Of a stretch of DNA of 64,000 bases, positions 1 to 64,000 are shown in pieces. This stretch comes from Tubulanus polymorphus (lineage: Eukaryota > Animalia > Nemertea). Made by a program: the position numbers and the translations under genes. The notes below the pieces were generated by a model. That model was not told the DNA's origin. It saw only the letters and a list, made by a program, of their open reading frames with translations, and did not search any database. Numbering within the stretch: position 1 is the stretch's first letter; each line of letters opens with the position of its first letter. The stretch is taken from the NCBI RefSeq assembly GCF_964204645.1, contig NC_134029.1, forward strand, positions 15,990,950 to 16,054,949, written 5' to 3'.

Positions 1-1310
1 CTGAATTTAATTATACATTTTCTACATAGATATATTTTATTATCAAAATCATTTTCTGATTTGAAAAATAAATCAATACGTTTTATCAACATATAATGAT
101 TCTCATAATATAGTATATCTATAACATCATTTGAATCATAATCTTTTGATAAGTATAAAGGTAGGTTCTAATGTATAATGTTTAATATTATTGCCTTTTG
201 TTTTTGGTAATTTGACTAAATAAAACACATTTATCTTTATATTATTATCTCTTTCTATTTTTGGGATATTTTTAATTCTAACTGGATAATTATCTATCTT
301 ATAATTATTTTCAAATTGTTTATAATTTGTTACTCTACAAATGTTATCAGTTGCAAGATGTAAGCAACTAATAATTGTCCATAGAAAGCATTTATCATCA
401 GAATTTTGTACATTTATAACATCATTAGTTTTAAATGGTAATTTGATATAACTTGATCCATTAATATTATTATCTTTATAATATGATAAATTATTTTCAT
501 CAATTAGTTTTGATTTAGTTAACTTATTATATTTTGTGTTATAAACATGTAAAGTCATAAATATTATTTCAACAAATATTAAACCAGATCCTTCAAAATA
601 TTTCTCTTCTATTTTCCTTTTTATTTCATTATAACATTTATCTAATTTATCATCTATATGTTGTTTTGAAATAATATGTTGTGAATGAGAATTTATATTA
701 TATATTGCTTCATCTTCAGATTTTATAAACTTTACTTTAGAAGATATACTAATTTTAAGGTATTCAACATCTGTAATTATTTTTACAATATTTTTCATAT
801 TTTCTAAATGTTTTTTATTTTCTTCTAATGTTTTTCCTTTATGAAATTTAAACTCAATAGCAGCTGGACCAATATCACTTTTAAATGCTTCAGTTATCTC
901 TATTTCTTCTTTATTATCTAATGAATTAATATAATTTCTTACATCTTCAATGTATGGCCTTTTATTGTTTAATTTATTTTTTATTCTTTTAATTGTCTTC
1001 TGTTTCTTATCATTATCTTTATCAAAATAATCCTCACCTAAAATATTATTATTCATATTTCTAATATGACTTTTAGATTTTAAATGTTCTTTATAATATC
1101 TTTTATCACTGAATGATTGATTACATGTATCACATTTGTATGTTTCTTTTTCATTCTTTAATTCATCTAATTTAGTTTCAAATATATTATCTTTATATTT
1201 TAACTTTAATTTATTTTCTAAGTGAGATTTAGTTTTATTATGTCTTGCTTTTTGAGATTTATCTATATTGATTTTACATGTTTGACAGTAGTCTTCTTAT
1301 TTGGTTCTAT
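1..1310 (-). pseudogene. polB: Protein-primed DNA polymerase B N-terminal region (two C2H2 fingers, then vOTU-like region), frameshifted near 150
   Basis: ORF 136-1056 is nearly identical to 9430-11031. Upstream in-frame DYCQTCKINIDKSQKARHNKTKSH and YKCDTCNQSFSDKRYYKEHLKSKSH; NSDDKCFLW...HYM motif. Confidence 0.85.
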
Positions 1311-1373
1311 TTTGATAAATTTTTTATTAAAATTGATTTTAAAATAATACGTATTAGATACGTATTAGGTGAG

Positions 1374-1739
1374 TGTCTTTATTGTCTTTATTAGTTTTAG
1401 TACTTTTAGTACATAAAGAATATATCTTTATTTTATTAGTACTTAGAACATTAAATATGGAAATATTTTTATATATGATAAATCTATGATATTTATCATT
1501 ATTGAAACAGTGATATATAATAAATATGTGTGATAAATAAATTTTATTATTGGAACAGTAATATAAAATAAATATGTGTGATAAATAAATATAATTATTG
1601 AAACAGTAATATATATATTTATGTCTTTATCTCTTTAGTTGTTTAGTAGTTTTTAAAATAATTTTATTCACTACTTATAATATAAAGATTTATTCTTTAT
1701 GTACTAAAAGTACTAAAAGTACTAAAGACAATAAAGACA
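1374..1739. repeat. Imperfect ~65-bp inverted repeat enclosing three ~50-bp tandem units
   Basis: tgtctttattgtcttta...tagtacttttagtacataaagaat at 1374-1441 versus attctttatgtactaaaagtacta...taaagacaataaagaca at 1670-1739; gaaacagt(g/a)atata...tgtgtgataaata repeated at 1500-1615. Confidence 0.7.
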
Positions 1740-2213
1740 TAAGGGGTATTATATTCATGTTTTAAATTACTTTTTTGATTCTAATTCTAAAAACAATTTG
1801 AGCCGTGCATCTTTTAATTCTTGTGATTTTCTATTACCTTCAAATTCACCTAATAGTTTAGTATGTTAACCATCAACAGCATTCGAATTCTTAGCATACA
1901 ATTCATAAGTTAAATAAATATATTGGTTTAATTTGTCTTCACTTATATTTTTATATTTATTTTTTGCATCATTTATTATTTCATTTATAACATCCTGTGA
2001 AAAAATATTCATAACTGTAATATTGAATTATTTCATCAAAGTTATCACTTTTATTATCATAATTATCATTAGCAGCAACTTTTTTCAATTCTGTTAAAAA
2101 ATCTGTATTTTTAAATTTTATGAAATAATGTATACCTGAATAATCCCCTGGAAATATTTTTATATCTGTCCAATTAGTTTCTATATCTGATAATACTCGT
2201 TTTGGATTATTTC

Positions 2214-2881
2214 TTACATAATCGATAAAAATTGATCTATATAATTTCCTGTGATTATTATTTTCGACATCAAAAATACGCTTAATACTCTATAAAGGCG
2301 TTTTGAATCAATAGCTTTTATTGTATGTTCAATAGAATTATCATGTTTAATTTTATCTTTAGGTAATCCTACAACATTACACTTTTCACATATATTTCTT
2401 TCTACATTATCCAAATGAATTTGAGTTAATTAATGCTTTGAAAAATTACTACGACTTATATATTTATCACATTCTTCACAATATTTATCTTCTTTAACAT
2501 TATCATTATCAATTTCACTATCATTATTAAATTCATTTATAGTCTTATTCTTATTTTTCTTATGCTTGAGTGAATTAAGATGAGTTGCCCAATTCTTATA
2601 ACTTTTATACTGTTTACATACGTCACAATATTTTTCATTTGTCTTTTTGGTTTTGATATCAGGTTCAATATTATTATCTATTTTAGATTCAATATTATCT
2701 TCTATTTTAGGTTCAATATTATCTTCTATTTTTGTTTCAATATTATTATCTAGTTTACTTATTCTATATTTGAATTGAAGTTTTCTCCAAAATACTCACT
2801 GTATTCATCATAAGGTATTATATAATATATATCTGGCATCATTTCACTTGGACTTTGTATTTCATATATTCCTCCTTCCAT
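2214..2881 (-). pseudogene. Degraded small zinc-finger-like Polinton ORFs downstream of MCP
   Basis: Start MEGG... at ~2881 matches the start of 29169-30011; CEKC...KHDNSIEH and CDVC...HLNSLKH motifs; contains stops. Confidence 0.5.
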
Positions 2882-2895
2882 TTATTATAAAAAGT

Positions 2896-5584
2896 TTTAT
2901 TAGGGTTTTCTGTTACATCACAGAAAACCCTATTGAGATTCGCGTGTTTCTTCTTATTATTATTTTATGTCACACTATTTTCACTAAAACAACTAAGGCT
3001 TTGTTACCTTGCCGCTGTTGTCGATACTATCCGTATGATATCGTTCAGCTCACTGAGATCTACAAATACTCCGCGTGTTTTTTCACGAATCATCGTTACA
3101 AAAGCACTGTCGGACCGTAAACATCGAAAATCTAGCCCCATTCAATGGGGCGACATGTTTTTCGAGTCGTCATCCCGAAATCAACCCGCAGGCCGATTGT
3201 CACTTCGATTATGAATTCAAGTATAAATGAACTAATTTATTGCCGTAAACTTCACATTCAGCCGCGGTCTTCAAACAGTAATTTTAACAATAGCCCATTT
3301 TCCTCATCAAATCATATTACCGATACACTGGAAATTTACTACTTTAGATTTTAAAAGCACCTTCGAGCCGTAAACATCGACGAATCGACGTGTGTCACTA
3401 CATCGTCGTTCCGGGGATCAGCTGCGAGTTTCTCCTCATCATGAGAATCAAATCAAATCGAGTACAAATTAATTTATTACTACCAGTGATTTGGCTGCGG
3501 GTTTCAAGGAGTTAGTTTAACAATACCTATTTTTCTTTACCAAATTAACCATGTATATACTAAGATAAATCTTTAGTGTACTGGGGAGTCGTAGGCCTAA
3601 ACTAAACACGCCGAAGAGATATAGCGGAGAAAAGCTGTTATGTCGACGAGGTATCAAAATAAAAGAATATATTACTTTATTCGGCCGCGGGCTTCAACCT
3701 CTATATTAATACCATCAATACTCTATATTTCCTATAGTACATACTGATCATTGTCAAATGCACAATGTTTTTACTAAATACAAGTATATAACACACTCCT
3801 ATCCGTATGCTGGACTCACACTTGACATTCGGAGTAAGCGTTCGCTGTGGGGGAAAGGAGATCGTTCGCTGTGTCGCTTGAAGTGTTTATCGAGTTTTCC
3901 GCGACCTTAAGGCTTTAGGCCTACCGGTACTGACCTTTACTGTCTCAAACAAACACAGTATAAATGTTGCGGTTATTGACGGACTCATTGGATTGAACTT
4001 CAAAACAAAATTTACGATATTTAGGAGGGTTGTTATTCAATAGGCCTACGACAAACCTGTCCGGATGTTAGGCCTGCGCATATACATAGGCCTACGTAGG
4101 CTAGTAGCCTCTACTAGGTTAAAGCTAAATTCACTGTAAAGGAGGAATCAGATTTATTAAAATGCATGTTAATTAGTGATTAACTGGTTCTGACTTGCAA
4201 CGATCAATCACAATTATCTATTTTATTGGCAAAAATGAAGATTTCTTTTTGAAAAATTCGTCTGAGCAGACAGCTTTATAAGCCAGACTTTTCATTTGAG
4301 TTTTTTCATCATAAATGAAACTGGTATTTCATTAATTCCTAATGAGTTAAGGCGGGCGTAGGTTGGCTTTGCGACGGTTTGTAACTCACTGCGACGCCAT
4401 TCACTGCGACCGCCAGCGACGATTGTGTCGCAACGACTCATCGACCTAAGCTCCCTTGCGACGGGTTGCGACTGTCAGCAACGCCAGTCACAAGGAGTCG
4501 CACGTGTTCTTATTTTAGTGACGCGACACGACTGACACAACTGACCTATGCGCTCTTGCCACTTGGCAGAAACTAGTCGCACACAATCGTATCGCAACCG
4601 ACTTGCACCGAAACTTGCGATGCAACGCGAGGATTGCATCGCGTCACAAGGCCGACCTACGTCCGGCTTTAAGTTACTGCGGAGCCCCAGAAATATCTTT
4701 TTATTCGTTCAAAAGACCTTTCGCTTGAAAATTCTTTCGTCGGAACAAAATTTATTTCGTTCCAAGCAAGCAATAATATTCTTTTCGATTGAACCAATTT
4801 GAAAAATCGTTAGAACAAAGTTGAACAAACTTTTCTTTATCCAAACGAAAGGTTTTTCGTTCGAAAAATCGTTCGATAGAACAGAATCGTTTTAATTTGA
4901 ACAGAATTTTCTTGTCAGAGCACTAAGTTTTTCGTTCGAACAAGTATATTGTAAAAAGTTTTTTCTCCGAACCAAAAGTATTAAGTATTTCGTTCAATCG
5001 AACAGAATTGTTTTCATTCAAACATTTGTTCGAAAAAATTGTTTTCGCTCAACCAAATTTTTTGCCGCGACAACAAGTTTTCATTTCAACAATAACATAG
5101 CTTTTCATTCGAACACATTTTTTTGTCAGAATGAAGAAAGGTTTGGTTCAAACAAAAAGCGTATTGATCAACCAAACTAAATTGTTTCCACTTGAACAAG
5201 ATTTTCTTGTCGGAACATTAAGTTTTTTGGTCGAACTGCGTGTTAAGTTCGTTTTGGACATTTACTCGGTCTGGTATATTTTGGATTCCTGTGTATGTCA
5301 TTTGTCAGGACATTAAACAGAAGACGACTTAGGATACTACCAAACGTGGCTCCACTTGTTAGACCGACTTATTCCAAGAAGAGGCGTTCCGTTGATTTTG
5401 GCTACAAGTTATCGTTCAGAGATAACTGCTGAGCCATTTTGGCGACCTATCATTGATACTGTTTCCTAATAGCCTGTTTAGTTAGTAATGGCTGATGTTG
5501 TGCCTAATCAATTGTCGAAATCCACCGTTGAACAGGATTCTAAGACTGTGCAGAAAACCCGTTATCGCTGCTTTGCAGCTATAC
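2896..5584 (+). mobile_element. Non-autonomous Helentron-like element (HINE family A), complete
   Basis: 5' stem-loop tagggttttctg-N8-cagaaaacccta (2901-2932) then (att)n; 3' subterminal IR cagaaaaccc (5551-5560) plus hairpin gctgc-ttt-gcagc; T-rich target without TSD; flanks rejoin as in the uninterrupted copy B at 29130-29175; further copies at 45-63 kb. Confidence 0.8.
4350..4668. mobile_element. MITE, probably PIF/Harbinger, nested in HINE A
   Basis: ~28-bp imperfect TIRs (aggcgggcgtaggttggctttgcgacg / cgtcacaaggccgacctacgtccggct) with TTA on both sides; truncated second copy at 58563-58810. Confidence 0.65.
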
Positions 5585-5598
5585 TTAAAATTAAAATT

Positions 5599-6703
5599 TT
5601 AATACATAACACTATTTAATTGAGAATTTACAATATTTAATTGCGCGTCAGATATAATATAAATGTGCATTTTGAAATTTAAGCTTCCTTTTTTCTTTGT
5701 CATGAATAATTGTATTTCATCTCTAGTGTTCTGTATTTTTTTCCCAGAACCATGTAATGAATTATCCTCTGTTGTTCTAAAATCTAACCATAGTGCATAT
5801 TTATTACCGGTATAATAATCAATTTGATTGATATTACAATTTTCAGATGATTTTACTTTTTCATTCATAAAATGTTTTCTAATTTCTGGCCATTGATCCA
5901 TCATTCTCATTCCTTGACAAAATATCTTATCTGCTATTGCTTCGATAGTCATTTCTACTTTTGTTATTTCAGGATTATAATAATGATCAACCTGTATTGC
6001 GCCATTAGAATATGTTGCAATGGTAAAAAATATTAATATACCTTTAATAGATCTTCTTGGGAAGTTAATATTCTCATTAATAATTTCATCACTTGCATTA
6101 ATAGTTACAGTTTTAAATTTATCAATATAATCATATAATAATGAAAATCCTTGATTGTATTGAGTTTGAATTGCATATTTATATAAAGGTGCATTATTAT
6201 TTATCAATTCAAAATCTAATGGAATTTGATATTTGCTTCCATAAATCTTTTTTATCAAATCATTTGCGGTACGAGTTACCATTGCGTCATTAGCTCCTGA
6301 TCTTAATTTATTTTGGTTTTCTGATTGGATGCCTTGAAATATCATATTATTTCTATTTTCTTTAGTTAACCATAAATCTTTATAATGGATAAATAAATTA
6401 TAATCATCTAATGAGAAAACTGTTTCTGGTCCAATCTTTATAGTTAATTTTTTAATCAAATATCTTCCAACATTACCAACAACATAATTATTATTATTAC
6501 CAGTTACTTTTATATCAGCTGATAAATAAATACTATTTGGAACATAAAAAAGTATTTTGTGATAATCAAGGGATTCTAACATATAAAGTTTCATCAGGGT
6601 TAATATTAGAAGGGTTATGAGTAATTATATGATGAGATCTTTCTGCTTTAATAGCATTAGATATTCTAGAATTCTTAGAAGGATTTATATAACTCCCACT
6701 CAT
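5599..6703 (-). pseudogene. Putative double jelly-roll major capsid protein, copy A (frameshift ~6550, 48-aa internal deletion)
   Basis: Homologous to 27877-29119; size and position beside PolB, ATPase and integrase; resembles capsid proteins of invertebrate polinton-like elements. Fold is inferred. Confidence 0.7.
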
Positions 6704-6722
6704 TTATTTAACAAAACATTAA

Positions 6723-8179
6723 TTATCTATTTTTTGTCATATTCACTAACCCAAAAATAATAGCACTTACAACTGTAATTAAAAATAAAATAATATGTTC
6801 AGCTGCAAAGTAAAGAATATTCCCAGCAGATTTCAATATAAAACAGACAATTGATGCAATAACTCCGGGTAAAGCTGCAGCAGGTTTTTTAGATAGTTCC
6901 CATAGATATCTTGCCATTTTTTTAAAACCATCTTTAACTTTGTCTTGTATAGAATTATTATCATTTGGGGGTTTATCAGGTTTATTGGGAGTAGGAGTAG
7001 ATTTCAGTGAATTTGATATAGCTTAACCAATTGTTGTAAATAACATAGTTACAGCTGTTAGAATTGAAAGAATTGTTATTCCTTCTAATTTAAATAATAA
7101 TTTTATTCTATCTTTTAATGATATTTCAGAATTTGGTTTTATCAACAAATCTTTAAAAATAACTTTCAATCTATTAATATTATAATCATATGATTTTAAT
7201 AATAATTTGATTTCTTCTTTCTGAAATTCTATGTTATATTCTAAATCCTATTTTTCTTTTTCTAAATATGCATTTCTTTTTTTAAATTCAATTTCTTCAA
7301 TAACTTTATTATCTCTATTTAATTTTAATTGTTCTATTTCTTTAATGTTATCAGTTCTATCTTTTTCCAAAGTTCTAATTTTAAAATCTCTTATACTTTT
7401 ATCATGCGCAATTTTATCAGATGCAAGTCTTATACTAATAATTTCTCTAATTGCTTTATCAGAAAATATATCTAAATCTTCTAATTCTTGATCTGTTGCA
7501 TCAAGTAATCCATTCGGTAAAAGTTTTTCAATTGGTACTTCATTTGATTTAAGTTTACTAGTTTTGGAAATTATATTCTGTTCAGAAGTTCTTTCTGGTT
7601 CTAAATTATCATTGATTGTTTCAAATAATTCATTAATTCTTTGTTTAAATACTCTTTTATTTTGATTTATTTCTTCTTGTGTAACATTTTCAATTTCATT
7701 ACTATTATTACTTATTCTTTTAATTCTAGATGGTTCTAAATTACTCAAAGTTGATTCAACAAATATTTTGTTTTGATTTTTATAAGTGATATTAATATAA
7801 TAATCATCTTTCAAATGATAATAATATTCACCATCTAAAGATTTTTATTCTGTAACTAAAAGTCTGGCGCCTCTATCATTTATATTATACCCAGATCTTT
7901 CAAATATAGGTTTGAATTCATAAATATATTCATTATATTCTAATCTTTTTTTTTTACTAATTCTGGATTTTCATTTTCAGGATTTATTCTCGAATTAGTT
8001 CTTCTATCAAATTCATCTGTTGATGGGCCTTTAGAACCACTATCTGCTAAATTAGAACTATACGCTGTTTCATCATAATTATCAATATTAGTTTCAGCAT
8101 TATTATAATCATCATCATTATAATCATCATTATTATTTCCCATGTCTTTCATTTCATAATCTCCTCCACCTTTTGCCAT
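6723..8179 (-). pseudogene. Acidic N-terminus / coiled-coil / C-terminal transmembrane viral protein, copy A (fragments 7940-8179, 7248-7814, 6723-6917)
   Basis: Collinear with 26403-27856; hydrophobic C-terminal helices. Confidence 0.7.
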
Positions 8180-8195
8180 TTACATAATAAAAAAA

Positions 8196-9395
8196 TTAAA
8201 ATTTAAAATATAATATTCCTCCGATTACAATACCTATACAAGTTATAGCTAATTTAGCATTTTCATGGGATTTATTATCATTATCAGTTTTAGATATGTC
8301 ATGTTGAATATTATCAGTTTTTATATCACCGTGTGGGTGCCGTACGGCAACATTTTCTGTAGTATTGTAATCTTTTATTTTAGAATCATTATTTAATTAA
8401 TATTCTTAGTTTTAGTTTCTGTTGATTGAATATGTTTTTTAATTTTTTCACCTTCCATTAATTTTGGAGCAGTAATAATCTTTTTATTTATATAATTTAA
8501 TGCAAATGAATTATTTATTGTTGCAGTTTTAATTAGATTATTATAACCAATTATATTTCCCATTTTTAATAATAAATCATCAGAAATAATTAATAAATTA
8601 GGGCCTATACAATAATTTAATCTAATATGTGATTTATCTAGATAATTTTGGTACCTAACTATGTTTTCTGGAATCAATCTATTTTTATCATTATGAATTG
8701 AATCTTCAAATAATACTTTGAATTGTTTCTGTGTATCAAATGAAGTGTTATCATTTCCAATTATTGGTGATCTTGTTTCAACTTGCGCACCTAAAATACA
8801 AATTAAATGAGTTCTAATATATTGATTTATTCTTTGTATGCCTGATTTTGTGAAACCTTCACTATTTTCTAAAATGAAATTAATCCAACCATTATTATTA
8901 TCAATTTTATAATTATGATAAGCTCCAATTCTATGCATATTATCAATTCTTTTTATTTCATACTGTTCATCAATACCTTGCAATTTACCATGCGCTCTAA
9001 AATCGGAATTAATATTTATATTAAATTCATTACATATTTTATAAAACTTAGATAGATTAATATTGTTGTCCAATTCTTTAAAATATTTAGATCCGGGCAA
9101 AGGACATTCTAAATCATTTAATATTATTCTGATTTGAAAATATATGTGAAATCTAAATATTGTGTGAATTAATTTTAAATCAGAATAATTCAAATTTTTA
9201 TCTAAGTTATTTAAATGATCATTCCAACAACAACCAGTTGTTGCACAATAAACAGCAAAATTTAATTGATTCTGCAAATATTTCATATTAGATTTTACTT
9301 TATATATATGATATTCATCTCGAGTAATAGTAACTTCATATGTATTAAATATATTTTCCATTTTAGAAATAAAAAACTGTGTTTCAGTAACAAAA
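8196..9395 (-). pseudogene. Conserved hypothetical Polinton protein (QNQLNFAVYCATTGC motif, C-terminal TM), 5'-truncated
   Basis: ORF 8393-9400 homologous to 25046-26386; truncated at the junction with copy B. Confidence 0.7.
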
Positions 9396-12123
9396 AACAT
9401 TAGAAGAAAATAAAAATTATGTAGAAAATATGAAAAATATTATAAAAATAATAACTGATGTTGAATACCCTAAAATTAGTATATCTTCTAAAGTTAAATT
9501 TATAAAATCTGAAGATAAACCAATATATAATATAAATTCTCATTCACAACATATTATATCTAAACAACATATAGATGATAAATTAGATAAATGTTATAAT
9601 GAAATAAAAACTAAAATAGAAGAGAAATATTTTGAAGGATCAGGTTTAATATTTGATGAAATAATATTTATGACTTTACATGTCTATAACACAAAATATA
9701 ATAAGTTAACTAAATCAAAACCAATAGATGAAAATAATGTATCATATTATAAAGAACCAGATATTGAAGCATCGAAATATATTAAACTACCATTTAAAAC
9801 TAATGCTGTTATAAATGTACAAAATTCTGATGATAAATGTTTTCTATGGACAATTATAAGTTGCTTACATCCTGCAACTGATGATATTTGTAGATTAACT
9901 CATTATAAACCATTTGAAAATAATTATAAGATAGATAAGTATCCTGTTAGAATTAAAAATATCCCAAAAATAGAAAGAGATAATAATTTAAGAATAAATG
10001 TATTTGATTTAATCAAATTACCAAAAACAAAAGGCAACAATATAAAACATTATACATTAGAACCTTTATACCTATCAAAATATTATGATTCAAATGATGT
10101 TATAGATATACTATATTATGAAAATCATTATATGTGGATTAAACAAATCGATTTATTTTTTAAATCAGAAAATGATCACCATAAAATATATCTATGTAGA
10201 AAATGTTTACATAGATTCAGTAATGAAAGTACATTATTAAATCATAAACAATTATGTGATAATCATGATTATTGTAAATTAGTTTTACCAAATGAAAAGG
10301 ATAAGATATTAGAATTCAAAAAATATGATTACAAAAATAAAGTACCATTTGTAATATATGGAGATTTTGAATCATTAAAAAAAGAATTAACTGATCAAGA
10401 TAGAAATGAAATATATCATAAAAGAAAGAAATTAAATTCTAATGAAAATGATTTTTCAGATGAACCACCAAAAACAAATACAATTGAAAAGATTCATCAA
10501 TCAGCTGCAGCTTTCGGGTTATATATAAAATCTGATTATCCAGAACTAATTAAAAGTGAATATTATCATTATAGAAATGAAAATGTTATCAATCATTTTT
10601 GTGACTTATTAATTGAATATGAAATAAGACTTAGTAAATTATTGAATACAAATATAGAAATTATAATGACAGAAGAAGATAAAGAAGAATTTGTGTTTGC
10701 AGGTAAATGTTATTATTGTGAAAAGATATTTAATTATAAAGATAAAAAAGTAAGAGACCATGATCATTTGAATGGAAAGTTTAGAGGCGCTGCGCATGAG
10801 AATTGCAATTTACAAGCCAAAAAAGTAAATTTTGTTCCAGTTATATTTCATAATCTATCAGGATATGATGCACATTTATTTATCAAACAGCTATGTCATA
10901 AAATAGAAGAAATTAATAATGAAATAGAAAGATTAAATTCAAATAGATCAAAAGATAAAATACCAACTTACAAATTCAAAATGTTAGCTAGAACATCTGA
11001 GAATTATATATCATTCCAATTTGGGTGTTAAAGATTTATAGATTCATATAGATTGTTAAATAGTTCATTAGATAATTTATCAAAACCATTAGTTGATGAT
11101 GAATTAAAGATATTAAAGCAACATTATTCAAATAATGATGATTTCCAATTAATGAGATATAAAGGAGCGATTCCATATTCTTTCTATAAAAATCATAATG
11201 ATTTTAATAGAACTGAATTATCAAAAGAACAATTTTATGATGAATTAAAAAGTGAATATGTTAAAGATGAAGTATATAATAGAACATTGAATATTTGGAA
11301 TCATTTTGGAATGAAAAATCATGGACAATTAGTAGATTTATATTTAAAATCAGATGTATTATTATTAACTGATATATTCGAAAGGTTTAGAGATGTAAAC
11401 CTAAAATATTTTAATATTGATCCATGTCATTGTTATTCATCACCAGGATTAACTTGGGATTGTGGTTTAAAATTTACAGATATAAAAATGGATTTGTTAA
11501 CAAATATAGATCAATTATTATTATTTGAAAAATCTGTAAGAGGAGGAGTTTCAGGTGTATTAGGGGATAGATATTTCAATGTAAATGATAACCCTGGATA
11601 TAAGTTATTATATATAGATGCAAATAATTTGTATGGTTGGGCAATGATGGAACCACAACCTTATGGAGTATTTGAAATAAGTGAAGTTTTACAACATGAA
11701 AATAATGATAAATTTGATTGGAAGAAAAGAATTCTAGATATTGCAGATGATTCAGAGACTGGTTACTTCTTTGTTGTAGATTTAGAATATCCTAAACATA
11801 TTAAATTTAAATCTAGAAATCTAGCATACTGCCCAGAATATAAAACTGTAACTCATGAAGAATTATCAAATTATCAAAAAAGAATGAAACCCGAAAATCA
11901 TATTCATACAGAAAAGTTAATGGTAACTCAAGAAGATAAATATAATTATGTAGTACATTATAGAATGTTAAAGTTTTATTTGAATCAAGGAATGATGCTT
12001 TAAAAAGTACATAGATATATTTCATTTAGTCAATCTAAATGGTTAGAAAAATATATATATTTTAACAGCAAACAGAGAACTGAAGCTAAAACTGATTTTG
12101 AAAAAGATTTTTTTAAGTTAATG
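9395..12123 (+). pseudogene. polB: Protein-primed DNA polymerase B, 5' part
   Basis: vOTU-like KCFLW...HYMWI; exonuclease I IYGDFES; endonuclease VII/HNH-like CYYC...RDHDHLNGKFRGAAHENCN; exonuclease II FHNLSGYD; exonuclease III YLKSDV; motif A YIDANNLYGWAM; stops at 11029 and 12001. Confidence 0.93.
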
Positions 12124-13716
12124 TGTAGCGGAAAACGGGGGCAACACGGTGCTACCCTCTCTCTTCTAATATGGCGGTCATTCTTCTGCTCATCAATTTG
12201 CTGCTCCAATCGTCATTCATCTAATATGTCAGGAGGTCTTGAAGGTAAAATCTAAAGTCTTCCAAGCCCGCTACGGAGTTCGCTTACGTCGAATGATTTC
12301 TGGTAGTGAAACCAAAAAGGGAAATAATATTTCACCGCAAGAGATGATCCTCATGAGAAACCGAGAGAGATAAATCTATAAAACAGCCACGATTTGAAAA
12401 TTATAGTCTGCTATGTTAAGATCGTGCATACCGAGCACGAATAGCCTATTTTCCGGTATACGGTTATCCTCAGCAACATGTATCTTACATGCCCGTAAGG
12501 CCCACAGCATATAATTGAGTTGGCCACCCCAAATTATACCTGGATCTACCCTACATTCGACCGGTCTATAGAATAATCCCGTAACCCTCACTTCATACTA
12601 ATGGCAGTCCAAAATCCTACCATAGATTCTCCCACCTATGGGCTGTAGGCTCAAAGTCCCTACTAAATAGTCCTCTGCTATTCGTCTCCACCATTTCAAT
12701 CTTGTCAAAAAGCTGATATCATAAATAATTTTTCCTCAGTCCTTATTAAGGTTCTGACCATTCTCAATAGATAAGTCTGAAGCCGCAAAAAAATACTGAA
12801 TCTAATTATTAATTTATTAAAGTCATACTTTCTTATTATAATTCAAAGTGAATAAATATTAGGTTAATTCTACTATATAACTTATTCTTTTCTTTATCGA
12901 ATCTACCGTCTAAGTATCTCGTAAAAGAACAAAAACCTATTACGTAAACGTATTATCATATAATTCGAATCGACAATCAAATCACGCAAATACGGTTCGA
13001 AGAGTAAATTAATGGAAGTTCAGACAAATCCAAGCTGTCAATCACAATCATCGTTGAAAACGATAAAAAGGAGACGGCCGGCCTGACTGACTTATTAATT
13101 ATCAATAGTGAACCGATTACGTGAATGTCGGTCAGCCCGGTCAAAGACCGGAGCTGACCGACGAATCAACTGATGCTTACCAAGTCTGGCTGTCAACTGC
13201 CAAACTGAAATGATGGGAGTCAATACGACCGGTAAAACAGTTAATATCGTTAAATAATGATAATCGGTTGACCCCAGCATCTCAGCATGACAACGGGCAG
13301 CTCAGCCTGGTAACCCCACCCCGCTAGCCCAACAACTGACATGACAACCGACACACCAGCTGATAGCGCCGCCACTCGCGTGCCACGGACACTACCAGCA
13401 TGATTAAAATTTACGGATACTTAGCCGGTTAAAAATACACATTTTAAGTAAGTGATCCCACCCCCTATACAACATATCAATACACAATATCTATATACAG
13501 TATACATCTTAAATTCAACAAAAGTAAATAGAGTAACATCTAACAAACCTATCCCGCCCCCCTCTAAATATTATTCCATTCAATTCAATTCAATACATTT
13601 GAATAAATACATACAATTGCACAGACGCTACAATATCAATACACGAAAATTCTACATATTATTCAATTCAATTCGATTTAATACATTTTAATAAATACGA
13701 TTGCACAAACGCTACA
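12124..13716 (-). repeat. Gypsy 3' LTR
   Basis: Direct repeat of 19620-21213; about 8 differences counted by eye. Confidence 0.96.
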
Positions 13717-13731
13717 CTACCCCCCCCCTCC
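13717..13731 (-). promoter_or_regulatory. Polypurine tract
   Basis: G-rich purine run (gga-poly(G)-tag) on the minus strand, abutting the 3' LTR. Confidence 0.9.
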
Positions 13732-13781
13732 AGATCTGGACGTCCTCGTCCAGAAAATAACTATATTACATAACAATTTAA

Positions 13782-14492
13782 TTAAAACTTCTTCTTCAAA
13801 ATAGTACAAAATTTACACTCCACCTTGCTTCCTACCGGATAAACTAAGACAAATTCCCCCCCCCCCCCAAACATCTCGCCAACGTGCCTGTGTTCGATCA
13901 TTTTCTTTCTCGGGTCCGACGTCACATCTACTGGTATTAACGGAATTGTCCATGGCTTAGCATCTCGCTCTGACGTTTTTGGTCGCAACTTTTCTGTTGG
14001 AATAAATTTCTGCGGACTGTTGAAAGGACTTAGGCTCGGCGTCACTACGGTCGTTTCTTCTTTCCAGTTTCCGGTAATTTCTAATAGTTCCTCGATTGAT
14101 ACTTCAGGTACTTCAATTATAGGTTCTGACTGTGTTTTCGTTTCCATCGGAACTTTCTGTACTACTGAACAAGGAATTGCAGGTAATAATTCTCTCTCAC
14201 ACCGTTCCGTTTGCTCTACTGTTCGTATAAATCGGCTTGAATGCCCTTTGACTGCATTCAAATCTTTCGGATGACTTTTCTCTACATGTTCCTTCATCAG
14301 GCTCACTCGATGCGAATTGAATACGCACAGCGTGCACTGAAATAATCGGGTATCGGATATACCAACGTTCTCTTTTCTCGACGCTTTATTTCTGCAGTTC
14401 CTTAGATGCTTTCGTTTATTCGTGCCTTCCGATAATGATCGCAAGCAGTATGAACATTTCCACAGTCTCTCGAACGTAGGAGCCATTTTCAT
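13782..14492 (-). CDS. Extra Gypsy ORF3 with two C2H2/C2HC zinc fingers (236 aa)
   Basis: WKCSYCLRSLSEGTNKRKHLRNC and FQCTLCVFNSHRVSLMKEHVEKSH; open ORF between the pol stop and the PPT. Confidence 0.75.
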   Translation of the reverse strand: MKMAPTFERLWKCSYCLRSLSEGTNKRKHLRNCRNKASRKENVGISDTRLFQCTLCVFNSHRVSLMKEHVEKSHPKDLNAVKGHSSRFIRTVEQTERCERELLPAIPCSVVQKVPMETKTQSEPIIEVPEVSIEELLEITGNWKEETTVVTPSLSPFNSPQKFIPTEKLRPKTSERDAKPWTIPLIPVDVTSDPRKKMIEHRHVGEMFGGGGEFVLVYPVGSKVECKFCTILKKKF

Positions 14493-14516
14493 TAAGCTAA
14501 AAAAAAATATAAATTA

Positions 14517-17500
14517 TCACATCTCAGTTATCCACCGGCGTGGCTTTCGTACTACCCGGCCCCCTCTCGTTGTCTGTTCGCTTGAGGTCACGAACTCTTC
14601 ATCTTGGACCGTATATTCTTCATTATTCTCGCTATCTTTAGTTGCCATATATGGCTTTAATCTGTTAAAATGTACTGTCTTTTCTACCCCTTCATCTGGT
14701 AATTGTATTCTATAAACTACATCATTTACTTCCCCCTTCACTATACAGGGTCCTATCCACCTATTCGATAATTTCTTCGATCGACCTTGTGGAACCATCG
14801 GCGTGAATAACCACACTAAATCATTGATTAAATATTTACTACTCTTCGTTTTGATATCGTAATTTTTCTTATTTCTTGTAGCTTTACGCCCGGTGTGAAC
14901 ACGTACTTCCTTGAATGCCTGTTCCAGACATTTACTCAAAGAATTGATGTACGCGGTATAAGATTTCTCTACATGAGAAGACGGTCCACCCACAGTTACA
15001 TCATTCGGCAAATCTACCTCGCTACCAAGCATCAAGTGATTAGGAGAATAACCCGTAACGTCATGTTTTGTGGCTCTGTACGCCATGGTTACATAAGGTA
15101 AGCATTCATCCCAAATCCTCTTGATCGTCCTGTATTGTCATTGCTAAACAATTTAGTAGGGTTCTATTGAATCGTTCAACCAATCCATCAGACTGTGGGT
15201 GATACGCGCAAGTTCTCATCTTCTTTATCTCCAATAATACACATAATTCTTTCATCAATCTAGATTGAAAGTTAGCACCTTGATCCGTATGAATTATTCT
15301 TGGCACCCCAAACCTCGATATAAATTCTTCAACTAATTTACACGGTACAGTTTCTGCGCTCTGATCTGGTAAAGCATAAGCTTCTACCCATTTCGTAAAA
15401 TAATCGCAAACTACTAAAATATAGGTCATTCCATTGCGTGAAGTCGGTAATGGACCCAAAATATCCATGGCTATTCTTTCCATTGGAAGACCCACTCTGT
15501 ATAACTGTAGGCTAGCTTTTGGTTTCACTGCTGGTGTCTTTCGAGCACCACATACAAAACAACACAAGCAGTGCATTCTTACATCTTGCCGGATGTGATG
15601 CCAATAAAAACGGCCGTGCACTCCTGTTAAAGTTTTACGAATCCCTAGATGTGCCGCAGTTATAGAGTTATGTAAACTGTGTAAAACTTCTTCTCTATAA
15701 TCTTTCGGTAATAATAGTAAAATGGATTCACTAAATCCTTCTCTCTGTTTACAGATATATAAAACATCATCTATAATCTTTAACTGTTGCCACCGAGCCC
15801 AATAAAACTTAGCATCTTCGCCTAATTCGCTCACATCAGACCATTCTGGTTTGCTATTGCTTTCTATATACGGAAATATCCACTTGAACTCCGGATCATT
15901 ACGTTGAGCTTGTGAGATATTCATAGATAGCCAATGGCCCTCTGGAGCGAATTGACTATACGTATATCGAGTTTCTGTTATATCTTGTTCCGATACTAAG
16001 TTATTTATATTACTCTCTCTCATTTCATTACAGGTACCCTCGTTCTTTCTTGTTATACGATCACATTGTATGCATTCTTGTCTGGATAATGCATCGGCAT
16101 TACCATGATTCTTGCCGGGCCTATGGATGATCTCAAAATCGTAAGTGCTTAATACGGATATCCACCTCGCTATCTGTCCCTCTGGTTCTTTAAATGACAT
16201 TAACCACTTTAAAGAAGCATGATCTGTTCTTAAAGTGAAACGCTTGCCCATCAAATAGTATTTAAAATGTTTAATGTACGATACTACAGCCAGCAATTCC
16301 CGTCTCGTTACACAATAATTTCTTTCAGGCTTGGCTAACGTACGACTTGCGTATGCTATCACTCTTTCTTTTCCATCCTGAATTTGCGACAAAACTGCTC
16401 CTATACCAGTATTGCTAGCATCTGTGTCTAGTATAAAAGATATGTTCGGGTCTGGATATGCCAATATAGGGGCTGTCGTTAATAATTCTTTGATCTTTGT
16501 AAAAGCCACGTCACACTCAGGTGACCACTTAAATTCTTTGCCTTTTTCTGTAAGCGTATATAAGGGTTTAGCTATTGAAGCGAACCCTTTACAAAACGAA
16601 CGATAATAGGAGGCTAATCCCATAAAAGAACGCACTCCCGACGGAGTTACTGGCTGAGGCCATTCTTTGATTGCTTTAACTTTCGCTTCTGTACAAGCAA
16701 TGCCTTGGTCTGACACTACATGCCCTAAAAATTCAATACTACTTTTGAAAAAATGACATTTCTTAGGCTTGAGTTTTAACCCCGCGGCTCGAAGGCGCTC
16801 CAAAACTTTCTCTAAATTCATCAAAGTTGATTCGAAATCTTTGCCAAATATAATGACATCATCTAGATAAACTAGGACTATGTCGTTCAATAAGCCTTCC
16901 AGTACTCTCTCCATAAGTCTCTCAAAAGTAGGACCACTATTTTTGAGACCCATAGGCATTTTTCTTAATTGATATAAACCTTGCGGTACTACAAAAGCAG
17001 TCTTTTCTTTGTCTTTAGGCGATACCGGAACTTGCCAGTAACCTGCCTGAAGATCGGCTCCACAGAAATACTTGGCTCCCGATAAAGACCTTATCGTATC
17101 ATCAATTCGAGGTAATGGATAGGAGTCTGATACTGTACATTCGTTCAAAGCCCGATAGTCTAGGCAAAATCTAAGGTTACCATCTTTTTTAGTCACCAAT
17201 ACTATTGGACTGCTCCATGGTGACTGACTATTCTCGATCACTTTAGAATCCATCATATCTTTCAAAAGTTTATCTAATTCTACTTGTTTCGCTAATGGTA
17301 AACGCCGAAATCGTTGTTTGATAGGCGGCGTTGAACCTGTATCTATAGTATGGTAAACTCCTTTCGCTTCCCCTAAATCCGTATCTGATTTCGCAAATAC
17401 ATCCGCGTATTTCACAATTGAATTTCGCACTTTTCTAGCTTGTTCCGGGCTCAAACCATCGCAACTACGCTTAATTAAGTCTTCTAGATATTCTAAGGAT

Positions 17501-18378
17501 TCTTTACTCTCTACTTGATTAACTTGATCTGATTTACCACTTGCCTCTTCTCGTGACCATATAGCTCTTACCCTTGATATTTTAGCCATAGAGGTATTTT
17601 TATACAATACTCTCGGCTGATCGCCTAAATTTACGATTCTAACTAATATCTGTGATTTTTCCGTGTCCACTACACTACGTGCTACACACATTTCAGGGCC
17701 TAACTTCCAATTGTGGTTCGATTCCACCATCGCCCACTTGCCTAAGTACTGTTTATCTTTCTCGTCGATATAGCCCGGCACCGTTATTTCAGATAAAGGC
17801 GGGACCTTAATTCTGTCTGTTGATCTAATTAATATTGCGTTCTCGTGAATAGGCGCTATTGGCTCCTCATGCATTTGATGACCTTGACAAGTCACCGTAC
17901 GCTGTTTTAAATGGATATGACAATCATATGCTGTCAGAAAATCCATTCCGAGAATTGCATCTTCTTTAATTTCGGCCACTATCACTTCCCAAGGTATATT
18001 TTTACCAAATAAGCCTAAGGGAATGACCGCTGTACCTCTCACTCTAATACTACTATGATCAGCTGCATAGAGTCGTATAGTTGATTGTTCTAATTTTATC
18101 TTGTGATTCTTTATAATTTCAGTATACAAACGATTACTGATGATTGTGTTATGAGCACCGGTATCTACCAGATACTTCACAGACACTCCGTGTACTACTG
18201 CCGAAAAATAAATCGCCGATTGTGATTTATCATTTTTGGACAGTACGTATACTTTAGAATCATCTTTCTTTTGTCTATTTTCAATCTCTAAATTCTTTGG
18301 GAGACTTGATTTATTTACTCTAGCCGAACCTACTCCCTTTTGAACGGCGCGGGAGAGTTTAAAGGCTGCTGTGTACAT
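14517..18378 (-). CDS. pol: Gypsy Pol (protease, RT, RNase H, integrase) with one frameshift near 15110
   Basis: LVDTGA; YLDD; TDAS...RRELLA...TDH; HHCC and DDE integrase (MDILGP, TDQG, VERFNR); overlaps gag at a TTTAAAC slippery-type site. Confidence 0.95.
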
Positions 18379-19376
18379 TGTCTTGCTATATGACCTTTCT
18401 GCTGGCAGTTATAACAAACTACGTTATTACTTGTTCTATATGGTGTTGACTGAGATTTATAATTATTTCTGCGACTATTGCACATACGTCGCACATCCTC
18501 TCTTAAACTCGCCATTTCTTTCTTAAGCTCAGAAACCTCATCTGAAACTATTGCTTGTCTTACATATGTTTCTCTTGGAAATCTATCATTCGATGATTCC
18601 ATCATATATATACTTTCTAAACGTAACGCGTATGAGATTAATTCATCAAAACTCTTTACATCTGATTGCCATAATCTCATTCTCATTTCACCATCGGACA
18701 ATGCTTCGATGAAATGCGTTCTGGCTAGCTTGTCTCTTTGCACCAAAGAGAATTCAGGATATGCTTGAGCACACAGAATTGTTACTGCTTGTCCCAATTC
18801 TTTTTAACTTTCGTGTCTCTTGCGTTTTCGATTGCGCAGTTCGGCCAGATGAACTTCCGCGAAATCCCCTGGACCAAATCTTGCGTCTAAAATCTTACAA
18901 ATTTCTTGATACTCTAATCTTTCCGTGTTAACCAGCTTAGTACAAACTAGTTGCCTAGCCGCGCCTCGTAATGAAGCGAATAAGAAGTCGGCTTTAACAT
19001 CGTTTGACCAGTGATTAAGTCTTGCTACTGTTTCAAACCCTAATCTGTAATCTTGCCATGATCCGTCACCTGAATAATTTTCTGGTTTTATCTTACAGAT
19101 CACGTTTGGTTCTACATTACGGGAACTGGAAGAACTTGTTCTACCTACATCCGCCGAACCACTACTTTGAGACCACGTTCCATCTTGACTCTCGCCAGAG
19201 AACGTTTGGCCTGTCGGATTACTAGTCATACTAGACCGATACGACGCGGACTTGCTAACAGGACCTACATCACCTTGAACTATTATAGACGTCTCGTTAT
19301 TCACAAGACCGTCTGGACTTGATAAATCTTCCGAACTTTTACTACGCATAATTCGAGCGCGCGATGCACGAGTCAC
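18330..19376 (-). CDS. gag: Gypsy Gag with one in-frame TAA at 18804-18806
   Basis: The two track ORFs share a frame; KPENYSG...W capsid-like motif; CCHC knuckle CYNCQQKGHIARQC. Confidence 0.9.
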
Positions 19377-19599
19377 AGGATAACTCTTTTTTTTTTGCTG
19401 ACTTGTACGACTTCGAATCTGTATAAAATACGAAGTCTAAATTGTATGTCCTTGTTTAAAACTTAACTACATATACTACTTAATGCAAAACTTATCGACT
19501 CAGGGAACAGGTCAGAATCTACTTAAATATGTATCTGTTATGTTGCGAGGCTATATGAAAAAAATTATTATCTCTCAATCTGGAATCTCAAAAAGAATC

Positions 19600-19617
19600 A
19601 TCCCACTTCTGACACCA
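19600..19617 (-). promoter_or_regulatory. Primer binding site, tRNA-Leu
   Basis: TGGTGTCAGAAGTGGGAT next to the 5' LTR, complementary to the tRNA-Leu 3' end ATCCCACTTCTGACACCA. Confidence 0.88.
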
Positions 19618-19619
19618 AT

Positions 19620-21213
19620 TGTAGCGGAAAACGGGGGCAACACGGTGCTACCCTCTCTCTTCTAATATGGCGGTCATTCTTCTGCTCATCAATTTGCTGC
19701 TCCAATCGTCATTCATCTAATATGTCAGGAGGTCTTGAAGGTAAAATCTAAAGTCTTCCAAGCCCGCTACGGAGTTCGCTTACGTCGAATGATTTCTGGT
19801 AGTGAAACCAAAAAGGGAAATAATATTTCACCGCAAGAGATGATCCTCATGAAAAACCGAGAGAGATAAATCTATAAAACAGCCACGATTTGAAAATTAT
19901 AGTCTGCTATGTTAAGATCGTGCATACCGAGCACGAATAGCCTATTTTCCGGTATACGGTTATCCTCAGCAACATGTATCTTACATGCCCGTAAGGCCCA
20001 CAGCATATAATTGAGTTGGCCACCCCAAATTATACCTGGATCTACCCTACATTCGACCGGTCTATAGAATAATCCCGTAACCCTCACTTCATACTAATGG
20101 CAGTCCAAAATCCTACCATAGATTCTCCCACCTATGGGCTGTAGGCTCAAAGTCCCTACTAAATAGTCCTCTGCTATTCGTCTCCACCATTTCAATCTTG
20201 TCAAAAAGCTGATATCATAAATAATTTTTCCTCAGTCCTTATTAAGGTTCTGACCATTCTCAATAGATAAGTCTGAAGCCGCATATAAAATACTGAATCT
20301 AATTATTAATTTATTAAAGTCATACTTTCTTATTATAATTCAAAGTGAATAAATATTAGGTTAATTCTACTATATAACTTATTCTTTTCTTCATCGAATC
20401 TACCGTCTAAGTATCTCGTAAAAGAACAAAAACCTATTACGTAAACGTATTATCATATAATTCGAATCGACAATCAAATCACGCAAATACGGTTCGAATA
20501 GTAAATTAATGGAAGTTCAGACAAATCCAAGCTGTCAATCACAATCATCGTTGAAAACGATAAAAAGGAGACGGCCGGCCTGACTGACTTATTAATTATC
20601 AATAGTGAACCGATTACATGAATGTCGGTCAGCCCGGTCAAAGACCGGAGCTGACCGACGAATCAACTGATGCTTACCAAGTCTGGCTGTCAACTGCCAA
20701 ACTGAAATGATGGGAGTCAATACGACCGGTAAAACAGTTAATATCGTTAACTAATGATAATCGGTTGACCCCAGCATCTCAGCATGACAACGGGCAGCTC
20801 AGCCTGGTAACCCCACCCCGCTAGCCCAACAACTGACATGACAACCGACACACCAGCTGATAGCGCCGCCACTCGCGTGCCACGGACACTACCAGCATGA
20901 TTTAAATTTACGGATACTTAGCCGGTTAAAAATACACATTTTAAGTAAGTGATCCCACCCCCTATACAACATATCAATACACAATATCTATATACAGTAT
21001 ACATCTTAAATTCAACAAAAGTAAATAGAGTAACATCTAACAAACCTATCCCGCCCCCCTCTAAATATTATTCCATTCAATTCAATTCAATACATTTGAA
21101 TAAATACATACAATTGCACAGACGCTACAATATCAATACACGAAAATTCTACATATTATTCAATTCAATTCGATTTAATACATTTTAATAAATACGATTG
21201 CACAAACGCTACA
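19620..21213 (-). repeat. Gypsy 5' LTR
   Basis: Direct repeat of 12124-13716, followed by the PBS on the minus strand. Confidence 0.96.
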
Positions 21214-22392
21214 AATGAACAATGCATTCTATGGTAAGACTTGTGAAAATATTAGAAATAGAAATGATATTGAGTTAGTTAGTAATGGTAAAAGAATTAG
21301 ACATTTACAAACATACCCTAAATTTATAGGTAACAGAATATTTGATGAAAATTTAGCTGCAGTTAAAATGAGAAGAACTTCTATGAAATTTAATAAACCA
21401 ATTTATGTTTGAGCATCAGTTTTAGAAATATCAAAATTACTAATGTATGAATTTTATTATAACGTATTACAACCTCATTTTGGAGAAAAACATATAGAAA
21501 TCTTATATCTAGATACGGATGCGTACATATTAAAGATAAAAACTAATAATCTAGCAAATGATTTAAAAACATTAAAACATCATTTTGATTTCAGTAATTA
21601 TCCTAAAGATCATGAATTGTTTAGCAATGATAATAAAAAAGTTCCTGGTAAATTCAAAGATGAATTAGGTGGTGAAGAAATGATAGAGTTCATTGGTATT
21701 AGATCTAAAATGTATTCATATAAAACTACTATGAAATTTAATAAACCAATTTATGTTTGAGCATCAGTTTTAGAAATATCAAAATTACTAATGTATGAAT
21801 TTTATTATAACGTATTACAACTCATTTTGGAGAAAAACATATAGAAATCTTATATCTAGATACGGATGCGTACATATTAAAGATAAAAACTAATAATCTA
21901 GCAAATGATTTAAAAACATTAAAACATCATTTTGATTTCAGTAATTATCCTAAAGATCATGAATTGTTTAGCAATGATAATAAAAAAGTTCCTGGTAAAT
22001 TCAAAGATGAATTAGGTGGTGAAGAAATGATAGAGTTCATTGGTATTAGATCTAAAATGTATTCATATAAAACTAAAGAACATGAAGCTAAAAAGTTAAA
22101 AGGAATTACCAAAAGTGTAGTAGAAAAGAATATTCATTTCAAAGATTACATCAATTGTATATTCAATGAAGAAGTTAGAAAACATAAGATGAGATGTTTA
22201 AGATCAGAAGATCACGAGATGTTTATTGAAGAAATTGAAAAGGTTAGTTTGAATCCATTTGAGGATAAAAGATATATTTTAGATGATGGTACACACACAG
22301 TCGCGTATGGTTGCAATTTAGATGAATATCTAAAGTTCAAAAGAGAAGAAACAAAAGAGAAGGAAATAATGAACAGGATTATAACGTGTTAA
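21214..22392 (+). pseudogene. polB: Protein-primed DNA polymerase B, 3' part, with a 348-bp tandem duplication
   Basis: MNNAFYGKT (motif B), YLDTDA (motif C), GKFKDE, RSKMYSY, KLKGI; 21381-21728 is repeated at 21729-22075. Confidence 0.93.
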
Positions 22393-22420
22393 TCAATTTT
22401 AATACAAATATGTATTATAA

Positions 22421-22774
22421 ATGGAGAGTAAACAAGCACACAGTGAGAACAACAAATTATTTCTAGACAGAATAAAAAATACTTGAAATGCCAAATCACT
22501 AGATTATAAATTTAAGAAGTTAAAAGAATTAACAATCCATAAGAAATATCTAATTACAAATATTGTTACAGTTACTAACAAATATGGAGATAAATTAGTT
22601 ATACACTTAGAATATGAAGGATTAAAAGGAAATACACCTAAATTCAGAACATATTTACCAGATAAATTTCATAGATTATCAAGTGAAGATTTAGAAGAAT
22701 CATGTTCAGGCGATTTCTATTTCGTATAAAAAGGTAAGAATGAAAAAGGCCACCATGAAATAGATTTCGAATAA
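22421..22774 (+). pseudogene. Small Polinton protein after PolB (possibly OB-fold/ssDNA-binding), disrupted
   Basis: ATAAATG start; reads KLKELTIHKKYLITNIVTVTNKYGDKLVIHL...YLPDKF; contains stops. Function is a guess. Confidence 0.4.
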
Positions 22775-22788
22775 AATATGTAAAATAA

Positions 22789-23544
22789 ATGGTAGAATTA
22801 AAAGAATATAGAATACATGTTGATTCTAGAAAACTTACAAATTATAAATCTCATAATTTACTAGTACAATTAGTTAGAGAATTTAAGAATTGTGTTGATT
22901 TAAAATTAGTAAATGTAAGTTTATGTAACTCATTTTACAATATATCGGATAAAACTATTGATCATAGACTGTTTATGATTCATGTTAGAAATATAAATAA
23001 ATGGTTTCATCTATTTTTAAAACCAGGATTATATAATTTAGAAACATTAACTCAAGAAATTAACAGAAGAGCACGATTAAAACTTAGAAGTGAAGATAAA
23101 TTTTCAATTAGATTTATAAAAAGAGATAGTTCTGATAAAATTAAAATAAAGTTAGATGATACCAAACACGCATTTTTAGTAAAAAAACCAATAGCTAAAA
23201 TGTTAGGAATTAAACCAGATACTGTTACAGGAAACGTAGACGGTAATTCAAATATAATACCTTACGCGTATTTTTATATTTATTGCAATTCAATTGATGC
23301 TACAAACAATTTCGAAGCAACTAAAGATATAACTTATAATTCTAGTATGTTAAATATTATACCATTACAAAATGTTAAAGAATTTGGAACACAAATTAAT
23401 TATAATTTAGCGGAATGTGATTTTAAACCTTGTATTTCACGATTTAACAATTTTAAATTAGAAATAAGAAATCATAATGGTTATTTAATTGATTTGAATA
23501 ACTTTCCTATAATTTATGAATTAATTATAAGATGTAAAGAGTAA
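22789..23544 (+). CDS. Putative minor capsid (penton) protein, 251 aa, intact
   Basis: IHVDS...LVNVSLCNSFYNI...PGLYNLETL...YIYCNSI...IIP...LEIRNHNGYLIDLN pattern typical of polinton/virophage single jelly-roll pentons. Confidence 0.75.
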   Translation: MVELKEYRIHVDSRKLTNYKSHNLLVQLVREFKNCVDLKLVNVSLCNSFYNISDKTIDHRLFMIHVRNINKWFHLFLKPGLYNLETLTQEINRRARLKLRSEDKFSIRFIKRDSSDKIKIKLDDTKHAFLVKKPIAKMLGIKPDTVTGNVDGNSNIIPYAYFYIYCNSIDATNNFEATKDITYNSSMLNIIPLQNVKEFGTQINYNLAECDFKPCISRFNNFKLEIRNHNGYLIDLNNFPIIYELIIRCKE

Positions 23545-23560
23545 TTTTTTCACTATATAA

Positions 23561-25030
23561 ATGAATATAACTGTTGGATCGAGTATATGTTTTGGATTTG
23601 ATTTTAAACATGAGAAAGAAATGAAATTTAACATTACTGATGTAATAACACATATTGAAAATATTGCATTTTCTAATGAAACAACATTTGAGTATGAAAA
23701 AACAATAGATAAAGAAACTTTAAATGTAGAAAAGATTACTAATTTAATTAGAGAATCTTTAAGATTTTAAGAATTAGATGAAGATTTTATCATTGATGAT
23801 ATTAAAAGAATAATAACTGAAATATATGAAAATGAAACTTGTAATGAAATAAAAGTTGAATTAATCATAAATAAGATAACTAAATATTTTTTTTATAAAT
23901 AAATTAGTGATAATTATGGATAATAACTGTTTTATATAATGGCGCATTATTATCAGTTGGAACTGTTGGTTATTCAGTGGTATTAAAAAAAGTATTTAAA
24001 ATGGGAAGTGTTAATGTTGATAGATTTGATATAAATGATATTTTAAAATTAACGTTAGCAGTTACTTTATCTAATTTAACTATTGATTATTTGGAAAAAC
24101 AAAAATATATTCCTCCTATATAAATGCGTAATTATTTTACTAAATAAATGGCTTCTGCAATTATAACTATTTTAGGCTCAGCAATTGTTAACGCTTTAGC
24201 ATTTACTGGTGGTGGTTATTTATTTAAGCATATTGATAAAAATGGATCATTATCAGAACAAAAAAGACATAATTTAGCATGAGAAAAATACAATAAGCAG
24301 CAGAAGAATACAAATAAAAGAGGCAAAACTATATGGATTACATCAATAAAGAATTATATGATCAGAAGATTTCTCATAGAGATTTTCAATCAGTCGATGA
24401 TGCAATGAGTTTATATAACGCGGTAACCAATAAAGAAAAATTACATCTATATAAACCTAAATTATCAGATTATTATACCCCAAGTAAAGAACAACAGAAA
24501 TGTGAAATAATATGGATTTTAGGCGGAACAGTTATTGTTATATTTGAAGCGTATAGATTTACTAATTAGTAATTTTTTTTGCTAAATAAATGGATGATAA
24601 AGTTGATAATATTGATATTATTCTACATGATATAAATAAAACTAAATTAAAAATATATTTAGCAAAACGAATATTAGAATTTGAAAATGATTTAAAAGTT
24701 AAAAAGAAAAACTATTTAAAAAGTAAAATTATATATCATTTTATTATCAGGGGTTCAGTTACAATTAGTTCTGTAATAACATTTTTAGCAATATTCAACC
24801 CATTATTAACACCTTTAGCTATATCAATTGGCGTGTTAGGATTAAGTCCAAGTGTTTTAACCGGTATAAGTTCAAAATTAAATATAAAAAGTAATAAAGA
24901 AAAAATTAAAACTAATATAAAAGAAATTAAATAAATTGAAGAATACACTAGATTATATAATAAGATATAAATGGTCATATAACAGTTGAAGAACACGATA
25001 AATTATTAAAAGAATTAGTTAATTATTAAT
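23561..25030 (+). pseudogene. Cluster of four small viral ORFs, three hydrophobic (23561; ~23917; 24148 MASAIITILGSAIVNALAFTGG; 24590)
   Basis: Mostly TAAATG starts; predicted TM or amphipathic helices; stops and frameshifts. Confidence 0.55.
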
Positions 25031-25045
25031 TTTTTAATTATATAA

Positions 25046-26386
25046 ATGGGGTTTCCAAAAGCTTTCCTAATTAATAAATCAATTAAATATAATTTTCCTG
25101 CTATAGATTTAAAAAAAAATATTACATATAAAAATTTAGTTTTAAATTCATTAACTAATTTAGAAATTTATGTTACTGAAACTAATAAATTAAAATTATT
25201 AATGTTTACGTAATTAATTTTAAAAATTTTAATGAGGCAAAACAATGATTATTAAAATCTAATATGAAGTATTGACAGAACCAATTAAATTTTGCTGTTT
25301 ATTGCGCAAAAACAGGATGTGGAATTAGTTGGAATGATCATTTAAATAAACCAAGTTTACCATTGATGTTATCTCTTTTTAGATTTCATACATATTTTCA
25401 AATAAAATTAATATTAGATGAATTAGAATGTCCTTTATCAGGTTCAAAATATTTTAAAGAATTGAATAACAATATTAATTTTTCTAAGTTTTATAAAATA
25501 TGTAATGAATTTAATATCAATTCAAATAATGATTTTAGAGCAAAAGTTGGAACAATGGGTGGATTAAGAATATTATATACTAAAGAATTTGGAAAAATAA
25601 TGACAAATACAGATTTAAGAACACTAAATTGGAATGAATTACCAAAATATTATAATAATATACAACAATAAAACAATAATGGTTGGATTAATTTTATTTT
25701 AGAAAATAGTGAAGGTTTTACTAAAGCTGTTTTACTAAAGAATACAAAGAATAAATCAATCTATTAGAACTTATTTGATATGTATTTTAGGTGCGCAAGT
25801 TGAAACAAGATCACCAATAGTTGGAAATGATAGTACTTCATTTGATGCGCAGAAACAATTTAAAGTATTATTTGAAGATTCCATTCATAATGATAAAAAT
25901 AGATCGATTCCAGAGAACATTGTAAGATATCAAAATTATTTAGATAAATCACATATTATATTAAATTATTGTATAGGCCCTAATCTATTAATTATTTCTA
26001 ATGATTTAGTATTAAAGATGGGAAATATAATTGGTTATAATAATCTAATTAAAACTGCAACAATAAATAATTCATTTGGATTAAATGATATAAATAAAAA
26101 GATTATTACTGCTCCAAAATTAATGGAAGGTGAAAAAAATAAAAAACATATTCAATCAACTGAAACTAAAACTAATAATATTAAATTGGATAATGATTCC
26201 AAAATAAAAGATTATAATACATCAGCAAATGGTGCCTTACGGCACCCACACGGTGATATTAAAACTGATATTATTCAACATGATATAATTAAACTAAATG
26301 ATGATAATAAATCCCATGAAAATGCTAAATTAGCTATAACTTGTATAGGAATTGTAATCGGAGGAATATTATATTTTAAATTTTAA
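25046..26386 (+). pseudogene. Conserved hypothetical Polinton protein, copy B
   Basis: Fragments 25363-25671 and 25775-26386 are homologous to 8393-9400; C-terminal TM segment. Confidence 0.7.
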
Positions 26387-26402
26387 TTTTTTTATTATGT
26401 AA

Positions 26403-27856
26403 ATGGATGTAGAAGGTGTAGAAGATTATGAAATGTGAGAAATGGGAATTAATAAGGATATATCGATGATGATTATAATGATGCAGGAACTAATATTGAT
26501 AATGATGATGAATCAGCATATAATTCTAATTTAGCAGATAGTGGTTCTAAAGGCCAATCAACAGATGAATTTGATAGAAGAACTAGATCGAGAATAAATC
26601 CTGAAAATGAAAATCCAGATTTGGTAAAACAAAATTTAAAATATAATGACTATATTTATAATTTCAAACCTATATTTGAAAAAGCTGGATATAATATAAA
26701 TGCCAGAGGCGCCAGACTTTTAGTACAAGAATTAAAATCTTTAGATGGTGAATATTATTATCATTTGAAAGATGATTATTATATTGATATCACTTATAAA
26801 AATCAAAACAAAATATTAGCAGGATCAACTTTGGAAAAATTAGAACCAGATAGAATTAAAAGAATAAGTTATAATATTAATGAAATAGAAAATGTAACAC
26901 AAGAAGAAATAAATCAAAATAGAAGAGTATTTAAACAAAGAATTAATGAATTGTTTGAAACAATTGATAATAATTTAGAAACAGAAACAACTTCTGAACA
27001 GAATATAACTTCCAAAACTAGTAAACTTAAATCAAACGAAGTTCAAACTGAAAAACTTTTACCAAATGGATTACTTGATGCAACAAAATAAGAATTAGAA
27101 GATTTAAATATATTTTCTGATAAAGCAATTAGAGAAATTATTAGTATACAAAATGAAGCTGATAAATTTGCGCGTGATAAAAGTATAAGAGATTTTAAAA
27201 TTAGAACTTTAGAAGATGAATTATTTAAATCAAGAAAAGAATCAGAACAATTAAAATTAGATAGAGATGATAAAGTTATTGAAGAAATTGAATTTAAAAA
27301 AAGAAATGCATATTTAGAAAAAGAAATTGATAATTTAAAATATAATATAGAATTACAGAAAGAAGAAAGAGGTATATTATTAAAATCATATGATTATTGT
27401 ATTAATAGATTAAAAGTTGTTGTAAAAGATTTAATAATTAAACCAAATTCTGAAATATCATTGAAAGATAGAATAAAGTTATTATTTAAATTAGAAGGAA
27501 TAACAATTCTTTCAATTCTAACAGCTGTAACTATGGTATTTACAACAATAGGTTTAGCTATATCAAATTCACTGAAATCTACTCCTACTCCCAATAAACC
27601 AGATAAACCCCCAAATGATAATAATTCTGTACAAGATAAAGTTAAGGATGGTTTAAAGAAATTAGCAAAATATTTATGGGAACTATCTAAAAAATCTGCT
27701 GCAGCATTACCCGGAGTTATTGCATCAATTGTTGGTTTTATATTGAAATCTGCTGGGAATATTCTTAACTTTGCTGCTGAACATATTATTTTATTTTTAA
27801 TTACAGTTGTAAGTGCAATTATTTTTGGGTTAGTGAATATGATAATAAATAAATAA
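26403..27856 (+). pseudogene. Coiled-coil / transmembrane viral protein, copy B
   Basis: Fragments 26621-27091 and 27461-27856 are homologous to copy A 6723-8179. Confidence 0.7.
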
Positions 27857-27876
27857 TTAATTTTTTTGTTAAATAA

Positions 27877-29119
27877 ATGAGTGGGAGTTATATAAATCCT
27901 TCTAAGAATCATAGAATATCTAATGCTATTAAAGCAGAAAGATCACATCATATAATTACACACAATCCTTCTAATAGTATTCCTGATGAAACTTTATATG
28001 TTAGAATTCCTCGATTAACACAAAATACTTTTTATGTTCCAAATAGTATTTATTTATCAGCTGATATAAAAGTAACTGGTAATAGTAATAATTATGTTGT
28101 TGATAATGTTGGGAGATATTTGATTAAAAAATTAGCTGTAAAGATTGGGCCAGAAACCGTTTTCTCATTAGATAATTATGATTTATTTATGCATTACAAA
28201 GATTTATGGTTAACAAAAGAAAATAGAAATATTATGAAATTTCAAGGCATCCAATCAGAAAACCAAAATAAATTAAGATCAGAAGCCAATAATGCAGTAG
28301 TAACTAATGCTGTAGATAACTTAATAAAAAAGATTTATGGAAGCAGATATAAAATTCCATTAGGTTTTGAATTGATAAATAATAATGCGCCTTTATATAA
28401 ATACGCAATTCAAGAAGATATTATATTCGAAATAACATTTGCTCCTGTAAATGAAATTGTCTTATCTAGCGATAATGAAGATATGGGTTATAAATTATCG
28501 AATATATGTTTAGAATATGATACAGTAACTGATGAAAATATTGCTAGCATAATTCAAACTCAATACAACCAAGGATTTTCATTATTATATGATTATATTA
28601 TAAAATTTAAAACTGTAACTATTAATGCAAATGATGAAATAATTAATGAGAATATTAACTACCCAAGAAGATCTATTAAAGGTATATTAATAGTTTTTAC
28701 CATTGCAACATATTCTAATGGCGCAATAAAAGTTGATAATCATTATAATCCTGAAATATCAAAAGTAGATATAACTATCGAAGGAATAGCAAATAAAATA
28801 TTTTGTAATGAGAATGATAGATCAGTGGTCAGAAATTAGAAAACATTTTATGAATGAAAAAGTAAAATCATTTTAAAATTGTAATATTAATCAAATTGAT
28901 TATTACACCGGTAATAAATATGCATTATGGTTAGATTTTAGAACAACAGAGGATAATTCATTACATGGTTCTGGGAAAAAACTACAAAATACAAAAGATG
29001 GAATACAATTATTCATGAAAAAGAAAAAAGGAGGCAAAAATTTCAAAATGCGCGTTTATATTATATCTGACGCGCAATTAAATATTGTAAATTCACAATT
29101 AGATAGTATTATGTTGTAG
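27877..29119 (+). pseudogene. Putative major capsid protein, copy B (frameshift ~28805, stop ~28873)
   Basis: ORF 27877-28839 plus a continuation matching the C-terminus of 5599-6594 (YALWLDFRTTEDNSLHGSG). Confidence 0.72.
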
Positions 29120-29168
29120 GTGTTATGAAATATTAAAATTTTAACTTTAGTAAAAATTTATATAATAA

Positions 29169-30011
29169 ATGGAAGGAGGTAAAGTATATAAACATATTCC
29201 ATACATCGATACACATGAAAATAATGATGGCTTATATTATGTAATACCTTGTAATATAGCTTTGATATTTGATCCTATTTTCAAAATTTATAAAACTAAA
29301 CTAATAGAAATCGATAATAATAAAAGTGGTGTTGTTGATAATTTAAGTAATGTAATTGATAATAATGTAATACCTTCTACATCTAATAATGTAATACCTT
29401 CTACATCTAATAATGTAATACCTTCTACATCTAATAATGTAATACCTTCTACATCTAATAATGTAATATCTTCTACATCTAATAATGAAATAATGCTAAA
29501 TTATGGTAAAAATAGAAATTATTGTGGATATTGTAATGGTGAGTTTTCAAACGCTCCATCAAATTGGAATAAACATATGAATACAAAGGCACATATTACT
29601 AATGTTATAGAACGTGTTGGTTTAAGAGAATTTATAGAACACCCACTTATATATGTTACAAAGTTTGTTTCAAATAAAAAAGTAAATGGTAAAGAATTAT
29701 ATGAAGATTTATTATTAGCAACACCTAATGAAGATGAATTAGATTTAACCGATGCTAATAAAATATTAGGATCAAACATTGTAAATGAAATATTAGGAGC
29801 AAACACTAAGAAAGATGATAATGAAAATATAGTTACAGGAAAGCATATTGATAATCAAGATTCTATGAAACATAAAGTAGAAAATAATGATAAATTTGAT
29901 TGGATGAATAAGCATAACAATGAAACAACTAATGATGAAGATACGGTAGAGCATTTGAATGAATTGTATAGGTCTTATAGGTCTTATGACAAAATAGAGA
30001 CTGATGACTAA
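29169..30011 (+). CDS. Viral hypothetical protein with 5x NNVIPSTS repeat and a C2H2 (U1-like) finger
   Basis: 24-bp tandem repeat at 29361-29486; YCGYC...WNKHMNTKAH. Confidence 0.7.
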   Translation: MEGGKVYKHIPYIDTHENNDGLYYVIPCNIALIFDPIFKIYKTKLIEIDNNKSGVVDNLSNVIDNNVIPSTSNNVIPSTSNNVIPSTSNNVIPSTSNNVISSTSNNEIMLNYGKNRNYCGYCNGEFSNAPSNWNKHMNTKAHITNVIERVGLREFIEHPLIYVTKFVSNKKVNGKELYEDLLLATPNEDELDLTDANKILGSNIVNEILGANTKKDDNENIVTGKHIDNQDSMKHKVENNDKFDWMNKHNNETTNDEDTVEHLNELYRSYRSYDKIETDD

Positions 30012-30200
30012 AAAGAGCCTGATTATGAAAGTGATTGAAGTCCTAATTATTATCTCAAATAATAATATTGGTTGAAAATTGTATAAAATAATAGTTAATA
30101 AAAAAGGGTTTCAGGTATTAGGGTATCTAATAGGGTATCTAATACATAGGTAGGTATCAGGTATTAGGGTATCTAATACATAGGTATATAAATAGTTATT

Positions 30201-30808
30201 TTATAAACTTATATTCATATGGAAATTGGAGCCTCAGATGTAATTTTGAACCTTTATTATTCTTTAATTTATTCATATATTCATCATGTATTTCAGTAGG
30301 TATAATTTGATTTTCTTCCAATGATTGTTGCATAGATTTTCTATCTTTATTGTAGAATAAAACTAGAAATCTTATATTCTCCCTAAAGTCTTTAACGATT
30401 GAATTATATTTTTGATTTAAAACCCATGTTGTTATCCCAAAATGTCTCCCAGAGAAAGCTAGATAACATAACTCACTTTCTCTAACTTTTGAATCATGTA
30501 AATTTGCGCAATCATCTATAATGAATAATGTATTTGATCCATTATAAGTATCAATTGCTATTTTAATACATTTATCTAAATTTTCTTTTACTGTTTTAGG
30601 ATCTAATATAATAAACTTTTTTTATCTTAACGATTTCTCTATTATATGTTTTATTCATTTCATAAGTAGGGCAAAATAATATTATATTATCAAAATGATT
30701 CTTATAAATAGTTTCTAACAAATTTAATATGAAATGTGTTTTACCACAGTTTGTTACCCCAGTTATTAACATATTATGCGGTTCAAATATAAATAAATCT
30801 TTATTCAT
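30201..30808 (-). pseudogene. A32-like DNA packaging ATPase (frameshift ~30620)
   Basis: Walker A GVTNCGKT, Walker B LFIIDD, and SGRHFGITTWVLNQKY. Confidence 0.9.
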
Positions 30809-31891
30809 TTATTCTTTTAATTTTACTAGATAAAATCCATTCATTAAATTTATCATCGTATCCTTTATATTTCACCAAAGAATACCTTTTTCCTTTAAGA
30901 GTTTTTGTTTTCAATACTTTTTCTATTTTGTATTCTATTTCATCTGGGTTTGGTACAAGTGATAATTCTTGTTCATAGAAATAACTTAATATTTCTTCAT
31001 CTTTTAGATCATCTAGTTTATAAACAAATGGTTTAGTTAATATTATCTTTTTAATCTTGAATATTTCTTCTGTAAAATTAGGGGTATAACCTTTATAAAA
31101 TGTTTTTCTATATTTAGATATTCTGACATGTTGCCCAATTTTAAACTTAGGTTCTCCGAAATCATGTGTAACAAATGCTTCATATAAATTATTCCAAACT
31201 ATTTCTGAATTATCTTCTTTTCTAGCTTGTATAGGTTTCATATTTATAGAACTCTGTTTAGAATTATTATAACCTTTCACTAAATCATCTAATACATCGA
31301 TATATTTATATGTTTCATTAGCAGTAAAATATTTCCACATTCTAGTTTTCAATGTTTTATTAAATCTTTCTATAATAGATGCTTTTTTATCTGAATGTGT
31401 TGAAAATATTCTACATCGTTATCAGATAATAGTTTTTTTAAATTTTTATTATAAAGTTCCTTACCTTCATCAAATTGTATCTTATCTGGAATAGCTTCTT
31501 TAAATATTGATTTAAAAGCATTTGTCACTTCTATACCAGTTTTATTTTTGATTGGAATTGACCATGCGTATCTACTGAATATGTCTATAACATTCAATAT
31601 CCAGAAATATCCTTTGTTGTGTTCTTCTAAGTATTTCATGTCAATTAAATCTGCTTGCCATTGTTGATCGATATATGAAACCATAACTTTTCTTGTTAAA
31701 TAAGTTTTATCCATTTTCTTGTGGATTTGATATGTTGGTTGATTTTGTAACCATGATTTTAATTCACTATATTTTATATGACCATTTTCTTTATCAGATT
31801 TAATTTTATCCCATAATTCTGTAACGCTAGAATATGATACTTCACTTTCTGGGTTATAATATAACTCTCTTAAATATTGTTCTTTTTTCAT
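30801..31891 (-). pseudogene. Retroviral-like (rve) integrase with C-terminal chromodomain (frameshift ~31400)
   Basis: WQADLIDM, VIDIFSRYAW, FDEGKE, IERFIKTLK, and YKIEKVLK...VKYKGYDDKFNEWI. Confidence 0.92.
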
Positions 31892-31897
31892 CTTATT

Positions 31898-32895
31898 TTA
31901 ATCCATTAATAATAATTTAGATTTAGTTTCAATGACTTTATGATTTGATTTTTTTTCTGGTGTAATAGGTTTATTATCATTGGAATCATTATTATTTGAT
32001 TTGAATTTAGATTTATATATTACACCAGAGAATATAATAACTGTTACTAATCCAATTGTAATATATAAGTAATTATTACTTCCAACATTAGAAGAATTAG
32101 ATGGATTATTATTTGAATCAATATCAGATAAAGTCTGTGACTCATTTATATCAGTTAATTTCTTTTTCTTAGCTTTTTTTTTAATTCTGCAGATCTTTTT
32201 TCCAACTCCTTTGCCCACTGTACTTGTTTTTCAGATCTAGCATTTTCCTTAACGTCACTGTGTGGGTGCCGTACGGCAATACCATCACTCATTTATTTTA
32301 GTTAATTTTTGTTCTGGTTCATTTTCTGTTTCGCCGTTTGGTTGTAGTACGGCGCCATCTGTTTCGTTCTTACCTGATTTATATTCCATCGGTTTGATAT
32401 TCGAAAATGTTATGATACCAGTAGAAATTAATGTCATAACCGATCCTAATTGAAATGAAGCATATCCAACCCATTTTTGTAATTCAGTCATAACTAAATA
32501 GTCATTTTTCAAATCACTATATAATTTATTTTCATCATCAATTGACATTAATCGGTTACATACCTTAGAGTAACATTTGACAATACTATCTGAAATAGAA
32601 TCATTTATTCGAGCCAATCTTGCCTCTTCATAAATCTTAAAATATTTTATTACTTTATCGGGTTTCATAGAGTCTAGTTCTTGAAAAGTTATTATTTTTC
32701 CCAAGAAATCTTTAGATTTCCCTCCAGCAATTAATAATTCAAGATGGTGTTTACAATATAAGTAGTATAATCAATATTACAATTTACTTGAATATTATTT
32801 TCAATTTTGGTCGGAATATCCTTATTATCACTAATACCTAAATCATCTAATGTTTTTTCAATATCGGTATTATTCTTACTCGATTTCTTTGACAT
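31898..32895 (-). pseudogene. Two small viral genes with TM segments (31898-32292 and 32285-32895), frameshifted
   Basis: TAAATG starts; homologous to 42678-42926 and 42874-43390. Confidence 0.65.
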
Positions 32896-33538
32896 TTATA
32901 TTAGTGAAAAAAGCGAAAAAAATATTATAAGTATTATAAAATGATATTAGCATCTCTTTGGGTTAATACTAGCTTAGTTAAGTTAAAGAATTCTAGTATT
33001 AGTTATTGTTTTTTTTAGTATTTTTTATTTGTGATATAAAGTATTCCCTTTTTGAAAAGAAATAATAGATTTTTGAAAAAATATAATAGAATTCACTAGC
33101 TAGTTGAAGTTATTGTTTTTTTAATAATCTTTATTTAAATTAGGATTTAATATCTCACTACTATTGTCTATCTATGGGAGCGGTAACTATAACTGTCCAG
33201 ATAAGTCATTTCGGATCCTTGATATCAAATCTAGTTAATAATTATTGTTTTACTTGAATGTTGTATTACAGACGTTAATTATTACGTTGAAGATGGCAGC
33301 ACTGAGTGTGATACTGAAATGAAAATTTGAATTCAATATTCAATTAACATGGATAATTGATTACTAATTTAAAGATTAGATCATAATTAAGTTAAAAATC
33401 CATAATTCATTTATCAGTTTTCATTCCTATATTCTTTTCATTCGGAATAATTTATAATTTCAAATAACGTAAACACCGTTTATATTTACTTAGGTGTTTT
33501 AGCTAAGTATATAAGGCAATTCATTCCACCACTGGAGT

Positions 33539-33727
33539 GCCGCCGGGCCTGGCTTGCAGGGGCATTTCGAAAATGCACCTTCGTCCACCCTCCGTGGTTC
33601 TCCTTCAGTTTCGACTTTCGATCCTCCTTTCGGGGGTAAGGGGTTTATAGGAAATGCATTAGGCGCCTTAAATATAATGTGTTTCCTGTCAACCATTGAA
33701 GGAGAATTGGTGAGGTCGGGTGGTTTT
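33539..33727 (+). ncRNA. Candidate structured non-coding RNA inside the Polinton
   Basis: GC-rich island; nested helices 33585-33590/33718-33723, 33596-33609/33695-33708 and 33642-33661/33675-33694 with at least 6 G-U pairs only on the plus strand; TATATAA at 33508; TTTT at 33724. Confidence 0.55.
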
Positions 33728-33823
33728 GCTAAAACTTACATTAAAAACACTGAAATATTCCTTTTAATCACGAGAATCCTGTGTGTATCCTGTGTCTATG
33801 TACTGAGTTCTTATTATAAACGC

Positions 33824-34480
33824 TTAAGATTCAACGTATTTTTCATTATTTGGATCACTATTCCATAATTCAACAAATGTCTTTGCTTTAACCAGTTGAT
33901 CTAAATATAACTGTAAATCTAGTTTATGAGATTTAATTATGTTTTCCTTCTTTTCTAAAGGTCTTAAATTTCTCCAGCTCCATATTAGCTTCTTATTATA
34001 ATCATCACTCATGTCAAATTTAGAAATCGGCAACACATGATCAATATGAAAGTATTCACCATAATTATCTATATTCATTTTATCGTCGAATTGATATATT
34101 ATCCATGATTTTAAGAATTCATCTGAACAACCCAACAAATTAGATAGTGTTTTTGAATGTGTTTCTTTGTTGAATAATTGTGTTAATCTAGATCATAAGC
34201 ATTGTTTCAATCTAAAATTAAGATCTGTTTTATATCTTTCTCTCATATATTCTGTCATATAATCATTATAAGCTTCCCTATTATCTTCTCGATATTGTTT
34301 GGCATATAGTTCAATACAAGTTTTACAGCAATATTGAAAACCATCTTTGCTAATCTTACGCTTATTAAATTCTGTTATAGCTAATTTACCTAATTCACAT
34401 TTAGAACACTTCTTGTAGTATATGTTTATAACGCCGGTGTTATTTGTAATATTGATAGTTTGTGGTTGTTCTGGTTCCAT
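33824..34480 (-). pseudogene. NCLDV-type HNH (endonuclease VII-like) nuclease with N-terminal Cys4 zinc ribbon; one in-frame TGA at 34193
   Basis: KKCSKC...DGFQYCCKTC, then LGCS...NYG...FHIDHVLP...NLRPL...EN..K; the two track ORFs share a frame. Confidence 0.8.
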
Positions 34481-36298
34481 TTTAATATCAATTTTTTTTA
34501 CTAAATTGATTTTAGTTATTCATTTACATGTTATTCATGTATTATATATATGAATTATTATATATTATTATATCAATTTATATGTTATTCATATATATTT
34601 TATTCATGTATATAAATATTTTAAGAGTAATAGGGGTAATGGGCTTTCAGATTAAAGGTTGAAAGGGCGAGTGAGTAAAAAATGAAAAAATATGAAAATA
34701 ACAATAATTTCTATTTGAATTAGGCGGTTCCTGAACTTCGCTGAAAAAGCTGAATCACTGAAACGCTGAAACGCTGAAATAAAAACGCTGAAATTTCAGG
34801 GAATTTCCGAAAAACGCCGAAATTTCAGGGAATTCCCGAAAAACGCTGAAATCGTGCTAGGTACCAACAATACACGTTTTGAAATATTTTCCGGGCCGGT
34901 GTCCGCTGCCGAGTCCTGAACCGTGTTTTAGTCTCTACCTTCGGTTACAGAGACATGCATGGACAGTATGTGTGGAGTATACTTCTAGAGGGCCACTTGT
35001 TGGACAAATTAATTCGCTTGAAATCCGGATTTTTAATGCATACAGGCAGCATAATGAGGAAAACCCATTCACAAACCGTGCAAGCTACCTTAAACACTAT
35101 GCTCAATATTCCCTGCAAGACGCAAAATATCTTATTTGAACGTTCATGTATAAAACATGGAGCAACTTTTCTTTTGTCAACACGTTGATGGGCGACGAAC
35201 TATGTCACTATGGTATTCTCTGAAGGAGGTAAATTAAATTTGACAGCTAGTTATATAAATGATGCAGCTTTTGGACAAAAGGGATCTAACTAAATTTCTT
35301 TTTAATTCACTGTGGAATGGAATGGAATGGAATGGATTGACGCCAATGGCATGCAGTAGGCCCCTACATATGGGTCATACTGATTAGCGTCAACCAATTA
35401 ATCTAAATCGGGCTAAGCATTCAACAACTGTGAATAATTTATTTGCTGTGGCGTGATAATAATTAGTTTTTTTGAAGAAATGACATACCAACTGTTAGAA
35501 AAATGTACCGATTCTTATTTTTAGACTACTACTGAATCTATAAAAGGAGGAGTCATAGACAAAGTTGATTTGCTTAGCTGGTGACACTTCTTGTCAAGTA
35601 CATCATCTCAAGTACTGGGTGTTTTGTAAGTTTAATTTCAGTATTTATTTACTAAGTGCTGTTCTCTCGGACCTCAGTGCTTTCAAACTAGGCCCACCCC
35701 ATAGGCTATATAGTCCAGGGTGCATTAGCCACTATTCTTTTATATCCGACTAAAATGCACCTTTTTCTATTTTTAGATTCAGGCTTAGAATGTGCAAATT
35801 TTTTGAGATACTGAGAAATCAGATGGCACCAGTAAACTTCAACTGCGAAATTTGCAGCAGGATAGCTGAACGACACAATTTTTGAAAATAAAATGGCTAT
35901 TCGAATGCTATTTCAATAATAACTTGATTCAACCAGAGAGAAATAAGTCAATTGCGGATGTACAGTACACCCACTTTTCTTCCCTGTTTCCTGGTACCAA
36001 ATTTTTAGTCTTAAGCTAAGCGATATTCTAAGGTATACTAGTGGATTTCATTAGAATATGAAGCAATGGAACCAGAATTCTAGCCAGAGTTAAGCGAACT
36101 ATTGATTCTGATATAATGTAAGAACTGATTTCCTTTGTATACTCTTGCAGAATGTGTTATGTTTTATTTCAAGCTGTTAAATAATATAGTTAGACAAATG
36201 TCCAATTGATCTTAGGAAGAGAGTTCAAATATCCGAATAACCATAGAAGCGATAACATTAAAAACCTCATTTTCTAATGAGTAAATACAGTTTATTAA

Positions 36299-36335
36299 CA
36301 CGAACGTTTTCGGGATCATATCCCCTCATCAGGTG
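36299..36335 (-). ncRNA. Minimal type I hammerhead ribozyme in the Penelope pLTR
   Basis: Reverse complement of 38509-38545. Confidence 0.8.
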
Positions 36336-36448
36336 AAATACAAGTGAATCAAATGATTAAACTACAGGTTTATATACAACATAAGTTACAAAATTACAAG
36401 TGCTAAATTCTAAGCTAATTACAAACCAAGTATTTAATTACAAACTAA

Positions 36449-37557
36449 TTATTTGAATACATTTAGGATAAAGGATGAGCCGTTTTGAAATAATTGTTGA
36501 TTTAAAGAGGGTCGTTGCGCTTTAATAAACAGGGCCTCCCTAATTTTACAGTCGAGATCAGATGAACCTTTGTCTAGAATTTTGAATTTGTTGTTACTGA
36601 ATTCCTGATCACAAGTGTGACAAATTGCGAGATGTTGTCCAATCGCAGAAGTCTTTGATCTGTGTTCCTTAATCCTGATGGCCAAATGTCGTTTAGTTTT
36701 CCCAATATAGGAAGTGTTTATATCACATAAACAATTAAATTTATATATGACTTTAGCCTTCAGCGATTTAGGGGTAGCACATTTCAAAGAGAAAAAATTC
36801 TTAATTTTGGTCGTAGTGAATGCACATTTCAAGTTGATTTCAAAATTCCTTTTAAATAGATATTTTAATTTTCGGGCAAATAGGATTGACGGGTTACCAA
36901 TATACGGTAATGAAATGAATAGATCAATTCCATCTTCAACAGGTTTCGGTTGAGGTTCTGAGTTCTGTTTTGATTTCAAAAATCTATTAATACATTGATC
37001 GATGACATGAATAGGAAACGCATTAGATTTAAACAGATTTTTCAAGAAATTGATTTCTTCTGAAAAGATGGTCCAATCACTGCAAATATTGTAGGCACGA
37101 AAAAGCATGGTATTGATGAGTCCTATTTTCCATTTATACGGACACATGGCGTTGAAGTTCAAAAGTAGGCCTGTGTTGGAAGCTTTCCTGTACACTCGAG
37201 ATATAAAGTCACTACCGGTTTCTAACGGAATTTGTATTTCGGTATCGAGAAAAGGTAATAGATTAGGACCTAGTTCAAAAGTGAATTTAAGGTTAGAATG
37301 GAGGCGATTCAATTCTTCAAAAAATAGTCTATAACTGGATACATTTCGAAATATGCCGAAAATATCGTCCACGTATCTCAGGTATAATGTCGGTTTGTAA
37401 TTAGTTTTGGAGAGGAGCAAGTTTTCAAAATGGGCAAGACAAAAGTTCGCTAAGGTTGGGCCTAAGGGGCTGCCCATGGTGACCCCATCAACTTGCTTGA
37501 AAATACGATCATTGTACATAAACAAACCCGAAGTTGCGATTTTAAGTAATTCCTTAA
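36449..37557 (-). CDS. Penelope RT (C-terminal half) plus GIY-YIG endonuclease, 5'-truncated
   Basis: GVTMGSPLGP, LRYVDD, PFLD, VYRK; VIY...YIGKTKRHLAIRIKEH...EALFI...LN. Confidence 0.92.
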
Positions 37558-38395
37558 ATTCACTTTTGAACTAGGTCCTAATCTATTACCTTTTCTCGAT
37601 ACCGAAATACAAATTCCGTTAGAAACCGGTAGTGACTTTATATCTCGAGTGTACAGGAAAGCTTCCAACACAGGCCTACTTTTGAACTTCAACGCCATGT
37701 GTCCGTATAAATGGAAAATAGGACTCATCAATACCATGCTTTTTCGTGCCTACAATATTTGCAGTGATTGGACCATCTTTTCAGAAGAAATCAATTTCTT
37801 GAAAAATCTGTTTAAATCTAATGCGTTTCCTATTCATGTCATCGATCAATGTATTAATAGATTTTTGAAATCAAAACAGAACTCAGAACCTCAACCGAAA
37901 CCTGTTGAAGATGGAATTGATCTATTCATTTCATTACCGTATATTGGTAACCCGTCAATCCTATTTGCCCGAAAATTAAAATATCTATTTAAAAGGAATT
38001 TTGAAATCAACTTGAAATGTGCATTCACTACGACCAAAATTAAGAATTTTTTCTCTTTGAAATGTGCTACCCCTAAATCGCTGAAGGCTAAAGTCATATA
38101 TAAATTTAATTGTTTATGTGATATAAACACTTCCTATATTGGGAAAACTAAACGACATTTGGCCATCAGGATTAAGGAACACAGATCAAAGACTTCTGCG
38201 ATTGGACAACATCTCGCAATTTGTCACACTTGTGATCAGGAATTCAGTAACAACAAATTCAAAATTCTAGACAAAGGTTCATCTGATCTCGACTGTAAAA
38301 TTAGGGAGGCCCTGTTTATTAAAGCGCAACGACCCTCTTTAAATCAACAATTATTTCAAAACGGCTCATCCTTTATCCTAAATGTATTCAAATAA
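37552..38395 (+). CDS. Inverted duplicate of the Penelope thumb and GIY-YIG region
   Basis: Protein identical to the C-terminal part of the minus-strand copy. Confidence 0.88.
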
Positions 38396-38508
38396 TTAGT
38401 TTGTAATTAAATACTTGGTTTGTAATTAGCTTAGAATTTAGCACTTGTAATTTTGTAACTTATGTTGTATATAAACCTGTAGTTTAATCATTTGATTCAC
38501 TTGTATTT

Positions 38509-38545
38509 CACCTGATGAGGGGATATGATCCCGAAAACGTTCGTG
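38509..38545 (+). ncRNA. Minimal type I hammerhead ribozyme in the Penelope pLTR
   Basis: cac-CTGATGA-g-gggat/atg/atccc-GAAA-acgt-TC-gtg; palindromic stem III (aacgtt); TATATAAA at 38468 and AATAAA at 38548. Confidence 0.82.
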
Positions 38546-39599
38546 TTAATAAACTGTATTTACTCATTAGAAAATGAGGTTTTTAATGTTATCGCTTCTA
38601 TGGTTATTCAAATGTCCAATTATTGGATCTTTCTTGTTGACTCGTTTAATTTTGTGAGTTAAGAGTTCCAGTCAATCCACAATGTGCAGTGCCTAGCCTT
38701 CATCTACACTAAAGCCAAGCCTGTGTATGGGAAAAAAATATCGTTCGACTCCTATAGGCCAGACACATCAAAGCATGCAATACATTGCAGATAGTAGTCT
38801 CCGGCAAGTCGAAAGAGAAAGTAAACCAGGTTTTACCCCGTACCCTACCCGGGAACAAAGACACTTAAAGATTCCTTCCTCCTTGTAGAAATTGTAGAAA
38901 TATGGCACCCAATTGTAGCAATGCTAAGTACAGTATACTATGACGGTTGAACCTTTATTAACGAATTTCAATGACACCGAAAATAGAATCAAAATAATCA
39001 TTAGTTCCATGCTAGCACTTAATTTGGGTTATCAGGTTCAGCCTAACTGTACTTTCATTCAGCTACTACTTGTATGAGACTTGGCAATGATAAGTTGCAA
39101 GAAATCACCAAACATAAGAAAAAATATTGTGAATTAATATTACTGTGATTAAGAATTTATTCAAATGAAGTGATAACTTCATTGTTAGATCGTACCGGTA
39201 TATGCACATAAAACTATGGCAAAAAAACACATCTAACAATCCACGCAATCGATCAAGTCGATCAGAACGACGACCTTAAGGCATGTCTCTGTAACCGAAG
39301 GTAGAGCATAAAACACGGTTCAGGACTCGTCAGCGGACACCGGCCCGGAAAAAATTTCAAAACGTGTATTGTCGGTACCTAGCACGATTTCAGCGTTTTT
39401 CGGGAATTCCCTGAAATTTCGGCGTTTTTCGGAAATTCCCTGAAATTTCAGCGTTTTTATTTCAGCGTTTCAGCTTTTCAGCGTTTCAGCTTTTTCAGCG
39501 AAGTTCAGGAACCGTGAATTAGGAGTGAAACTCATAAAAAATGAAAAATAAATTCGAGCGTGCGAGAATTATTAATAACACTTTTCAAATAATACTTTT

Positions 39600-40091
39600 C
39601 AATGGATTGATGTTTTACCAAAATTGATAGAAGGTTATAATAATTCTTATCATTCTTCTATTGGAATGAAACCTATTGATGGTAGAAAACCTGAAAATGC
39701 TGAAATTGTTTGGAATAATTTATATGGAGCATTTCTTGTAGATGATTTTGGTGAACCTAAATTTAAAGTTGGTCAAAATGTTAGAATTTCTAAGTATAAA
39801 AAGATATGTGACAAAGGATACGATCGTAATTTTACTAGGGAAATATATAAAATAAAAAAGGTAATAACAACAAAACCATATGTCTATAAATTAGAAGATT
39901 TAAATGGTGAAGAAGTTGATGGATATTTTTATGAAGAAGAATTGAGTTTAACTACTGAAAATCTAGAACAAGAATATAAAATTGAAAAAGTATTAAAAAC
40001 AAAAACTATTAAAAGAAAAAAATATTCTTTAGTAAAATGGGTTGGATGGCCAGATAAATTTAATGAATGGATATTATCAAGTAAAATTTAA
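39600..40091 (+). pseudogene. Polinton integrase C-terminal half with chromodomain, copy C
   Basis: YNNSYHSSIGMKP, FKVGQNVRISK, VKWVGWPDKFNEWI; paralogous to 30801-31352. Confidence 0.88.
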
Positions 40092-40100
40092 AATATATAA

Positions 40101-40710
40101 ATGAATAAGGAATTATTTATATTTGAACCTCATAATATGTTAATTTCTGGTGTAACAAATTGTGGAAATACTTATTTTATATTAAATTTATCGGAAAATA
40201 TTTATAAAAACTATTTTGATAATATAGTATTATTTTGTCCAACATATGAATTTAATCAAACTTATGATAGAAATATTACTAGAAATAATAAATTCATTAT
40301 ATTTAATCCTAAAACAGTAAAAGAAACTTTAGATAGTTGTATTCAAATAGCAATTGATATTTATAAAGGATCAAATACATTATTCATTATAGCTGATTGT
40401 GCTAATCTACATGATTCAAAAGTGAGAGAAAGTGAATGTTATTTAGCTTTCTCTGGGAGACATTTTGGGATAACAACGTGGGTTTTAAATCAAAAATATA
40501 ATTCAATTGTTAAAGATTTTAGAGAAACATTAGATTTCTAGTTTTATTCTACAATAAAGATAGAAAATCGATGAAAAATGCACTTGAGGAAAATGATATT
40601 ATTCCACATGATTTACATAATGAATATATGGATAAATTGAAAAATAACAAAAGATCAAAATTACTATTTCGATTACAACACCCATTTAAATATGAATTTA
40701 TTTAAACTCA
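40101..40710 (+). pseudogene. Packaging ATPase, copy C (Walker motifs mutated, frameshift ~40525)
   Basis: GVTNCGNT and FIIADC; homologous to 30201-30808. Confidence 0.85.
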
Positions 40711-41044
40711 ACTAGCTTGTTAATCTAGTATATTTTTAGTTACATTCTAGTTGAAATCTAGTTATTGGTAGTTGAAACAAAAATCAAATAAAATTCAACA
40801 AGAAATAAATAAAAACAACAATATTTCAACTAGCTTGTTAATCTAGTTGAATTCTAGTTGAGTTTTAGTTTTTGACTAGAATTCTAGTTGAAATTTCGTT
40901 TTGATTTTAGCTCGGGTTTTCCCATTTATAGTTCTTCCTTGAAATTTGCCTCAATGATTATACAACGAGCAATCTGATTGGTGCCGCCAGTTTTCGTGCG
41001 GAAAGCTGCGCATGTACCTGCGCACCCGGTCTACTGATGCAGGG

Positions 41045-41130
41045 GTTCGTGCCGTGGCTGAGTGTAGCGATGCCATCAGGTTCGAATCCCAGCAGAGGGA
41101 GGATGGTGTTTCACCAAACCTCTTTAACAG
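41045..41130 (+). repeat. tRNA-derived SINE-like remnant
   Basis: Box A-like tggctgagtgt and box B ggttcgaatccc; no complete cloverleaf. Confidence 0.4.
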
Positions 41131-41229
41131 TTTTCACAGTGAAATAAGGTTTTTTCAAGCAGATTACTGGTAACACTCGGAAATGTCGGGCAGACGGCTC
41201 CAAAAAGATCAGGCAGATCTTAAATGAGA

Positions 41230-42412
41230 ATGACCTGAATGTGAATGTCAACGTAGAATATTTTGTGCGATTGCCGACTATTGACCAACATCAATTTCAT
41301 CCTGTGGGCACAGATGTAAGTATCTTTTGGAGCTATAATGGTGTTAATGCATGCTTCAACTATGTAACTTGTATACGTTTAGATATATATGGTTTTGCTC
41401 TAAATTTGTACTTATATTATAATAGGCAGCATTCTTGAGAGAATCTATGGATTCTATGGTAGTCGAAAAGATTAGGCAACTAACAAAAAATGGTGACTAT
41501 GCTGTATCAGAAATTAAGCGTCATTTGAACGTTTTTGTCAGAGATGAGTTGTTTCGTGGTCAGACTCCTCCTGAACATCACAGACGGAGATTTTTCCCAA
41601 CCGACCAAGGAATCAGAAATGTGATGAAAAAGGAAAAAATGTCCACTCGCAATAGTAAGGTAAATTATTGCTTACACATTCTGGAGGTGTTGAAATGATA
41701 ATTTCATGAAATTACATGAATAAAATTGTAGGATTTGGTTAATATAGACCTGGCATTGTAGATTTTCATCAAAGTTTGTGTATATGGATGACGACTTTTG
41801 GGGACCTTAAGTAAATTGTTCTTTATTGCTAGATCGATCAAGAAAATTTAGCGAAACGATTTGACGATTGGAAGACTTCTGAAGAAAATCAAGGAGATAG
41901 CTTCTTTTTTCGCCCTTCCCATGAAGCAGACGATGGGGAAAAGAAAAACTTTCTTTCTGTTATCAAGCCTCTTGGCAACGAAGGTTCATCGATCGATATG
42001 GGAGTGATGTTTGTCTACTCGATGCGACTTACCGTACCGTTCGCTATGCTCTACCTCTTTTTTTCTTGGTTACGCGCACGAATGTGAATTACACTGTTGT
42101 GGGAGTTACATTACTGAACGTGAAGATGTGGAAAGCATAAGAGAGGCATTATCTATCTTCAGAAATTGGAATGTGGATTGGTATCCACAAGATTTTCTCT
42201 CTGATTATTGCCTGGCCGAAATAAATGCGATTGAGAGTGTTTTCAAAGGTAATTAGAAATGTAGGAGAATATGTATTTAGTTTTCACATGTATTTATTCT
42301 TAATTTTTCTCACATGTATTTATTATCAAAGGTGTGACTGTGCGTCTATGTGCCTTTCATCATGAGAAAGCTTGGAACGAGTGGCTTTCAAAAGTAGATC
42401 ATGGAGCAACTG
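41230..42412 (+). pseudogene. Intron-containing MULE-type DDE transposase fragment with a CARF-like N-terminal region
   Basis: Putative GT-AG introns at ~41316-41425, 41660-41832 and 42249-42331; exons read RRRFFPT, CLLDATYRTVRYALPLFF, FLSDYCLAEINAIESVF, LCAFHHEKAW; frameshifts present. Confidence 0.72.
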
Positions 42413-42677
42413 GTAAATATTATATAAATTCATATACAAGAGAAGTAATTGGAAAAGTGGGCTTTCAGATCAGAGTACGAGAGTGCGAGACACCTCTCAT
42501 CACTTTCATTTCCCACATGGTGATATTTCAATTAATTTTAAAAAATTATTTTTTTGCTTTTTTTCTAAAATATTAATCCATTTTGTTTATTGTCAATTTT
42601 GGAATTTCAGAAGTATTTTCATTTTTAATAGCAGTTGTTTCAGAATTATTAATATCATGAATTTTATTTGATTTCTT

Positions 42678-43392
42678 TTACCAACTACACCCAATCAAAA
42701 TGAATACAATTACAAATCCAGCTGTAAAATATAGATATTTATCAAATATTCTATTATTAGAAGTAGTAGAAATAACAATATTTTCACCATTTTTATTAAC
42801 ATTTTTATTACTTATTTTTTCTTTTACAGCTTTTTTATATTCTTGTGATTTAATTCCTAATTGCCGAGACCATTCAATTTGTTTCGGAGTTCTCGGTTTT
42901 TCTTTCACTTCTTCCACCTTGCTCATTTATTAAAGAAATATTTTTACTTTCAATACTTGAAAATGTTATAACTCCAGTTGATAATAATGTCATAAATCCA
43001 CCTAATTGAAATGATAAATATCCAATCCATTTATTTAATTCAGTCATAACTAGAAAATCATTTTTTAAATCGGAATATAATCTATTTTCATCTTCAATCG
43101 GTAGCATATATTTACATAATTTACTATAACCTTTTACTACATTTTCTGATATCTCATCATTAGTTCTAGCTATTCTCGCAGTTTCGTAAATCTTAAATAA
43201 TCTAATAATTTCATCTGATTTCATTGTATCTAATTCATTATAAGTTAAATTTTTACCGATAAAATTTTTACATTTTCCAGATGCTATTAATATTTCTAAA
43301 TGATGTTTGCAATAAAGATAATATTCATAACTATTATTTGTTGTAACATTATTTAAAGCACCATCATCTGGAGTTAATTTTGTTTCTGTTAT
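42678..43392 (-). pseudogene. Two small Polinton genes, copy C; the upstream one is cut by the BEL LTR
   Basis: Homologous to 31898-32895. Confidence 0.7.
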
Positions 43393-45455
43393 TGTCGGGA
43401 CTCGGTCCTATGGAGTGACTCAACTCTGTCAACTCTGTTGTTGTTTCGAATGTGACTGAACTGTCCAGTAAACTGTAAACTGTATATTTCCGAATTCAAT
43501 ACTATTTGTTATTCACGGTCTGTGGCCGTCATATTTGCTGCATATAAATATCTGTGTATGAATAAATCAGGAGGCATTTTTGTAAGATCACACTGTTCGT
43601 CGTGCTGAGTTCTTGTTCTCTGGTCGTCTCTCTCGTCAAATACTACATTTTGGTGCCGTGACCAGCGAAATTCGAGAAAATGCCGCCGAAGGAAGGAGAC
43701 GAAACTGAGAGACGTCTGAGAGCCAGACGGTCTGCAAATAAGGGTATAGTAACGAAACAATTAGAAGGTTTGGATCTCAGCTCAAGTAGCAAGCTAACGT
43801 GCTGGAATTGGAATCCGCGATGGAATCGTTGAGTCGGAAGATTGCTGTTATTCGAGATTTGGATCTACAAATATTAGAGCTGGTGGATGAAACCGCATTG
43901 GAAGAGACAGTGATTGAGTTCGACTCATATCTGGAAGAGCTTGAGAAGAAGAGATTTTTGATTGGTAAGTCCATTCAAAAGTATTTTACACAATTTCACG
44001 AAAATGGAAAATCGAAAACAAAAATGCAGCATAGTAGTCGTTTGCCGAAACTTGACTTGCCTAAATTTTCCGGTAAAATATTAGACTTTCGGCCCTTTTG
44101 GGATAGTTTTAAAGCGGCAATACACGATGATATACATTTAAGTGATGTTCAGAAGTTTACTTATTTGAGAGTGCAACTCGAGGGTGAGGCTGCGCGGGCT
44201 ATTGCTGGAATCTCGTTGACGGCTGATAATTATATAGCTGCCGTAGAAATACTAAATAAGCGTTTTGATCAGGATTCAAGAGTTGTGAATGCTTACATGC
44301 AATTGATGTTAGATTTGAAAGCCCCCAAGGAAAATCTCCGAGAATTACGTGAATTTTCGGATTCTATAGAATCTGCGGTTAGAGGACTTGAAACGTTGGG
44401 TAAAAGCTCTGACTCGTATGGTGATTTACTCACACCCGTTATAAGTAAGTTACCTGCTCCGACACTAAGAAATATTGCGCGATTAAATGGAGGAACGGTA
44501 GAGATGACCCTTACATGTTTGCTTTCTTTTCTTACAACTGAATTAAACGTTATGGAGTCTTGTAGTAGACCAGATGATCATACGCAAACATACGAGTACG
44601 GATCAGCATCAGCGCTACATTCGAATATAAAAAGTCGTCCATGTGTTTATTGTAAGAATTTACACAACCCAACTGATTGTAAAGTTGTTTCTGACGTTGA
44701 AAAACGTAGAATTTTGTTAAAACAATCTGGCCGTTGTTTCAATTGCTTTGGTAATCATATAGTGAGTCAGTGTCGTTCTCGTTTCAGATGTAAATTATGC
44801 GATAAAAAGCATCATACAAGTATTTGTCCTGGCAAGTCCAACCAGCGTGTTCAATTTGATCGAAGTAAATTCACTGCGGGAAATAAAGACGGTAGCACCA
44901 GCACTCTAAGATCTGAGGCTTGTGAAATTGGGTCTGGTTCAAATGCCACAAATTCCAAACATTCAGATATTTCACAATGTAATTCCGCATCTGAATTAAG
45001 CACAGAAGTGAAACAGTATTTTACATCAGCAGATTGTGCAGTTCTTTTAAAGACTGCAGTTGCTACCCTTGCTTCCCCTACAAATGAATTTATTGGTGAA
45101 GCACACATACCCTTCGATGAAGGGGCGACACGATCATTTGTTTCGCGAGCACTTGTTGATAAATTAGGTTTGCATCCGGTAAGGTCAGAGTTTATTAGTG
45201 TAACTAGATTTGGAGGAGATAAATCCATTACTAGGAAAATGGATGTGGTGGAATTTGACGTTGTAACTTTGGATAAAAAACGCATTCGGATAAGTACTTT
45301 AGTTTGTCCTACAATAGCAACACCGCTAGCCAATCGTGTGCAGTACTCGGTGTCTAGATATCCGTATTTGAAAGGGCTTAAGTTAGCTAACAATATGTCT
45401 GATTATGATTTATTTGATGTAACACTACTTATAGGTGCAGATTTATATTGGTCTT
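43393..45455 (+). mobile_element. BEL/Pao LTR retrotransposon, 5' portion only
   Basis: LTR TG...CA at 43393-43647 with TATAAA and AATAAA; PBS TGGTGCCGTGACCAG (tRNA-His-like) at 43651; gag-protease ORF cut by a HINE. Confidence 0.88.
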
Positions 45456-45664
45456 TTATTAGGGTTTTCTGTTATTTCACAGAAAACCCTATTGATATCC
45501 GCGTAATTATTATTAGGGTTTTCTGTTATTTCACAGAAAACCCTATTGATATCCGCGTGATTATTATTAGGGTTTTCTGTTATTTCACAGAAAACCCTAT
45601 TGATATCCGCGTGATTATTAATATTATTATTTTCTTCCACACTATTTTTACCAAAAGAACATAG
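43799..45664 (+). CDS. BEL/Pao Gag-protease (DUF1759-like, triple Cys/His knuckles, aspartic protease); C-terminus replaced by HINE sequence
   Basis: LPKLDLPKFSG...FWDSF; CVYC..H....C, CFNC...H....C, CKLC...HH...C; FDEGATRSF; LLIGAD. Confidence 0.88.
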   Translation: MLELESAMESLSRKIAVIRDLDLQILELVDETALEETVIEFDSYLEELEKKRFLIGKSIQKYFTQFHENGKSKTKMQHSSRLPKLDLPKFSGKILDFRPFWDSFKAAIHDDIHLSDVQKFTYLRVQLEGEAARAIAGISLTADNYIAAVEILNKRFDQDSRVVNAYMQLMLDLKAPKENLRELREFSDSIESAVRGLETLGKSSDSYGDLLTPVISKLPAPTLRNIARLNGGTVEMTLTCLLSFLTTELNVMESCSRPDDHTQTYEYGSASALHSNIKSRPCVYCKNLHNPTDCKVVSDVEKRRILLKQSGRCFNCFGNHIVSQCRSRFRCKLCDKKHHTSICPGKSNQRVQFDRSKFTAGNKDGSTSTLRSEACEIGSGSNATNSKHSDISQCNSASELSTEVKQYFTSADCAVLLKTAVATLASPTNEFIGEAHIPFDEGATRSFVSRALVDKLGLHPVRSEFISVTRFGGDKSITRKMDVVEFDVVTLDKKRIRISTLVCPTIATPLANRVQYSVSRYPYLKGLKLANNMSDYDLFDVTLLIGADLYWSFIRVFCYFTENPIDIRVIIIRVFCYFTENPIDIRVIIIRVFCYFTENPIDIRVIINIIIFFHTIFTKRT

Positions 45665-46619
45665 GCTTTGTTACCTTACCGCTGTTTCATATACAATCCA
45701 TATAATATCGTTCACCTCACTGAGATCTACAAATAGCCCGCGTGTTTTTTCACGAATCATCGTTACAAAAGCGCTGTCGGGCCGTAAACATCGAAAATTT
45801 AGCCCCATTCAATGGGGCGACATGTTTTTCGAGTCGTCATCCCGAAATCAACCCGCAGGCCGACTGTCACTTCGATTATCAATTCAAGTATAAATGAACT
45901 AATTTATTGCCGCAGACTTCACATTCAGTAAACTAAACACGCCGAAGAGATATAGCGGAGAAAAGCTGTTATGTCGACGAGGTATCAAAATAAAAGAATA
46001 TATTACTTTATTCGGCCGCGGGCTTCAACCTCTATATCAATACCATCAATACTCTATATTTCCTACAGTACATACCGATCATTGTCAAATGCACAAGGTA
46101 TTTACTAAATACAAGTATATAACACATAATCCTTTCCGTATGCTGGACTCACACTTGACATTCGGAGTAAGCGTTCGCTGTGGGGGAAAGGGATCGTTCG
46201 CTGTGTCGCTCGAAGTGTTTATCGAGTTTGACGCGGCTTTAGGCCTACCGGTACTGAGCTTCATTGTATCAAACAAACACAGTACAATTGTTGCGTTTAT
46301 TAACGGACTCATTGGATTGAACTTCAAAACAAAATTTACGATATTTAGGTGGGTTGTTAAATTCAATAGGCCTACGACCAATCTGTCCAGATGTTAGGCC
46401 TACACATATACAAAGGCCTACATAGGCTAGTAGCCTCTACTAGGTTAAGCGTTCGCTGTGGGGGAAAGGAGATCGTTCGCTGTGTCGCTTGAAGTGTTTA
46501 TCGAGTTTTACGCGACCTTAAGGCTTTAGTATGGTGGCTGATAAGGGCCATGCGTAAAAAAACACGTATATGCAAATGAGGGCGGCATTATGACAAAACG
46601 ACAAAACTAAAATAACGCG

Positions 46620-49600
46620 ACAAAACAATAATTTTGGTTTTATCGCCCGCGACAATTCATTATTTTGGTTTTATCGCCCGCGATAATTCATTATTTCGGT
46701 TTTATCGCCCGCGACAATTCATTATTTTGGTTTTATCGCCCGCGACAATTCATTATTTTGGTTTTATCGCCCGCGACAATTCATTATTTTGGTTTTATCG
46801 CCCGCGACAATTCATTAGTTTGGTTTTGTCACCCGCGACAATTCATTATTTTGGTTTTATCGCCCGCGACAATTCATTAGTTTGGTTTTGTCACCCGCGA
46901 CAATTCAAGATTTTGGTTTTTCTGCCGCGACAATTCATTTTTTGGATTTGTCGCCCACGACAATACAATATTTTGGTTTTATCGCCAGCGACAATTCATT
47001 ATTTTGGTTTTATCGCCCGCGACAATTCATTATTTTGGTTTTATTACCCGCGACAATTCATAAGTTTGGTTTTGTCACCCGCGACAAATCAATATTTTGG
47101 TTTTGTCGCCCATGACAATTCAATATTTTGGTTTTTATCGCCCGCGACAATTCATTATTTTGGTTTTATCGCCCGCGACAATTCATTATTTTGGTTTTAT
47201 CGCCGGCGACAATTTTTTTTTTGTCGCGGCTTTATCGCCCGCGACAATTCATTATTTTGGTTTTATCGCCCGCAACAATTCATTAGTTTGGTTTTGTCAC
47301 CCGCGACAAATCAATATTTTGGTTTTGTCGCCCATGACAGTTCAATATTTTGGTTTTTATCGCCTGCGACAATTCAATATTTTGGTTTTATCGCCCGCGA
47401 TAATTCATTATTTTGGTTTTGTCGCCTGAGAAAATTCATTATTTTTGTTTTATCGCCCGCGACAATTCATTATTACGGTTTTATCGCCCGCGACAATTCA
47501 TTATTACGGTTTTGTCGCCTGCGACAATTCATTATTTTGGTTTTATCGCCCGCGACAATTCATTATTTTGGTTTTATCGCCCGCGACAATTCATTATTTT
47601 GGTTTTATCGCCCGCGACAATTCATTATTTTGGTTTTATCGCCCGCGACAATTCATTATTTTGGTTTTGTCGCCTCGACAATTCTTTTTTTGGTTTTGTC
47701 GCCCGCGACAATTCATTAGTTTGGTTTTGTCGCCCGCGACAATTCAATATTTTGGTTTTGTCGACCGCGACAATTCAATATTTTGGTTTTGTCGACCGCG
47801 ACAATTCAATATTTTGGTTTTGTCGCCGGCGACAATTCATTATTTTGGTTTTGTCGCCCGCGACAATCAATATTTTGGTTTTATCGCCGGCGACAATTCA
47901 TTATTTTGGTTTTGTCGCCTGGACAATTCACCATTTTGGTTTTGTCGCCTGCGACAATTCATTATTTTGGTTTTGTGGCCCCGACAATTCTTTTTTTGGT
48001 TTTGTCGCCCACGACAATTCATTAGTTTGGTTTTGTCGCCCGCGACAATCAATATTTTGGTTTTATCGCCCACGACAATTCATTACTTTGGTTTTATCTC
48101 CAGCGACAATTCATTATTTTGGTTTTGTCGCCCACGACAATTCATTTTTTTGGTTTTGTCGCCCGAGACAATTCATTATTTTGGTTTTATCGCCCGCGAT
48201 AATTCATTATTTTGGTTTTATCGCCCGCGACAATTCATTAGTTTGGTTTTGTCACCCGCGACAATTCAAGATTTTGGTTTTTCTGCCGCGACAATTCATT
48301 TTTTGGATTTGTCGCCCACGACAATACAATATTTTGGTTTTATCGCCAGCGACAATTCATTATTTTGGTTTTATCGCCCGCTACAATTCATTATTTTGGT
48401 TTTATCGCCCGCGACAATTCATTAATTTGGTTTTGTCACCCGCGACAATACAATATTTTGGTTTTATCACCAGCGACAATTCATTATTTTGGTTTTATTG
48501 CCCGCGACAATTCATTATTTTGGTTTTATCGCCCGCGACAATTCATTAATTTGGTTTTGTCACCCGCGACAAAACAATAATTTTGGTTTTGTCGCCCGCG
48601 ACAATTCATTATTTTGGTTTTATCGCCCGCAACAATTCATTAGTTTGGTTTTGTCACCCGTGACAATTCAAGATTTTGGTTTTTCTGCCGCGACAATTCA
48701 TTTTTTGGATTTGTCGCCCACGACAATACAATATTTTGGTTTTATCGCCAGCGACAATTCATTATTTTTGTTTTATCGCCCGCGACAATTCATTATTTTG
48801 GTTTTATCGCCTGCGACAATTCATTAATTTGGTTTTGTCACCCGCGACAAAACAATAATTTTGGTTTTGTCGCCCGCGACAATTCATTATTTTGGTTTTA
48901 TCGCCCGCGACAATTCATTATTTTGGTTTTATCGCCCGCGACAATTCATAAGTTTGGTTTTGTCACCCGCCACAAATCAATATTTTGGTTTTGTCGCCCA
49001 TGACAATTCAATATTTTGGTTTTTATCGCCCGCGACAATTCATTATTTTGGTTTTATCGCCCGCGACAATTCATTATTTTGGTTTTATCGCCCGCGAAAA
49101 TTTTTTTTTTGTCGCGGCTTTATCGCCCGCGACAATTCATTATTTTGGTTTTATCGCCCGCAACAATTCATTAGTTTGGTTTTGTCGCCCGCGACAATTC
49201 AAGATTTTGGTTTTTCTGCTGCGACAATTCATTATTTTGGTTTTGTCGCCTGGACAATTCACCATTTTGGTTTTGTCGCCCGCGGCAATTCATTATTTTG
49301 GTTTTGTCGCCCCGACAATTCTTTTTTTGGTTTTGTCGCCCGCGACAATTCATTAGTTTGGTTTTATAGCCCACGACAATTCATTTCTTTGGTTTTGTCG
49401 CCCGCGACAATTCATTATTTTGGTTTTATCGCCCGCGACAATTCATTATTTTGGTTTTATAGCCCACGACAATTCATTACTTTGGTTTTATCTCCAGCGA
49501 CAATTCATTAGTTTTGTCGCCTCGACAATTCTTTTTTTGGTTTTGTCGCCCGCGACAATTCATTAGTTTGGTTTTGTCGCCCGCGACAATTCAATATTTT

Positions 49601-51490
49601 GGTTTTATCGCCTGCGACAATTCAATATTTTGGTTTTATCGCCCGCGATAATTCATTATTTTGGTTTTGTCGCCTGAGAAAATTCATTATTTTTGTTTTA
49701 TCGCCCGCGACAATTCATAATTACGGTTTTATCGCCCGCGACAATTCATTATTTTGGTTTTGTCACCCGCGACAATTCATTATTACGGTTTTGTCGCCTG
49801 CGACAATTCATTATTTTGGTTTTATCGCCAGCGACAATTCATTATTTTGGTTTTATCGCCCGTGACAATTCATTATTTTGGTTTTATCGCCCGCGACAAT
49901 TCATTATTTTGGTTTTATCGCCCGCGACAATTCATTATTTTGGTTTTATCGCCTCGACAATTCTTTTTTTGGTTTTGTCGCCCGCGACAATTCATTAGTT
50001 TGGTTTTGTCGCCCGTGACAATTCAATATTTTGGTTTTGTCGACCGCGACAATTCATTATTTTGGTTTTATCGCCGGCGACAATTCATTATTTTGGTTTT
50101 GTCGCCTGGACAATTCACCATTTTGGTTTTGTCACCTGCGACAATTCATTATTTTGGTTTTGTGGCCCCGACAATTCTTTTTTTGGTTTTGTCGCCCACA
50201 ACAATTCATAAGTTTGGTTTTGTCGCCCGCGACAATCAATATTTTGGTTTTATCGCCCACGACAATTCATTACTTTGGTTTTATCTCCAGCGACAATTCA
50301 TTATTTTGGTTTTGTCGCCCACGACAATTCATTTTTTTGGTTTTGTCGCCCGAGTCAATTCATTATTTTGGTTTTATCGCCCGCGACAATTCATTATTTT
50401 GGTTTTATCGCCCGCAACAATTCATTAGTTTGGTTTTGTCACCTGCGACAATTCAAGATTTTGGTTTTGTCGCCCGAGTCAATTCATTATTTTGGTTTTA
50501 TCGCCCGCGACAATTCATTATTTTGGTTTTATCGCCCGCAACAATTCATTAGTTTGGTTTTGTCGCCCGCGACAATTCATTAGTTTGGTTTTGTCGCCCG
50601 CGACAATCAATATTTCGGTTTTATAGCCCACGACAATTCATTACTTTGGTTTTATCTCCAGCGACAATTCATTAGTTTTGTCGCCTCGACAATTCTTTTT
50701 TTGGTTTTGTCGCCCGCGACAATTCATTAGTTTGGTTTTGTCGCCCGCGACAATTCAATATTTTGGTTTTATCGCCTGCGACAATTCAATATTTTGGTTT
50801 TATCGCCCGCGATAATTCATTATTTTGGTTTTGTCGCCTGAGAAAATTCATTATTTTTGTTTTATCGCCCGCGACAATTCATAATTACGGTTTTATCGCC
50901 CGCGACAATTCATTATTTTGGTTTTGTCGCCCGCGACAATTCATTATTACGGTTTTGTCGCCTGCGACAATTCATTATTTTGGTTTTATCGCCAGCGACA
51001 ATTCATTATTTTGGTTTTATCGCCCGTGACAATTCATTATTTTGGTTTTATCGCCCGCGACAATTCATTATTTTGGTTTTATCGCCCGCGACAATTCATT
51101 ATTTTGGTTTTATCGCCTCGACAATTCTTTTTTTGGTTTTGTCCCCCGCGACAATTCATTATTTTGGTTTTATCGCCGCGACAATTCAATATTTTGGTTT
51201 TAACGCCCGCGACAATTCATTATTGTGGTTTTATCGCCCGCGACAATTCATTATTTTGGTTTTATCGCCCGCGACAATTCATTATTTTTGTTTTGTCGCC
51301 GGTGACAATTCAATATTTTGGTTTTGTCACCCGCGACAATTCATAATTTTGGTTTTATCGCCCGCGATAATTCATTATTTTGGTTTTATCGCCCGCGACA
51401 ATTCATTATTTTTGTTTTGTCGCCCGTGACAATTCAATATTTTGGTTTTGTCACCCGCGACAATTCATAATTTTGGTTTTGTCCCCGTGG
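46620..51490 (+). repeat. 31-bp satellite (GACAATTCATTATTTTGGTTTTATCGCCCGC)n, ~4.9 kb, inside HINE A
   Basis: Direct tandem repeat with variant monomers and higher-order duplications. Confidence 0.97.
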
Positions 51491-52624
51491 TTTTGTCGGA
51501 ATATTAAGTTTTTTGGTCGAACAGTGTGTTAAGGTCGTTTTGGAAATTTACTCGGTCTGGTATATTTTGGATACAATCCGTCTGATATCATTCAGCTCAC
51601 TTCGATCTACAAATAACCCGTGCGTATTTTGAAGAATCATCGTTACAAAAGCACTGTCGGGCCATAAACATCGAAAATTGAGCCCCATTCAAAGAGCCGA
51701 CATGTTTTTCTAAGTCCTCTTTCCGAAATCTACCGCACGTTTCTTGTCACATCAATTATCAATTCAAGCATAAATTAACAAATTTATTACCCAAAGATTG
51801 CACATTCTGTCGCGGTTTTTAAAAACTAATTTTAACAATAGCCCATTGTCTTCATAAAATCATATTACCGATATACAGGAAATTTACTACTTTAGATTTT
51901 AAAAGCACTGTCGAGCTGTAAACATCGACGAATCGACGTGTGTCACTACATCGTCGTTCCGCGGATCAGCTGCGAGTTTCACCTCATCATGAGAATCAAA
52001 TCGAGTACAAATTAATTTATTAGGGTTTTCTGTTTCTTCACAGAAAACCCTATTGAAATTCGCGTGATTATTATTATTTTTTTTTCCCTTTTCCACATAG
52101 TTTTTGTTAAAAGTGTAAAGGCTTCCTTACCTTACCGCTGTCGCCGATACAATCCGTATGATGTCCTTCAGCTCACTTCAATCTCCAGATACTGCATGGG
52201 AATTTTGATAAATCCACGTTATAAAGGCACTGTCGAGCCGTAAACATCGGAAATTTGGCTCCATTCAATTAGTAGCCATGTTGTGTTTTCTTACCGATAT
52301 TTCTCTCTTCTTTTCGAGGAAGAGCTATCGAATTATTCCCTCTCTTCTCCACAATCAATTTCAAAGTTAATTTTATGAATTTATTGCTCAGCGGGTCCGA
52401 GTCCAAGAGTTTACGAGTCCGGCGTTCGCGTGTCTGACAGGTTTACGGGCATTTGTTTGTTACCTCTTTAATATTTTTGATTTCTTGTTATTCCGGTTAT
52501 TTTATTTAAGTATATTGCTGATCAGTTCATGTAACCAAAAGCGTCAATAAACAGACTTTGAAATGATCAAGTTTAAATCAAGGTCGTTGAGTCGCGGAAG
52601 GCTACTAGAATTACGTTCGTCTCA

Positions 52625-54704
52625 GGCAAAAGGTAGAAAGTTTCTTTTGTCGAATGTCGTATAGCGCCGCCGCGGTCGAAAATCGAACTAATCTGTCAAG
52701 TCGATAATTTTCTAAGTGAGAAGACGCCGCGTTCAGTTCGCGGTACACTGTACGTACAGTTTTTCGATACACTGCTATTCAACAAATTTGTTTTCAAGTT
52801 GAAGTTCACAGCGCGCTATTCAGTTTTCAGAAGTAGAGGGCTAAAATAACATCATTCGTAAGATCTCAGATTGAATATTTTCATCTGATTCAGAGCTCAG
52901 TTCATTGTATAAAATGTGTTATTTCATGTATTAGACAGTTACTTCTATTACTCTGACAGGAGTTTTTATGTCATAATTTTTTTACCTCACTCATGTGTAA
53001 CTCAATTATAGCAGAGTTGATAGTTTAATTATCAATTATTAATTTATAAATAAATTAGTATTATTAATCTAATTATTGGATTGATTATTATTAAGAGATA
53101 TGACATAATAAACATATATATAATGCACAGATATGGATGTTATATATAATGCAAAGATATGGATGTTATAATGATAATGTGTTTCTACTCGCATAGAAAT
53201 GAGACTAAAGTTTTCCTGTTTGGATATTCTAAAAGCTTATAAGTCCTTTACCAAGGATATGAATGGTTTGTGATGATATTATGTTAACTAAATTCATTTG
53301 TTGGTTGAACGATTTCAATTAATATCGCAATATTTAGCATTCGTGATATAATTAATATGATAGAGATATGGCCATTTGTCTATTGTTTATGTTAGCAAAA
53401 GATTGCATTTGATATAGAAGGCTTTAAAATGTTTTGATGTATGGTTGAGATTTTCAAAATAAATGTTATGCTTACATGAGATAATTGGAACTAGATGTTT
53501 TATTTCATTTTTATCAAGTATCGATGGATGAGAAGTCTTTCGACGATGTGCAGTTAGGCCATTAGAGTTTGCCTTAAAATACTTTACTCTCAGTCTAAGC
53601 TGAATTTAATTCATACCGCCGTTACAGTACCATAAAATTCACACAAAATCTTTAGCGTCATTGGAATAGGACGTCCCCTGTTTCACATCCGGCAGGTGTG
53701 TTGACGGAGTTTAATAAGGTACACCAAATCTATTAAAACGATCGCTATTTCAAAATCAAATCATCCCGAAGAAATTGGGGATTCGAACCTATCGGATATA
53801 TACTGGTACTCGGCGTCTTTCCACTTAACAAAACATCGTCAATAACATTAGTTCTTATTATTGCTAAGTAGCGGCGCTACCGGTACTGTCGAATCTGTAT
53901 GTAAGCGAAAAACACAAATCCCCTTGGTTATTGTATATAAAGAAAATATTTGACGACATTGGCTTATCTTACATATGGTTACAGCAATACACGGAAAATT
54001 ATAAAACGCTCTCCAAGTACGTGAAACAAGTCCTCCGTGACCAACACGTACAAGAAATGCTTCAAAAAGTGAATGACGATCAGCAGTATGTTAATTTCAA
54101 ACTATCTAAGAACGATGTTAGGCTTGAAAAATATATAACTCAACTTGACGGAAGTCTTGTGCATAGCTTATTCGAATTCAGAATTGGTTCCTATTTATTA
54201 CCGGTAAATAATCGATCGAACGCTCATAGACCGAAGTGAAAGACTGTGCCCTGCCTGTAACACCGTAGGAGATGAGCTTCACTTCATTTATGACTGCACT
54301 TTGCTAAGTGATCTGCGTGATAATTCCATCCATTTAAGTATGTCCAGAAACTTGGAAATATTAAGGAATCCTACCCCACAATTAGCTAAATTTATCCAGT
54401 TAGGTTTAAGTTTATACAAATCCCTCCAGTGAATTGTGATATATCTTGCTGTATATAATTCAATCTCTGTACTTGCTTTGTTTGTAAATAGTTTTATTAC
54501 TGAAAGTTTGATATTAAATTTTGTTAATTCCTATTTTGTTTTGTATATATGTATATAATTCTGTTCATGTTTTGTAAATTTTTATATTCCATATTTTGTA
54601 TTCAATCTTGCCTCCACGTACCATTCTTATGGTTGGAGTGAAATAAATATCTTATCTTATCTTATCTTATCTTATCGGACATTAGAAACTTTCTACCTTT
54701 TGCC
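52625..54704. mobile_element. Non-autonomous DNA transposon (Merlin- or MULE-like)
   Basis: 21-bp perfect TIR GGCAAAAGGTAGAAAGTTTCT; 9-bp TSD TTCGTCTCA (52616-52624 and 54705-54713). Confidence 0.8.
53897..54676 (+). mobile_element. 3' end of a non-LTR retrotransposon (5'-truncated LINE)
   Basis: FRIGSYLLPV...RLCPACNTVGDELHFIYDC CCHC domain, 3' UTR, AATAAA and (TCTTA)5 tail. Confidence 0.78.
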
Positions 54705-54922
54705 TTCGTCTCAGAGAGAAAACAAACGACAGAAAAGTATCAGGTGATTATCGATAGCCTACAACGGTACACACAGTTGACAAACAGTGTTAGGCCTGCG
54801 CCGGTTGGTGCGTACTGGGACTAAATATACTGGTTGGTCAGTTGGTTCGGTTGTGAAGTGTGGAAGCTAAGATTATAAGAAAGCCTACCGGTATTTATTT
54901 GTCTATAGGCCTATTATATAGA

Positions 54923-55500
54923 AGCCAATACCATTTTAAGTACGTAGTTGTTAACCGCACGTGACTGTACGGTGATCTCCACAGGTTAACCGCGTACGTG
55001 AGGTCCCTACTAAGTCTATAATGCCAATCGTGAGTTCCTAGTAGCCAATACCATTTTAAGTACGAAACTGTAACGTGTACGTGACTGTACGGTGATATCC
55101 ACAGGTTAACCGTACGTGAGTTCCCTACTTACGCCGTACGTGAGTTCCTAGTAGCCGATACCATTTTAAGTACGAAATTGTAACGCGTACGTGACTGTAC
55201 GGTGATATCCACAGGTTAACCGTACGTGAGTTCCCTAAAAACGCTGTACGTGAGTTCCTATAATCTGCAAACGCGCATGCGTAAAAGAATAGAGTTTGGG
55301 TTAGGTGAGGCTAGGCTATTTGTAAATCAAATTTCATCCACCCACCAGTTACGTTCTGTGGCACAGTGGGTAAATCACTGGACTACTACTGGATTTTTTT
55401 TTCGTTTGGTTTCGAATCCCAATATTGCAAGTCTGAGCGTCAACGTACTCACATATGGCTAACCTGTAGAAATCACCGTACAGTCACGTACAGGTAACAA
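54923..55500. repeat. ~110-120-bp tandem repeat x3 plus one inverted partial copy, with a tRNA-like segment between
   Basis: gccaataccattttaagtacg...cgtgactgtacggtgatatccacaggttaacc; inverted copy at 55455-55490; box A/B-like at 55359-55420. Confidence 0.7.
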
Positions 55501-56549
55501 CAGCGTTTTAAGTATTAAGTGAGTACGACAAGCCTACCATGCCTATGTTCTACAAACACAACTTTTTCCCTCTCGTCGGCCCTACAGTGATGTTACTATA
55601 ACTGGTGCCATTATAATATGGATAGGATTTGGTCAGGACTAGCCTAAAGTCTAATTCAGTCTATGTACTTATTCACTCCATAGGCCTATTTTTAAAACAA
55701 TACAGTGAAATACTCACACGCAGAAAGGCTAATTGATTTGAGCTATGTGATTAAGTTTGGCCAGGCCTTCTCTGACCTGCTGACATTAATAGTCAAACCA
55801 AAACGTCCATGTGGTCACGGCTTGTATTACCAGAAATCATTGTAGGCCTGTACATTTTGCTGTTCGTAGGTTTGGTATACCGATTTCTCCATTCTTGACT
55901 GATAAGTGTACGGTACAGCTGTACGCATTATATAATTGTTCCAATGGGAATAGGGCCTATTGATTGGGCTTATTATTTCCTGCTTTAGAGTACTGAAATA
56001 AACCTAATGTTCATTCAAATATCCAACATCGGTGAAAGTTTGATTAATACTGTATACATGTACTGTAGGTTTTCATGTTGTATGAATATTTTGCAGTTCA
56101 AATGGGTATGATGCTAAATTCCAATGTCAAACGCATGAAGTTAGATGGTCAAGGACAGTCAACACCAAGATATCTCTCTTCGACCGATGTTGTACCATAG
56201 AAGATCTGATTCTTTCAACTCAAGGAAAGTGATTCAACACGATCGACATAACACTGGAATAGGTTTGCAGTAACTAACCGTTCATTTCATTTAGTCCTAT
56301 GTACTTTTTAGCCAATTTGGATTTGATTGTAATTGAAACTCTGGAACTGTTAACAAAAGACAAGTAAGACAAGTTGAAAAAACACAAGTTATGCTTGATT
56401 CTCATGTTCAAATTTAATTCAAATTTATTTTATTACATCATATTTACAAAGCATATCATTGGTTCATACAGTAATAAAAATTAGGGCAGAACAAATATTA
56501 TTACAGAAACTCCAAAAAGGCAATGAATTTCTATGACTAAATGAACATT

Positions 56550-57110
56550 ATTTTTAGCCCACTTGGGACTTTAGTCCCAGCGGGCTATTGCGTTCACTTT
56601 TCGTCCGTCGTCCGTCCGTAGACGGAAATCAGTTATTTTAGGAAGTTTTGAAGACGCTTCAATGTAATGTCTTGATATTTGGGTTTCACATGTATCTACC
56701 CTAGATTCATCTTCAGCTCAAAAACTGGCCCTGTCAGAATCAAGATGGCCGACTGGCAGCCATTGTTGTTTGCCAAAATCAACACTTTTTACACATTTTT
56801 GAACTTTTTGAGGGAAATTTTGAAGATGCTTTGATCAATTACCTTGATCTTTCCGATATATGTGAATGCCCCTGGGCCCATCAGCATAACAAAAATTGGG
56901 ATACGGACTCAAGATGGCCGTCCTATGACCTTTTTTAGTGCCCAAAAATGTCAATTTTGGCCCGAATTCTGAGTTTGCCATTTCTCATTGCAATTTGTGA
57001 TGGGTATTCTTTGAAAAGGGATGTTTTATACCTTTGATACCTGAATTGTTAGATTGTTGAGCATTTGGAACCACTTCCCAAGTGGGCATGGTGTCCCTGG
57101 ACCCCTAGTT
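56550..57110 (+). mobile_element. HINE family C, complete short copy
   Basis: 5' gcccacttgggac-ttta-gtcccagcgggc stem-loop; (gtcc)n microsatellite; 3' subTIR tcccaagtgggc plus terminal hairpin ending ctagtt. Confidence 0.82.
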
Positions 57111-58822
57111 CTAATAACTCAAGAGTGACTCTCCCGTTTATTAGGAAACACACGCAACTAGTGGAATAGGTTTGATTTACACACATGTTGCAGGTATCAA
57201 TTGTTTATCACTGTAGAATGTGTAATCCATAAAAGCCAAAATCAACATCAGCCGGAAACCCAGACCAAATAAATCCATAATTTATTGATTGAATCTACAC
57301 TACAATATATGTATTTATTCAAATATTTCAATAAAAACATTAACTTCTTAAATCTAATCTATTCTAAATCATAATACGTTATTATCTGTGCATTCACTCA
57401 ATCTATCGGCTCAGCAGGTGCTTAAGATGAGTTCTTAATAGGACAGATCCATTTTTAAGGATGGTGATAATACAGTATCATGATGTTTGAATGCCAAAAT
57501 AAGTGCCTGGTCAAATATATTAATATTTGTGATTGTACGTCCACGTATGTTCGGTTTCAAAGCTGAATCATATTTGACGTTTACACAGTGGTTGCATATT
57601 AGGTTCGAATCTGTCAATGCATTTTATTCTATGTATCGATATTTCAATTTACTACAATTCCCATCATTCTGAATGGCTTTACAGAAAACCCGTCATCGCT
57701 GCTTTGCAGCTATATTTACTACCAGTGATTTGGCTGCGGGCGTCATGCAGTTAGTTTAGCAATACCTATTTTTCTTTATCAAATTAACCGTGCATTTACT
57801 AAGATAAATGATAAGTGTACCGGGGAGTCGTAGGTCTAAACGAAACACGCCGAAGAGATATAGCGGAGAAAAGCTGTTATGTCGACGAGGTATCAAAATA
57901 AAATAATACATTACTTTATTCGGCCGCGGGCTTCAACCTCTTTATCAATACCATCAATACTCTATATTTCCTACAGTACATACCGATCATTGTCAAATGC
58001 ACAAGGTATTTACTAAATACAAGTATATAACACACTCCTTTCCGTATGCTGGAGTCACACTTCAAATTTGAGTAAGCGTTCGCTGTGGGGGAAAGGAGAT
58101 CGTTCGCTTTGTCGCTTGAAGTGTTTATCGAGTTTTACGTGGCTTTAGGCCTACCGGTATTGAGCTTAACTGTCTCAAACAAACACAGTATAATTGTTGC
58201 GTTTATTAACGGACTCATTGGATTGAACTTCAAAACAAAATTTTCGATATTTAGGAGGGTTGTTATTCAATAGGCCCACGACCAATCTGTCCGGATGTTA
58301 GGCCTACGCATATACATAGGCCTACATAGGCTAGTAGCCTCTACTAGGTTAAAGCTAAGTTCACTGTAAAGGAGGAATCAGATTTATTAAAGTGCATGTT
58401 AATTAGTGATTTACTGGTTCTGACTTGTTACGATCAATCACAATTATCAATTTTATTGACAAAAATGAAGATTTTTTTGAAAATTTCGTCCGAGCAGACA
58501 GCTTTATAAGCCAGACTTTTCATCATCAATGAAACTGGTATTTCTTTAATTCCTATGACTTAAGCCGGGGGTGGGTCGGGGTGGGTCGGCCTTGCGATGG
58601 CTTGTGACTCACTGCGAGGCCATTCACTGCGACCGCCAGCGACGATTGTGTCGCAACGACTCATCGACCTACGCTCCCTTGTGACAGGTTGTGACTGTCA
58701 GCAACGCCAGTGACAAGGAGTCACACGTGTTCTACTTTCTGCAACGCGACACGACTGTCACAACCGACCTACGTGCTCTTGCGACTGGCAGAAACTAGTC
58801 GCACACAGTCGCTGACAATCAT

Positions 58823-59440
58823 AGTTGTAGTTCATGACATCGTCTATGATTGTGGTGAGTTTTTAAGGACATTAATTATTCAATATAGTCACCAGGGGGC
58901 GTTGAATAGTAGAAAAGCTTAGTTTTTCCTTATTAGATTGGTACCTATGCATAGTTTGTTACCATGATCCATTGCAAAGTTGTAGATCATGACATCGTCT
59001 ATGATTGTGGTGAGTTTTTAAGGACATTAGTTATTCCATATAGTCACCAGGGGGCGTTGAATAGTAGAATGGCTTAGTATTTCCTTATTAGATTGGTACC
59101 TAGGCATATTTTGTTACTATGATCAATTGCAAAGTTGTATTTCATGACATGTACTACGATTGTGGTGAGTTTTAAGGTCATTGGGTTTTGCATATGGTCA
59201 CCAGGGGCGTTGAATAGTAGAATAACTTAGTATTTCCATATTAAATTGGTAACGAGGCATATTTTGTTATCACAATCAATTACAAAATCATAGCTGCTCA
59301 CATGTTCTATGATTGTGGTGGGTTTCAAGGTCATTGGTTTTTGTATATGGTCACTAGAGGGCGTTATGTATTGAAATTGTTAGATTGTTGAGCATTTGAA
59401 ACCACTTCCCAAGTGAGCATGGTGTCCCTGGACCCCTAGG
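58823..59440 (+). repeat. ~155-bp tandem repeat (about 3.5 units) ending in a HINE C 3' end
   Basis: Units start at 58823, 58978 and 59133; terminus ttcccaagtgagcatggtgtccctggacccctag. Confidence 0.85.
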
Positions 59441-59735
59441 TTGGTTTTGTCTCCCGCGACAATTCATTATTCTGGTTTTGTCGCACGCAACAATTCAATA
59501 TTTTGTTTTTGTCGTCCGCGACAATTCATTATTTCGGTTTTATCGCCGCGACAATTCAATATTTTGGTTTTAACGCACGCGACAATTTATTATTCTGGTT
59601 TTATCGCGCGCGACAATTCATTATTTTGGGTTTATCGCCCGCGACAATTCATTATTTTTGTTTTGTCGCCCGTGACAATTCAATATTATGGTTTTGTCAC
59701 CTGCGACAATTCATAATTTTGGTTTTGTCCCCGTG
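59441..59735 (+). repeat. 31-bp satellite, short array
   Basis: Same monomer as 46620-51490. Confidence 0.92.
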
Positions 59736-60119
59736 GTTTTGTCGGAACATTAAGTTTTTTGGTCGAACAGTGTGTTAAGGTCGTTTTGGAAATTTACTCG
59801 GTCAGGTATATGTTGGATTACTGTGTATGCCATTTGTCAGGACAATAAACAGAAGACAACTCAGGATACTGCCATGCGTGACTCCACTAGTTAGATCGAC
59901 TTATTCCAAGATGAGGTGTTCCGTTGATTTCGGCTACAAGTTTTCGTTCAGAGATAACTGCTGAGCCATTTGAGCGACCTATCATGGATACTGTTTCCTA
60001 ATAGCCTGTTTAGTAATGGTTGATGTTGTGCATTATCAAATGCTTCGTCGAAATCCACCGTTGAACAGAATTCTAAGACTGTGCAGAAAACCCGTTATCG
60101 CTGCTTTGCAGCTATATTT

Positions 60120-63100
60120 ATTATTATTTTCTTCCACACTATTTTTACCAAAAGAACATCGGCTTTGTTACCTTACCGCTGTTTCATATACAATCCATAT
60201 AATATCGTTCAGCTCACTGAGATCTACAAATAGCCTGCGTGTTTTTTCACGAATCATCGTTACAAAAGCGCTGTCGGGCTGTAAACATCGAAAATTTAGC
60301 CCCATTCAATGGGGCGACATGTTTTTCGAGTCGTCATCCCGAAATCAACCCGCAGGCCGACTGTAACTTCGATTATCAATTCAAGTATAAATGAACTAAT
60401 TTATTGCCGCAGACTTCACATTCAGTCGCGGTCTTCAAACAGTGATTTTAACAATAGCCCATTTTTCTCATCAAATCATATTACCGATACACTGGAAATT
60501 TACTACTTTAGATTTTTAAAAGCACTGTCGAGCCGTAAACATCGACGAATCGACGGGTGTTACTACATCAACGTTCCGGGGATGAGCTGCGAGTTTCTCC
60601 TCATCATGAGAATCAAATCGAATACAAATTTATTTATTACTACCAGTGATTTGGCTGCGGGTTTCAAGGAGTTAGCTTAACAATACCTATTTTTCTTTAC
60701 CGAATTAACCGTGTATTTACTAAGATAAATCTTTAGTGTACCGGGAAATCGTAGGCCTAAACTAAACAGGCCGAAGAGATATGGCGGAGAAAAGCTGTTA
60801 TGTCGACGAGGTATCAAAATAAAAGAATATATTACTTTATTCGGCCGCGGGCTTCAACCATTTATCAATACTCTATATTTCCTACAGTACATACCGATCA
60901 TTGTCAAATGCACAAGGTATTTACTAAATACAAGTATATAACACACTCCTATCCGTATGCTGGACTCACACTTGACATTCGGAGTAAGCGTTCGCTGTGG
61001 GGGAAAGGAGATCGTTCGCTGTGTCGCTTGAAGTGTTTATCGAGTTTTACGCGACCTTAAGGCTTTAGTATGGTGGCTGATAAGATAAAAAAAACACGAA
61101 TATGCAAATGAGGGCGACATTACGACAAAACGACAAAACTAAAATAACGCGAGAAAACAAGGATTTTGATATTGTCGCCCGCGACAATTCATTATTTTGG
61201 TTTTGTCACACGCGACAATTCAATATTTTGGTTTTATCGCCCGCGACAATTCATTATTTTGGTTTTATCGCTTGCGACAATTCATTATTTTGGTTTTGTC
61301 GCCCGCGAAAATTCAATATTGTGGTTTTATCGCCCACGACAATTCACTACTTTGGTTTTATCGCCAGCGACAATTCATTATTTTGGTTTTGTCGCCCGCG
61401 ACAATTCATTTTGGTTTTATATTTTGTTTTTGTCGCCCGCGACAATTTTTTTTTAATGTTTTGTCACCCGCGACAATTCAATATTTTGGTTTTATCGCCT
61501 GCGACAATTCAATATTTTGGTTTTATCGCCCGCGATAATTCATTATTTTGGTTTTTTGTCGCCCGAGACAATTCATCATTTTGGTTTTATCGCCGGCGAC
61601 ATTTCATTATTACGGTTTTATCGCCGGCGACAATTCATTATTTTTGTTTTGTCGCCCTCGACAATTCATCATTTTGGTTTTATCGCCCGCGACAATTAAT
61701 CATTTTGGTTTTGTCGCCCGCGACAATTCACCATTTTGGTTTTGTCGCACGCGCAATTCACCATTTTGGTTTTGTCACCCGCGACAATTCATTATTTTGG
61801 TTTTATCGCCCGTGACAATTCATCATTTTGGTTTTATCGCCCGCGACAATTAATCATTTTGGTTTTGTCGCCCGCGACAATTCACCATTTTGGTTTTGTC
61901 GCACGCGCAATTCACCATTTTGGTTTTGTCACCCGCGACAATTCAATATTTTGGTTTTATCGCCCGCGATAATTCATTATTTTGGTTTTTTGTCGCCCGA
62001 GACAATTCATTATTTTGGTTTAATCGCCCGCGACAATTCATTATTTTGGTTTTATCGCCCGCGATAATTCATTATTTTGGTTTTATCGCCCGCGACAATT
62101 CATCATTTTGGTTTTATCGCCCGCGACAATTAATCATTTTGGTTTTGTCGCCCGCGACAATTCACCATTTTGGTTTTGTCGCACGCGCAATTCACCATTT
62201 TGGTTTTGTCACCCGCGACAATTCATTATTTTGGTTTTATCGCCCGTGACAATTCATTATTTTGGTTTTATCGCCGCGACAATTCTTTTTTTGGTTTTGT
62301 CGCTGCGACAATTCATTAGTCTGGTTTTGTCGCCCGCGACAATTCATTAGTCTGGTTTTGTCGCCCGCGACAATTCAATATTTTGGTATTGTTGCCCGCG
62401 ACAATTAAATATTTTGGTTTTGTCGCCTGCGACAATTCATTATTTTGGTTTTATATTTTGTTTTAGTCGCCCGCGACAATTTTTTTTCGGTTTTATCGCC
62501 CGCGACAATTCAATATTTTGGTTTTGTCGCCCGCGACAATTCAATATTTTTTGGTTTTGTCGCCTGCGACAATTCATTACTTTCGTTTTATCTCCAGCGA
62601 CAATTCATTATTTTGGTTTTGTCGCCCGCGACAATTCATTATTTTGGTTTTATATTTTGTTTTAGTCGCCCGCGACAAGTTTTTTTTTGGTTTTGTCGCC
62701 CGCGACAATTCAATATTTTGGTTTTGTCGCCCGTGACAATTCATTATTTTGGTTTAATCGCCCGCGACAATTCAATATTTTGGTTTTATAGCCCGCGATA
62801 ATCCATTATTTTGGTTTTGTCGCTGCGACAATTCACCATTTTGGTTTTGTCACCCGCGACAATTCATTATTTTGGTTTTATCGCCCGCGACAATTCATTA
62901 TTTTGGTTTTATTGCCCGCGACAATTCATTATTTCGGTTTTGTCTGCCCGACAATTATTTTTTTGGTTTTGTCGCCCGCGACAATTCAATATTTTGGTTT
63001 TGTCGCCCGCGACAATTCAATATTTATGTTTTGTCGCCCGCGACAATTCAATATTTTGGTTTTATCGCCCACGACAATTCATTACTTTGGTTTTATCTCC

Positions 63101-63362
63101 AGCGACAATTCATTATTTTGGTTTTGTCGCCCGCGACAATTCATTATTTTGGTTTTATATTTTGTTTTTGTCGCCCGCAACAATTTTTTTTTTGGTTTTG
63201 TCGCCCGCGACTATTCATTATTTTGGTTTTATCGCCCACGATAATTCATTATTTTGGTTTTATTGCCCGCGACAATTCATTATTTTGGTTTTGTCGCACG
63301 AGACAATTCATTATTTTGGTTTTATCGCCCGCGACAATTCATTATTTTGGTTTTGTCACCCG
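60120..63362 (+). mobile_element. Head-to-tail HINE A copy lacking the 5' hairpin, with 31-bp satellite at 61150-63362
   Basis: Begins at the (att)n tract right after the previous 3' end; homologous to 45620-46620. Confidence 0.8.
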
Positions 63363-64000
63363 AAGAAAATCTTGAAGACGCTTTGATCAATTATCTTGAT
63401 CTTTCGTTTATATTTGAATCTACCAAAGGCCCATCAGCATAAGAAAATTGGGTCGATCTGACTCAAGATGGCCGTCCTATGACCTTTTTAGTGCCCAAAT
63501 GTCAATTTTGGCCAGAATTCTAGGTCCTGTAGCTTCCTACTAATTTGCCATTTCTCATTGTAATTGCTGATGGATATTCTTTGGAGAGGGATGTTTTATA
63601 CCTGGGACAGGTATTTTTGATCAGCCAATTATGAAGCAATTGGCGGCCATCTTGGTGTCATCAGTACTCATTCGTAGGTGGGAAAAAGTTTTTCCACAAT
63701 CAATTGATACCTAAGCATATTGTGTTACTATATTCAATTGGAAAGTTGTAGCCCATAACGTGTTCTATGATTTTGGTGAGTTTCAAGATCATTGGTTTTG
63801 TATGTGGCCATCAGGGGGCGTTGAATAATACAATAACTTAGTATCGCTATATTATATTTGTACCAAGGCATATTTTGTTACCATGATCAATGGCAAAGTT
63901 GTAGTTCATGACATCGTATATGATTGTGGTGAGTTTTTAAGGACATTAGTTATTCCATATAGTCACCAGGGGGCGTTGAATAGTAGAAAAGCTTAGTTTT
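63363..64000 (+). mobile_element. HINE C internal fragment with 155-bp repeats, runs off the window
   Basis: 63363-63600 matches 56810-57030; 63700-64000 matches the 155-bp unit. Confidence 0.75.

Follow-up and report, generated by a model that had tools for sequence, protein, structure and literature searches.

A candidate Pol III small-RNA gene with a probable external-type promoter in an animal Polinton

Introduction

Polintons, which are related to the adenoviruses, occur widely in animal genomes. The viral Pol III RNAs surveyed in the accessible text of two sources use either type 2 promoters or type 2 promoters combined with upstream elements (PMC4378190, PMC8223928). In adenovirus VA-I, as far as the available portion of PMC6599070 goes, the 22-bp apical stem contains four wobble pairs and stays below the PKR threshold of about 33-35 bp, and the wobbles help the RNA to escape OAS1. 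The bocavirus RNA BocaSR, although similar to VA RNA, is no inhibitor of PKR (PMC11194592, accessible part). The combination of a PSE and a TATA box selects Pol III in humans (PMC1790723, accessible part), and PSEs are described as taxon-specific in the text available of PMC9841428.

With regard to RNAs of Polintons themselves, an Rfam screen of 8300 Polinton-like and virophage genomes reported tRNAs, rRNAs, group I introns, miRNAs, snRNAs and snoRNAs (PMC12220804); in its main text, supplementary tables aside, this screen reports known RNA families only. In a term search of the main texts of PMC8502044, PMC11131425 and PMC10748475, neither non-coding RNA nor VA RNA nor Pol III came up. In line with the preliminary description of the locus studied here, no Polinton RNA of this kind was found in the published literature covered, to which subscription papers and Repbase annotations do not belong.

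Here, we analyzed a stretch of 64,000 nt of DNA (the window, to which all coordinates refer), in which a GC-rich island facing an HNH nuclease gene had been proposed to encode a structured small RNA. Judged from its sequence, the island is a real structured unit that bears the marks of a type 3 Pol III gene, is carried by a Polinton, is previously undescribed and does not act as a guide of the HNH nuclease.

Results

The carrier Polinton

Several Polinton copies lie in the window among other repeats. All hallmarks of the carrier were found, namely polB, an rve integrase, an A32 ATPase, a double-jelly-roll capsid and a terminal inverted repeat (TIR), with a single end of the copy being placed (Table 1). 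The capsid gene, assigned by its Atlas feature score, gave no match in a Pfam search, and PF03175 was detected in the window's other copy of the polB gene. Two metagenome contigs, L202 and L203, represent one sister Polinton that is 75-83% identical over the shared genes and covers 6-7 kb only. As a separate observation, the polB of this Polinton family (9430-11031 in the window; 337-4062 in L203) contains an inserted endonuclease VII-like domain (PF02945).

Near the carrier lie a gag gene with DUF1759 and a reverse transcriptase that bears a GIY-YIG domain. Bel/Pao elements are in large part restricted to animals, and the host is therefore probably an animal. Other repeats of the window comprise a Penelope-like reverse transcriptase/GIY-YIG element (36235-38609), whose two 1058-nt arms are 100% inverted copies; a gypsy-type LTR element (12124-21213) located between two polB pieces, with LTRs 99-100% identical and a 1090-aa pol ORF; and long arrays of 31-bp tandem repeats (46500-64000) interspersed with a dispersed repeat family.

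Table 1. Features of the island, its module and the carrier Polinton, in window coordinates; offsets are relative to the predicted start at 33539.
Feature	Coordinates	Strand	Remarks
Octamer-like sites	33319..33332	+	two sites with one mismatch each, at -220 and -214; weak possible DSE
PSE-like element	33473..33490	+	CACC core begins at -65
TATA box (TATATAA)	33508..33514	+	-31 to -25; same offsets as chicken 7SK
TATA-to-start spacer	33515..33538	+	letters vary, length constant
Predicted small RNA	33539..33727	+	189 nt in the window copy; about 290 nt in most sister copies
Closing helix, 5' strand	33539..33561	+	33539-33548 pairs with 33715-33724; 33549-33561 pairs with bases missing from the window copy
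Short hairpin, 6 bp	33562..33576	+	from the fold
Long arm	33585..33715	+	21-position helix 33589-33609/33695-33715, then mini hairpins and 20-bp terminal hairpin
Two mini hairpins of long arm	33611..33636	+	least conserved part in reads
Terminal hairpin of long arm, 20 bp	33642..33694	+	from the fold
Probable deletion point	33716..33717	+	window copy lacks about 100 bases of most sister copies; from loose and joint reads
T4 run, Pol III terminator-like	33724..33727	+	sole 4-T run in 33539-33760 (window copy)
600-bp module	33231..33830		holds promoter and RNA; many HNH-bearing sister copies lack it
HNH nuclease gene	33824..34480	-	group I intron homing-endonuclease lineage; in-frame stop at 34193-34195
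polB remnant, protein-primed	21413..22392	+	81-83% nt identity to L203 (1241-aa ORF, C-terminal part)
Major capsid protein (part)	27877..28839	+	resembles double-jelly-roll capsid clusters (Atlas feature score 0.97)
A32-like packaging ATPase (part)	30196..30621	-	PF04665
rve integrase with chromodomain	30801..31891	-	two frames; PF00665, PF00385
Hypothetical Polinton gene	32285..32770	-	ORF on the opposite side of the module from HNH; relatives at 42953-43354 and in L203
Terminal inverted repeat (TIR)	34725..34958		97% to 39281-39514

Fold of the island and strand bias

The island stands out within an AT-rich element, as described before, with a GC content of 0.48-0.56 per 50 nt compared with 0.14-0.38 in the preceding 800 nt. 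All of the nested helices named earlier were located on the plus strand, and the proposed strand preference was borne out by folding against shuffled sequences. Over 33490-33745, the plus strand reached -93.7 kcal/mol (z -4.41; equaled by 0 of 200 shuffles) and the minus strand -72.9 kcal/mol (z -3.03), while for the predicted transcript (33539-33727) the z-scores were -5.40 and -2.10, respectively. The one-sided excess of G-U pairs was likewise found: six helices in fixed register contained 51 Watson-Crick and 11 G·U pairs, no A·C and 4 other combinations, with a binomial p of 0.0005 for G·U against A·C in helices that had been picked on the plus-strand fold. The fold of the island is real and strand-specific. 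Sliding windows of 200 nt that cut the island scored only -1.3 to -2.3, with some other AT-rich windows reaching -3.0 to -3.5, and the fold signal therefore depends on long-range helices.

Two elements of the earlier model had to be revised. In the RNA fold, gggtgg pairs with 33540-33545 (pair probability 0.97-0.98) instead of with ccaccc, a pairing that appears in the DNA-parameter fold only. The possible 8-bp outer clamp gttttagc/gctaaaac is no part of the RNA, because one of its arms lies upstream of the TATA box and the other downstream of the T run, that is, outside any transcript from the TATATAA promoter.

Promoter, start and terminator

The transcription start was set at G33539, where the closing helix begins, and is itself a prediction from that helix. 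The TATATAA upstream of the folded unit and the TTTT that follows the closing helix, both noted in the preliminary description, are in place. In chicken 7SK, the TATA box occupies -31 to -25 and the PSE -67 to -46 (PMC2235858, accessible part). At the corresponding distance, the PSE-like stretch of the window matches 8 of the 15 specified letters of the human H1 PSE at -66, a score also reached at two other AT-rich offsets. Its 5' core is the one with which the human H1 and U6 PSEs begin (PMC1790723, accessible part); its 3' half fails the human motifs, and the host PSE may differ. A [CT]ACC[AG]T core at this distance occurs at 1 of the 282 TATA boxes of the window, for a pattern that was defined after the site had been seen.

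In the genomic reads, no place varied out of 23 in 33492-33514 versus 7 out of 24 in the spacer (Fisher p 0.009), and the spacer showed no indel, both among 40 of the 51 variants. One more diverged contig, read by eye, has the same PSE core at the same distance within one base. The two octamer-like sites further upstream stand against a background of 0.28 per 100 nt; most reads differ there at one place, and few copies share the stretch. Internal boxes were poor, the best A box having two mismatches at +7 and the best B box one at +78 when scored against the consensus with no chance control. A scan for bacterial promoters was uninformative (4 found, 3.2 expected).

Taken from these sequence features, the promoter looks external and is likely of type 3, with a PSE and a TATA box at U6/7SK spacing, unlike that of VA RNA, and the anatomy as a whole is very probably that of a type 3 Pol III small-RNA gene.

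Sister copies and the family form of the RNA

Depth was taken from one genomic run of 1934 million letters. It amounted to about 470-750 over the island, about 800-1300 over the HNH gene and up to 3000 near the terminal repeat, which implies tens to hundreds of copies for an animal genome of 0.2-2 Gb, with episomal DNA as an alternative source of depth.

At 33716, 77% of the reads seen from the left and 91% of those seen from the right leave the window sequence (253 loose reads before 33715 and 236+85 behind 33716/33715, with 46 joint reads). One contig gives the size of the extra part as 364-203-61 = 100 bases, and thus an RNA of about 290 nt. The transcript of about 190 nt ending at 33724-33727 that had been expected fits the window copy and not the family. 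By eye, and in the register of the outer helix, the end of the extra part forms 12 of 13 possible pairs with 33549-33561 (chance about 1e-4); the start of the extra part pairs with 33583-33588, and its two ends pair together in a further helix of about 12 bp. Since the extra bases pair with stretches that are left unpaired in the window, loss from the window copy is the simpler reading; this copy is likely decaying and derived by deletion from an RNA of roughly 290 nt. The pairing of the extra bases is an independent confirmation of the predicted architecture. The family form is modeled as a four-way junction consisting of a closing helix of about 23 bp, a 6-bp hairpin, the branched long arm and a fourth arm, whose ends were seen and whose middle lies outside the sequence seen.

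About a third of the reads belong to a second subfamily. Over 104 nt, this subfamily shows about 12 letter differences and 6 gaps, and it diverges beyond 33621 (159 loose ends behind this position), yet it keeps the TATA region. In the three long helices, a pair is kept or gained at 8 of the 12 variable places (neutral expectation 0.39, p 0.049) and at 5 of 6 in the main subfamily (p 0.036); these p values are marginal and derive from unphased reads and 40 of the 51 variants. Three of the four pair-breaking variants fall in the second subfamily, with the partner strand outside the data, and four changes at 4-7% frequency break the mini hairpins. No double-sided compensatory change appeared in the unphased read tables.

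A non-coding island is favored, because a 1-base deletion lies inside it in 124 of 685 reads. An open stretch of 117 codons over the island on the plus strand was considered and rejected: it contains no ATG before the middle of the island, and indels in the reads break its frame.

A Pol III precursor, from which the 20-bp terminal hairpin would be cut into a microRNA or siRNA regulating host or viral messages, would be compatible with a hairpin that is nearly perfect and in which 4 of 40 stem places but 4 of 13 loop places are variable (p 0.09); Pol III pre-miRNAs are known from BLV, foamy viruses and MHV68 (PMC4378190, accessible part). The hairpin is nevertheless short for a pre-miRNA and embedded in the four-way junction, and the second subfamily, to which about a third of the reads belong, diverges there, which makes this reading very unlikely.

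The 600-bp module and the facing HNH gene

Promoter and RNA are contained in a 600-bp module, inside which the stop codon of the window's HNH gene also falls. A direct joint between 33230 and 33831 is spanned by 239 reads (125 starts), so that many HNH copies are devoid of the whole module, and the same joint occurs in contigs of two other read sets. The module is accessory: it is dispensable, and missing beside HNH in some family members. In the copies without it, the 3' flank of HNH is the stretch 33171-33227, 57 nt that are GC-richer, form a small hairpin and have a depth of about 930, far above the flanks. We presume a resemblance of this stretch to the LSU rRNA helix-69 loop or a homing-endonuclease site; searched against Rfam, it gave no rRNA match.

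Depth also resolves the surroundings of the island. It falls from 570 at 33740 to 221 at 33820, meaning that only part of the island-bearing copies can be tied to the HNH flank, and a minority of them share what lies upstream of 33342 (59-123 vs 480-750).

The HNH proteins measure 218-256 aa and contain a zinc-finger-like region and HNH only, an organization different from the IscB/IsrB type with RuvC and PLMP. Searches of the protein against Pfam (E 0.01) and PDB gave no match, and no RuvC or IscB family. At the in-frame stop codon of the window copy, most reads differ from the window. A SECIS element for this in-frame TGA was rejected, since the fold favors the other strand and most reads differ at the codon. 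In L202 and L203, HNH is intact and 55% identical to that of the window. L203 has the same gene order downstream of HNH with a 299-nt AT-rich gap in place of the island, and neither contig contains a GC-rich island, no 100-nt bin exceeding GC 0.35 over the 6-7 kb covered. HNH has moved within the family, as it directly follows polB in L203 (4079-4849) but lies beside the terminal repeat in the window.

Relatives of HNH were collected at 85 loci, some of them duplicates, 79 of which had enough flank. A group I S motif was present within 450 nt of the HNH stop in 21 of these 79 loci, and R followed by S in 13. Group I introns (Rfam RF00028) were detected in 8 of 16 loci chosen for non-coding flanks, and the exon beside the one tested intron is a giant-virus capsid gene. 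Because the relatives sit in group I introns, HNH belongs to a protein-directed homing lineage; capture of HNH domains from group I introns by Polintons has been suggested before (PMC10748475, accessible part). In the window itself, a search for a group I core in 32900-34960 on both strands yielded no R within two mismatches, no S, P or Q within one, and no Rfam match. Shared sequence downstream of HNH relatives, considered as an HNH-associated RNA, turned out to be group I intron 3' halves and capsid exons. Separately, the giant-virus contigs L119, L120, L123, L126, L130, L132, L137 and L149 each contain one to five clustered group I introns, several of which bear this HNH family and lie in or near capsid genes.

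These data bear on the proposal that the island encodes an RNA with which the facing nuclease works, as partner or guide, after the manner of HEARO/IscB systems. Adjacency and convergent orientation would suit it, as would the linkage of at least part of the copies to the 3' flank of HNH (depth of 221 at 33820). Co-occurrence with HNH was nonetheless inconsistent across the reads and L202/L203: the 239 module-less reads carry HNH, L203 has HNH with no island, and the relatives reside in group I introns. In addition, no RuvC or IscB family was found, and both RNA ends are base-paired, so there is no free variable guide. The partnership is largely refuted and extremely improbable.

Presence and absence of the 600-bp module and the high copy number could also reflect a selfish element, such as an external-promoter SINE-like element, a MITE or a Helitron piece, or else an untranscribed ssDNA cis element. 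On the minus strand, the module starts with TC and ends with CTAG in a Helitron-like manner; a GC-rich subterminal hairpin is missing, and the CTAG end has the lowest depth. The fold with ssDNA parameters is strong as well (z -4.48), and an 8-bp inverted repeat flanks the unit. However, among the loose ends tabulated, no read break coincides with the RNA 5' end or the 8-bp repeat, and reads run on beyond the T run and, on the other side, for about 200 bases upstream of the RNA; neither a target-site duplication nor a poly(A) tail was found, and a DNA element needs no PSE, TATA box and T4 run in register. A selfish or ssDNA element is thus quite unlikely. The preliminary description had named an unrelated MITE/SINE or a coding exon as readings that would overturn it; element-end breaks are absent among the loose ends tabulated, and indels break the frame in the reads.

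Searches for relatives

In agreement with the earlier expectation of novelty, a search of the window copy, which lacks about 100 bases, against Rfam returned no family at E up to 10. This includes 7SK, RNase P/MRP, SRP, telomerase, vault and Y RNA, of which diverged members could escape a search with the shortened copy. ARAGORN gave no hit in the island. Long island patterns were absent (a 23-mer in metagenomes, 0; a 24-mer in genomes, 0). Shorter seeds matched (a 14-mer in viral contigs at least 118 of about 500 loci; a 19-mer in genomes, 5; a TATA-gap-start pattern, 63), and none of 271 seed-match loci extended past the seed by blastn or nhmmer. The island was found neither in the other Polinton copies of the window nor in L202/L203, and a covariance model built from the window copy alone recovered only itself across the window, L202 and L203. 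Viral contigs queried with the neighboring gene, the capsid and polB gave no related Polinton.

The main rival to a viral RNA is a captured host type 3 Pol III gene, or a very diverged RNA of the 7SK, RNase MRP/P, telomerase or vault type, traveling as a Polinton passenger. Its promoter is host-type; Polinton-like viruses with captured tRNA, 5S and snRNA genes have been reported (PMC12220804). The module is missing in many sister copies and in L203 and replaces the HNH tail, which suggests acquisition, and the sharing of sequence upstream of 33342 by a minority of copies points the same way. Host origin is kept in play because only part of the island-bearing copies can be tied to the HNH flank. 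7SK ends in a 3' hairpin. The closing helix of the island, in contrast, runs straight into the T run, with no such hairpin. The absence of an Rfam match, in a search made with the copy that is 100 bases short, also speaks against capture, as do the two diverged subfamilies, both of which keep the promoter, something that a neutral passenger would not need to do. On balance, we regard a captured host gene as unlikely.

Discussion

We favor, at a probability of roughly 0.4, the reading that the island is a Polinton-borne Pol III RNA acting as a decoy for dsRNA sensors or the RNAi machinery, VA-like without being a VA RNA. Worded for the whole family, and held at the same level, it would be an independently arisen and abundant family of Pol III RNAs of about 290 nt in animal Polintons, with a hijacked SNAPc/TATA promoter, that blunts dsRNA sensing or RNAi. 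Of the earlier proposal of a Polinton-encoded small RNA, a structured, likely Pol III gene on the plus strand inside a Polinton has stood, and the partnership with HNH has not.

The proposed mechanism would comprise three steps. SNAPc and TBP would bind the PSE and TATA box, and Pol III would start at G33539 and stop in the T run, a step that we hold to be highly probable. The RNA would then fold into its closing helix of about 23 bp, the short hairpin, the branched arm with the 20-bp hairpin, and a further arm that the window copy has lost. Finally, wobble-rich helices of 20-23 bp, three of which are predicted in the island RNA with 3-6 G·U pairs each, would bind Dicer, exportin-5 and PKR/OAS/RIG-I-like sensors. 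As these helices would be below activating length, as in VA-I, viral gene expression would be favored. Given the first step, we put the third at even odds; it is drawn from anatomy and analogy, and the dispensability of the module and the BocaSR precedent speak against it.

A Pol III RNA of the same anatomy could instead serve as a viral nuclear scaffold or tether for replication or transcription, in the manner of BocaSR or EBER2 (PMC11194592, accessible part), and the island does lie about 1 kb from the terminal repeat. Against this, the window copy has no complementarity to the terminal repeat or to window Polinton DNA (best 15-20 nt, E 0.08), and the abundance of module-less family members indicates that the RNA is not essential for spread; such a role appears quite improbable.

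If the decoy reading is true, Polintons would have in this island their first dedicated viral ncRNA, and its promoter would be the sole purely external PSE plus TATA promoter among viral Pol III RNAs in the literature compared. A structured RNA that is present in many copies and brings its own promoter offers a direct handle on how Polintons deal with the antiviral RNA sensing of the host, and other Polintons can be screened for the signature of PSE, TATA box and T run. A viral decoy would amount to convergence on the VA RNA strategy via another promoter class and would argue for an active infectious phase; a captured host gene would still represent an undescribed animal Pol III RNA family.

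In its promoter layout and spacing, the island agrees with host type 3 genes (U6, 7SK, RNase P H1, RNase MRP and hymenopteran telomerase RNA), and 7SK, H1 and MRP fall in the size range of its RNA. Unlike these genes, it is multi-copy, lies inside a Polinton and has no Rfam match. EBER1 and EBER2 of EBV, of about 170 nt, are also structured viral Pol III RNAs with an upstream TATA-like box, to which the island has no Rfam match. Their promoters are of type 2 with upstream ATF, Sp1 and ETAB elements (PMC8223928, accessible part), whereas that of the island would be external. BocaSR shares with the predicted RNA of the island its origin as a Pol III RNA from a non-coding stretch near the genome end of a small DNA virus, but is 140 nt long, uses an intragenic type II promoter and is essential for replication (PMC11194592, accessible part), while the island module is dispensable in many copies. 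The HSURs of herpesvirus saimiri are, as predicted for the RNA of the island, viral RNAs on host snRNA-type promoters (PMC4378190, accessible part); these are Pol II RNAs of the Sm class with a 3' box, and the TATA box and T4 run of the island point to Pol III. The HEARO/OMEGA (IscB) RNAs are structured RNAs that likewise adjoin an HNH gene, but the island is on the opposite strand, has its own eukaryotic promoter, shows no obligate co-occurrence and faces an HNH of the group I homing lineage.

Of the VA/EBER-like RNA proposed at the outset, a likely Pol III RNA is retained and membership of the VA family is not, given the lack of a sequence or Rfam match to VA, the external promoter and the length. 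VA RNA has an internal type 2 promoter (PMC8223928, accessible part), about 160 nt and a three-domain fold, as against the external PSE and TATA box, about 290 nt and four-way junction predicted for the island. Common to the island and to VA RNA I/II are a terminal stem followed by a U run and wobble-rich helices of about 20-23 bp (PMC6599070, accessible part), and adenovirus and Polintons are of one broad viral lineage.
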